A stretch of DNA of 63,998 nucleotides, filler included, from Atractiella rhizophila (Eukaryota), in assembly GCA_021432655.1 (NCBI GenBank). It is 4 parts of 4 records of this genome, joined end to end, with 100 filler letters (N's around TTAATTAATTAA, not from the genome) between each part and the next. Parts side by side here need not be neighbours in the genome. Positions count along the whole stretch, not along the records: positions 1 to 12,587 come from MU271880.1; 3 more parts are not named here. One strand, written 5' to 3'. Every line of letters begins with the position of its first letter. Positions within the stretch are counted from its first letter, which is position 1. Position numbers and translations under genes: made by a program. Below the pieces are notes generated by a model that saw nothing but the letters and a program-made list of their open reading frames with translations, ran no database searches and was not told where the DNA came from. Positions 1 through 63,998 of this stretch are shown in pieces.

Positions 1-409
1 TCCCCTTCCTCTTCCTCTTGGGGTCTCGCTTTCTCACCGCCTCTCCTTTCAACAACAATCCGCCCGGTTCCACATTACTCTGTTTCTCCGAATCCACCTC
101 CATCTTCTCTGCATCCCCATTCACATTCTCCACACCCGTCACACCATTTCCATAAGTCTCCGTTCCCTCATCCCACCCCGCCAACCTCCTTCTCTTATTC
201 GCTCGCTCTCGTTCCAGCTCGACACCTTCCAGCCGTCGATTCCACCACGACTGCTTCTCGGTCTTGCAGAAGTTGGCGGCGACGTTCTTCGCGTTCAGGT
301 ACCCGATGACATGGTAGGTCGTGTATTTGAAGGAGACGGTAGGGATGGCAGGGCTGTCTGGTGGGGCTTGGGCGGAGGGAGCTGGTGCGGTGGCTTTCTT
401 CTTGGGCAT
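1..409 (-). CDS. 5' end of a probable actin-related protein Arp8 (INO80 subunit); runs off the window
   Basis: Open frame from ATG at 409 to the window edge: MPKKKATAPAPSAQAPPDSPAIPTVSFKYTTYHVIGYLNAKNVAANFCKTEKQSWWNRR...; the YTTYHV...NAKN...KTEKQ segment resembles the fungal Arp8 N-terminal extension (from memory); NLS-like KRRR. Confidence 0.45.
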   Translation of the reverse strand, partial: MPKKKATAPAPSAQAPPDSPAIPTVSFKYTTYHVIGYLNAKNVAANFCKTEKQSWWNRRLEGVELERERANKRRRLAGWDEGTETYGNGVTGVENVNGDAEKMEVDSEKQSNVEPGGLLLKGEAVRKRDPKRKRKG

Positions 410-1098
410 TTTGATGATCTAATTGTAGAAAGGCGTGGAATGTATTAGTCTGATGATCTCTTTTGAACCAAGCGGCACTGTTGAGGTTCAAAGTATTGAA
501 CAGCTGGAATGTTCTTCTGCCAATTGCCCGCGTGCCCTTTGCTTGAAGAAGAGAGGCTCACTTAAGAATTTATACAACTTGACTTTCTCGTTCACCCAGT
601 GGCTGTTACAATTTTAAATCAGAAAGAGAGGTTCTCGCACTTTTTGTGTTTCCTATGTTTATCGCGTTGTCTCTCGCATTCAGTCACTACCCGCCTGACT
701 AACGAGCGTGATCTTCCGTGACTAACCTCACGACAGGTTGTGTTCCACGTGTTTTGCTCCACGCGTTTGTTGCCATCAATCAATATTTATTTCAAGACGT
801 GCTGGACACCATCTTATAAGCAAGCTTGTTTCTCTTTTCAGCTTCCCCTACTGTATATTCTTGGCTTGTTCCCCACTCCCCTTTCTCAGAGTGAACAACG
901 TGTTGAGTGCGGGATAACACCAGTCGAGGTGAACAGTCGCAGCTGAGGCTAAGAAACGAGCAACGCGCGGTGCATCACGCTCTCTATCAGCCAACAACCG
1001 AGTCCGCAGATCATATAAGTACTGATTACCCCGCTTTCACCTCACTCACTGGCAATCTTCTCGACTTCGTTCTTTCAGCGTCGGACCTTCCTTTGAAC

Positions 1099-2613
1099 AT
1101 GAAATCAGCCATCCTCTCTTTGTCGCTCGCCGCTCTGGCCCTCGCTTCCCCTTTGGAAATCTCACAGAAGAGGGCGACCGTGTGTAATGGACGTAGTGAG
1201 CTGTGTGGGAGGAGTTATGGGAACACGACATTTTTGATGTGTGAGTTCCCTCTTCCCCTTTTGTGATCGCTTGCTTGCCTGGAATCATGTCAAGTACGAC
1301 GGCTCTATCTGGTGTGGCGCTGTCTTCATGGACACGATTTCTCAGCGCAGGATTGTTCCTGACACCATTTTATCTTAGAAGCTTTGGTGTCAAAGCAACA
1401 TCCTTTGATCCTCTGTACAGGATCCTGCAAAATGTTCTCTCGGCTTTCTTGCCTCCATGATGTATAAAACTTGAGTGCAGTTCTGAACCGATCATTTGCT
1501 GCAGCACACGACTCCTACGCGATCTCGACGAACGTCCTCAACCCAGCGCGAAACCAGCAAGTGTCCATTGCGGACCAGCTAGGGTTTGTGTTCCCGCTTT
1601 CTCGATTGTAACTTCCTCCTTACTGTTCGATATCAGGAAATACGGAGTGCGAGCTCTCCAAGCCCAAGCACATATGAGCGGCGGAGTGCTCAAGTTCTGT
1701 CACACATCCTGCGTCCGTCGTCCCTCCTCCTCCCATCCTCGTGCTTCACACTCTGATCGTGATGACCCACAGCTCCTCTTCGACGGCGGATCCGTTGTCG
1801 ACTACCTCAAGAAGGTGAAGACTTTCATCGACGCGAACCCAAACGAGGTCTACACGTTGCTCTTCACGAACCCGGAATCCGTCGCGCTCTCGACGTGGGA
1901 CCAGGCCTTTGTTGATTCTGGCATCAAGCCGTTGACGTATGTGCCGCCCAAGTATCCGTTGAAGAGCAGCGAGTGGCCCACGCTTGGGTCCATGATCGAC
2001 AGCGGAAAGAAAGTCGTGGTGTTCATGGACTACGGGGCGAACACGAATGCGTACCCGTACATCCTTCCCGAGTTCGACTTCATGTGGGAACCTCCGTTCA
2101 GCGTGACCGATCCTAGCTTCCCGTTCGTTCTCCTCTCCCTCCACCCCATCCAACCTTCAATCCTCATTCATTCTTCAATACTGACTCTAATTTCACAGAT
2201 GCAAAGTGGACCGAATCTCTGGATCCCTCTCCGTACAAGACCATCTGTACATGATAAACCACAACCTGAACGTGAAGCTCATCTCCCTTCCCTTCCGCAA
2301 CTCCTCCGCCGTCGCCCAAGACATGCTCTCCCGCGGCGTCCCCCTCTCCGCCCTGACCGGCGCCTCCACCTCCCCTCTCGGTCTCAGCGCTCGCGCCTCC
2401 GACGACGACGTCGTCGAATTAGAGAAGAGGGCGACGGAGGTCCTCGTGCCCGACTTCTTTAATGCCGGAACGACGAACTCCCAGGCTTCGATCCTTTCGA
2501 ATGTGAACGGCTGCGCGCCACTCGCGGGTGGGAAGGCGACGAGCTTCGTGATGATCGATTGGGTCGATATTGGAGCGGGGAAAGCGACGGTTGATAAACT
2601 CAACGGCTTTTGA
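1099..2613 (+). CDS. Secreted PLC-like phosphodiesterase (PI-PLC X/TIM-barrel type), multi-exon
   Basis: Signal peptide MKSAILSLSLAALALASP, Kex2 site QKR, CNGRSELCGRSY, spliced SHDSYA (intron 1241-1504), RALQAQAH, FCHTSC, NPNEVYTLLFTN, VVVFMDYGA, YMINHNLN; stop at 2613. Confidence 0.9.
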
Positions 2614-2704
2614 AAAGTCTTGAAGGCCCATCCTTTGGGCTTGAGTTGCAATTGCAACGAAAGAGGGTTTGCGGTTTGGTGCGAATTTTGAATAATAACT
2701 GTCG

Positions 2705-2779
2705 TTCTGATGTTTTTGCAAATTGATACCCATTTTATCACATTCTGATGTTTTTGCAAAATTGATACCTATTTTATCA
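2705..2779. repeat. Two-copy ~37-bp tandem duplication in the 3' region of the PLC-like gene
   Basis: ttctgatgtttttgcaaattgatacccattttatca followed by ttctgatgtttttgcaaaattgatacctattttatca. Confidence 0.9.
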
Positions 2780-3194
2780 TGATCGTCGACCTTTCGCCTC
2801 CATCATTTCAAAACCCGAATGTCAAGCTTTTGATAAATCAATTGGATTGTCAGGACAAAATACATGGGATTTCAAGCAACCTACTCCATTCCTCCTTCCC
2901 TTCACGTTCGATAGTCAGACTGAGACGATGGTAACCAAAGATCTTCACACTTTTCAAGACGACATCTGGGTAGAAGTGACGGGTGTGTCTCAAGATAAAT
3001 TCCTACCTTTAGACCTCATGGAGCTTCATGTGCGGTGAGGAGAACAGAATCAACTGCAACGAAGTTTAAACGAAATTTCAAGCTCAGATTTTGGACAGAG
3101 GTGTTCAGCCGCGACATTTATAGCATGCGATATGTCTGCAGCAAATTTTGAAAAATGTGCGCGACGTGACCAGGATCCAAGATTTTTGATTCGC

Positions 3195-4457
3195 TTATAA
3201 GACCCATTGGAAGGTAACTCCGTGTGTCTGGAAAATATAGTCCCAACGTTCGAGCTCTTCGTCAGCAAATTGAACTTCTAGTGGGAAGTGAATTTCCAGA
3301 TTGGAAAGAGATGGCGGCGTGCTGATGATGGTGGAAAGCCACAGAGAAAAATTGACTGATGTTCCTGTAACGTGGTCTAGAATCAATGTGCGCAAAGCAG
3401 GTGGAAAATATCCTTTCGATCCTCGGTCCCACGCAATCAGATGCAACCCGCTGAGGCAGAGGAGTTGCAAATTGTCGCACTCGAGCAGGAGCGCATAGAA
3501 TTGGTTGCAAAGCGTTTGTCTTATGCTTTTGTTCGTCGTCATTTGATCGTTCCTCAGCTCTTCGCCAGACAGCCGCAAACTTTTGATTGACTGTTTAATC
3601 CTTCTAAGCAGAGGAAATAAAAGTTTGTCGATGCCGTGATCCAATAGAGCAAGTTCGAGGACTTGAAGAGTGGGAAAAGGCGAGTTTAGACCAAGATCGT
3701 GAACAATAACATCTTGTATCGTTGTAATACTCTCCTTGTGATTTTCCCTGTCGGCAGGCATGAGAATGGAGGTCAGACCGATTGGGAGGAGCGGCGAATT
3801 AGGAAGAGTATCTTTTCCGGACTTTGCGGAAAACGAATATGCTGGAAGTTGCATATCGAAACAGTTGTCAATCCACCCTTGGATTCCATCCACTCCAAAG
3901 AAACTCTAGTTTGGTAATGTGCGGATACTTCTGAAGTAGAGAGACCAAGAAACGCGGTTTATCATTGAAAACCTGGATGTGACGCAAAGTGCGAAAACCA
4001 AACATCTTCTCGAAGTCCGGATCATTTCTACTCGGATCACATCGGAAGTAGAAAGGAGACCAGAATGTAAGTGTTTGAATGTTTTGGCACAAATAGCACA
4101 GTTTGGCGAGAGAGAGATTGTCCATACGAGCGGCAGGGTCGATCGACTTGCTTGGTGATACTTTGATGTCAATGTCTTTCAGTCGAATGGACAGCTGTTT
4201 CACCGAGGGAGCATAGGCTGGATAAAGCTCAAAATATCGAAGGAGCTTGTCGACATCCTTGTAAGAACGTAATTCTAGTGACTCTCCACACAAAATGTGC
4301 CTCACCTATGGATGGAATAAGTCAAATACTATGTCAAGAGACTTACAATTGGTTGAACGCGTCTCGATATGCGAAGTAGCCTGAGATTTTCTGCCGTCCA
4401 ACCGTTGACTACGAAAGAGAATATCAAAGTGAGTAGCTCAGTAGGCAGGCTGTCCAT
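3195..4457 (-). pseudogene. F-box/LRR-like gene with a single frameshift near 3895
   Basis: Exon 1 MDSLPTELLTLIFSFVVNGW... (F-box motif), GT-AG intron, exon VRHILCGESLE...; ORFs 3868-4305 and 3195-3893 join (LEFL-GVDGIQGW, cf. FEILGADGDDRGW in the paralog at 7820) if one T is removed from tttctttgga. Confidence 0.75.
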
Positions 4458-4593
4458 TGCAGAGACATGTCTCGGAGTAAAGGACTCGGAAGCATTCGCA
4501 GCTCGTCCAACTTGGGGAGTGACGTGCGAATGAACCGAGGGAGTTGAACGGAGCTTGTTACATAGGTTCCGATCAAAAAGATTGAACGACTCT

Positions 4594-5050
4594 CTAAGTC
4601 TGGATCAGTTGGAAAACGGAGATGTTGCTTGCGTACTTTAAACTGGAAGGCGCGAACTGAAATTGGTCAAATGGGGCAGAAGCAGCACTCCCAGAGGCTC
4701 GAACATTTGGCAAGCTGTCTCCTGTAGCCTTATCGATTTGGGCTTTGATATTAAAGATTTGCTTTGCAATTGTGGTCCAAAAGTTCCTGAAGCCAATATC
4801 GTCAAGTGAACCATCGAATGCGATCTTCGCCTGCCACCGGACAAGCCACTGGGATAATACCAGCTCTAAGTCTTGCCAGGCAGATGTCGCCGTATCAATC
4901 CCGCTTCTCTGAGCCGTCATCGTACTGTGTGGTGCCTTAGATTGGATTGTCGGCGAATGGTTGTTGCTTGTTGATGGTCACGTCTGTGCCACTCCGTTGT
5001 TAACGTTCTAGTGGGACCAAACAACTTGAACGTCGTCGACGAGCTGGGAC
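4594..5050 (-). CDS. Hypothetical protein fragment, copy 1 of a local duplication
   Basis: ORF 4594-4920 shares NFWTTIA.Q.F.IK...KA.GD..P...AS......F..FQF..SSL with ORF 6555-7016. Confidence 0.4.
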
Positions 5051-6049
5051 GAACCTTCAATAGCTGATAGCCATGATTGAGAACCTCATATGGGTACGAG
5101 AGACTTAAGGGAGTTCTAGACGGGTGAGTTCGTCAATTCCTCTGACCATTTTTACCTTCGGGTTCTCTGATGTGAGGTGATCAAATGCAGAGACGACAAC
5201 GAACTGTGACGCCCTACCGCTCTCGGATCGCCCTCTGCACCCTCTGGATACTCTTAGCTGCTAATCCCGACCACCTCGTTAGCACTTCAACCTCAGTTTG
5301 TGAAGCACCATGACCCTTGCCGCCACCGCCAAAATCAGGTCCGTCTCACTTCTTTACCTCTTTTTCATGCTAAAGATACTTGCAGCACCATTCAAAATCT
5401 AGTACAACCACTCAAATGATGCCAAAATCCCTGCCCGAACGCCCTTCAACCTGCTCGAACGCCACCCTTTCAGCACAGAGACCTGACGCTGATTGATGCG
5501 TTATCCTCGAGGAGAGGGGTGATTCAGATGGGGGATATTAGTGTTTACAATGTTTATAAGCCGAAAAGAGAGGGTTGAAGACATTTGAGCCTAGCGAGGG
5601 AAGATCGCGAAACACAAGTCACAGCACCAACTCCCTCCCATCGCCTTTCTTGCATCTCTCCCATTGTCGCGGCACTATCTCCTAGATCCGGCCAAGACAC
5701 CTCCCTCGCTCATACCCAACCGGCGAAAGCATGCGTCAGCCGTAGAATGAACAGTAACATTCGGGATGCGACCACTGACAATTGCAAGGCAGCTCTTCGT
5801 TAGGTGAGGTGTTCTTGGACCTGACACTAGAAGGAGGGAGAATCACATTAGAAGGTTTAAATGCATCGATTCGTAAGTATTTAAATTATTTTCTTCTCGT
5901 TTTAGACTCTGGAGGTTCGCTATAAGTAGTGGCTGACGATCTAGGTTGGACTTCAAGTCGAGGGAAGGGCAGTGTCCAGATATAGAGCAACTCTATTGCA
6001 TGTTGCGTGCATATTCCTAGATTGCCACTGGAGCATGTTTTGACAAATC

Positions 6050-7250
6050 TAACAAGAGCATTTTACTTTGTCCATGACTGTTCAGAAACATGTCTGCGCA
6101 AAGGCGACATTTTGCTCTCAAAAGTAATTTTCCATCGTTGGACTTGAGGCGGGTGCAATGTCAAATTCAAAATAAGATGGATAATGTGTTTCCAGAGTGG
6201 AGAGAGCTAGTGAAGCTCGGGTGATTGTAGAAAGCCACAAAGGATGATCTCGTGAGGTTGTGTAGTCAGGTCATCGTAATATCGAGATCTTCACCTGACA
6301 CCCGCACAGTTTGGATTGACTGTTCGATCGTCCTCAGAGGTGGGAGTAAAGTTACTCAGGGCTATAACCGAACAGAGCCAGTTCAGGAGCTTAAAGAGCA
6401 GGCAATGTCGAGTTCAAACTAAGATGGCGAACCAAAATGTCCTGAATCCTCGTTACATTTTTCCTAGAACTCTGCTTAATGGCGTCTCGATAGGTGAAGT
6501 AACTTGGTGTTTCGAAGCTCCAACTGTCCACTACAAAAGAGAAATCGAAGTAGCTCATTTTCTGATGAGGAGATCCCTGTCCGAGCAGGATATATTTGCG
6601 GCTCGCCTAAGTTGGAAAATGTCATGTTGAACGAAACTTGATGCAAAGGTTCTGATTGAAAAGGTTGAATTCCTGCTTAGAATTTGTATTAGCTTGGAAA
6701 AACAAAGACGTTGTAAACTCGAAGACCCGAATTGAAAAGACTGGAAAGAGGAAGAAGTAGTCTCGGAGGCAAGATAATCAGGCACAATGTCTCCTATGGC
6801 TTTATTTACGTGAGACTTGATACTGAAAACTTGAATAGCGATTGTGGTCCAAAAATTCTGAAGAAGTATCTCCAATCGAACCATCGAATAAAATCTGTGC
6901 TCGCCACTGGACGAGTCACTGGGCAGCATCAGATCCGAGTCTCGCAAGGCGACTGCTGCCGTATGTATCCCTTCGATTCTTTGAGAAGACATGGTACTTT
7001 CTGGCACAGTCGGCATTGCTTTGACGTGCCTGGTGCTTTTGCTTTTTGGTTCAGAAGTGCAACAAGGCGCAGCAGATCAGGTGATCTCGTCTTGACAGCG
7101 AATCTGGCCTTATGGACGCACTTCCCGTTGAGTTGGTGGACACGATTTTCTCTTTCGCCGTGCTTGGATGGAATGTCGGGACCTATAGTTGGCTGTGGAT
7201 TTCTAGAAGGATTGAAAATTCCGTAAGTTTTCTGGTCACACGTTTATAAG
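6050..7250 (-). pseudogene. Degenerate duplicate of the (hypothetical ORF + F-box gene) module at 3195-5050
   Basis: ORF 6555-7016 is paralogous to 4594-4920; 6480-6560 (gcgtctcgataggtgaagtaac...gtagctca) matches F-box exon 1 at 4358-4440; 6130-6260 resembles 3240-3380; multiple stops and deletions. Confidence 0.6.
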
Positions 7251-7819
7251 TTAATTAGTTCAGGGCTTTGATGAGATTTGCTTCCACATGACAAACAGGT
7301 CTGATCTGTGATTTCATAAATGGTCTATATGCTCCTCTTAAGGAGTAAGAAAACATCCAACGAGGGGATATTGTCGTCTCGTGTTGTCCCGCACAGCTTT
7401 GTGATACAGTGCACATCCTTGCATGCTTGGATTGCAATAGTTGACAAGCTGATGTACTATTGCTATGGTCACATTTATAACAGGCTTGTCTATGATCCGT
7501 AAACAAAACCTGCCAGCATCCAGCACTCAACCAGGACAATGAGTCCACTGCTTGATAACTTCAAAACTGCCAGATGTTACAACCTTCCTCTCCTCGTGGA
7601 GTACAGCCTTGTTGATTGTTGCCATCAGTAAGCCTCATATTAAATCCAGTCTCTTGATTGGCTAGCGCTTTTATCTTGCGATAATAGTCATGTACTTCAA
7701 CTTGTATTGGTAAATGCTTATTGATAAGCCCTCTAATGGTGGAATGCTGCGATGTGCGATCAAATTATCCTGCTTCTTCATCACAGAGCTAGCAGTCTAA
7801 GAATTGGCTGCGACTTTAG

Positions 7820-8440
7820 GTGAGACGAGCCTTGTGCGAGGAACCTCCTGGCATCTTTGAGTACACCGATGTTCATAAACTGCTTCGATACCTTGCTCGA
7901 TATCCAAGCTATGCACAGTGTGTTCGACACCTTCAAATCGATCTCTACGACGAAGCTTATTACGGTTACGAATTAAATTCCAACAAGCTGGAGAACGAAC
8001 AAAACACGGCTGCTCTGTCTCAGCTCCTCCTTTTCTGCGTCAATGTCACCACACTTACATTCTGGGCCCCCTTCAACTTTTCAGGTACCAACGGTCACAT
8101 GTGGGAACTCCCCTGTTTAAGGCACATTCGAATTCTGAACACTCATCCAAACTTCCTCTTACCTCTCTTGGAGAGGTATCCCAGCATGACCACCTTCGAG
8201 ATTCTCGGAGCGGACGGAGACGATCGAGGGTGGTTAGGCAACGCTCCTGGGGTGTTTACGCTCAAATATTCAACAGAATCTTCCAAAGATGATCTACAAG
8301 CAAATGGCGTCCATGACGGTGTCCTTTCGAAGGGCCTCAGGTCAATTTTGATGCCTGCTAAAGAGTACGATTCTGCTGCGACCACCATACAAGATGTTCT
8401 CGTCAGTCTCCTACGCGATAATTTCAATCTGCCTCCTCTT
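7820..8440 (+). CDS. F-box/LRR-family paralog, middle exon; its 3' half lies in the reversed block (read 10450 back to ~9937)
   Basis: Starts after acceptor tttag with VRRALCEE...DVHKLLRY...YP.YA, aligning with the 4305 paralog through ILMPA...TTIQDV; similarity stops abruptly after LPPL at 8440. No F-box exon 1 recognisable upstream. Confidence 0.8.
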
Positions 8441-10450
8441 TGCTTAGAGTCTTCTGTCAGTGGCTCGCAATAGTTTTTTGAGTGTAAACCATGCCGGAGG
8501 GTGAAGGGTTTTTTTTTCGACGACTGTAACTATGTCTCTGGTACAGGGGGAGGTAGTGCTATTCGTTGCCGAACTTTTCGTGTTGACACCCGTTCGATCC
8601 GATACCAGAATACTTAAAACACTCAAGGAGGGAAGTTAAATTCGAAGTGATTTGGGTGTAATCGTGGACCTTCGGACAATGCCAGAGGTCTGCTTGCACG
8701 GAAAGGTCGCTAGTTTCGTCGTAACTAAGACCAAGTTGGAAATAGTTGCGACCGCTCAAGATGTTAGCGGGGCTTCTTGGCCCTCGGTTAGAGTTCGAAG
8801 AGCGCGCGAAAAAAGTTTCGAATGGGGCCTATGCGGCTGTTCCAGAAGGAAAGACAGTTTCCTCGTTGGTTAAACCTTTTGGAAGTAGGCCTGACAAGCA
8901 GGCTTTTAGACTCCCCGTCACAGCTATCCTATGATCGAGTAAACCTACCTTGATTCTCCGAGCTAAACAAGGTCGGACGATCTTAACTAGCAAGGTCCAG
9001 GTAGCTCCTATAACACTTTCTGAACTTTCCGGAATAGCTCCTCCCTTTTAAGCTAGTGTAACCTAACAGACTCACACAGCAGTGAAACGTGGGTTACAGT
9101 CAGTCGCGCAACGACTGGTTTATTGTTCCCAAAGCCGACGATGAAACTTTGCACGAGTTCGGCACATGGGATAGAGAGAGCACTCTTGTATAAAAAGATG
9201 AACGACAGGATAGTTTCAGGGATTGTAGTGAACGTCCAACTTCGCCTTATAAGGCAGACCAGGGTTCTATAGCTTTTGTTACCGAACGAACTTCGCACGT
9301 TCCTTAACTTCTAGGGTTAGCAACCGATAAGAGGAGAACCAAGCGTTGAGAGATAGTGTCACGACGGAAAGACTGCGAGGATAAAGAGTCCCTCTCCTTA
9401 CGACCGTCCTCGAGAGTTTAGTCGCAGACTGCATGGGTTTCCGCTGTATTCTAGAATAAAACTAGCAAAGGTTCATTCCACCGAGAAGTGATATCACAAA
9501 CGCTGAATATAAAAGTAGGTCGGGCTCTTAAAGCTAGTGTTGGAAGTTGATCAAGTGGTCGATAGACGTAACCGACGATTCTTCTTGCACAGTGAAGGAG
9601 TCGAAACAGAGCGAACCCGTAACTCTGTCCTTACCCAGGAAGGATAAGGACCAAGGCATACAAACATGGGAGGTGTCTTTGCTTACGACTCGTGTAGCCA
9701 CATCTGAGCGGGTCTTCCACAAAATCTCTTGCACCCACGAGACTTCCACTGTTATTGCCTCCTACTTCTGTTCCTATAGTCTTTCACGCGTCGACTATGA
9801 CGCCAGTTTCCCCCCGCAATGTTACGGGTGTAGCTCAGCTCAGAAAAACAGATTTATAGTAGAAGGTTCATGTTAGTACTAGACAGATGTTTTAAAATAC
9901 AATACAATTTGGTTGTGCTGGGAGTTTTGGGATTGAGATTCCGAAAGCGAGATGTTGTTTTACGAATATAACGTTACATTACAACATAGAAAGTTCAGAA
10001 GGAAGGTATGGGAATATGGAAAGCCGCGACTGTTGCCCTACCCTGGTTAGCTTCGACCCTTGATGGCACTAACAGCTCTATCCACCCAACTTAGAAAACT
10101 TACAGAGGAGGGTATCTCTTTATAGTTAGCTTATTGGAGGCTAAAAATAGGTTTTGCTCAAGTGCTTGTCTTCTTCACTTCATAGGTGCGCTACTGCGAA
10201 AGGTTGGTGAGTTTGGGTGAACTCGATTTACTTCGTGGACTTCTCTAAACGTCGGAAGGTCGTCAAGCATTTTTACTCGTCTAGGTCGTGGTAGCAGCCT
10301 GAGTAGACGAAGAGACATAGGCATCGGACCTAGTTACGAAAGAAGCGACGGCCTTTCAGCATCCTGAAACTAGCTTCGAACATAGACGTCCTCCTCCCCC
10401 TTGTCCTCTAGTAGCCGACATATAAGCTTTTCACGGTTAAGCTCCTAAAC
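8441..10450. other. 2010-nt block in reversed, non-complemented order (probable gap-fill artefact)
   Basis: Reading the letters backwards from 10450 without complementing gives caa atc ctc gaa ttg gca = QILELALFEYTADDLLFPLLLQIQASIKVLRLSG, the in-frame continuation after ...cct cct ctt at 8440 and matching QVLELALLDHGIDKLLFPLLRRIKQSIKSLRLSG of the paralog. Confidence 0.97.
8542..9854. CDS. Aldo-keto reductase, pyridoxal reductase (AKR8/Plr1)-like; readable only as the base complement read left to right
   Basis: Complement gives MSPSITISNGLKSTTVGKLGYGLMNF/TWKP...IDSGSTFINAGEFY...DKVFLSVKG...LDLFQPARID...EGKFDHIGLSE...VEAEYSVWS...GYSPLGRGML...QLCLAW...LPIPGS/TRPEGVLEN...GGRY...SLFV*, with canonical GT-AG introns and a few 1-nt indels. 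Confidence 0.93.
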
Positions 10451-10795
10451 NNNNNNNNNNNNNNNNNNNNNNNNNNNNNNNNNNNNNNNNNNNNNNNNNN
10501 NNNNNNNNNNNNNNNNNNNNNNNNNNNNNNNNNNNNNNNNNNNNNNNNNNNNNNNNNNNNNNNNNNNNNNNNNNNNNNNNNNNNNNNNNNNNNNNNNNNN
10601 NNNNNNNNNNNNNNNNNNNNNNNNNNNNNNNNNNNNNNNNNNNNNNNNNNNNNNNNNNNNNNNNNNNNNNNNNNNNNNNNNNNNNNNNNNNNNNNNNNNN
10701 NNNNNNNNNNNNNNNNNNNNNNNNNNNNNNNNNNNNNNNNNNNNNNNNNNNNNNNNNNNNNNNNNNNNNNNNNNNNNNNNNNNNNNNNNNNNNNN
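10451..10795. other. Assembly gap (N run)
   Basis: 345 N. Confidence 1.
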
Positions 10796-12587
10796 TCGGC
10801 CAAACAGACTCGCTGGATCAACAGAAAGCGTGGAGCCCATATACAGGAACAGAATACGAGGTTCACGTTTGCCCTTCAAGTCAGCCGACTCTTTTTTACG
10901 AAGAGGTAGATAGGGCCCAATTAAAAGTTTCAAGATAAGAGAGACTTTGGTTTCTAACGAGTCGTCGAGGTATGATTCTTAACTCCCATTCAGTCTTATG
11001 CGCTCAGGGATGTTATCATTGTCAGCACTCCTTTACATTCTTCTTCTTTCTCATAGGGGCAGAAAGGATGGTGAATAGATGAGTAGCAAATTGACAGTTA
11101 TCTGATGACCATAATATCAACTTCCACGACACTCTAGGAGCATTTCCAGGACGCGTTCTTGTTCTTTCCTCCTTATTCATCCTGGGAAGTCTTAACGACA
11201 TGAAAGCGTGACATAATAGGCGTCAGTCGAACAAGGATTCTCTCCCCATTGAAACAAGAAGATCTAGCTTCGACATATCATATATCAATTTCATGATCAC
11301 GCGACGATGCGACAAAAATGTATCCCAATCCTTGTCCTCCTGGAAAGCAAAACTTCCTGCTACGGGCGATGACTTCGAAGAAGGACGTCAACAGTGCAAG
11401 CATAGGCGTTCGTCACATTGACAAAGACGAGAAATAAGTGAATCAAAGCAGCATCCACACCCAGAGGGAAGCGCTTAAGCTGTTGACTGATAAACAGATA
11501 ACGTCCGACGGTCCAGGGAAACTGTCGCACCGACTTCTAGGTAGGAAACTCCAATGTCGTAGAAATCCTGCTTTGCTCCAATCTCGTTCATTGTCTCTCT
11601 CCCCTGCCTCTCCCGGCCCTTTCTCAATGGACGGTCATATTGACAGCTTCAAGTTTCACAAAACACCGAAACCCAATTACCCCATATTCCCGCCGGCCCG
11701 CATTATTCTTCGATCGTTTTCAGATTGTCCGACTTACTCGAACGACGACTCCAATTCTTCCTGCTCCCCATCCCACCCGCCCCACCCGCTGCGTTATGCC
11801 CTCCACTTAACACTTACGTCCCTCTGACTCGCACCATTCCCGCGTTATTGTCACGCCGAAAGCTGCACGAAGGGGTGGGTCGCCTCCACTTCTGCTTATC
11901 GAAGGGTCACGAAGTCGAAAACGAATCACGATACGTCACACGGAAGAGAAGGTGGTAGCTGTAGCGGAGCACTTGATTAGTGATCTGCAAGTGGAGGTTG
12001 CTGGTGCTGAGCAAATACTTTATAACGGATCGCGACACTTGGGGTTGCCATCAGCTCAGTCCAGAGAAGAGGCAGCATAAAAGATGTCGCTCATGATTGC
12101 AGCTATGCTGTTGTCTAGTGGAGGCAGGTTCGATATGTCTCAGCCATTCGCGCATTGGGAAGGAATTGGAGGGTTTGGTGGAGTGGACGAAGGACCATTG
12201 TGCGTCTCTCTCCCCGTGTTTCTGTTACTTCGGTTCGAGACCGCGACAAACTGTGGAGACTGATGTGTTTAATTGTTCCTTTTTTAGTTCGCTCAAGAGG
12301 TACACCTCCGCCACTACCAAAACCTCCTGCCTTGAGGCAGAAACAGAACCAGATGAAGGAGAGCGGGAGACAATGCACCCATCAGGTCTCAAACTCTCCA
12401 TCTCCCTCTCCTCACCGCCCTTCCGCACCCACGACATGGCACACGGCAACATCCGCATCACTCGTCTTTCCCAACAACAACAACAAACACTACCGAGAAT
12501 CACAGCGCACTCCCTCTCCTTCCGCGTCTTCTACGAATCCCGTTCCCTCTTCCGGCACGCAAGTATGGAAACCACCTTACCTCCCTC

Positions 12588-12687
12588 NNNNNNNNNNNNN
12601 NNNNNNNNNNNNNNNNNNNNNNNNNNNNNNNTTAATTAATTAANNNNNNNNNNNNNNNNNNNNNNNNNNNNNNNNNNNNNNNNNNNN
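12588..12687. other. Artificial scaffold spacer
   Basis: 44 N + TTAATTAATTAA (stops in all six frames) + 44 N; identical at three sites in the window. Confidence 0.97.
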
Positions 12688-13486
12688 ACAAGGTCACCCT
12701 TGGTTACACAGCAGAGTGGAATGGAGCAGAGGGAAAACAGCTGCGATTTGAGGCAGACGTCAGCTGTGAAAAAGGTGCGAGCAATACCGAGTATTTTGGC
12801 GCCACTTCTTGGGTTCGACAATTTGTTGGTACTGTTCAATGTCGTCGTAAAAGACATTGCATTTCTTGTGTTTTATGTTGAACGTTGTCTATGTCCGTTT
12901 ACAGCCTCCAAATGGCTTCTGAGCCTTATCTTGGCAATACTCGCACAGATCAAGGGTAACGAGAAGTTCCATGTTGACTCCCTTTAGGATGCGTTAAGGA
13001 TTTCCCGTGTATTGTGGATCAGATGGGCCAGACGAACGAGTTCAATTGTTTGTAACACCATAATTATTGTGTCTGAAACATTTCCTATTGGCAAAGAATC
13101 AGGTATAACTTTTCACATGTTATTATTCGTTTATTAGATAACTTGCTGTCGCTAAAAATGTTTCACCATCGCTTGACTTAACGGCTGCAGAACATTGTTG
13201 GAGTGTTGAGTAGAATTTTCTTTTCCGCTTCAATCATTTGTAATTAGGACAAACAGCCGATTCATTCATCAAGAGGCATTAAGAACACGTTCACCAGTCC
13301 ATCTCAAACTTCTTCTGGGGAAAGAAGGATAACAATCTATGACATTGGTACATTGGACGCAAGAGTTGCAAATTTTACGATTCACCCGAGATTGACGGAA
13401 ACAAATTAGTATTTGGTGATACTGATGTTTTGCTCAGGTTGCGCTGCCAGAATGGCTCTGTTTCACGTGATTCGCGCAGAGAGAGA

Positions 13487-13732
13487 TCACGTACCTTGCT
13501 GTTGAAGATAGAAGGCTACTCTTTTGATCAAGTCATCATCCGGCAAATCCAAAGTATTTTCAGGATTCAGTAAAAACTGATGAAGAGCCTCCCAGGGAAC
13601 AAAAGTAGTTCTCCCGCTCGAATCATTCAGGTAGAACCCATTGACATCCGCCCTCAACGCCCTATCATTGCAGGAATGATTCTGCCAGTTTGGGTCAGTA
13701 GTGTTTGAACTTTGCTCCATTAAAGGTTCCAA
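13487..13732 (-). CDS. Possible exon of a hypothetical multi-exon gene
   Basis: Protein-like 81-aa frame ending at a donor-like CAAG|GTACGT; no recognisable family. Confidence 0.3.
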   Translation of the reverse strand: MEPLMEQSSNTTDPNWQNHSCNDRALRADVNGFYLNDSSGRTTFVPWEALHQFLLNPENTLDLPDDDLIKRVAFYLQQQGT

Positions 13733-15638
13733 ATTCCTAAGTTTAGCCTTTCTTTTGGCATACAGAACTTCGAGAGGAGATGATACTGTCTAAAAAGATA
13801 GGGACAGGATGATTTCAGCTCGAAAGAATGCTCACCAAGCTCATTGGAGCCATTATGCTACATTCGCTTCCCAGGTGGCAGCTGGAGACAATTTGTCCTT
13901 CTTTCGGCGAGTCTCGGATGAAATACAAAAAGTTTTGTGTTCAAACACTCGTTGACCATCGACCATCTCTCATTCGGCTGATCAGAATTCTGTCGTCCTT
14001 TAAATGTTCTCTCGGCCTTGGTGGTCACTGAACGTTCAGACACTAGGCCCCGCTTGGTCTACAGCGTGAGGACGGTCGCAACAGAACACACCTATCAGAA
14101 CCCTCGCAGTTCTCGACAGACATTTGGACAGAATCGCATACTAGGTTCGTAGCTTCCTCATAACGGTCGCTCCCTACCTAGATCGCATCCCAAATTTTTT
14201 ATTCACTGACCTGGTCAGCTGTCTTTATTGGAAATTCTGTCCGTACAAATCAAGCAAATTGTGTACATTTTCATCGATGGCGACGAACGGTTGTGGGGAG
14301 AAATGGGGAGAAAACTGACATATAAGTGGCAGGGCATCAGTCAGAAGTAATCAACTCCTCCCCAGAAGTTCCATCATTGGCCTGTTTCATGGCCAGCACC
14401 TTAATTGCAAATTCTCTTCTCGATTTTTCTCTTGTTGTTACCTACCATTTTGAAAGTCCTGGAGGATGAGTACGTCGCCAAGTAATGAAATAACTCCCAG
14501 AGATGAGCCGGGGGAATCTACCTCGGCTCCGGAGTGTAAGTGCCATTTACCTGCATTAACCGTCGTCTGGTTACTAATTCTCCTCAGTCATTACTGAAGT
14601 GGCTGCTGCCATCTTGCCCTCGTCAGTATGCGACTCACCAGAGCCTGTGCAGACTGCTGCGAGCGTGAGCGGCGAAGCGTCTCCTCTCGAAGCTGATGTT
14701 GTCGCCTCCTCCCCTCTCCCGGCCTTGTCAGACCAGCAACTTGTCTTGCGCAGATGCGAATACGGCCTCGGCGCGATGATGGGCGACAGGTTAATCACCT
14801 GGCATGAGTTGCGCGCTCTCTTTCTAAAGATGCCCTCCCAATCGCACACACTGCACCATCCTGTTTCACGAGCGGCAACGCAAGCATGCGAATGGACCGC
14901 TGGTGCGCCAGTCATTCCACGAGAGTGCTGATAATCTAATCTCAGTGTGCAGAACATGACTTGATATTTCATGGCGCAGAACTTGTGCTCCTTTATTACC
15001 CACCAGCTTACACCGCCCCACCCTCCGTGAGTGTCGATACCTTATTTCTGGCCATGGCTAGATTTGTCATGGTCGTGATTCTTATCGAGAGAGACAGTAT
15101 ACTTCTACCGAGTCCGTTAAATCTCTTGGGACTGCCAGGAACCAAATTTGACACGTTGAACCTGCTAACGAAGATAATTGATTGAATTCTTGCAGCGTTA
15201 AAGCGCTGTTTCGTACTTTTTCTGACTGATGACATCTTTGAAGTAACTGTTTGTTTGAACTCTGAGCCATCTAGTTTTGGTCTCCATGTCACGCCGCTGT
15301 TCTTTGTCAGACAAGTGATAGGGCTAGGAATAGGACTTGAGATTTGACGTCCTGAACGGATAGAGTACATGGCATTGCAGAAACGATCCTGTGTTGTAGG
15401 TACAGCGGCTGAGACGACGGCCAAATGCCTGAAGCTCGAAGCATCAAGCGCGATACTGGTCCATCGTGTGTACATCATGCGACAACAGAAATATGGAGCG
15501 ATGAATCAAGAAGAAAAACGCTGTGGCTCAGGCCATGAATTTTGTTCCTCAAAGAAAGCAGAAACCAAGCATGTAAAAGTAGATAAAGAGCCTATAGATG
15601 AGCATGAAAGGACCTGTCCATCACGCCAAGCGTGAGAC

Positions 15639-18240
15639 TCACATTCCTTTCGAGCCAGCTGCAAATCCACTGAAATTTCCCGTATTCCTTTTCCCTCGAC
15701 TCGTGGATCGTCCAATCGTTCCTCTCGTCATATCTCTTCCATCCATCGTGGTAAATCGTTTGCTATCTCCAAACCCATCTGGTTCGTTGATATCGGTTTC
15801 GTATTCGCTTACAGCAAAAGGATTATCGAAGGAGTCTGGATCCGGGGCGGTGTAGCCCTCAAAGGAGTTACTTCGTCCCCTCTGTAGAGATGTACTGCGG
15901 GCGAGAGAGCCGTTCCGACCCAGATTTGCTTGCTCGCTCCGTTCCATTTGAAATCCTCCAACGAAAGGATCCGCTTCGCCTTTGGTCATCATCGTGTTTG
16001 GGTCCCCGTTCAGCGTTGGCCGACGAATAGACCCGCCATTGGGACGGTTTGCAGATGGTTTAGAGTTTGCACTCGTACGTGCAGCATTGGCAGCCCAGTA
16101 GGCGCTTCGTTCAGGAGGAGGAGCAGTATCTTGACGGTGATAGGGTTTGGGTATCTTGGAAGCAGGAGGTTGATTCGTGGGTTCTGAGTTTCTTCCCAAA
16201 ACGCCACGAGAGAGCGACGTCATTCTCTCCAACGAGTCCATCCTTTGATTCTCGTGTTGAATCTGCTGTTCCAGCTCCATTTGCTGCTTCTGAATAGCCT
16301 CAATGCCGGACAGTCGACGCAGATCAAGTTCTCGAGCCTTCAGACGTTGGTTCATATCGTGTTCTGCAATCTTCAACTGCATTAATTTTGCCTTCTCCTT
16401 CTCGATCGCCTCATCAATCGCCCTTCCTGCCTCCTCCTCTTGACGCCTCAGTCGTTCTTTCGTTTCCAGCGCTCTATTATATGCCGGATCGAATTGACCT
16501 TGGTGAGCGATGATCGGTGGGGCAGGATTGCTTGGGAGGGGAGCCTGACGACTTAGTGTGGTCGAACGCATGAGCGAGGAGTAGGTTATAGGTTGAGGTT
16601 TGGGAGGAGTTGCGAGGTATTTGGAGATTACGAGGACGAATTTGCCTGTGTTAACTTCATCATCCTCATAGTCCTCGATTTCCCTCATCCTTCTCTCCCG
16701 TTCCTTCTCTTGCGCTTCCCATTCTCTTCGGTTATCCCAGGTCCTTTTGAGATCAGAGACATTTTCCACATCTTGTTTATACCATTCCTCTCGCCCCATG
16801 CTCCTCCCCGTCGTCACCGATGTAGTGGTGGTGGTGGTCCGTCCACCTGGACCAATCACGACACCAGTGGGGCGGCAGTTATCCAAGCCAAAAGGTGTGA
16901 AGACGCATTGAGTTACACCGCCAAAGTAGCGCTTATAGAAGGGAAGGTCGGAGGTGGAATAGCTCCTCTGATGCACAGTGTATTGCGACTGTCCGCTCGT
17001 CAACGGGCGACGAGAACTACTGGTGGAGAATCGACTCTGCTGCTGCACTTCGACACCGCCACCCAGTTTCTCGTCGAATTGAGCGCTGCTCGCGCTTCGC
17101 TTCCCGCCACGCCTCACACCGGCATCTCTACGCTTCACGCTTATTTTCCTCGCCATATCCCAGAATCCATCCGCCGCGCGCTGTCGATCCTTCAATCGTT
17201 GATGGTAATGAGCATCCTTCATGCCGGTGGGGACAAAGATCGTTAGTGGTGGCTTGGGGAAAGAATTGTCGTCAGAATGTGCAGGTGATCCAATCGTCTC
17301 CCAAGCCCTTGGATCTTCTCGTGGGTGGGGAACGTGTGATAGGCCTCGCGACACATCCGTATTGCTACGAACACCCCAAATGTTGTTCCAGAGGCTCTTG
17401 CTCCTTTTCGGCTCATGTCCTGGGGGGCGGAAAGCATGATGGTATTCGGGTGCGTCATCCGTCACTTCCTGGATAGGAGTAGGCGGTGGAGGGGGGAGAT
17501 GGAATGTCCCGAGAGCGAAGTATCGAACAGTTCTATCGAAGTGCGCTCGTCCGCCTATTCCTTTGTAGAACTTTTCGACACGAGTCCTTGCTTGGGTCTC
17601 TCTCATGTTCTTCCCAAGAATGAGCTCGACTTCAAGGTGGGTGAAATCGATATCAGCAGAAGTAGATACGGATGTTGCAGGAGAAGCAGCACCAGGAATA
17701 CCTCGAGGGAGCTGTGAATAACGACGAGGTCAGCGCGTGGCCTCTGTCTGGAGGAGAGGGATATTCGCTGTCCATCCAGACATGATAGGCGAACTTACAA
17801 GCTGAATGTCCCAGTGCCAGAATTTCTTCCTCTGCTTCTCACCTGGAGGCAAATTCTTCCTGTCCTTATCCTTCTCAAAAGTAATCCAGAACGACACTCT
17901 GACGCCGCGACTATCAGACGCCACCCCCTCCGTCAAATGGACCTGGATTCTTGAATGAGCTCATACACAAATGGAATGGCAAGGTGGCAAACCTCCAAAG
18001 TGAAATCAGTCTCATCTCCCCTTCCAATGCGAGATATTTGGAGGTCGTACCCGTCGGGAACGTTTGGTAGAGGCGGCATCGTTACGGAAAAGTTGATGTA
18101 GGGTACGTAGGTAGAACAGCTTGCACGAGGGACGGAAAAGACGATTGAAAAGGTACTGTCCGCTGCTCAAGACGAAGAGCGAACGGTCTGTTTTGTCCAA
18201 CACAGTATCATTAAAAAACACTTCCAAACGACCCCATATT
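15639..18240 (-). CDS. Hypothetical protein (>700 aa) with coiled-coil and low-complexity C-terminal half; 5' end uncertain
   Basis: 655-aa ORF 15639-17606 stays open upstream to an acceptor near 17714; further spliceable exons at ~17760-17950 and ~17990-18120 (CSTYVPYINFSVTMPP...). Confidence 0.7.
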
Positions 18241-18847
18241 GTGTGGCAGCATTTGAAAAAAGCGCACGCACCTTCTGCAATGCTCTGTTATGATGTTGAA
18301 TGCAGCTCGTTCGTTTTTCGACAAGCAAACAGATCTGGAGTGGGCACAAAACTTTATCTTCCACAACTCGCTTCCTCCCAGAAATCCAACTATCGCCCCC
18401 TCGTAATTGTCGAGGTATGGAGAATCGATTTGGTGGAGGGGTATAGTGCAACTCCCCTGCCCTTGGAGGGTGGAAGAAACAAATGGAAAGAAGGCTCTCA
18501 AAAGCCGAGTAGAAGTTCAACTTACCAATCCAACTAGAACCAAACAATGCTGATGATCCGATCTCTTGTTCGCTTGTTTGAGATTTATTCACAATTGTAA
18601 GCAGTCGTTTTACCGTCAAACAAGTGATTCGCGCAGTATCAAATGGAGGCCATGTTGGCAAATGGGCGGGTTTGCTTAGAGAGTCTGTACGAGTTCTCCC
18701 GAAATGAACGTGAACGTCAATAAAGTCTATGATTACCAATTACCAACAGTCTATAGCCAGTCCGAACCCAATCCAATGACACAAGCAAAACAGGAGGGTA
18801 TCGTCTAAAATGGTGGTCGTAACAAGTCCATGATTGGGAAATTTTTT

Positions 18848-21800
18848 TTACTCCCCTTCGGATTCAGTATCAGGTTCCCTGTCGCTCCATCAGCATAAGC
18901 CTTCAAATAGAAGAGGAAACAGACCTTTGTGTCCCAGGGATAGAGCTCGAAAGCCAAGCAACGGTTCTCAACCTCCTCCTCTCTTCTCTGTCTTTCAACT
19001 GTTTCCTCGTCATCTTCTTCTTCCCTCCAATCTTCTTCTTTAAGGTCACGACATCTCCTTCTGTGAATCCAACATGTTCAATCCCGTTAGGCGTGTTGAA
19101 ACCAGAAACAGGCGTTGCCGTCCCAGAAGCAGATGGACTCATTCCTGCTGGCGTGTGTGGCGTCGATGCTCCCCCTTCAGTTGAGAGGGCATCACCGGTC
19201 ACAGAAGCTAGTCCCTTGCTGATGATCCGGCCGTCTTGGACATGCCAAGTTTCAGGGCAAAGGGTAGATAGGAATTCTTGGTTGTGGGAGATGAGTACTA
19301 CTGCACCCGCCCATTCACGCTAAAATTGAGTCAGAGAGAGAGCTGTAAGCAAGTAGAGCCAAACTCACAATTGCAACGGCAAGGCCACCCAGCGAGTCGC
19401 GGTCCAAGAACTGCATCGTCGTTAGTTGAATCCAAGAGGTAGAAGAAAACGCTTACATTGGTCGGTTCATCCATGATAAGGATTTGAGGTTTTGACCACA
19501 TCGCAGCCGCCAAACAGACCTTCACCTTCTGACCACCAGAAAGGCCCTTCATTTCATTATACTCGGCAATATCACCATTCAACCCAATCTCCTCCAGCAA
19601 TGCCCGTACCGCCTTCGTCGATATCTCCCTACTCCCGCTTCCTTCTCTCGAGGCTTCAAAGTCGTCGAATTGGCTGACCAGCTTTTGGAAACCGAGTTCT
19701 AGGAGACGTTCACGCGGGATCCAAGCATTGTATCTGTGATCGAGGTTTTTGAACTTGATCTCATACGTGAAACTCTTCTTGAGCTTTTGACGACCCATGA
19801 TAGACTCGAGAAAGCGTTCTTCCCCGGTTGTAGCCTTGATTGGAGTGGCCATAATCCTGAGATCCTCATCATCCAACTTCCTCGTCACTTTCTCCGCCTG
19901 TTCCTTATCCACTCCATTAGCATATCTCCACATGATGTAGTCCACTGCGCTCTTCTCCAAGTGCTGCTCAATGTGATGGAACGCATATTGACTCATGTAA
20001 GCGATTCTAACGCTCGGATGTTTCTCCACTTTGCCAGAGTCGGGTTGGGAGTCTCCAGTCAGCAACTTGATCAAAGTGCTCTTTCCAGCTCCGTTACGAC
20101 CAGTGATTCCGATTCTGGACGAGAGTGAAACTGCGCAGGAAACGTTGAAGAGCGAAGGTTTCGAAGCGCCAGGGTAAGTGAAGGTGACATCGGTCATTTT
20201 CAGGATGGCACGAGTTCTCGACCGAACACCCATGAGAGAGCCGGGGACTGGGAAAGAGAATTTGAGGTTGGAGTGGGAAAGAGAGTAGTAGGATTTGGCT
20301 TCGGGATGGCGCTCGACGAATTTGCTGAGGTTGCCTTTATAGTAGACAAGCTTCTTGGATTCGTAATGGATAATGTCTGTGCAGACGGTGTCGAGGAATG
20401 CAGAATCATGGGAGACGATCAGATTTGTGGCATTCTGAGCGGTGAGCCAACGTTCAAGGAAAGCGACGCTTTCTTTATCGAGATGGTTGGTTGGTTCATC
20501 CAAGAGGAGAAGATCAGCACCACACAGCATGGCGCGAGCAAGGGCAAGCTTCATCTTCCATCCTCCAGACAGATCTTCAATCTTTTTGGCTTTCTTCTCG
20601 TCGTCAAATCCTACATCTTCGAGCACTTTGAAACATTTCTCCTTGCTCTGATGTCTCAAACGGGGGTCGTTAAGAATGAAATCTTCAATGGTGGGAGACG
20701 TGGTGTTCTCGATACCATCGATGTCATGCGAGACGAAAAAGGTAGAGACCTCCTCGGGAAAGTTCTCCAGTTTACGCTGATTGATCGCATTGAGAAGCGA
20801 TGACTTCCCAGACCCATTCGCAGCGACAATCTGATACCAGTCAATCAACCTAGAGAGCAAAGGTGAAGGGGAAACCTACTCCATACCGGTGTCCCCTTTT
20901 CAATTTAAGGACGGTATGATTAAGGAGAAGTAATCCACCATAGGCTAAAGAGAATGGCAGGTTCATGAGGATTTCAGCTCCATCATCGTCCTCGTCGTCG
21001 GCAAGCTCCGGGTTTCGCTCCTACCACCATCAATTAAACGGAGGCAAGACGTCGGGGCGAAGAACTCACTTTATCGAGGCTCTTCCAGCATTTGTTCAGG
21101 CCGGTTATAATATCTTTGATTTCCTCTGGCTTATCGTCGCCCACCACCCTCCAAAAGTATCTTTCCAACTTTTGCGTCCATGTCGCCTCATCGAACTCTC
21201 TACGATCCGCCAAGCCGACGACAAAGCTCGAAACGTAAGCATAGAAAGTTGCCACATCCGGAGAAGTTCCTCTCAACTCTCCAAACCTTTTTGCGATATT
21301 CTCGGCGAGATAGGCAGACGTCTTGTTCTCGTCCGACTCTCTCGTCCATCCCTTCTCCTCCACCTTGTCCCCAGCTTTCAAATCCGCAGACGCCTCCATA
21401 GCCACTCTGGCCTCTCTCGCAAACTCCCTGACCTCCGGGAATGAAGCATCCTTCTCGATCCTTTGGACGCCACCGATGAGAGAGACGAATTGGCGACGAG
21501 CAAGGGAACGGTCGCGGATCAACTTGAAGAGGTTTCCGATGAGAATGACGGATTGGCGGTTGAGGGTTTGGTTTCTCATTTCCTTTAGACTCCGTTCGAG
21601 AAGCGGGTGGAGGACGGACATGGTGGGAGAGTCTATTTCGTGGACGAAGACGTAAGAGCTGAGATCCTTGATGGCTGCTGGAACTGTGTCCGGCTTCTTG
21701 AAACATTGGATGAGGGTGGGAATGAACTTCTGGATGTCGGGATTCCGAAGGACGGAGAAGATGGATTGAGCTGTTTTAAACGCTTGGCTGGACACCTCTG

Positions 21801-22446
21801 CTTTGGTATCTTGAAGATGGGTTGTCAATCGAGGAATGATCGCTTCCAGATTGTCCGCAACATCGTCTTGAGCTAACTTTTCGATTTTTGCCACGAGTTC
21901 CAGCGCGCCGACCTTTGAACGCCACTTAGTGGAGGAGTCGTCGAGATAGTCGAACAGGGGCATGAGGACGCGCGGAACGAGTTGTTCGACGGGGACTAGG
22001 TTGATCAGCACGGAGATTGCCTTTGCGGCTGCATCGCGGACGACTTCTCCTCCTGCTTTGGAGGCGTCTTCATAGCGAGCGAGGATCGTAGGGATCAGAG
22101 AGAGGAAGTAGGGCTCGTAGCCTCCAGACGAGGTAGAAGGCAACGAAGCTGCTTTTTGGAAGATGGCGTGGAATGCGATCATCGCGCTTTCCCTGACGCA
22201 TCGTCTATGAGTGACAACACAAGATCGTGAGTGGATGACGAACCGCTCATAGCCACTCTTGGACTTGGAGCCTCGAATCAGATCCTTTAAAATCCCTTCT
22301 TCCCATAATTTTTTGAACGAAGCGGAATCCTCGAAAACGTATCCTGCAAGTGACGATGCGGCATCTTGGCATGACTTTTCGTCCGGAGCTTGGTACAGAG
22401 CGGCAAGGAGAGCAGTAGAGGACATTTCTGGGGCTGGAACGGGCAT
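18848..22446 (-). CDS. NEW1: eEF3-family ABC-F ATPase, New1/Elf1 type
   Basis: N-terminal HEAT region (KWRSKVGAL), two ABC cassettes (ANGSGKS, LSGGWKMK, LLLDEPTNHLD; GRNGAGKS, LSGGQKVK, DEPTN), chromodomain insert (GRQKLKKSFTYEIKF) and the basic tail KKKMTRKQLKDREERRRLR. Confidence 0.9.
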
Positions 22447-23146
22447 TGATGATGATTTGTCACTAGCTCTTGGTGGGCGCAGGAAGTTGGTTGAATATTA
22501 GTGAAAAATTCTACGAGTAGCTGATAAAGTCGTCTATTCTAATGCTACAACGAATAAGAAGGCTTGGGAAGGAGGAGAAAGATCTCCTTGAAGCCTGGAG
22601 TGGTAGTCTAATAATTTTTTGAGCAAGCACGTGCCTGTGCTTTTCCGCCCACTCAGGAACTCCGCCACACGGACAGCTCCGACTGAGCCGAACGCCCATT
22701 CTCTTGATTCCGTTAATTTTGGCACGTTTTCCTTTTAATCTCAACCTGTCAGCCGACCCTGTTCCCGCTGCACAGCTGTTTCCGACCGTCCGTTCAGACT
22801 GGTTGGAGCAGCGTCCAACTTCTCTTCTCCTTCCAGAGTTAACCAGGCCTCTACTGTTTCTCAGGACGTTTCTGGATTTGACTATCGATAGATCTGCTGA
22901 AGATCTCCCGGGGCACAGACTTTTGGTTATCACTACAGTTTCTCGGCGGTCGGAAAACCATCAAACAAGGCGACTGGGGCGAGCAACAACAATCATCCCC
23001 AGATATTTTCTGCTCGGGCTACACCGTCACTACTGTTTCAGCAACAACCAGAAGAAGTCGACCAGGAGTCCTCGCCGTCGTGGAACGGATACCACATATC
23101 ACAATCCCTTTAATACAACCTAGCCACAACCGACCTCCTAACGACA

Positions 23147-26100
23147 ATGAGCGCCAGCGGCGACAGCGACGACAATGGTGGCCTGACGGAGGAGCTTTTC
23201 AAGCAGTATAACGAGAAGTTGAGCAAATCTACGTGCGTGTTCCCTATCCTGTGCTATGCGGGTGTTGAATGACGTTGAGCAGACCTCAGTCAATTTGGAC
23301 TCAGGTATGCGTGATTTCGGCCTCTGGAGGCAATGCTCACTGTCACAATAGCTGGGATTAACACTAGCACTTTCCATCGTCACTCTCTTAGCGTTCAGCT
23401 TGCTTCGTCCTACTCATCGAGTTGTCTATGCTCCAAAGGTACGTCAGCGCTGTTTGAAAATGGAAGATCCGCTAATTTACGCCATCACTCATGACAGGCA
23501 AAATACTCGTCGGACGACAAAGCTCCTCCAGTTATCGGAAAGGGTATCTTCTCATGGATTCCTCCGCTTGTGAACACCAAGGAAGACAAGTTGCTTGACA
23601 CCATTGGACTCGATGCTGTCACTTTCCTGAGATTCTTGAGGATGGGGAGGTGGATGTGAGTACCGTGGTATGCCGTAAATGCGGAGCTGGAATGCTGACG
23701 TGCTGATGCTAAAGGTTCACTTTGATCGCGATTGCAACCCTCGGCATTCTCGTACCCATCGACATCATCTATAACGTGAAGAATGTCGATTCAAGTAGGA
23801 GGGACTTTTTCACCAGCATCACTATCAAGAACGTCAGAGGGAATGCGCTCTATGGTCATGTCGCCGTGAGTGCCCGGTTTTTGAATGACTGCCCTTCTCA
23901 TTCATTTGTAGGCTGCCTACGTCGTGACAATTATCGTCTACTTTTTCCTTTGGCGAAATTACAGCAAGATGCTTGAACTTCGATGGCGATACTTCCGCTC
24001 AAACGAATATCAGCGTATGCTCAGCGCACGGTCAATCATCGTGAGGCTCCCGTCTACCTTCTAGACGCCATCTCATTTCTTTTCGTAAACAGGCTACCCA
24101 AATTCCGAAGAACCTGCAATCCGATCAGGGACTCATGCAGATTTTCTCCAACCTCCAAATCCCCTACCCTACCACTGCAATCCACATCGGACGGCGAGTA
24201 GGGGACATTCCAAAGCTCCTCGTTAGTTTCCACCTGCGTAACCTCTTGCTCTGTTCTGATCATGGTTTGCAGGAACAACATAACGACTCAGTCCGCCAGC
24301 TCGAACAAGTCCTTACCACCTATCTCAAGAATCCAAACAAGATTCCGGCTAAACGACCGACGATGAGACTCGGAGGGACTCTATGTTGTGGAGGGAGGAA
24401 GGTGGATGCGATCGATTATTTGACAAAGAAGATTCAAAGGGAAGCTGAAATCGTGGAGAGCGCGAGATCGATGATTTTGGAGAAGAAGCCGCAGAATTAC
24501 GGTTTCGCGTCCTTTTCTTCCGTTCCTTATGCTCATCTCGTCGCTGAAAAGCTATCCGGCAAGAGGGTACGGTTTCCAGATTTTTTCTCATGTATCCCTT
24601 TTGACGAGACGATTAGTTCAAAGGAGCCCTTTTCGAACTGGCTCCTCAACCCAATGACATTATTTGGGAGAATTTGCCAAAGACGGATGTGGAAAGGAGA
24701 GGCAGCACATTCTTCGGGAGCCTCTTCCTCGTCATCTTTTTGATCCTCTATATCATTCCTTTGTGCGTTTCCATTCCATTGCTCCAACTCGTTATGAATA
24801 AAGGAGGGAGATAGGGTTGGAGTGGCGTTCTTGTCCAGTTTGCCAGCTGTCACACAATACGTCGGTTTCATCGACTCATGGAGCAGGAACTCAGAGTTCA
24901 CCTTCTCCGCCTTCGTCGGTATGTTGCTGCTTTGAATAGCAATTACATTTTCTGACCGTGAGCAGGTGTGGTGCCTCCTTTGCTCTCCGTCCTCTTGCAG
25001 TTGATCTTGCCCCTTGTCATTCGATGGATTGCCAAGGTTTGTACCTCTCTTATGATTGTCAACTGCCTTCGTTCAACGTGGTCATAGGGACAAGGAAACA
25101 CGACGCATACCAAGCTCGACAGATACGTGTTCGGCCGCTACGTCGCATTCTTGATTATCTCTCAGGCAAGTCATTGTTCTTCTTAAAAAGAGACAAACTA
25201 ACAACTTGACAGTTTCTCATCTTCTCGCTGCTATTCGTCATATTCCAACTTGTCTCGTTCGTCGTGGAAGGAATCGGAGACCATAAAAGCTTTTCAGAGA
25301 TTTGGGAAAACTTTAAGAATCTCCCCGATAGAGTCCAGACTGCCTATGTTCAGCAGAGCACTTACTGGATTACCTGGTTTCCGCTTCGAGGTTTTTCCAG
25401 TGTCTTCGATCTGGTAGGTTTTGATTCCTTGGCTCTTCTTTCCTCACAATGCAACAGGCGCAAGTCGTCAATCTACTCTACATTTCCTTCAAGACGCGTT
25501 TGTTTGGCCGAACCCCTCGCGAGATTCGAGAATGGACCAAACCCCCAACATTTGACTACTCAGTCTACTACGCTAACAATATATTCATGCTTACCGTCGG
25601 ATTCATTTATGCTCCTCTCGCACCGCTTGTCAGTGCTCTCGCCGCCGTTGCCTTCTTCGCCTCCGCCATGATCTACAAGTACCAGCTTATGTTTGTCTTC
25701 ACCACCGCTATCGAAACCGGAGGACGGCTTTGGAGAATGGTCGTCAATCGAATACTCTTCGCTCTACTCCTCATGCATGCCCTGATGGTCCTTACGATCG
25801 GATTGCAGTTAGGATGGATCAAGGCGGTATCCCTTGGACCTGCCGTCCTGTCAGTGATAGGCTTCAAAATATTCCTCTCCCGTCGCTTTGATCGAAAGTA
25901 CACTTGGTACATCCCTGATAAGGAGGAGATGGAGACGGTAGCGATTCACAACCAAGACGCCAGAAAGAATAGATTGGAGAAACGTTTCGGTCATCCTGCC
26001 CTCTACGAACCCCTTTTCACGCCTCAAATCCACAAGAAGTCGCAGCACTTGTTGGCCCAAGTGTACTCTGGCAGGATTGAGGAGACGAAGGCGGAAATAG

Positions 26101-26828
26101 ACGTCGGTGGACAGAAGGTGGGCGGTGCGATGATTGGTGGCTTAACCTTTGCTGCTCTGGAGGAGAGGAACTTGGAGTACGATCGGAAGCAATATCTTCG
26201 GGAACAGAATGAGGATCTTTGGGAGACCAGGTAATTAGCACTTCCTCCACATTTATGGTCAATAGGACTGAGGTTCTTTTCAGGTCGATGGCTTCGACGG
26301 CCATGGGACCAGCTCACTCGAAAAACGATTCGTACCAGCAACATCATCAAAAGAGCGGATCCTTCCAAGCTCAACATGCCGCGTACATGCAGTATGGACC
26401 GCAACATGGGCAGGGTCCTCGTCGCCCTCCTCTCGCCCCCAATGATTCTGCGGAGACGCACGAATTGGCTCGGTTTCCAAGTGGGCAATCCCAAGAGCGA
26501 CTCATCAATCCTCGCTCACAAAGTCCCTTCCCTTCCCGCTCCGCCAGTCCTTATCACAACCCTCAAGGAAGCACCTCCTCTGTCGGTTTCCACCACCAGC
26601 CGAATCCGAGCATATCGTCGCTTTCTCAACACCAACACACACGTGCCAAATGCGAGCATGTCTTCCTTAGATTTCTCCTCTCCTCCGATGGGATACCCAC
26701 CCACCTACCGCTCCTCTTCTCCAGCCCAATCCCGTTCCGCATCTCCCTATGGCTCTCCTCATTTGCGGACAGCGTCGACGAATAGTGCTGGGGGTCAGCA
26801 GCAAGGCTTCGCTCCTCCAAGGCGATAA
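23147..26828 (+). CDS. OSCA/TMEM63/CSC1 (RSN1/DUF221) mechanosensitive cation channel, multi-exon
   Basis: FSLLRP...VYAPK, IGLDAVTFLRFLRM, KVDAIDY, YGFASF, LAPQPNDIIWENL, TPREIREWTKPPTFDY, YKYQLMFVFTTAIETGGRLW. Confidence 0.93.
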
Positions 26829-27023
26829 TGTAAATTGAGATATCCTCATTTTTGCACAATTTCTCTGTAGTTTACTTAAGCCAGCCTTAAATCTGTTTAT
26901 TTGTGTTTACTGGACATTCGGTTCGCTACGTTCCGTTTAGTTGGTAGTGCACATCAATTTCGATAATGGGATCGTATATAACCATCTCTACAACCTCTGA
27001 CAGCTTCGTAGCGAACAAAGCGA

Positions 27024-27823
27024 TTAATCCTGAATAGTGGTCAGCCAAATAAGCCCTCTCTTCAGCCTTCCCATATTCGCAGTTCCAACTACCAATATGA
27101 CAGTGAGAGAGACGACGAGCGGGACTGTTGTTTCAGGTAGGAGTCCGAAGATTAAAGGTTCGACAAGGAGGTTGAAAGGCACATCTATCTCGTCACTCGG
27201 AGGAGGTCGCGCATAGACTGAGGCGAACGAAGCCGTCAAATGCAACGTGGATGGTGGATCGAACCGTAGCTTGGCTGATATTGCATGCTACGAGGCGGTA
27301 TGATTAGTACGAGAGGCAAAAACTAGTCAAGACAGGGAGAGTTTCTTCTTTGTTGAAGCAGGTCACACATGTCTGATGAGCATGAGCATTGATCACTGTC
27401 GACGGCTCCCAGCAGATGTCAGCCGAAGTACGTCTTTTAAGAGCGTTTTCCCGCGTTGACTATGTGTAATGCATCATATTATGCCGGATACAAGAACAGG
27501 AAACGTTGTTGGGAAGGCGATGGAAAACTCACGCCAGCACTCCAACAAAACCTAGCAGTGTAGCTACCCCTGTCCATACCAACCAAGGTCCATGACAAGT
27601 TACTCTCCTTGTAGAGTACTTTAGGCTTATCCCAGCCGGTTAAAGGAATGAGCGAGATGGGAATTGATGATGTGATTTGGGAGGATGGGGAAATTGTGTT
27701 TCTCGCCACGTCGGCAGGAGCATCAGTCGGTTCGTAGTAAAAATTAATTATTTCTGTATTGGCGACGCAACAGGTAATGAGCAGCAGTAGGACAAGACTT
27801 CGTATGAAGCAGAAGGCGATCAT
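27024..27823 (-). CDS. Type I membrane protein, Pga1-like (GPI mannosyltransferase II accessory)
   Basis: Signal peptide followed by ANTEIINF, YTARFCWSAG|HA, and LLVEPLIFGLLP before a C-terminal TM helix; one intron 27288-27532. Family call is from remembered motifs. Confidence 0.55.
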
Positions 27824-28017
27824 TCTGAGCCATTCCAACTTGGCCGTTCACAACAACCAGCACGTGAGTAAAGGATTGATCACTTATTGATTGATTGATT
27901 GATTGGATAGCCACTTGTATCCTTATTTCTCAGTGTATTTCAATTCTTCCAATTAAAGAAGTATCTTTCCTTCATCCTCTTACGAACGGCCTACTCTAGG
28001 CAGTTCAAGATTTTGTC

Positions 28018-29799
28018 GTGTCGTGTGTGACGATGCAAAGCAGGCATGAATCCCGTCTTTGGTTTGTTTTCTGGTCACATCTAAAAGGATTTGGGGGCTG
28101 TAGTCTTGGCGACTCTGAAGAAATGGTCGAGCGGCAAACAGACTCGACCGCGCTTGTTAATCTCATCACCCCAGCAAAATGGAGCAGTTCGAGGGGCACC
28201 ACGCTGCATCTCTCCATTCTTCCATCTTTCTTATCGCTGCTACCCTCATCAATACACACGCTCCGGATCACTTTTGTCTTCCCTCATAGATTGTATAAGC
28301 GTCCTGCAGCGGTTGCATCAAAATTGTTCTATTTCGCACTCGAAAATACAATCGAAAACTATTCAGCTGGTGTCATGAATCTTTGCGTGTCGTTTGCCTA
28401 TAAAAATGTTACCTTGACCTTTGGGGAGGTGGAACGGCCCTCATCTGTTGATACGGGGGATCCAGCTAGAGAACCCTCTCCCCAGATAAAGCTCTTCACT
28501 CGAACAATAGTGACTCGCATGTTCCCTCTGCCTGCAAGCCGCTCTCAAATCATCTTCGCCCCCATCACCGTATACGCTGAAGACGGCCTGCGCTTCGTCC
28601 ATGATGGCGAACCTTCCATCCCATCCGCACGCCAGAGTGCTACGAACATTATCCAGCTCTCAGGGATTGGACCATGCTCTATCTCGCGCCTGCCTGTCGA
28701 GATTCTTTCTCTCATCTTCGATTTCATTACATGGCGCAAAACCGGAGATGCCGTCAACGGATACAATGCTGCTTCCATCCTCTCAAATATCTGCCAGTTC
28801 TGGAGGTCGCTTTCAGCTGCTTACTGGGAAGAACCCACGTCTGTGAATGAGATGCATGCCCGCTTGAATATGTATCCTGATTCTGGCCGTCTGTGGAGCA
28901 CATTGCGGTTTGAAGAAGGTATCAGCGCTGTGATGGCAAAAAATATTATCGAGGGATCTCCGAATGTTACAGAAGTATCAGTGGACGCATTTTGGAATGA
29001 GGAGGAGGCAAAGTCGGTTTTGAATGCAATTGAAGGGTTGACAAGGCTGGAGAGCATCGCGTTTGGACATTTGGGCTCGAGGATGTGGAGGAAGAGGGAA
29101 GTGGAAAGATTCATGCAGAGGATGGGTGGGAGGATCAAAAGGCTCAGCGCTTATGCGGACAAAGACTCTTCCTCTTCTAGGACCTCTTCTGCCCTTTCTG
29201 CATCAACCCGCCTGCAATTACCTCCTGGACTCTTATCCCTAGAACTTCACAAGTATCCACCTCTCCCGTCTCTAACCCTCCCACACGCTCTCCTGGATTT
29301 GAGTCTCTGCCATTTGTGTCCTCTGCCACCTTCCATCTCAAGCTCCCCTCTTCCACCTCATCTAGAATATCTCGAGATCAAGCTCGCCTCCTTCTCATCT
29401 GATGGAAGTATCTCCGTCCTTCCTACTCCACTTGACTTATCACGCCTCAAGCACCTCACCTCCCTCTACCTTGATGGTGGTGCAGATACTTCAAATCTGG
29501 TTTGCCGCCGCTTCTTCCGCACTCTTAAAAATGCAAAAGCGATTGAGCGAATAGAGCTTGCGTATTGCATGGTGGAATGGTTCGATTTCCCAGACTTCAT
29601 CAACTGGTTCTTCAAGGATCGATGGGTGACTGCAACCAGGAGGGATGGATTTGAACCACGCAAATATACGAGAAGATTATGTTTAAGTGTTCTGTTATTC
29701 TTTGCCGATTGGCAAGAGGAGGAGATCCGGATTTCTAAGAGGATGTTGAAAGAATGTGCAACAGGCGAGTTGCAAGAATTGTCGACAGTCTCCGAGTAG
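28018..29799 (+). CDS. F-box/LRR-like protein (true start uncertain)
   Basis: 593-aa ORF with F-box motif ISRLPVEILSLIFDFI...LSNICQFWR followed by leucine-rich repeats. Confidence 0.8.
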   Translation: MSCVTMQSRHESRLWFVFWSHLKGFGGCSLGDSEEMVERQTDSTALVNLITPAKWSSSRGTTLHLSILPSFLSLLPSSIHTLRITFVFPHRLYKRPAAVASKLFYFALENTIENYSAGVMNLCVSFAYKNVTLTFGEVERPSSVDTGDPAREPSPQIKLFTRTIVTRMFPLPASRSQIIFAPITVYAEDGLRFVHDGEPSIPSARQSATNIIQLSGIGPCSISRLPVEILSLIFDFITWRKTGDAVNGYNAASILSNICQFWRSLSAAYWEEPTSVNEMHARLNMYPDSGRLWSTLRFEEGISAVMAKNIIEGSPNVTEVSVDAFWNEEEAKSVLNAIEGLTRLESIAFGHLGSRMWRKREVERFMQRMGGRIKRLSAYADKDSSSSRTSSALSASTRLQLPPGLLSLELHKYPPLPSLTLPHALLDLSLCHLCPLPPSISSSPLPPHLEYLEIKLASFSSDGSISVLPTPLDLSRLKHLTSLYLDGGADTSNLVCRRFFRTLKNAKAIERIELAYCMVEWFDFPDFINWFFKDRWVTATRRDGFEPRKYTRRLCLSVLLFFADWQEEEIRISKRMLKECATGELQELSTVSE

Positions 29800-29803
29800 T
29801 GAT

Positions 29804-29903
29804 NNNNNNNNNNNNNNNNNNNNNNNNNNNNNNNNNNNNNNNNNNNNTTAATTAATTAANNNNNNNNNNNNNNNNNNNNNNNNNNNNNNNNNNNNNNNNN
29901 NNN
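29804..29903. other. Artificial scaffold spacer
   Basis: 44 N + TTAATTAATTAA + 44 N. Confidence 0.97.
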
Positions 29904-32900
29904 TACACCTTGGAACCTCGCTACCGCTAGAGACGAGGAGAGCTCTGATAGCCTTGGGATGGGATAACGAGGAGGATGCCAAACAATCAGCGCAACAGAA
30001 CATGAAGACTCCCATTTCTCTTATTTCGGTCCTCCAGCTCGATCAGGTGCTGGATGGAGGAATAGAAACTTCTTCTTCCTCTAAACCTGCCGGAACGTCC
30101 CCAGGTCTTCTGCGTCGGAAATCAAGTACTGGTGGCGGTCAAGGAAGCGGGAAGAGACGTGCAATTCTGGTTCCTTCGATAGCTCTTCTTCTGTCCAAAT
30201 TGGTGAATCTGTTACTGGACGCAGACCAAACTGTCGCTTCCGCTGCGCGAGAAGCTGTCACTATCTTCGGTAAGCATATTTTCAAAATTTGGAACGCAGA
30301 TTCATATCCCGTAGCGCGCGACGACCCAATGGTGTTTCTTCGTCCGGTTTTTGAGGACTTATCGGCGGACTCTACGAAGCAGATCGCGGCTCTTACACTC
30401 ATTCGGAGATTAACTAACGCACAAGCCAATCTCCCACCCGCTTTCGTGTACCATCTCTTCAATCATCTAGCAGGATACTTAAGGGCCAACTTGCGGGAAG
30501 GCAAAGCTGACGTTGCGCCAAAAGTTCTTGGGGATACCCTTCCAGTAGCTGCCAGACTTTTACCTGAGCTCAATGGGTTCAACGTTCTCTCGCTCCGAAA
30601 AAACAAGGTCGAAATTTTCTACCTTCCCAGCGGAGCGTTTTGGTTTACAGATCCAGCGCCGGAAGCGCCCATGTTCCCACGAACGTTACCTTCCGAGTTT
30701 GAGTTCGTTTCCAAACGATTAGGTGTACCCAAACAGGTTCTCTATGTCGCAATGGCCAGAAGCGCACAGAATATGATATTTGCTAAAAGCGTACAGAGAA
30801 CGGCCCGAGATGCCTACCTCTACAAGAAGCTGATTGGGGTCCTCGAGCTCGCTCAAGGCAACGACCTACCAAAACAATTAGGTGATGCCGACTTTGTGCC
30901 TCGACTTGGTGCGGGGAAGAGCTCCATCGCTTCCTCGAAAGTTCAGCGTGAAGAGCAGGACCTCAGAGGAGTCTCTTTGGTTCTAGCACGATCATGGCTT
31001 GTGGCCTTGATCAGGTTACTCTCTGCACTGAATCGAATCTTCAATTCCCGACCAGAGATGGCGACGATTATGGACACCGTGAATCGTATCCTTCTGGTTC
31101 ACGGAAATGATTCCAATGTCGTCGCTTTAGCACTCCGCGTCTGTCTTTTAGCTTCTACCCGATTTCGTCGACTATTTTCCTCCAGCAATGGCTTCCAACT
31201 GTGCTTCCCAGCAATATTCAAAACATTTTGCGAAAGTAAACAGAACCAAGCGATTCGACTTGGTATCATGTACACCTTCAGGAGATTCTATCAACATCAT
31301 GAGGAATCTTTCGTTTTCCAAGCATTCGGAGCAGTGACGCCTCTTTTCGCATCCGCTATTGTATCGGACGAAGCTAAGAAGGTGATGGCAAGGGATCTCT
31401 TCCTTCTCCTTCGTACACTTTCGAGCGATCATCGAGAAAGTGCTGTCGACATTTTGGGATTACACAATGCCAACGCGAAGGAAGAACAAGAGGCTCTTAT
31501 CAACATTGTTAACGATAAGCCTGAGGTCTTTCTGGCACCGCTCATAGGAACGAAAGAGGAAGAAAATTCGGCGGAGCGAATTCAAGAGCTGGCGAAGGAA
31601 AAAGACTTCCCGATCGAGAACTCGATCAAGCTCTTCTTCACGGTCGTTGCTTTCCAACCCCAGTCTGGACGAGCAGGGGATTTTCTGTTTCTCTTCCGTC
31701 TCCTTGTCCCAGCATTCTACAATTCCTCAGGAGACGCTCGCAAGCTGTTGAAGGAGGGAATCGAGGCACTTTCAGCTGTTTTTTCCAAGCCGTCAGCAGG
31801 ACGAGCTAGATTTCAAGCAGGGGAGACGCCGGTCTTACAGACTTCGGATCCAGCTGTCGCTTCAGTCGGAGAAAATCCTCAAGACGACACCCACACCTGG
31901 TTAACAATGCGAAGACTGTTCCTGCTTGCGGTGGCGACATATTACGAGTGTGGTGGAACACTAAACGGACAGTCCATGCGTCGAATACTTGACCTGTTAA
32001 GAGCCGTTTTGAAAGATTCCACGGAATCTGTGCGTAAGGCCGCATCTACATTCATGACAGGATATACAGCAAGCATTTTGGTGAAGGGATGGTTTCGATT
32101 CGTCACATGCTAGCCTTTCTCCGCGACGTGTCGCCCCTGTTTGCCTCTCAAGCGAATAAAGTCGATTTCTCCTCCCTGCTGGACGCTCTTTGTCACGTTG
32201 TGAAAAACATCGCGGAACAGGAACCAGACCTAGGCAACGCGATTTCGAACCAGTTTGTTTTGCCAGCTATAGAAGCCTGTTCAATTTACGCTTCGGAAGG
32301 AGGACTTTATCTTCCCATACAAGCGTCGACAATACGACTAGTCTCCCTTTGTCTCACATGGTTGGATAACGACGTCTTTGGCATGATCGAAAAGCAAGAT
32401 CAATCGTCTGGATTTCTGGCCCGCTTCATCTTTCCCCTGGCGCTAGAACTGCCATCTGCACCAGCGACATCTAAAGATCTGGATGCGGTTGAAGAACGAT
32501 TACGAAAAGCGTGGGCAAGCTTAGCGTCCTACGTCCTCACGGCTTGGAAATCTATCTCGTCGAACCCGACATCCACTTCCAAAGGTGCAGCTCGTCCTTC
32601 CTCATTCACCATCCTCCTCGCCATCCAGATCCTAAAAGTCATCATCGTGCGGGGAGAGCGTTTCCTGTCGCTAACGCCAGGATCGTGGCAAAGCATGGCT
32701 TCATTCCTCCGGGAAAACCTCCACAAATCTGGCGCCAAGGTACTCAACGATCTTTCAAGTGGTCAACCCAGGACATTAGATTATGCATTTTTTTCTCTCG
32801 CTGAACTACTCAGCCTCTATCGCTCCCCTCTTATGCTTCATTTGCGCCCTTTTATCAGGGAGAAGTTAATCGACTGTCGTCTGAACGGGCGTCGAATCGC

Positions 32901-33636
32901 ATTGAGCGATTTTTCAAGGAACTCGGTACTGGGAAAGACTGCGAACCGAACGTCCGCCTTCTCAAAACCTCTCCTAGGACGTTCGCTCTCCACTCGTTCT
33001 CGCGCCGTACGTTCCCCTACTCAGTCTCCCTCAGGGTCAAGATCAGCTTCGCCAGTAGGCTCTCGAGCCCCCTCACGCCGTCCGAGCGTAACTGGTTTGT
33101 TGGACCAACATATGGACTTTCACAAGCGAAAACCAAGCTTTGACCTCTTCTCTCAGAATTACCTCAACCTGAAACCTGAACCAGACATCGATCAACAAGA
33201 CAACGAGGAAGTTGCTGCGTCGCCAACAGTTCAGGGGACAGCCACCTCAAGAATTCGACATCTTGGTCCCCAGTTCCTGTTCAATGAGGCACTCCGCTCA
33301 TCCGGATCGCAGCGCCAAAAGAAGGACGAGATGATCCTGGCTACTTTTGGGATCCAATTCGACCGCGGTGTTCGGCTGAGAGGAACCGAGATGGCAGCGG
33401 CCGTATTACAGAAGATTCAGAACGTCCAGATCATATTTGGAGAACCAGTGTTGGAAAGCGATGGGGGGAAGGTCGAGGATGTGGAGAGTTGGACTACGAA
33501 TGAAGCAATAGCGGCGGCAGTGGAAGAGACAAGAATCATCTGTAACGAATTTGGAGACGTCCTATCGGGGTATGGGAGTGAAGGACCAGTGGGTCATATT
33601 GGGCTGAGTGGTTCTATTCGTAGTGCCCGATCGTAG
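29904..33636 (+). CDS. Large ARM/HEAT protein, UNC80-like C-terminal region; 5'-truncated by scaffold edge, frame break near 32090
   Basis: ORFs 29954-32113 and 32089-33636 (>1200 aa together, helical); ASTRFRRLFSSSNGFQLCFPAIFKTF...RFYQHHEESFVFQAFGAVTPL resembles the conserved UNC80 segment as I recall it (F...FS.NG.....P......FY..H...F..Q.F..V.P.). Confidence 0.6.
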
Positions 33637-33667
33637 TTTGTTCGCAGTTTTGTTCTTAGTTCGTGTG

Positions 33668-34587
33668 TCATTTGATTTCTATCTTTTCAAACCGCCAAAA
33701 ATCTACGTGAATGTCCAGCGATTTTTGCTTATGCATCTTCATGGTCTTGGGAAGCTCGTACTAAGCTCCACACACATCAAACACATATTGTGAATTACTG
33801 GAATACTCACCCTCATCTCGGCTAACACTTCTCCTTTGAATCCAAATTCCTTCGCTTTTTTCGATATATACTCCCTTGTTGAAGTCTTGTGTAACGAATA
33901 AACTGCGCTGCTCGCCAGCTTTACATCGTTTCCGGATCAACGCAGCGGGTAATGGCAGAGCGGAGAGAACGTACACGGCAAGCCCACGAAAGGAACAGCA
34001 TATCCACATTCTTGTTCTTCGTCCCAAACGGCGGGTTCATCACCACAGTATCAAAACTCTGCCCTGCCTTAAATATCCCACACTTCCCTCCTTCATCGTT
34101 CCACTCGGACAAATCCGATTGCACCAAATCAATCTCTGATGAAAGCTCCTCATTGATCCGGTTAATGTTATCCCTCGCGATTGACAGGGCAGACGGGTCT
34201 ATGTCCACTCCCACGACATATGATGCGCCAGTGAGAAGGGAAGCGAGGGAAAGGATGCCGCATCCGCACCCTTTTGTCCATACAACAGCATCAAACGCGG
34301 TATTTTTAAATGAGAGAAGGGTGACCTAAGTCTAGAACTCTCTTTTCTTCGATATCATCGTACGTTACAGAAGCCGTAAAGAGCATACGGGCGGCCTGCC
34401 TGTGACATTGGTCCAAAGGGCACAAAAGAGGATAGAAATACCTGGTGAGCATCGGTCACGTATTGTTCTAGCTCTAGTTTCGGTTTTTCTGCGACATTCG
34501 TCTGTTAGGCATAAAGTCTGATGATGAGGCAGTTGTACCAAATCCACGTATCTTTTGAAGCTCGCACTCCAGATCTCGGAGCTTCAT
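33668..34587 (-). CDS. METTL5: METTL5-like rRNA N6-adenosine methyltransferase, multi-exon
   Basis: MKLRDLECELQ...PKLELEQYVT...VLDLG|CGCGIL...VGVDID...VVMNPPFGTK...VYSLHKTSTR...IHVDFWRF. Confidence 0.9.
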
Positions 34588-35386
34588 GATTCAAGGGACA
34601 ATGTTTTCCTATTCATTGAGCGTCAGCAATCAGCTTTTTTATTCTAAATACATTTGCACCCCGTAAGAATTCAATCAGGCCAGCGGTGTACCACTTGATT
34701 GCTCCACGACCGATTGGTACGTGGATATAGTCATTTTCACCCATAATTCTTTGCTAAACCTGTGCATCAAAAATGTAGTGGAACGGCGGAAAGGACGAAG
34801 ACGACTCTCCTTAGCCTTAGGCTCTATGATGGCTTCAGGGTTCCGGCATATGTTAGCTAGAGCCAGTTACACCGTAAAATTTCATCAAAAGAAAATGGTG
34901 ATTGTATATCCAAGCAAAGCCTGAATCTCGCTAATAGTTGGTAGTACTTGAGTGTATTACAGCAGCCAGCTAAGTCTTTCATGACAGCGCGGCCTGTCGG
35001 CAACAAGGAGTAAACGGGCACCGATCGAGATACTCACTCGAAAATTATGCCTTCAATCCTCTGTCTTAGAATCTTAACCTTTAAGCTTTGAGTACGAGCC
35101 TCCTCAGTCAATGCTCCACTCATCAACCGCAGCGGTCGGAAAAGCGTGAGCTTGTTCCGAAGACAACACGAGCCGCCTCGAGTTAAAGAAACCACGGAAC
35201 TGCTGAAAGCCTAAGCATTGCTCAGATAACGCGCTAAAGGTGCAATTCAGAATTCGTAACCCTGTGGGCCAGCAGCTTGTCTTGGAATAAAGGGACTGAA
35301 GAGTTGTCGCCAGTGAGCATTTTCCCTCCAGCCTACCTGTCTAACTCTTGTTCAGGTTCAGTGGTTTCATATTTGCAACACTCAGC

Positions 35387-37017
35387 ATGCGATCATACCG
35401 TCATGCAAGCGCTGTCCGCGCCATTTTTAAGCGGTTTAAAACCCAAGGCGCGGCTCCACTTTCACCCAACCTGCATCCTATCTCGCTTCAACTTTCCGAG
35501 CAGCTTTCCTCTCAGTCCAAACTCTCTCATATGGCTCGTAATATCGAACTTCGCGCTTCTCCCCTGTCCTCTTCCACTCCGCAACGTCTTGCGTTGCTAT
35601 ATTCCACACAGAAAGAACTACTTCAACGCGCTTCCTCCTTGCGCGAAGAGCGGAACAAAATTGCTCGCACCAAATCTGCTGCCGAGGGGAGGGAAAGAGG
35701 TGCTGCTTTGAAGAAGGAACTCGCCGAGGTCGAGAGTAGATGGAAAGTGGTGAATGAAGAGATGATGAACCTTGGAGCGAAACTGCCTAATGAGACCAGT
35801 GTTGATAGCCCACAAGGCGGGTATGAGGAGTGTGAGATAGTAAAGAAGTGGTTTCCGCCTTCGTACCGATTTCAAGGCTGCGACACGAGCTCCCCAGCCT
35901 CCTCTTCTTCGACCTCTTCAACACGGATGCGGATAGGGGAGGAAAGGACGTTTCCTCTCGCAGATGAAGGACAAGACCACCTCAACCTCCTCTCCTGGTT
36001 TTCGTTTCCACACGGCGCACGGACAGCAGCCTCCTCTTTCTTCTACTCAGCATCTAGTGCCGCTCTACTTTCCCACTGCCTACAATCCTACGCCCTCTCT
36101 GTATGTCTTCAGCATGGGTATTCGCCGTTCGTTACCCCAAGCGTTGTAAAGACAGAAATCCTCGAACGATGCGGCTTCGAACCGCGAGGGCAGAGCAGCC
36201 AAATCTTCCACGTCATGACTTCCACTAGCACCACAGATTCAGAAATGGAAACACATTTGAATTCCCTCAGTCTTGCAGCAACAGCCGAAGTCCCCCTGGT
36301 CGCATATTACGCCAACAGTGTTCATCCCGCCTCATCCCTCCCTTTGAAACTCGTGGCATCAGGCCGAGCCTTCCGTGCTGAAGGAGGCGGTCGAGGGAGG
36401 GAAAGCAGAGGACTATACAGGGTGAAGGAATTTGAAAAGGTGGAGATGGTTGTTGTCAGTTCACCTGAGGAGAGTGCGGCAGAATTGGAAAGACTGGTCG
36501 AGGTGCAGAGAGAGATTTTGGAGGGGTTAGAATTACCCTATCGGTTCGTCCTCCTCCTTCTTTCTCCTCTGGATCGCCTTCTAAACCTTTGTTGATGAAT
36601 TCTATAGTGTACTCAATATGGCTAGTGCCGAGTTGGGGAATTCTGCATACAAAAAATACGACGTAGAAGTATGGATGCCAGGTCGCGGCTCTTGGGGCGA
36701 GGTCCGTTAACTCTTCATGTGGCGAACGAAGCTTACTTTCTCCCGCATTGGGATAGGTTTGTTCTGCCTCCAACTGCACAGACTTCCAATCCCGCCGCCT
36801 ATCCATCAAAACATTGCCTCCAAAAGGCTCGAAGCCAACATTCGCGCACACGCTCAACGCCACAGCCCTCGCTTTGCCACGTATCATGTTAGCCCTTGTG
36901 GAGAATGGTATGAAGGACGACCAGGGTAACAAGATCGTTGAGCTACCTCAGACGTTGAGAAGATGGTGGATTGGGAATGAGGAGGGGATGGAAGGAGAGG
37001 TACGGTGGCGAAGTTGA
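35387..37017 (+). CDS. Seryl-tRNA synthetase, probably mitochondrial (Dia4/SARS2-like)
   Basis: Basic presequence, [28 protein letters not shown]...[56 protein letters not shown]. Confidence 0.93.
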
Positions 37018-37163
37018 TTTGTGCATTGCAACCATTCTGTATTTTGTACAGCAACTTATTCATTTTTCTGGTTTGGGCAACTATTAAACGGTATTACAGT
37101 AACGAGAGCCAATCCTCCACATCTCTCTTGCCACGGGATAAAGAAGGCAACGAATCGCCCTGG

Positions 37164-38660
37164 CTATCTGTCCATTCCATGCCTACGACAAACCTCCAGC
37201 ATATCTCCAACGAAAATCTTCTCCACCCCCATCTGCTCCAATGAATCCTTTGGCTCATTCCAGGAGCTGATTGCCCTCAAGTCGGGGAATATGGTCCTGT
37301 TAGGTAGAATAGCTCCGCCATACCCGAGGACTATGAAGGAGTGGATATGAGCATAGAAGAAAGGTTGGATAACCCCTTGATATTTGCCCCAATCATCAAA
37401 TTGGATATTAATGTAAAGAAAACATGAGAGAGCTTCGGCAATGGTAGAAAACATCGTTTCGTCGCTGGTTTCGTTTTGGGAGAAGTGAAAACTGAGGTAG
37501 AACTTGTGAGAATAGGAGGAGAGCAGACTGAGGATGCTGACTGGTTGTTGGGGGTGGAAACAGCCGCTTGTGAGCACTATTTCCACTAAAGAATGTTGGA
37601 GGGAGACTGTGAATAGGTGCTCAAAAGTAGAATAGGCCATGAGGCTCTCTTCCATTAACAAATAGGTCAAATTTGTCAGTAACGAATTCGGAAGCATCGA
37701 AAGGGGAGGATACAACATTTGTCCATGTAGTCCCAGTCGTCGGAGTCTGTGTAGCAAAGGGAGGTGCTCAATATCCACCCAATCGCTCATTTCCTCCTCA
37801 TAGTTTCCCATCGACGCCAAATGAGATCCTGTGCCTAACTGAAATGACTCCAATTGGGGCATAAGGGGAATCCTGATCCTCTCGTTCCCCCCTTCCAGCT
37901 GCGCCGGTTGATGATAACTTTTGATGCTAGGAGCTATAATCTGGAGAAGCGGAGAGACATTGTCTCCGTGTTCTTGTACTGTCAGAATCTCTACCGGAGA
38001 CTCTCCAAACATTCTGACGAGAGCAATAGGAGACAGATTGGTCTCGCGCAATCGGAGCTCCTTGATGTTTCGAAAGCAGGGTATCAGCTCCAAAGCTGAA
38101 TATGGAGGGAAGTCCTCAATCTGGCCGTACAAATCTATCCTGACCAACTGCCTCGACACTTCAATGTTTGGAAGCATCGTTCTCCATCTGCAGCCGTCCA
38201 TGTCGATCACTAGAGTTCTCAGATTCGGCAGCGGCGGGAGCTCGACCTCATCCCCTGTCAGGAGACCGAAGGAAAGAGTTCGAAGGTTGGTCATCTGACT
38301 TAAGAAGGAGAGTAGAGGCGTAAAGTACACTGAATTTGACCTGTGTTCGATAAAGTTGACGGCGAGGCAAAGATCAGGACGCTGGTTCAAGATGGTGCAA
38401 AATTTGTCCAGCTGTGAACCATCGTCATTGTCAACGGATCCGTCCTCAGACCACTTTCCTCTAGCGCCAAGCTCGAAATCAGATGTTTTGATATGTGATA
38501 GGAGAACTTGGAGAGCGGTGGTGGACCATCGTCGGTTGACAAAGAGACAATTGTAAAGGGTTTTTCGCGCCAACCTCCAAAGGCGACCATCTTCATTTTC
38601 ACCAAGAGAGACCAGGATTGCCTTTAGGATTTCAGGCGGGACTCGACATTCAAAATTCAT
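37164..38660 (-). CDS. F-box/LRR-like protein
   Basis: 498-aa intronless ORF; RVPPEILKAIL...NCLFVNRRWS F-box motif followed by LRR-like repeats. Confidence 0.85.
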   Translation of the reverse strand: MNFECRVPPEILKAILVSLGENEDGRLWRLARKTLYNCLFVNRRWSTTALQVLLSHIKTSDFELGARGKWSEDGSVDNDDGSQLDKFCTILNQRPDLCLAVNFIEHRSNSVYFTPLLSFLSQMTNLRTLSFGLLTGDEVELPPLPNLRTLVIDMDGCRWRTMLPNIEVSRQLVRIDLYGQIEDFPPYSALELIPCFRNIKELRLRETNLSPIALVRMFGESPVEILTVQEHGDNVSPLLQIIAPSIKSYHQPAQLEGGNERIRIPLMPQLESFQLGTGSHLASMGNYEEEMSDWVDIEHLPLLHRLRRLGLHGQMLYPPLSMLPNSLLTNLTYLLMEESLMAYSTFEHLFTVSLQHSLVEIVLTSGCFHPQQPVSILSLLSSYSHKFYLSFHFSQNETSDETMFSTIAEALSCFLYINIQFDDWGKYQGVIQPFFYAHIHSFIVLGYGGAILPNRTIFPDLRAISSWNEPKDSLEQMGVEKIFVGDMLEVCRRHGMDR

Positions 38661-38880
38661 TCCTTTGAGCCAGTTGCGGAGGGATCTTCTAATGCTGCTC
38701 AGGTGTCGGTGGTGTCTCGAAATCGAGTCACGCGACGATCGTCCAGATGCTCCCTCACTCTGTAACCTTCAGGACCGCCATAGATTCTACTCTACTTTAA
38801 GCGATCAAGGTACATTACTTTCTTGAGCACACAAATCTTATGACCAATTTTCTCAGAAAGGGATACACATCTCAGTGAAC

Positions 38881-39462
38881 ATGGATTCCTCGTGGAGCGC
38901 TTTTTCGATCAAGAAGATCTCCTCCTCGTCCTCCCTTCCCGAAATTGAAAATACGATATCCTACCTCCACTCCCTCTCAGCACGCATCAAAGACTTCTTC
39001 CTCTCCCTAAACTCGATACAGGACACCGGCTTCTCCTCTTCCGACTTAATACATCAACTCCTCTTTCCACCCAACAACGAGGTTGTTTACCTGCTCCAAT
39101 CTTCTCAAGAGGACAAAAACCAGTACGTTGGCTGCGTTCTCCTACAGCCGCTCTCGCCTTCGTCTCAGAAGATTGAAGAATTTGGTCTCTCCCGCTGGGC
39201 TGCCACAGCTGGGGAACGAAGGATATGGTTCTTCCACACACTCATGTTGGAGCCTTCACTTCACTCCAAAGGAGTTGGCAAATGGTTTGTCCAGCGCGTC
39301 TTAGAGGATCTGGAAGAAGGAGAGAGCGTAACATTGGATTGTTGGGAAGGTAATGGGAAACTTCGAGCTTTTTATAGAGATGCTGGATTTGAGGAGATTG
39401 CGATCCTGCCGCAGGAGGATTACTGGATCGCTGTTTTTGTATGGAGGAAAGGTTCAACATGA
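38881..39462 (+). CDS. GNAT-family acetyltransferase, intronless
   Basis: Motif A LMLEPSLHSKGVGK and motif B LDCWEGNGKLRAFYRDAGF. Confidence 0.88.
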   Translation: MDSSWSAFSIKKISSSSSLPEIENTISYLHSLSARIKDFFLSLNSIQDTGFSSSDLIHQLLFPPNNEVVYLLQSSQEDKNQYVGCVLLQPLSPSSQKIEEFGLSRWAATAGERRIWFFHTLMLEPSLHSKGVGKWFVQRVLEDLEEGESVTLDCWEGNGKLRAFYRDAGFEEIAILPQEDYWIAVFVWRKGST

Positions 39463-39695
39463 ATATTGCATGAATCGCAAATGGATCTCCATATCAGTCC
39501 CAATTTTAAAAGGTTTCGTTTCAAGCGCTTCTCGTTCTTTTCACAGGGCAGCACATTGCGATGTCCAAATTCGTATCCTCTTGCACAAGACACAATGCAA
39601 ATTCAGCGACGTCAAGGATACAACAATTTGATTCGATTTCACAATCACAGGATTATACTGATATCATACCGAACTGAAAGTCGAAGAGTCGTTGC

Positions 39696-40203
39696 TTAGC
39701 TCTTGTTGACTTCTTGCTGAGCCTCTCCCTTGTCATGACGGGCACTTCCAGACCTGTACCAACAATACCACATGGGTCAATATCAAGTTGGAAAGCAATG
39801 GATGGAAGGCGACGCACATCTCCTGGCTCTTGTCTCCAGTCACGGCTCCAACGACGTTGTCGATCTTGCCACCGACGCGGTCTTTAGTGCCTTCAGCGTA
39901 TCCTTGTGCCTGTTCATCATTGCATCATGTAAACATCTTGTTGTCGACAAACAGATTGGCAAAGAGCAGAAACGAACCTGAGCGGCCTTATATTCAGCGT
40001 CACCGTCCCTCTTCTGTTGCGCACCGGACTGCTCGAGATCTTTGTATCCTGTCAAGTTGCCAATCGTTTCCTATTTCCACACCAAATGCATGATCAATAT
40101 TTGTTCCCCCTTGAGCAACGGGAGAGGAACGACGAACCTTGGCTCCTCCGACAATGGAGTTGTAGTTAGCGTTGATTTTCGAGGGCTCGTTGGTGTTGGA
40201 CAT
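39696..40203 (-). CDS. CsbD/Hmp1-like small stress protein, 4 exons
   Basis: Spliced: MSNTNEPSKINANYNSIVGGAK|ETIGNLTGYKDLEQSGAQQKRDGDAEYKAAQ|AQGYAEGTKDRVGGKIDNVVGAVTGDKSQE|...HDKGEAQQEVNKS*. Confidence 0.88.
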
Positions 40204-41111
40204 ATTGTTGAGTTGATTGGCTGTTTCTGGTTAGTTGAATAAGAGTTGAGTTGTGATTTGTTGAGAGAGAGAGCGAGAAGAGAGAACGTCTTTTATAGCG
40301 GAGAAGCTGCTGAAAGAGGGGGAGTGTCTGAGAATTGGGAACGTAGAAATTACGTCACTTTAGGATTCACGAGACCTCTCCAGTTCCCGTTCCATGGTGT
40401 CGGAGCGGGACATGACGCAATGACAACAACATGCCTTTTGAGAATTGATGGGAATCGATGATGGGAGGCACCAGATTCTTCGGGAATCGTTGAGAACCAC
40501 ATGGATTAGTTATTTCAGCTGGCGCAGCTTAGGAACTTAGGAACGTAGGAACATACCTCACCTCCTCTTGACCTGCGATCGACGCAGACATTAGTAAAAT
40601 AACGACATTCTCATGCTATTGCCGCTAGAAGATGTCAGCGTATCCCTTGTATTGTGAAAGAGCATCGTTGAGAAGCTGGAGAAAAGAGGGAAGGAAGGAG
40701 TTTCGGCTTTTCTCCTACTAGCATCCTTATTGATCCATCCTGATATCCCAACCGTGAATACATCCTATATTGCTTCCTTTGTCAGGAGAAAAGAGCCGTG
40801 GCCAAATGTACCCCACTCTACATATCATAAAACAGTTCGGCACACCCCTTTTTTTCTTCGCTGGCGTGCTCGCGCTCGCTTTCCAGAACTTGGATCCGAA
40901 TCGGGAACGTCAAGATGTCCATTTGCACCCTGATAAAGGCTATGAGCCCTGGTTCAACTCCAAGAATATCTGTGTTTCTCAGCACTTGGCTCCTCATACT
41001 CCAACTCTCCACTACTAGAGGTATAAGGATGAGGTCCAACGTGGATTCTTTGACTTCTCCACCTCCATCATCTACATCCAAATTCTCAGCTGGGGGCGGG
41101 GAAGTTTGAAT

Positions 41112-41805
41112 ATGGGAAACGCCGTCTCTGCCCCTCTCACAAGCAACTGCCGCAACATTGAGTACGATCCAGAATATTTCGAGCTTGTTGCGGAATGCCA
41201 GCGCAAGGACGGCACCTGGCGCTGGTCACGCCTCTACCTCAACTACTGCGTTCACAATGTTGAAGGACAGCTCGAAGCCTCTCGAACCTGTCCTAGCTCG
41301 GCCCTTCTCATGGAACGACCGGACAAACGAAAAGACCTCACGCGCGTTTGAAACATCAGATTGGAGCAGAGGAAGAACGCAGAAGGCCACCTCATGACTT
41401 GGTTGAAGGCGGAATGTGCGATCAGAAAGTGGGGACTCTTTAGTGGAGAGTCGTTTGAATGGCATGACAGTGAGATGTTGTTGGAGCTTTGTGTGATGAA
41501 TCAGGATGGATATCTGGTCTTCTTTCATCCTAGATACGAGTGAGCACCTCATGAGGACCTCGTCTCCAGCTTTCGGCTGATGACACAGCATAAGGAACCC
41601 GCAGCCAGAATGGGAGAAGTACGCCATTGATATCTTTGACAAAGTATCGAGTGGCTATTCTTCGGACATCAATGAACACTACGAGCAAGCTCAGGCCGAT
41701 TTCTATGCATCCATCGGGGAAGCAGCGGCTGATTCCTACTCCAAACAGTGGTATGAGGATACCTTTCCCACCAAAGACAACAGACTCCTTCGAAAAGGGA
41801 CATAA
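41112..41805 (+). pseudogene. CVNH (cyanovirin-N homolog) lectin gene with an in-frame TGA at 41349-41351
   Basis: SNCRNI...LVAECQRKDGTWRWSRLYLNYCVHNVEGQL (repeat A), then RV*NIRL...WLKAEC...SEMLLELCVMNQDGYL (repeat B) in the same frame; intron ~41539-41589; stop at 41805. Confidence 0.75.
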
Positions 41806-42966
41806 AAGGGATTCTTGATGTGCTCAGGGTTTACAGATGTATACAGGAATTCTTGTTGTGATATTCGTTGATACAAACTAGCAAAGCCGAGTCGCAATAG
41901 AAGAGAATCTTGCATGAATGAAAGGAATACCGTTCAGCTCTGATTTAAAGCGCATCGTCTTTCTGCTCAGACAGCAATTCCTGATCCTAACGGCTTCTGT
42001 CGCAAGAACCCTCCACAACTTCACGAGCTTCATACTGGATCCAACTCTTCATTACTTTTTGCCCTTAGCTCCGTAGTCACTGCCGCAGTCGTGTTTGACT
42101 TAGATGCAATTGTGAAGGACTGTTCCACCAGCTGATGCGTCTTAGGTTAGGGATCTCTCACTGTCGAGCTGCGCCACCATTTTTTCCAACGCGAAGTGGT
42201 TTTAACAGAATACCAGTAGCACCGAAGCACAGGTCTTCCAAGATTGGAGATCTCAGAAGGTTTTCCTGACCTTTAATTGTCCGAACACTTGCAATATATG
42301 ACACTATACCGCTGAAACACAAAAGGAATGAGAATAAGCCTACTACTGTGTGGGATCAGGAACTTTAACAACTAAGGTTGAAATTTTACCATAGATCTTT
42401 AACAACGCGTCTTTGTACCCAGAATACAATGGCTAGCTTGTGCGGATGAGCCGGGAAACCTCGTAATAGGTCTTCCCTAGACCCCTGTAAGTTCTCAGAG
42501 CGAAATCACGTCTCCTTGCTCAGCCACAGCACTCTGATTGAGGAGTACTCATTTTGGACAAAATGATCATGAGTCTGCTCAAACGGTCACGATGATCGTT
42601 GATGAAGCGGTCGCGCACTTCCTTTTTGGGCCAAATTCTAACGAAGCGCCTCGCAACCATCCTCCGACCAATTTCCATCATTTACAAGCTTTAGGAGAGA
42701 TTAATACGAGCTGTATATCTAGTGTGAGTCCTTCTTAAGCGCTTAATATCAAAATAACTTGGGATAATGACTGTAGGTTAGTGCCATTCGCTGGGCATCC
42801 CGCCCACTGAGTTCATTGTCCATCCAGAACTGCTGGGGTGGTATTGTGCTGGATCAGGGACTGGGGGAGGTGCCGGATACTCGAGATTAGGTGGATAGTG
42901 ATATTGTTGGTGGAGTGGAATGGCTGTGGTTTGATGGTGATAGGCTTGATGTGGTGAGTACAGTTG

Positions 42967-43641
42967 NNNNNNNNNNNNNNNNNNNNNNNNNNNNNNNNNN
43001 NNNNNNNNNNNNNNNNNNNNNNNNNNNNNNNNNNNNNNNNNNNNNNNNNNNNNNNNNNNNNNNNNNNNNNNNNNNNNNNNNNNNNNNNNNNNNNNNNNNN
43101 NNNNNNNNNNNNNNNNNNNNNNNNNNNNNNNNNNNNNNNNNNNNNNNNNNNNNNNNNNNNNNNNNNNNNNNNNNNNNNNNNNNNNNNNNNNNNNNNNNNN
43201 NNNNNNNNNNNNNNNNNNNNNNNNNNNNNNNNNNNNNNNNNNNNNNNNNNNNNNNNNNNNNNNNNNNNNNNNNNNNNNNNNNNNNNNNNNNNNNNNNNNN
43301 NNNNNNNNNNNNNNNNNNNNNNNNNNNNNNNNNNNNNNNNNNNNNNNNNNNNNNNNNNNNNNNNNNNNNNNNNNNNNNNNNNNNNNNNNNNNNNNNNNNN
43401 NNNNNNNNNNNNNNNNNNNNNNNNNNNNNNNNNNNNNNNNNNNNNNNNNNNNNNNNNNNNNNNNNNNNNNNNNNNNNNNNNNNNNNNNNNNNNNNNNNNN
43501 NNNNNNNNNNNNNNNNNNNNNNNNNNNNNNNNNNNNNNNNNNNNNNNNNNNNNNNNNNNNNNNNNNNNNNNNNNNNNNNNNNNNNNNNNNNNNNNNNNNN
43601 NNNNNNNNNNNNNNNNNNNNNNNNNNNNNNNNNNNNNNNNN
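42967..43641. other. Assembly gap (N run)
   Basis: 675 N. Confidence 1.
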
Positions 43642-43800
43642 GCGTTAAACTGTGCCAAAAATCCAGTGCACATTGTTCTTGTGCTTTGAGTATGGTAGTT
43701 ACGGCGACGTCAACAAAACTTACCGTAACTAACAAAGTCTTGCACTGCGCTGAAAAGAGAAAGAAAAAGTTAAACGAATAGTGAGGGATCGTAGGAGTTG

Positions 43801-45300
43801 TACGGAAGATTCTTCTTTTTTGGGGGAAGAAATTGGTGGGTTCTCAATCGTTGGGTTTTTCTCTTCCTAATACACCTCCGACATCTTTAAATAATCTCCT
43901 CCGTTCTCCTCCGACTGTCCTGTTTCTTGTTCTTCACACCGATAGAGGAAAGCACTCGTGAGTGCAGTTATAACGATAGGTTTACCGTTTCCCCCCGAAA
44001 TGGATGTACTTAATACCCTGTAACTCCTAAGCCACAGTTCCTCCCAATTCAGCGTAACTTTCAGTAGTTGTGGACTCTGAAAATTCGCTTCCTCTTCTTC
44101 GACCCGAACATTCGACCGAATCTACCCAACCTCTAAGTCCAGAAGGAGAGGTGGCCTCCCCGAACATAGACCACCACTTCTTCTAATATCCTACCTATGG
44201 CCCGTTCTTTACCATGAGGGCAAAGTACTTCACCTTGTTTCGACTTTAGTTCTCGAAAGTCAGTTTAGGAAACCTGGGTTTCGGACGGTCTCGTAAGTTA
44301 GCTTTGTTTACAGTTGAACATAAAGTTAGAGTAACTCCTATGGTACAGTTCTATACCGTAGTAGACCCTATTACAACGTTTATACCTACTCTTTCCGGAG
44401 GTCAATCCTCCTCCTGCCTTCTACCCGTCCGCCGCTCAATATCCACGACGACTTTCCTTTTGTCAGATAGCTCGTTTCAGCCTATTCGACCTCGACCAGT
44501 GTAAGTAACTTACACACTGACGTTCACCTCCTAGTGAGAGAGGAGATAAATAGAAGAGACCATTTGCGAAAGTCTTTCGGACCAATCTCCTAAATTGTCT
44601 CCGTGTTTTCTTAGCCTATAACACGCGAGAATAACGATGACGAAGAGTTGTGAGTGTGAAGAAGAAATCACAGCCAGATAGTCTTTTACCCACCTGTCTA
44701 CTCCACAACCCGATAGACACCAAGTGTGACTAAATACAAGGGATACAGGTTTTAGCTGGACTAGGATCGGAAGGTACAGAGGAGCAGCAGCTACCGGTGT
44801 CAAGGGTGCGTAGACGCGAGTAATAAGCAATGCAGACCCTCTTGGAAGCACTACAGCAGGTGTAGTAGACGGAGGGGGGGAGTGTGCTGTGTGTTCAACG
44901 TCGGTGAACTACAACCACATAAACCTGACTAGCCTTCCCGAACCTCGCTATAATGTCTACTAAACGACGTGCTACCTAAACTGCAGAGGTTCTTGTTAGA
45001 GTAAAGCTCTATGAATGCTACAGCCCTACTTCCTTACTTTCGTTCGTGATAGCAGTCACGAACCCGCAGCTGTCCAGAGGACTGACACAAGGTAAGCTGA
45101 ATCTTAGAGTTGACAAAGGGCTACTGCTTTCGAACCTGAATCTGTTCAGACTATTACTACTTCTACGGTAAAGTCTGAGGCTCCTCGGAGGGTGCTAGCT
45201 TGTCCCAAAGGTGGAGTAGCTGGGGCTGTGGACGGACGGGATGCGAGTCGTTTTGCTATAGCTGGTCGGGAGGTAAGGATTGGGGGGAGACCACTTTAAC
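43801..45300. pseudogene. pogo/Fot1 DDE transposase, readable only as the base complement read left to right (reversed block 43642-~45450)
   Basis: Complement gives LLSEGEEAGLVSWL...PGKKWYSRFMK (CENP-B HTH), ANMDEKGLQLGGGRK, LELVTFIECVTASG, SENGWTD, LLVVDGHSSH, LPP/HTTHKLQPLDVGVFG; contains stops and indels. Confidence 0.92.
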
Positions 45301-46473
45301 TTAAATTTGCGGATTTTGCGCACCCTTGTCTCCTCCCTACAATCCACTCAAACAGGTTACCGTCCAACGAGTTGTTGACTGACCACAGCAACATTTCGGG
45401 ACATGATTGGATAGACCTTACACTTGAATTGGGGCAAGAGAGATTTGGGATATTGTGTATATTTTTGCAGAAAATCACTATTCTGTACAACACCTTATTT
45501 TCCTTAATAACTTACAGAGATGTGCAGTAATCATCTCAGTGTTTATAAGTGAAATGTGCGTATGGGTGAGGAGAATCTGAATCCAGAATTTCTAAGAGAT
45601 TGGTACAGTTTTGGGAGACTTTAATATGTAGTGTTAAAGATCCTGATCCCGTTAAAGTTCCTGATCCCACACAATACCGGTCTCTCAGATCTCGTTTTCC
45701 ATGTATACGAGATCAGACGACATGCTGGACACTTATTTTGATACAACGTTCATCCGGAACTTGGTCTGCTCACTTCCTGGAGTCTATTCATTCCAAGGCC
45801 TCCTCGCGAAATGGACGAGTGCCAACGTACGCTAAATACTCGAAAACACCCTCCAATCACTCTCAGCAGCTATACAATAGAACGAAATGTCATCCCGCTC
45901 CTATCTGAATTTGTGTCTCTTCGCAGATTGAGGATATATAATTCGACAAGGGGCACCTCCATGCATTAAAAGAATATCTTGGTAAAATATCATCTGGAAA
46001 ATCACATTAGTGACAGAGTTTTTGCTCATTTTTGATCAAAATAAGAGTTCCATGGGGTTGTGCGAGAGGGCTAGGAGACGCTGTGCATACCCATACCCTT
46101 AAAATCGGTGGAGGGACCCGGGACCGGGCAACTTGGATGGACGAATTGGATGGTTGAAAGGATTAGGATTACAAGAGTATTTCAGAAACGTGTTTGCAAT
46201 CTACGAAATAATTTACCCGTGATTTCATATACTACCGCGGTATTCTCCAGACGAAACAAGCATATAATGTTCATCGTTGCACCATCCGAGTCGGCTCCGA
46301 ACAAGGGCAAAGCTCCTGAAGGTTAAACTATCCCTGCTGGGCCAATTAGACCGTAATATTGAACAATCGACCACGATTCCATCTATCTCATTTACCTGAG
46401 GTGCCACGGCGCATCCTTCTTCTTCCTCCAGCTGTCAACTTTGACGTTGCGTTGTGGCGGTTGATTGCGCACG

Positions 46474-47013
46474 ATGGAGGCTCTCTCAATTCTCACGCCT
46501 CTTTCCTATCATGCCAGTAGTTGTGGCTACTGCTCAACGCGGGTCTCTCCCTCTGGAAACAAACTAAGAAGCGAAAAAAAGTCTTCCCTTTCTTATGGAA
46601 TGTGGGCACACCGTCTTTCACCACAGGCAGGATGTTCCCAATGCTTCATGGAAATCTTCTAACGTGGTCGCAGATGTATCAGAGCCTTATTGATAGAGGT
46701 TGGCGGAGGTTTGTTCTCTCAAGGGGTCATGGCGAGCTCACGAATGATTCAAGGATGGGATAGGTCTGGCCATTATCTGTGGGTTTTCTTCTTAAACAAT
46801 ATCAGCAATGAACTAGTGTGGCCAGGTACCATCCTGACATGGATCGCACTTGTTGTCCGCAATACGCCATTCGCCTTCTGGTAGAAGACTTCAAGCCGTC
46901 GAAGAGCATGCGACGGGTGATAAATCGATTCAACCGGTAAGCATTTCATGACCGTAGGACAGGTCTTATCCTTGGCTTAGATTTTTAATCGACGGTGGGA
47001 AAGATGAAAAGAC
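46474..47013 (+). CDS. ATE1: Arginyl-tRNA--protein transferase, 5' part (truncated by scaffold end)
   Basis: SSCGYC, YQSLIDRGWRR|SGHYL|YHPDMDRTCCPQYAIRL...FKPSKSMRRVINRFNR. Confidence 0.93.
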
Positions 47014-47113
47014 NNNNNNNNNNNNNNNNNNNNNNNNNNNNNNNNNNNNNNNNNNNNTTAATTAATTAANNNNNNNNNNNNNNNNNNNNNNNNNNNNNNN
47101 NNNNNNNNNNNNN
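47014..47113. other. Artificial scaffold spacer
   Basis: 44 N + TTAATTAATTAA + 44 N. Confidence 0.97.
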
Positions 47114-47945
47114 AGGAGGCGTCATTTGGAGAGGATCAGGCGATTCTGTCTGTCTTCCCACCATCATTACTCCAGTCCAAGGGTCTCTCTGAGGAACAAG
47201 ACGTAGTGGGGTGTTACTGGCCGCTCTGGGGCTGCCTGTGGCCTGTCTGGTTCTTCTTCCCTCTCTTGCTCCGCTTCCTGGTCTTCTCCTTCATCCCTCA
47301 ATCCTTCAAAACGATTTGGGGATTCCACCCTGAGTCTCTCACGTTCTCCCTTATCCTCCAGAGCGTCCTCCTCCTCCTTATCTTCACCAAAATCCAAAAG
47401 GGCGGCAGGAACATCTCTCTTTCTTTCTCCCACCTGATCCTGATGTTCTTTCCTGGTCCCTGAGGTGGTTCCAATGCGTTTTCCTTTCTCCTGACTTTGC
47501 AGAGCATCTCCCTCTCATCAAATTTCGCAATATCTCGAGTAGATCTTCTTTAGACACTGGACTGGTAGAGTAACCTATAAAGGCACATCTGCATGTATGG
47601 GATGCCATACTGTGGCTTCTTTCGTCCTTCTGCACTTGGACATAGGCAGTGGAGCCTAGCACTCTGAAACGTGAAATATCGACTAGTTGTCCTGTAGGCA
47701 ATGGAGCGGTTGATGGAGGAAGAAGGGGATCTGTTTCTGATATGAACGACAGCCGAAGCAACGTGAGGCCAGAGGAATAGTGGCGAACCAGATTCCTCCA
47801 GTATCGCCACCATACCCTCCTGAATCGTTCTATTTGCTCTCTCTGTTCTCTCATTTTGATCAGGAGAGTTCCTAATCATTTGCTCGCGCTGGATGCCACA
47901 GTTTCGCAGGTATTCATCAAAATCCTTGGAGGAATAGGCCCTTCT
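47114..47945 (-). mobile_element. Ty1/copia integrase remnant
   Basis: YSSKDFDEYLRNCGIQRE...SPDQN...ERANRTIQE...W...AVVHIRNRSP, FRVLGSTAYV, RCAFIGYS; diverged inverted homolog of 50750-51480. Confidence 0.9.
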
Positions 47946-48204
47946 TTGTCTTCTCTGATCTCGATGTGAATGTAATGCAAGAGGTAAAAAAACATATGTG
48001 TCCACTTCCACTGGCCCACCTTTACGGATGTCATTCAACTTCATATCGACCTGGTTCCAGAAATCCTTTTGCGCCCCCATTTGGTTGAAAATTTTGATCA
48101 CTGAGCCATCCGTCGTCCAATCCGTTTGAAACTTTGGGATCATAAATGAGACCCCCTTACGCCTATATCCACCCTTTCTACAAAGATCGGACAATTCGAA
48201 CTCG

Positions 48205-49910
48205 AATTTTATCACCATGGCAGAAGAAATAAAATTTTGATTACCCCCCTTGGACAGAAGGACTATGGCACCTGGTGCATTGATATGCAGGCAGAATTGA
48301 TGAGAAAGGGGTTATGGGAGATAGCCTCTGGAGTAGAGACAAAACTGGAAGATTTGAAGAAGCAAAAATAGTGGCAAAAGGACAGCTCCAAAGCGACTGG
48401 GATCCTGTTCCTTAGCCTAGAAGCGACCCAGAAAGCTCATGTGGTCTCTGTCTTTCAAGATCCAGTCAAGATCTGGTCCACCCTTCAAGACATACACCAA
48501 TTGAAACGTTTCCCCACTCATTTCATTGCCCTTAACCCCCTCCTTGCCCTCCAGAAGAAGGACAGCGCATCCTCTGTTAGTTGTAGTGTGTTGTGTTGGT
48601 CATCTGCTCTTATGACTCTTATGAGTCATCACTATGTAGTTTAGTTCTGCCTAGGAGTGTTGGTGCTCATTATTGACCACCAACCACTCCTAGGTATGTC
48701 TCTCTATACTTCTCTAATGTGCTCATTATTGACCAGCAACCACTCCTAGCCTTAGATCCTTACATGGTAGCGAGAGCTGGTGGCTAGGATTACATTTGGT
48801 CACACCTATATCACCTTCCCCCTCCTCCAGACCACAATTTTCACCATCCCACACTCAAATTTCGCTCAATTTCGATGATTAGAACAGATTTGTGATCCTC
48901 AAACATTCCTTTACCACCTTAGAAGGTTTCTGTCTACTCAGGAATCAAGAAAAATCGAAATCTATCACCTTACCACCCATCTCCTGCCTCAAACGCACTT
49001 TGCCACCCTGGACTCAACCTTTGACAAATTTGGACGTTATAGGGCTTATTTTGATCAAATTTTATCACCATGGCAGAAGAAATAAAATTTTGATTACCCC
49101 CCTTGGACAGAAGGACTATGGCACCTGGTGCATTGATATGCAGGCAGAATTGATGAGAAAGGGGTTATGGGAGATAGCCTCTGGAGTAGAGACAAAACTG
49201 GAAGATTTGAAGAAGCAAAAATAGTGGCAAAAGGACAGCTCCAAAGCGACTGGGATCCTGTTCCTTAGCCTAGAAGCGACCCAGAAAGCTCATGTGGTCT
49301 CTGTCTTTCAAGATCCAGTCAAGATCTGGTCCACCCTTCAAGACATACACCAATTGAAACGTTTCCCCACTCATTTCATTGCCCTTAACCCCCTCCTTGC
49401 CCTCCAGAAGAAGGACAGCGCATCCTCTGTTAGTTGTAGTGTGTTGTGTTGGTCATCTGCTCTTATGACTCTTATGAGTCATCACTATGTAGTTTAGTTC
49501 TGCCTAGGAGTGTTGGTGCTCATTATTGACCACCAACCACTCCTAGGTATGTCTCTCTATACTTCTCTAATGTGCTCATTATTGACCAGCAACCACTCCT
49601 AGCCTTAGATCCTTACATGGTAGCGAGAGCTGGTGGCTAGGATTACATTTGGTCACACCTATATCACCTTCCCCCTCCTCCAGACCACAATTTTCACCAT
49701 CCCACACTCAAATTTCGCTCAATTTCGATGATTAGAACAGATTTGTGATCCTCAAACATTCCTTTACCACCTTAGAAGGTTTCTGTCTACTCAGGAATCA
49801 AGAAAAATCGAAATCTATCACCTTACCACCCATCTCCTGCCTCAAACGCACTTTGCCACCCTGGACTCAACCTTTGACAAATTTGGACGTTATAGGGCTT
49901 ATTTTGATCA
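48205..49910 (+). repeat. 853-bp tandem duplication (copia gag fragment + LTR + PBS + leader)
   Basis: Identical ORFs offset by 853 nt (48441/49294, 48892/49745); the two units look identical by eye. Confidence 0.93.
48575..48777 (+). repeat. 190-bp LTR (TG...CA, 48575-48764) plus primer-binding site TGGTAGCGAGAGC
   Basis: Begins tgttagttgtagtg, ends ccttaca; repeated at 49428-49617 and, truncated, at 52313-52364; tRNA-iMet-type PBS follows immediately. Confidence 0.9.
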
Positions 49911-52364
49911 TGAAACACTACGCTATAACTTTACTAGGAACTGTCTTGGTCACAATAAGCGAAAATTTCAAGATAGCCACTCCATCACCTCCTTCATACC
50001 CCCAAAACCCATTTTTCGACTTTTTGAGTCAGATCTGGTCTGATCTGGACGATTTTATCGCCATTGGATTCACAATAGGCTATTCTACTATCCTACAGCA
50101 GATCACCTTGATCAGAAGAGTCAAAATTCGAAATTTGCCACCATCACATCATCACATCAGCCCCTACCTCCTTTCTCCAACATCAGTGGATCTTAGGACT
50201 CAACCACAGGGTCTAGGAGGATGTTTCGGATGGAAATGGCTCTTAATGGGTTGGAATTTGCTGGGCTGAACAGTCTTGCTGCAGCAAATGATGTCACTAT
50301 GCCTCAAGCAAATCTTGAGTGGATAGCAGACACTGGTGCAACTTCCCACATGTCTCCCCATCATTATTGGTTCAGAACCTACCAGAAGAAGGTCTTCCAG
50401 TCACTTCCAGAGAAGGGTATCGATATTGGGTCACCTGTTGGATTGGGTGTTATATTTTGTGGTCTTGCGTTGTGTGGTCAGCCACCTTTGTTGTGTTTGC
50501 TTCATTTCGGAGTTTTAGCCCCCTAGGGGGCAGTTTAGGCGGTCATCGTCTTTGACCACCAATCTCTGTCCCCAAGCTCCATCCAGCATCAGATTCTCTC
50601 ATCAGCCTCATCGACGAAGCAACAAATCATTGCACAATTGCCTTCCTTAAGAAGAAATCAGAGGCCCCAGAACTCTTCAAGACCTTCAAGAATTGGGTAG
50701 AGAATGTCACTGGGAAGAAGATCAAGAAGTTTAGAAAGGACAAGGAAGGCGCTTATTCCTCCAAGGAATTTGATCAATATCTTAAGGCCTGTGGTATCCA
50801 GCGTGAACAGACTATCAGGAACTCTCCTCATCAGAACGGCAGAGCAGAACGAGCCAATAGGACGATTCAGGAGACTATGGTCGCCATGTTTGAAGAATCT
50901 GGGCTTCCGCTCTTTCTCTGGCCATCTATCGCTTCAGCGGTCGTCCACATTCGCAACAGATCTCCCTCAGCTTCGATCAACCATGCTATTCCCCACACAA
51001 AACTCACTGGACTTACTCCAACCATCTCAAGATTCAGAATCATTGGATGCACTGCCTACGTTCAAGTTCAGAAGGATGAAAGGCCACACAGCTTAGGATC
51101 TCATACTCGAAAATGCGCATTTATAGGCTATTCACTTGCAGCGAAAGGGTGGGAGTTCTGGGATCCTGTTGCAAAGAAGGTCTATGTTCGAGATGTTGCC
51201 AGATTTGATGAGAGAAGATTATGTTGGAAGAGCCACAGGGACCACTTGATGAGTGGAAGGAGTGTCAGGATCAGGTGGGAGATAGACAGAATAGTGCTCC
51301 AGCTGGTCCTCCAGCCAGGATTTCGCTAGACGACAATGATGAAGAAGATGGATGGATTCGACAGCGAGGAGTACCTCCTACACCTCAGGAACAACCCAGA
51401 CTGCTTGGAATACAGTCTCCAAACAGATTTCAGCCCCTTCAGGTTGAAGAAGAAGGAGAAGAAAGAGAGCTGTCTCCAGATCCGCTACAGCTTGTGCCTG
51501 AATGCCCTCCAGATCCACTCCAGATCCGCCCCAACAACACCAGATCGGTCAAGCATCTTCTATGATACCTCAAAGGCACTCGGAACATAGGAATTGAGTA
51601 TTCAGCAACTGGTTTTGACCTCAGGCAACCTTTTCACACCTTCTGCAATGCCGATTTTGCTGGATGCAAGAATACTGGATGTTCTACCGGAGGTTATCTC
51701 CTCAAGATAGGTAATGGAGCGGTCAGTTGGAGCAGCAAACTACAATCCCTCATTGCCCTCTCTACTACCAAAGCAGAATATGTCTCAGCAGTCTCAGCAG
51801 GCCAAGAAGTCGTCTGGCTAAGGAATCTTCTAGAAGAAATTGGCTTCGCTCCTCAAGGTCCTACTCCCCTCTTCACAGACAGTAGCAGTGCTCTCCAGGT
51901 ATCGGAGAACCCTGAGCACCATGGTCGAATGAAACACCTGGACCTTCACTTTTATTGACTCAGAGATGTTGTTGAGATGGACAAGATCAGTCCAGTCTTC
52001 TGTCCGGGTGTCAATATGCCAGCAGACCTCCTCACCAAGGCACTTCCAGTAGGTAGCGTGGATAAGTTTCGACTTATGACGGGTTTGCGCCCCTACCCAA
52101 GTGTATGAGGCAGTTATGGGGCGCAATAAAATTCCTTTCCTCCTCTGTGGGGTTATAAGATGCCGCTTTAAGTGGTACGTGGACTTTTCCTCTTCTTTTC
52201 ATTGCAAAACTAATGTGCTTTCTGCTTTTATATTGGGTATACATTGTACGAATTTGGTGGGACATTCTCTGGATTTGGTGGGAGCATCAAGAGACAGCTG
52301 CCCAGGTGGGAGTGTTAGTTGTAGTGTGTTGTTTTGATCATCTGCTCTTATGACTCTTATGAGT
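49428..52364 (+). mobile_element. Internally deleted Ty1/copia LTR retrotransposon
   Basis: 5' LTR 49428-49617, PBS, protease WIADTGATSHM, integrase core 50590-51230, RNase H (ADFAGC...STGGY...VSWSSKLQ..IALSTT.AEY...HHGRMKHLD), purine tract aggtgggag, truncated 3' LTR at 52313; gag and most of RT absent. Confidence 0.9.
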
Positions 52365-52880
52365 AAAACACTTGTTTGATCGATTGGCGGTCAGTGGAGG
52401 TCATTGGGGTCAACTTCTGGACAATATTCTGGGCCTAGGGAGCGAATGAGAGCGTGGGATTGAAAGACCTCCTTCAAGTTATTGAGGGAATAGTTCTTGG
52501 GAAACGTTTTGGTGAAATCCAGAAGGAGCTGGTCACTTCTAGCACAGATAGTGACAAGGGATTCACTTTCCTCCTTCTGGAGGATAAGAGGGTGCTTGGG
52601 GCAGTAAATTGAGTATTTCTGTTGGTGAATGTCCTGAAGGGTGGACCAGATCTTGACTAGATCTTAAAAGAGAGAGACCACATGGTCTTTCTAGGTCGCT
52701 TCCATGCTAAGGAACAGGATCCCAGCCGCTTTGGAGCTGTCCTTTTGCCACTGCTTTTGCTCCTTCAAATCTTCTGGTTTTGTCTCTACTCCAGAGACGA
52801 TCTCCTATAACCGCTTTCTCATCAATTCTGCCTGCATATCGATGCACCAGGTGCTATAGTTCTTCTCTCCAAGGGGGATC
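52365..52880 (-). mobile_element. copia gag remnant, inverted homolog of 48210-48570
   Basis: Reverse complement matches the YGTWCIDMQAELMRKGLWEIASGVETK and KIWSTLQDIHQ segments at DNA level. Confidence 0.85.
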
Positions 52881-55010
52881 ATCACATTTTACTGTCTTTA
52901 GACACAGTAGTGTCATTTGTAATTCCTGATTGGATCATATGATCTTCATCAAATGGGGAATAGGGTCTTAAGAGGCTGTTGAATACAATCCCAAAGTCTT
53001 GAATCAATAGACAACAGATGGTTAAGTGATCAAAACTAATAACTAAACTGGGGGCAAAATTGAAAATTTCATTTCCAACAGATTTGCTCTCACTACCGCG
53101 AGAGAATATAGCACTGGATAGAGTTAGGGACTGAAGTTGGTGGCCAAAGAGTAACACCGATGCACTCCTTAAAGTATAAAACCACAAATTGAGTAGACAC
53201 AACAAATGCAGCTGACCACACAAGGATAACACCATAAAATATAACATCTAATCTAACTAGGAAATAAGTGAAATTGAATGCCTTGTTCAATACTCCAATG
53301 AAACTATCCACTCTGTGAGAAGCTAAGATCCATTAGAGCCATAATCTGTGCCTTCATCATCAGCCTCAGTATCCTAGGCAACCAGGACACATTTACCATC
53401 TGTAGTAATGCCTGAGGGCATGTGAGAAGAGGTAGAAGAGGTAATAGATTATGAGACTGAACAATAGAGGTTGTATATTGGAAGGAAGTGACATGTGAAG
53501 CTTTGTTTGTGTTGAGTTACTTATATTTTTGATACTCACTTCCATACAATAGAAGCAAAGTGAGATCAAGACATAGGATATGGCATAGACTTAGTACAGT
53601 GTTTTCTTTCGTCTCTTAATGGCATTCAATGTGGATTCATAAGTTTAGTATGAATGTAAATTCAATATATCAGTATCTGCATCTGTTATGGGCATATAGT
53701 GGGAATTTCTCCTGGTAGCAGCAGTGACTCACCTCAACTCCAGTTGGCTCCACAGACTCTAGATTTGCCGCTCTGCCTGTAGTCAATTCCGTCCCAGTCC
53801 CATATCATTAGAAATAAAGGCAGAATGCTGAGTCGTATCCCATGGATTTAGAACCTAGATATTAGGGAAATTAGAGTTTACTGTCCTTTGGCCAGTATCC
53901 GTTTCCATAGAGCTAGCTTGAATCCAGCTTCTCTCCCACTGTTAAAAATGCTGAATGATAGTTGAGATGAAGGCAAAAAAGTGAAACAAGTCATCTCGTA
54001 GCTTTTGTAGATAGAAAGTCCTTGATGTGGCTGCAATTGGAAAGGTCTGGTTGTAAGGTTAATATTGAAATGACTGGGGGGCTAGAGAATAGAATAGGCA
54101 GATCTAAATCCTCCAGCACCTTAATGATTTTTTGGGGCAAATAAACCCAAATGCTTTCTCGCTATTCACGATCAGTCAATACTCTCTTCAGCTATTCCTA
54201 CCAACTTGGCATCTTCTGCAAACTTCTTATATCTTTCAATCAACATTATCCCTAATTCAAATCAAGCACCCAGTTCACCTTGTTGAACTTGTGCCACCAG
54301 ATCTGGAGTTTCTGAGTTCAATGAATTTGAGGGGAAGGGAGCAATGGAATTTGGGTGCATCAAAGTTTCAACTGCTTCGCCTATCTCTTCAAGAGATGCA
54401 GGCTGGAAGTCAGCTTTAAATGTGGACAATTTGTAGGAGCTGGAGCTGGGGGACATTCAAAGTCTTTGATATTGTGAGCACGTCCTGCTTCGCTTGCTAG
54501 ACAATGATAGATACTCTGTCCCCTATTGGTTTGAGGAAGGAGAAAGGTATTTTGATTGTCATTGAACAAAAGGGACTCAGAGCTTGAAGGAGGCTGCAAT
54601 ACAGTTGCGAGGAGGGAGTGCAAGTCAGTAATGATGAGATAATTTTTTTTCCTTTCCATCGACAAGGTATAGTTGTGTGGATCGCTCCAGAATTATTATT
54701 GTGTCAGGGATTGCACATCTGGCTAGGACCCTTAGACACTTGCCAGCCACTTTGTGAGACTTGCACTCTTCTGTGCATTCCAAGCATTTCAGCTAGCGAG
54801 AGGTATGAGGTCAACTTGGTGAGCAATGCAGTGAACCTGTTCTGACAGTGGTTAGTACAAGAGAAAGGGCAGAGACAGAGCAGGACATGGAGAAACAATG
54901 TACATACCTGTCGCAATCTCACCATACCATATGGTGCAGTACATGTGCCCCTAGCATGGTGCAGTACATGTGCCCCTAGCATGGTGCAGTGGTTCTGAGA
55001 GATGTTGGTG
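52880..55010. repeat. Degenerate CpG-poor repeat-derived DNA, unclassified
   Basis: Few CG dinucleotides, no long ORF; 53110-53250 (minus) is homologous to 50440-50590; 25-bp tandem atggtgcagtacatgtgcc(c)ctagc at ~54931-54989. Confidence 0.55.
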
Positions 55011-55645
55011 TCGTTAAATTGAGCGGGAGTTGTGATGAATGCTGGAAAGATGAAGGAAAGGAGATGGGAGGAAATTTGTGATATCATTTGCACACACCGT
55101 TTCCCACTCATTTGTTGTCCAAATGACTGAAGAGTGGACAAACCATTTCCTACCAGCCCAAAAACTGAAAGCTCATATGCGCCAGTTACTCGCGATTCCA
55201 AGCACAAGGACTTGATTCATCATTTTGGTCAGAAGCTGAAAGGTGGTGGTTGGGAGTGTTCGGAAAGGGTGTTTCGGCGTGAGGCATCATTTAGGTGGTC
55301 GCACCAGAGCTGAGAATGATGTTATAAGTATATTCAGCATGAAGATGAGACGAGGGGAGCGTGACTGACCTGATTTCGGCGATGATGATGGTGGGATGCA
55401 CCACTGCGCAAATTTTGGTACAAGTGAAGGCATGTGAGGCGACAGAGGTTGACTGAGTCTATGGGAGCTGGAGAGCGGTAATCATCGCCCAGATCATCGT
55501 TGTCGTCGGTTGAAGACCTCCAGACCACGGCGTCATCTTGGTCGTACTCGTGCGATGAACCTTGGTGCTCAGTAGGGTCAGGGTCGCTGAAACAAAGCAG
55601 GACGAATAAGAATTTACTGTTACTGTTTCCATTCCTCATCCCAAA

Positions 55646-56218
55646 ATGGCCTTTTCAGCGCTTTTTGCGAGATCTCGAGTTGCTGTAAGTTTATCCAATG
55701 ATACGACTCCTGCGCTGAGCTTTCTCTCCTTGGCTACAGTCTTCAAGAGTTGCATTATCGCTCGGTAGCTCCAGCCGAGGCTTCAGTTCTTGTTCCGTAC
55801 GCGGAAAGGGTATAGTTCATTTAAATTCGATTTCAAAATTAGCTGACCTGCGGGGTGGTGGAGTAGACTTTGTCCAAGAATTGTATCTCAAAGAGCTCAA
55901 GGCCTACAAACCCGCCGTGGTCGCTAAAGATGCCCATGTTGGCCAAGTGAAGCAACTCCACATTCCGTCTGCTCCTCCTAGTTTGTTCATTTCCTCTCTC
56001 TGGGTACTAGCGTTGAACTGGAAGTAGAACCGGAAATCCCAACTTCTGCGTCCCTGTCATCCGCATTGGCGGAATACGAGAAGGATGTTCCTTCTGTGAG
56101 CCTCAGTGAAGGAGAAAGCCAGGGAACCTATAAGAGCGATGCGGAAAGCTTTTTGGAGGAAATTGCAGCTCAAGACGGAGAGAAAGAATACGCGGCTGAG
56201 AAGGCGTCTCATCACTAA
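55646..56218 (+). CDS. ATP14: Mitochondrial ATP synthase subunit h, 4 exons
   Basis: Presequence MAFSALFARSRVA..., then DFVQELYLKELKAYKP...DAHVGQVK...PSAP; stop at 56218. Missed by the ORF track because the exons are short. Confidence 0.9.
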
Positions 56219-56374
56219 GGTGGTGACTTTCTGACACTCAATCGTTAATTAATTCCTCTGGACATTGTCTTCTCTGCGGTGGCAATGGAATCCAATCGTA
56301 CCAGTTATTCTCATTGCAATAGAAACTCGCGCCAAGCTGGCCCAACTTGGTAGAGAAGTTTCGTCAATAAATCA

Positions 56375-58895
56375 TCATTGCGCAAGGCTACCTAAGCTCC
56401 GCAAGAACGTCGGGGCGTCGACAACTTCCGTGCTACCATATATAATCTTTCTTCCACCTACAATAGCGGAAGTCCCACTACTTCGCTCTGCAAGCTCCAA
56501 CAGATTCTCATACTCAACATAACCACCTCCGCCAACCATGAATACGATAGCGTTGGTGTATCCTGTCCTTTTCCCTCCACCGACCATTCCAGAGCCGCCT
56601 CGGCCCCTACCTCCAAGCCTGGGATCAAATGAAAGATAGTCATCTGTCTCGCGGAGTGCTTGTTCACGTGCGCTTGAGGGATCCATGATGGCTTCCACGA
56701 TACGCGTGACGATAAGATCTTTGCGAGCTGGAAGAAAGTTCTTTACACCCTGCAAAAGATCGAAACCCCCAACCTGCAGGCCAGAATCCTTCAGTCGCTC
56801 GCCGAGCCGTGACGACAGCGAAGAGAATCCTCTGAACAGGTCATTTGTAGGATTCGAAGGAGTCGAAGTAGGTTGAGTGGTGGCAGTGGTCAAAGATGTC
56901 ATTTTCGAGATCTCTCTTAACCTATTACTTTGTCAGTCAGGGGAAAAACATGGCAATGCAGGTCACACCGTTTAATGTATTCCCAAGGCCGTAGATCCAC
57001 GCCCAAATCTTTTAATACAGTCTCAAACTCCATCAGTTCATCCTTAGATAAATCCCCCGCAGTAGGGACTGTCAGGTACCAGTACGCTAAAAGGCGAAGT
57101 TTATCTTCTCCATTCTCCTTCGTCGGGTCTTTCAGAGTCTCCAGGATTTGCGATTTCGTCTATCAGATCAACCAGATCATAAATCTAGACAGTTCATGAA
57201 GGACGCCATGCGGACCTGTTTGGTAATGCTTTCCTCCATCTGAAATAATTCATCAAGGCCTCGACTCTTGATACCTTGCAGGAGAGCGGTTGCAATATTC
57301 ATGTGCGTGTCCAAGACGTGTTTGCGGGCCGTCAGTTCCGGGAGAGCAGTGATAGCTGCCCTAAGATGTGAGGCGTTGGAGGACATGTCTCTATGCCGAT
57401 GTGAGATTCCACAACGACTGTGCATAGGACTTTACATTTGTGAAACGTCATTAAGGTCGCCAATTCCTGTCGAACGTGTCACTTCCGCAGCATCAGCCTT
57501 GTATCTAGCAAACCGCAACATTTAGCACTTTCAATAGACTAAGAAAAGCCTACCTGGAAAGTTCAGCATCGATCTCTTCTGCAACTTGTGGGAAGCTTTT
57601 TGCAAAATTCTTCTTCCAAAAGAAATCCTTGTTGTCCAAATCGTAGCTCTTCTTGGTTCCGGCTTCTTGGATGGTGACACGGTTCAGATGAAGGGTAACC
57701 ACGTCGCTTACAAGCGCTTGGTATGTCCAAGAATGGGCGAACATCGTTGACAGGTCGAGGTTGCGATCGAGAAGGATAAGAACAGGTCTATCAAAAGCCG
57801 AAGAAGTGGAAGTCGCAGAAGTCCGCGAAGAAGTGGCCAAATACTCCCGTAGTTTGAGGTCGAGTTTTCGAGCCACCATTTCGGCAGCATTGCCTCGCGG
57901 AGAGCGAATAATCGGAATCTCTCCTATGATTTACGCGTATACAATCAGTCACTTGAACACATAATACCAAGTTTCGTAACAGGGAGGCACAATATAAAGC
58001 GTCTACTTGCGGAACAGAGCCACGACGACAAGAAGAAATCTCAAGTCACCACCTGCAGCTAGGATGTTATCTCAAGTCATATAACATTGAATAGTAGATG
58101 ACGAAGAGACACCATTGTTGACAATATTCAGCACCGGAAGTAACTTTGAAACATGCAGACTTCCTTCGCAACAGGTTGAAAGAACAGATGACGCACCGAG
58201 ACACCTCACAACGCCTTCCAATCCGCCGGCGACCTTCTCTGCCAACGCCTCCAGTTCCTCCTCGCCAGCTTTCGTATCATTCAGCTTGGCATATGTATCT
58301 GACATCTCCAGGCTAATCAGACTTGTGCTGAGAGTCAGAAAGTCGAGATTGTGATCGTGCACCTGTTGCAATATCGTTGAGCAAATAAATATCGGAATGG
58401 TACGTGGAGATTCACAGAGACAATGGAGTCGCTCATTCCGCTCCCGGAAACGAGGGAGGCGAGTTCTTCCAGTAGCGGGCGAGGGAGAGGCGAGAGGAAA
58501 TTAAGATAGTACGCTTCGTAAGTGCCTGCGTTTATGTCCTGAGCAATACGACTGATATTTTCACGGGTTGGCAGGACCAAATAAACCGCAGGAACATCGG
58601 GCAAGCTAAGGCGCTGAGCATGAAGCTGCCTGTCGTCGAAGTGAGCACTTCTTTAGTCAATATTAGTGATAACAGACATGTGCAGTGTTACTCCGATGTC
58701 GCGCAAATCTTGTACCCTCAACGCCACGCTTAAAATGTCTTGGGCTCTCCCATCGAGAATGAGGACCTTCCAGGTCGGCGGTTGAAAGGTGCCTATGCCG
58801 TTCTGTGCTGAGCCGGGAGGTGAGGTGGTTGGCGGAGGGTTGTGCAGGTTGAGAAGCGTCAGCAGAGCATTTGTGTGGGATTGCTGCAGTGACAT
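56375..58895 (-). CDS. SLY1: Sec1/Munc18-family protein Sly1
   Basis: WKVLILD...[48 protein letters not shown]...[45 protein letters not shown]. Confidence 0.96.
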
Positions 58896-59034
58896 TGGAT
58901 AGCGGAATAGCCAAAGACAAGACCTGGTGCTGCCTGCCTGCAAGCTTGGTTGCTTGTGTCTCGTTTAAGCTTTGATCAGCTTTGGTCCTGACAGAAAAAA
59001 TAATCAATCGTGTAAAGCCAACCAGTTATTGAAG

Positions 59035-60454
59035 ATGGCCACTTTAGCAGCTCAGCTTGCGGCTCAACAAGTCGCCTATCAGTCGTCTCAAACCTCGAAA
59101 CCCTCGGCGAAGCCAGTTTTCGCGGACAAAAAGACCATTGTGGCTTTGGAGCTGGATGGGGAAGCAAAGATTGAGTCAGTGAGAGTGGATGGGTTGGTTC
59201 GTGATTTCTTTTCTAGTAGAGTAGGATTTGTACGATGATTGTGATTGTGGTAAACCCCACAGGCGGCGATGAAAATCATCAAGCATGCCAAAGATTCAAC
59301 TAATTCTTTGGTTGTTGGACAATTGCTCGGAATCGACCGAAAAGGAGTTGTTGAAGTCAGCGATAGTTTTGCATTACCTTCTGGCGCTCTTGCTTCCGCT
59401 GTGGATAGCGAGAAAGAGCTTCACGGGCCGAAAATTGGTGTGTCAACAAGTCCAACGAGAATAGGTTTTGTTGACTATGAAGAGTAGCTGTCCGATACAC
59501 GTCTTCAATCATGTCTCGCCTGGTAGACCTTAATAGTGATGCCTGCATTGTTGGGTTTTATCTCGCCACGTCCTACGGACAACACCTTTCGACTCCGGGT
59601 TTCATTGATGCACTGTTGGCAGCTCAGCAAGGCTATCCCATAGGAGGAAAAGGGCCAACAACCAAGAGTGTGAAGTTTGGTGCCCCAGTCGCTGCCGCAA
59701 CGCCCAACTCTCCACAATGGGGCAAGCCAGGGGCCGCGGTTGCTTTGGTTTATGGTTTGTCCTTTCCACTTGCTGTATTCATGTACTAACAAGTGGTCGA
59801 AGATGTGGCAGCTTCATCACAGGGAAGCATCTCACTGAAGGCTTTTCGCCTTAGCTCTTCCTTCTTAGAAGCCCACAAAACGAACACGTTTGATCTTCAG
59901 AGGTTTGTCATCGCCTTTTCCTTTGCGGACGACTGCTAATTACAAACAGCTTCGCCGATCACCGTTTAACTTCTTCGAACATCCTCGAAGAACTTCCGGT
60001 CGTCGTCCAATCCACCTCACTCCTCTCCGCTTTTCTGAGCACACTGCCTGCGAACCCATCCGACGAATATGCTTCCTTTTCCCTACCAACATCGACTTCG
60101 CAATACTCTGTCCCTCCCTCCCTGACGCACACCGCTTCCTCCCTCATCCAGTCTCTCGAATCCCATTCATCCGCGCAATCTACACTTTCCTTTCAACTTC
60201 GTCAGCTTGCGCGCGAACGTACCCGCTTAGAGCAAGCTGGCGGGGCGGCGTTAGCCAAGCGGAAGGCTGAGAATGAAGAAAGGAAAAAGAATGGATTAGC
60301 TCCTCTCCCTCCCAGTACAATTGAAGAGATTGCACTCAACAATCTCGTTGAGCCAAGTAGACTGGAGGTGGAGTGTGCTCTTGCTGGCGTGAGAGGCGGC
60401 GCAGAAGCATTGTCGGAGGGGGTCAAGTCAGCTGTATTGCGGATGGTTGTGTAG
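59035..60454 (+). CDS. EIF3H: Translation initiation factor 3 subunit H (MPN domain)
   Basis: VRVDGL|AAMKIIKH...GQLLGID...VEVSDSFALP, IVGFY, LVYD...SLKAFRLS, ILEELPV, RKAENEERKKNGLAPLP...EPSRLE. Confidence 0.9.
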
Positions 60455-60618
60455 TTCCTGTGAAATGTCCCATGCTTTCGGTTGACCTGTGCTGCCATTG
60501 AAACTGTATAAATCCTCTCTGTCTCCTGTGAGAGTTTGCGGCACCGTTACAATTGCAAAAGTTTCTTCCAGTAGATACAAGTCTTTTTCTTCTTCGTTGT
60601 ATGTATAGCCCTAAAATG

Positions 60619-62026
60619 TTACATAGAAGTCGTCGCATCGACCTCAATCTACAACCGGAAGGCAATGGGGTAAGCAATCTGTCCTTGAAAGGAAAGAAAA
60701 GACGTACAGTCGGGGTCACAGAGCTAATGAACTATCAGGCACCATCAGTACGTCTCATGGGCGGAGGCTCTGCCTAGACGTACCTTTAGAAAGACAATGA
60801 GGTACTGATCAACTCTTAATCCTTCCGGCTCTTCTGCTGCAGGATCTTTCTTATCCCCAGTCTTCCCTGTCATCTTCTTAACCACACCTGCTCCCCACCC
60901 CTTCCCGCTCTTCTTCTTATCTGTGGAAGCAGGTTCCAAGCCCATTTCCCTTCGTTGAGCTTCGATGACGCTCACGTTCATGCGCTCAATGACTTTCTTC
61001 ATCACGTTAGCATGTTTGCAAGGATGGACGGACGCCATGGAAATGTTGTTCAAGTGGGGGAAGGGCTCGATAGTGACAGTCTTCTGGGCGTAATCAGGAG
61101 AGATGTCTGAAAAAATCTGGGCAGGGGGAAGGATTGTCTTGTTCTACGTAACAGAACGCGTCAAGGAGGTTGTAGTGAGGCGAGAGGACGAACCTCGTCG
61201 TAACCCATAAGCCAGAAGCGAGGGGTTTGGTAATACTTGTCGTAGGTGATGAAACAGTTATAGGTCCGAACTTGGAGGAGGTTGTCAGAGGCCCTGTAAA
61301 ATGACACTCGGTGGCTCGATCAGAATGATGAATGCACCTACGAGCTGATTGCTTTCATTCCTTCTTCTGCAGATCGTTTGAGAGTGGCCTGATCTTCTTC
61401 CTCCCTCACTCCACCATCTTCGAATTCTTCCATATCATCAATCTCCGGAATGTCGTCCATATCTGGAATGGCTTCGTCTTCAACAGCCTTCGAGTTGTCC
61501 ATCGACAGATGGGCCATTGCAGAACTAACATCCGCATCTGCTGTAGGGAAGGAGTGATCCAGGTCTGGAATGTCTTTGATTTCCCTAATTGGTTGCGAAC
61601 TGCCTTCCGACTCCCGATTTGTATGTGTGGTGACCCAGTCGTCTTCATCTTTCACAGCACCTTCTGCAGCAAACGACATCATCGTCTCCGCGTCTTCATC
61701 GGCGTCAGTGTAGATCATCTGAGAGACGCGACGAAGGCAGGGGACTATAGCACAAATGATTAACGTGACATTCATAAGTGGATCTCAGAACAAGGAAACA
61801 CACCATTGCGACTGATGAGATATTGCTTGTCCTTCGGGAGGAAATCACGCGTCTTGCCCTCGTCCCCTTTCTCCCAACTCCAAGTAGGAAACTTGTAAAC
61901 CAGATAGTCACCTGCAGCTACGAACTCCTCTGGAGTGATCCGACCGTGTTCCTTGAACTGTGAGGTGCGAAGGACTGGAGCGAGTGCATCACGAATTAAC
62001 CAGAACTGCGTTTGTAGAGACTGCAT
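60619..62026 (-). CDS. ATG3: Autophagy E2-like enzyme Atg3
   Basis: [83 protein letters not shown]. Confidence 0.97.
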
Positions 62027-62447
62027 CTTGGAATCCTACAAGGATTCATCTCAGTCAGTCATTAAACACGGACTGAAGTGTTGCGCTGGAGAAAGGAGCA
62101 AAACTACTCGGGACAGGTGTTTCGTGCATCACGATGGTGGGAAAACGAGCTTGATAACGCGTTAACATGGATGGAGACCAACAATCATGTCCTTCTGGCT
62201 GCAGAATCAAGCTAGAAGAGGACGCACACGATAGAATGCCTATGCCTATATGCCAACAAAGAAGCTACTGGGACTCTCCAAGGCCTTTGTCGCTCAGCTC
62301 GACTGAGCAATCGATCAATCGTGCATGGGATCCTCCGATCGGTTCCGCTGTTGTTAGCTGTTAATTGCAACTTGTCAATTTTTCCAACTTGTTTTACTTA
62401 TTACAATATTCCACAATAATACTCGTTATCGACGCCTGACATTTCGA

Positions 62448-63078
62448 ATGTCGCTCTGGAGAAATACATGGAGCCGTTTACCAGCGAATTGTTAACTTCA
62501 ATTTTACACCCGTCTAAACTTGAATTCAAAGATTATCAACCTCAACTCCTTGTCGGAGCAATATGCGCGTCTTTCTTCGAGCTACCAATCCATTCTGATA
62601 TCATCTAAACAGGCTTTTCGCAGTCTGTCATTTGGTCGATACGATATAAGCGCATAGCTCCACTGTTCGTCGTCCATGTTGAATCTACATCTACAACAGC
62701 CGCCTTATGTTCAGCTTGTCATCCCATAGGTTTGGTGGCGTTGGAATGCTGGGTTATCTATGTTACAACGCCTCTACCCTTCGATTGCGTGAGAGAGGCT
62801 ATCAATCCGCCTACCTCCCTCCAGCTTTGTTGGGCTGGATGATGTCCACCGCAGCCATTATGGGCTTCCGCAATGGGATGTGGCCAAAAGTCTGGCTCCC
62901 CATAGGCATAGTAGGTTCTGCATGGCACCTCCAACAGTGGTTGCTATCACGAGAAAAGAGGCGTGGATGGGGCGAAAAACGAGAGGCGTCCAACATCTGG
63001 ATGGGTCAAGGAGAAGCATGGGTGTCTCGAGGGAAGTCAGAGGGTTTTGGACGACCTGTTGACGAGCGGTATCGTTGA
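62448..63078 (+). CDS. Small multi-pass membrane protein (weakly TMEM14-like), multi-exon
   Basis: ATG at 62448, short spliceable exons, last exon with three hydrophobic Gly-rich segments. Confidence 0.5.
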
Positions 63079-63239
63079 CTTTGACGCTCCTTAGCCGAGC
63101 GAAAGCAAACTCAGCAGTGCAGTAATCGTCAGAGTATGCAAAATTATCACCACACAACACAAGTTTGCTGTTCCATCACACAAAATGCAGTGCAAATCAA
63201 GACAAAGTTAATGTTTGGAGCATATGAACATGGAGAGGC

Positions 63240-63998
63240 TCAATAACGTTGCAGAATCTCATTCTGCAGCTCTTTTAACCGGCGTACCAGGTCCTGTGAG
63301 GTGAAACCGAGCGAGCTGAGTCCCATAAGGTGTCGTCCTAACGCTGCCTGGATTTCCGCCGCATAGACGTTTTTGCCATGTTTTAACCACGTCTCCGTGA
63401 GAAATACGATCTCCCTCGTGAGGTGTAACAGTCCGTCCGATGTGTGAAATGGGATTGCCTTCAGCATTGAGGTTCAACAGCAAGCAATTGCCAACGTAAT
63501 AAAGACAGACCTTACTCCGCCAAAGGTCATCCAGGACATTGAACAGATGGCTGTGAGGAATTCCTCCGGCAAGGAGGGCATTTACGATCCAATGTGACTG
63601 AAGGCTGGCTGCAGAAACCTCTTTGAAATCGAATTCCTCAAGCAGTAAGACAATTGATCCTGACATTAACGTTAGGTCAGTCTTGTAGGGCCACCTGGAA
63701 GATTAGCAGACACCAACGCAGTGGAAAAGTTGCTGGATACAGCCGTCGAGCCAAATCAGTAAACTTCATACCGACCGCATCGAATCCCTTGTCCTTCACG
63801 TGCTCGAAGATGGTACGGTAAATACCTTCAGAGTCCTGTTCGTCATATTCAGCCACATTGAATATCACTAGTTGCATTTCGAAGAGGTCGAGCGGAAGGG
63901 CGAATTCGTTATATAACTGATAGGAAGACTGTCAACCCTTGTCTAGCTGGACCAGCAATGCCTACCTCTGATATTGAGAACAGTTTCTCGTTGAGTTT
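63240..63998 (-). CDS. 3' end of a Nup170/Nup155-like nucleoporin
   Basis: LFSISE|LYNEFA.P...MQLVIF...LARRLYPATFPL...WIVNALLAGGIP...LFNVLDDLW, a pattern typical of the Nup157/170 C-terminus. Confidence 0.7.

What the first reader, a model, noticed from the sequence alone, without database searches (positions are those of the whole stretch)
8441..10450. Mirror-polarity block hiding an entire spliced aldo-keto reductase gene
Seen: neither normal strand codes here, but the complement read left to right (equivalent to reading a strand 3'->5') is a full pyridoxal-reductase-like AKR (8542-9854) with GT-AG introns. Established: polymerases cannot produce a reversed-uncomplemented copy. Inference: a gap-extension step wrote a long-read fill in reverse order; adjacency to the N gap and scattered 1-nt indels fit this. 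Practical consequence: real genes are invisible to any standard annotation of this assembly.
Basis: partly seen in the sequence, partly recalled or inferred. Interest (0 to 1): 0.8.

Follow-up and report, generated by a model that had tools for sequence, protein, structure and literature searches.

The report
Backwards-written gap fill hides reductase gene
A 2-kb stretch beside an assembly gap in a fungal genome was written backwards by software, hiding one copy of an ordinary aldo-keto reductase gene; it is a recurring data error in this assembly, not new biology.

Summary
Observation confirmed; it is an assembly artefact. Window 8441-10450 is the plain reverse (not reverse complement) of the true sequence, flipped in place. 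Another scaffold of the same genome (G000:C17) holds the normal copy: 96.4% identical over 2,019 columns, joint exact at 8440/8441. Contigs of 3 of 3 public runs bridge that joint in normal form. The hidden gene is a 7-exon aldo-keto reductase (8542-9854, six GT-AG introns); its twin is already annotated (P0001, 335 aa), so only this copy is invisible. The block also hides the last 170 codons of the upstream gene. One-base indels crowd at the end far from the anchor, mostly at sites where haplotypes differ: a thin long-read consensus. The fault is systematic: a second block lies at 43642-45291, and 3 of 15 gaps in a 600-kb sample abut one (1.6% of bases). A PBJelly-type extension step is likely but not shown. 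The scan had already noted this fault four times in this genome. Nine paper searches aimed at the fault or tool found no description. Pyridoxal reductase activity is untested.

The parts
8441..10450 (.). Mirror block 1: true + strand sequence written in reverse order, in place; base 10450 is the true neighbour of 8440
   Evidence: 96.4% to G000:C17:126479-128485 only as reverse; cut scan peaks at 8440
8542..8619 (.). AKR exon 1 (complement read left to right); one extra base near 8616
8664..9072 (.). AKR exon 2; three one-base indels near 8686, 8721, 8809; twin exon matches PF00248 at 87 bits
9129..9180 (.). AKR exon 3; both flanking introns seen skipped in a contig of run X3
9237..9339 (.). 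AKR exon 4
9391..9473 (.). AKR exon 5
9522..9656 (.). AKR exon 6
9705..9854 (.). AKR exon 7 with stop. In true polarity the gene lies on the - strand, from about 10349 down to 9037, convergent with the upstream gene
7820..8440 (+). Normal part of the last open frame of the upstream gene (twin P0121, 406 aa, no Pfam match for the part tested); as deposited the frame stops 10 codons after the joint
9937..10450 (.). Hidden 3' end (170 codons in the twin) of the upstream gene, read from 10450 leftwards without complementing; open for 108 codons, 99 of the first 101 identical to P0121; one extra base near 10147. The left limit is computed from the twin's stop
10451..10795 (.). Residual N gap (345); the twin has 315 bases here; anchor-to-anchor span 2,355 here vs 2,322 on C17
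43642..45291 (.). Mirror block 2, right of the 675-N gap; interior of a DDE-type DNA transposon copy (inverted ends 42344-42369 / 45651-45676); normal copy on C756
   Evidence: 98.3% over 1,439 columns only as complement; cut scan peaks at 45291; DDE_1 58 bits on the C756 copy; repeats

Best explanation
Assembly artefact. A gap-closing step extended the contig end at 8440 by 2,010 bases into a gap of about 2.35 kb and shortened the N run by that amount (span shown; procedure inferred). When pasting the extension it did half of a reverse-complement: it reversed without complementing, or complemented a minus-strand fill without reversing; the result is the same (in-place reversal shown; code path inferred). 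The fill is a thin consensus of noisy long reads from more than one haplotype, which degrades with distance from the anchor (pattern shown; read type inferred). In the organism the locus is ordinary: a + strand gene of unknown family and a convergent 7-exon NADPH-dependent aldo-keto reductase (TIM-barrel carbonyl reductase by family knowledge). Confidence 0.98 for the artefact, about 0.7 that the program is PBJelly or similar.
For: Normal twin with base-exact joint. Upstream reading frame runs on across the restored joint. Contigs of X1, X2, X3 bridge the joint in normal form with over 100 bases each side; no joint or loose end listed there. 13 of 17 listed variant positions inside the block, and 14 of 14 in the flank, show in those normal-polarity contigs the letter of the un-mirrored window. 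11 of 15 indel events in the distal 410 of 2,010 bp (p=1.5e-5, cut chosen after seeing the data), substitutions not (7 of 51). 7 of 10 indel events in the stretch covered by a third copy fall within one base of a substitution between the two normal copies (counted by eye). Same in-place reversal with a sharp joint at window 45291, C330 and C168. 3 of 15 gaps in 60 sampled 10-kb stretches abut a mirror block; away from gaps the only segment over 30 bits was a telomere repeat. PBJelly is described as extending flanks and reducing the gap, with gaps defined as 25 or more N (PMC3504050 passages); 3 of the 15 sampled gaps are exactly 25 N.
Against: The program was not identified and no paper describing this fault was found. 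Normal flanks have as many indels between haplotypes as the block (10 in 1,006 and 19 in 924 columns), so indels as such are not diagnostic; the coding-only contrast is modest (4 in 485 vs 1 in 1,033, p=0.04). The distal gradient is unclear in the C330 and C147 blocks (only parts aligned), and the C168 block also has a cluster near its anchor. 12 of 15 sampled gaps show no mirror block over the threshold.
Confidence: 0.97

Rival explanations
1. A real mirror-polarity copy made in the cell by parallel-stranded templating or an unknown reverse-order copying process.
For: None specific. The block differs from the C17 twin by 51 substitutions, but these look like allelic differences (22 synonymous, 2 non-synonymous).
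Against: No known polymerase templates in parallel orientation; even 3'-5' adding Thg1-type enzymes pair antiparallel (recalled). Blocks abut N gaps on unrelated sequences; the block's variants occur in normal polarity in run contigs; a mirror copy could not have kept a 22:2 synonymous excess by selection on a protein it cannot encode.
Confidence: 0.005
2. The reversal was introduced after assembly, by a curation, scaffolding or file-conversion script, not by a long-read gap extender.
For: The program cannot be read off the sequence; any script that mishandles strand gives the same letters.
Against: Blocks are 1.5-5.7 kb, end exactly at gaps, have no N at the anchor joint, and carry an error gradient and indels at heterozygous sites that mark them as newly built consensus. 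A scaffolder would flip whole contigs between two gaps.
Confidence: 0.1
3. The hidden copy is a true pseudogene: the indels in exons 1-2 are real.
For: Four one-base indels in exons 1-2. Runs X1 and X2 each have a contig with a different one-base deletion inside exon 2 (L039:7978), so a broken allele may exist in the species.
Against: Exons 3-7 are open with 0 indels; 22 synonymous vs 2 non-synonymous changes; at L039:8201, where the block lacks a base, contigs of X1 and X2 read a substitution; indels sit on heterozygous sites. This rival concerns the allele's state only, not the reversal.
Confidence: 0.15

Closest known systems
P0001, 'Aldo/keto reductase [Atractiella rhizophila]' (name as given by NCBI)
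   Different: The window copy is mirror-written, carries four one-base indels, and is not in P0001's cluster (1 member).
Fungal AKRs named pyridoxal reductase / pyridoxine 4-dehydrogenase (P0004, P0033, P0082, P0095, P0119)
   Same: 45-57% identical over nearly the full length; share Asn-Tyr-Lys-Ala at the four active-site positions.
   Different: Names are automatic; most of the 120 relatives are just called aldo/keto reductase. No characterised pyridoxal reductase was compared.
Perakine reductase (PDB 3uyi, 3v0s, 3v0u)
   Same: Closest solved structures by sequence, E 2e-50, residues 10-314.
   Different: Plant enzyme; has Asp and His where this protein has Asn54 and Ala131 (alignment).
PBJelly flank extension and overfilled gaps (PMC3504050; PMC9635638, PMC8848313, PMC7757076, PMC4580222; passages only)
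   Same: Extension from a contig end into a gap, gap shortened, 25-N gap definition, long-read consensus errors.
   Different: None of the passages seen mentions reversed-uncomplemented fills; use of this program here is not shown.
Mirror blocks noted earlier by this scan in the same genome (e1-7588550, e1-7572163, e1-7574419, e1-7574415)
   Same: Backwards-written stretches of about 2 kb, two of them described as beside gaps, hiding ordinary genes.
   Different: Other loci; AI notes, not rechecked here. This report adds a sampled prevalence and read-contig evidence.

Membership tests
Aldo-keto reductase superfamily (PF00248) | Profile match over the curated cut-off across the domain | tested here: met
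   Twin P0001: 213 bits vs cut-off 24, profile 1-290 of 291; mirror reading hit by 120 of 120 AKR proteins
Aldo-keto reductase superfamily (PF00248) | Catalytic Tyr and Lys | tested here: met
   Tyr59 and Lys91, invariant in 120 of 120 relatives; roles recalled and read from the alignment
Aldo-keto reductase superfamily (PF00248) | Canonical tetrad Asp and His (recalled) | tested here: not met
   Asn54 and Ala131; shared by 116 and 118 of 120 relatives, so a subfamily trait, not decay
Pyridoxal reductase (AKR8-type) | Clusters with a characterised pyridoxal reductase | tested here: inconclusive
   45-57% to five proteins so named by databases; no characterised enzyme in the set; the paralogue P0004 bears that name in this species
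Pyridoxal reductase (AKR8-type) | NADPH-dependent reduction of pyridoxal to pyridoxine | not testable with these tools
   needs an enzyme assay
Long-read gap-extension artefact (PBJelly-type) | Added sequence abuts a gap and the gap is shortened by its length | tested here: met
   span 2,355 vs 2,322 on the twin; 345 N vs 315 true bases
Long-read gap-extension artefact (PBJelly-type) | Indel-type errors rising away from the anchor | tested here: inconclusive
   clear in this block and partly C168; unclear in C330 and C147; block 2 confounded by loss of alignment after about 1,440 bases
Long-read gap-extension artefact (PBJelly-type) | Assembly was processed with that program | not tested
   provenance of G000 not looked up; 25-N gaps are only a hint

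The most novel reading that the evidence does not exclude
An undocumented strand-handling fault in a widely used long-read gap filler has left mirror-written blocks beside gaps not only here (about 1.6% of sampled bases, roughly 50-750 blocks) but in many public draft genomes, hiding genes from every annotation and BLAST search; a simple reversed-versus-forward Markov scan would find and recover them.
Probability: 0.4. Interest if true: 0.5.

Novelty: not a real feature. Interest (0 to 1): 0.15.

Why it matters
No new biology: the gene is an ordinary AKR with an annotated twin. It matters as quality control. In this assembly an estimated 0.8 Mb (extrapolated from 3 blocks in 600 kb, wide interval) is mirror-written; genes there are missed or truncated, which can fake gene loss, hemizygosity and orphan C-termini. 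The fault is invisible to six-frame searches but easy to detect and reverse. If the same step was used on other genomes, they need the same scan.

Tried and rejected
DNA search of the own genome with the block as deposited: only itself and 132 bp of flank. Repeats at the joint that might support a template-switch origin: none of note. Block 2 at first seemed to argue against the artefact because it matches C147, C51 and C638 as deposited; those places are themselves mirror blocks beside gaps, with normal copies on C756, C349 and C270. False positives of the Markov scan: a telomere repeat (51 bits) and two segments of 25-26 bits away from gaps in the sample, one of 29.5 bits on C613. No allele found for the 5.7-kb block on C246: it rests on composition (212 bits) and two 75-79 bp complement-only matches. 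Longest-ORF comparison favours the mirror reading in 8 of 8 blocks but weakly. NCBIfam gave no match over cut-off. A truncated product of the upstream gene was not found in the protein collection (lengths 162-517 only). Paper searches for the fault or tool found no description; the library is open-access only and no supplements were read. PMC4700284 (passages) gave no tetrad residues. Scaffolds under about 50 kb are not in the random sample.

Full report
Observation. The window is several scaffolds of genome G000 joined by 100-base linkers; 1-12587 is C701. An order-4 Markov model, trained on both strands of the window away from gaps, scores almost every 500-base bin higher forwards than backwards. 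Two segments break the rule: 8446-10450 and 43691-45277, each touching an N gap. The complement of the first, read left to right, gives AKR-like peptide; 120 of 120 AKR proteins hit that reading at E<1e-5 and none hits the sequence as deposited.

The normal copy. The assembly holds more than one haplotype. A PF00248 search of G000 gave 85 matches, of which 20 were fetched. One, on C17, matches window 8310-8440 normally (97.7%) and the block only as its plain reverse (96.4%, 2,019 columns). The flanks continue to match C17 on both sides (86% and 91%). The best cut is after 8440 among 14 tried; base 10450 is the true neighbour of 8440. Between the anchors C17 has 2,322 bases, the window 2,355, of which 345 are N. 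So the block is an extension from 8440 into a gap, flipped in place.

The genes. On C17 the AKR has 7 exons and 335 codons without a stop, reading the same as P0001, which NCBI names aldo/keto reductase of Atractiella rhizophila. In the window the exons map to 8542-9854 with six GT..AG introns, 22 synonymous and 2 non-synonymous changes, and four one-base indels in exons 1-2. P0001 scores 213 bits on PF00248; its closest solved relative is perakine reductase. The four active-site positions read Asn-Tyr-Lys-Ala, as in 116-120 of 120 relatives, five of which databases call pyridoxal reductase or pyridoxine 4-dehydrogenase (45-57% identity). The substrate is untested.

Reads. Contigs of runs X1, X2 (one sample) and X3 were laid on the C17 stretch. 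Each run has a contig crossing the joint in normal form, and no joint or loose end is listed there. The table showed 40 of 192 variant rows; of the 31 positions up to the block's end (7 rows beyond it dropped), 27 show the letter of the un-mirrored window, 13 of 17 inside the block. X3 has contigs at depth 5 that skip exactly introns 2 and 3, a weak sign of splicing.

Nature of the fill. 11 of 15 indel events lie in the 410 bases farthest from the anchor, against 7 of 51 substitutions. A third copy of the locus (C1197) covers that part. All 7 substitutions of the block there are shared with C1197, and 7 of 10 indel events sit within one base of a site where C17 and C1197 differ by a substitution. 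That is what a consensus of few noisy reads from different haplotypes gives. Against over-reading: normal flanks are also indel-rich, and the gradient is unclear in two other blocks. Whether the true C701 allele is intact stays open; X1 and X2 show another one-base deletion in exon 2.

Extent. Block 2 (43642-45291) is the interior of a DDE-type DNA transposon copy, normal on C756. Other copies beside gaps on C147, C51 and C638 are mirror-written too. In 60 stretches of 10 kb from scaffolds over 50 kb, 3 of 15 gaps abut a mirror block, 9,346 of 586,438 bases; two were confirmed by a normal allele with a sharp joint, the third by composition only. Extrapolated: about 260 blocks (53-752) and 0.8 Mb. 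Blocks occur left and right of gaps.

Mechanism. Shown: in-place reversal, gap adjacency, shortened gap, recurrence, normal sequence in run contigs. Inferred: a long-read gap-extension step that applies half of a reverse-complement to some fills. PBJelly extends flanks and shortens gaps and defines gaps as 25 or more N (PMC3504050, passages); 3 of 15 sampled gaps are exactly 25 N. That it writes 25 N for overfilled gaps is recalled. A biological origin would need parallel-stranded templating, which no known polymerase does (recalled), and would not follow N gaps.

What is known. Nine searches of the open-access library aimed at the fault or tool found no description; I saw listings, and passages of PMC3504050, PMC8848313, PMC9635638, PMC4580222, PMC7757076 and PMC4700284; no supplements, no software trackers. 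The scan's own notes report the same fault at four other places of this genome; they came after my reading and are not independent evidence.

Verdict. Not a real feature: a systematic assembly error hiding one copy of an ordinary, already annotated AKR. Interest 0.15, for its value as a quality-control warning.

Noticed in passing
window 43642-45291: Second mirror block, right of the 675-N gap, inside a DDE-type DNA transposon copy with 26-nt inverted ends (42344-42369 / 45651-45676) that is absent from the matching place on C177.
   Followed up: yes
G000:C701, C17 and C1197 (L039, L049): Three copies of this locus, all different from each other (86-94%): three haplotypes, mixed material or a duplication. 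Run contigs also show three letters at L039:6313 and 8201.
   Followed up: partly
L039:7978: Contigs of runs X1 and X2 lack one base inside AKR exon 2, so a frameshifted allele may exist; not present in C17 or in the block.
   Followed up: no
L104:383-6061 (C246), L092:3016-4664 (C168), L114:1998-4135 (C330), L041:2993-5565 (C147), L042:4657-6647 (C51), L043:1545-3262 (C638), L052:232-1851 (C99): Seven further mirror blocks beside gaps; their hidden genes were not annotated here. C246 and C99 rest mainly on composition.
   Followed up: partly
window 7820-8440 and the related stretch near 4543-4932: The upstream gene (twin P0121) has no relative outside this species in the search made and no Pfam match; sequence upstream of it has diverged repeats on C701, C17 and C142 (67-76%).
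   Followed up: partly
window 12588-12687, 29804-29903, 47014-47113: 100-base linkers (44 N, 12 bases with stops in all frames, 44 N) join separate scaffolds; not genomic.
   Followed up: yes
window 47001-55000: CpG counts drop to 9-26 per kb against about 50 elsewhere, as in methylated or mutated repeat DNA.
   Followed up: no
L039:8385-8446: Run X3 skips 62 bases just upstream of the AKR start: possibly a 5' UTR intron.
   Followed up: no
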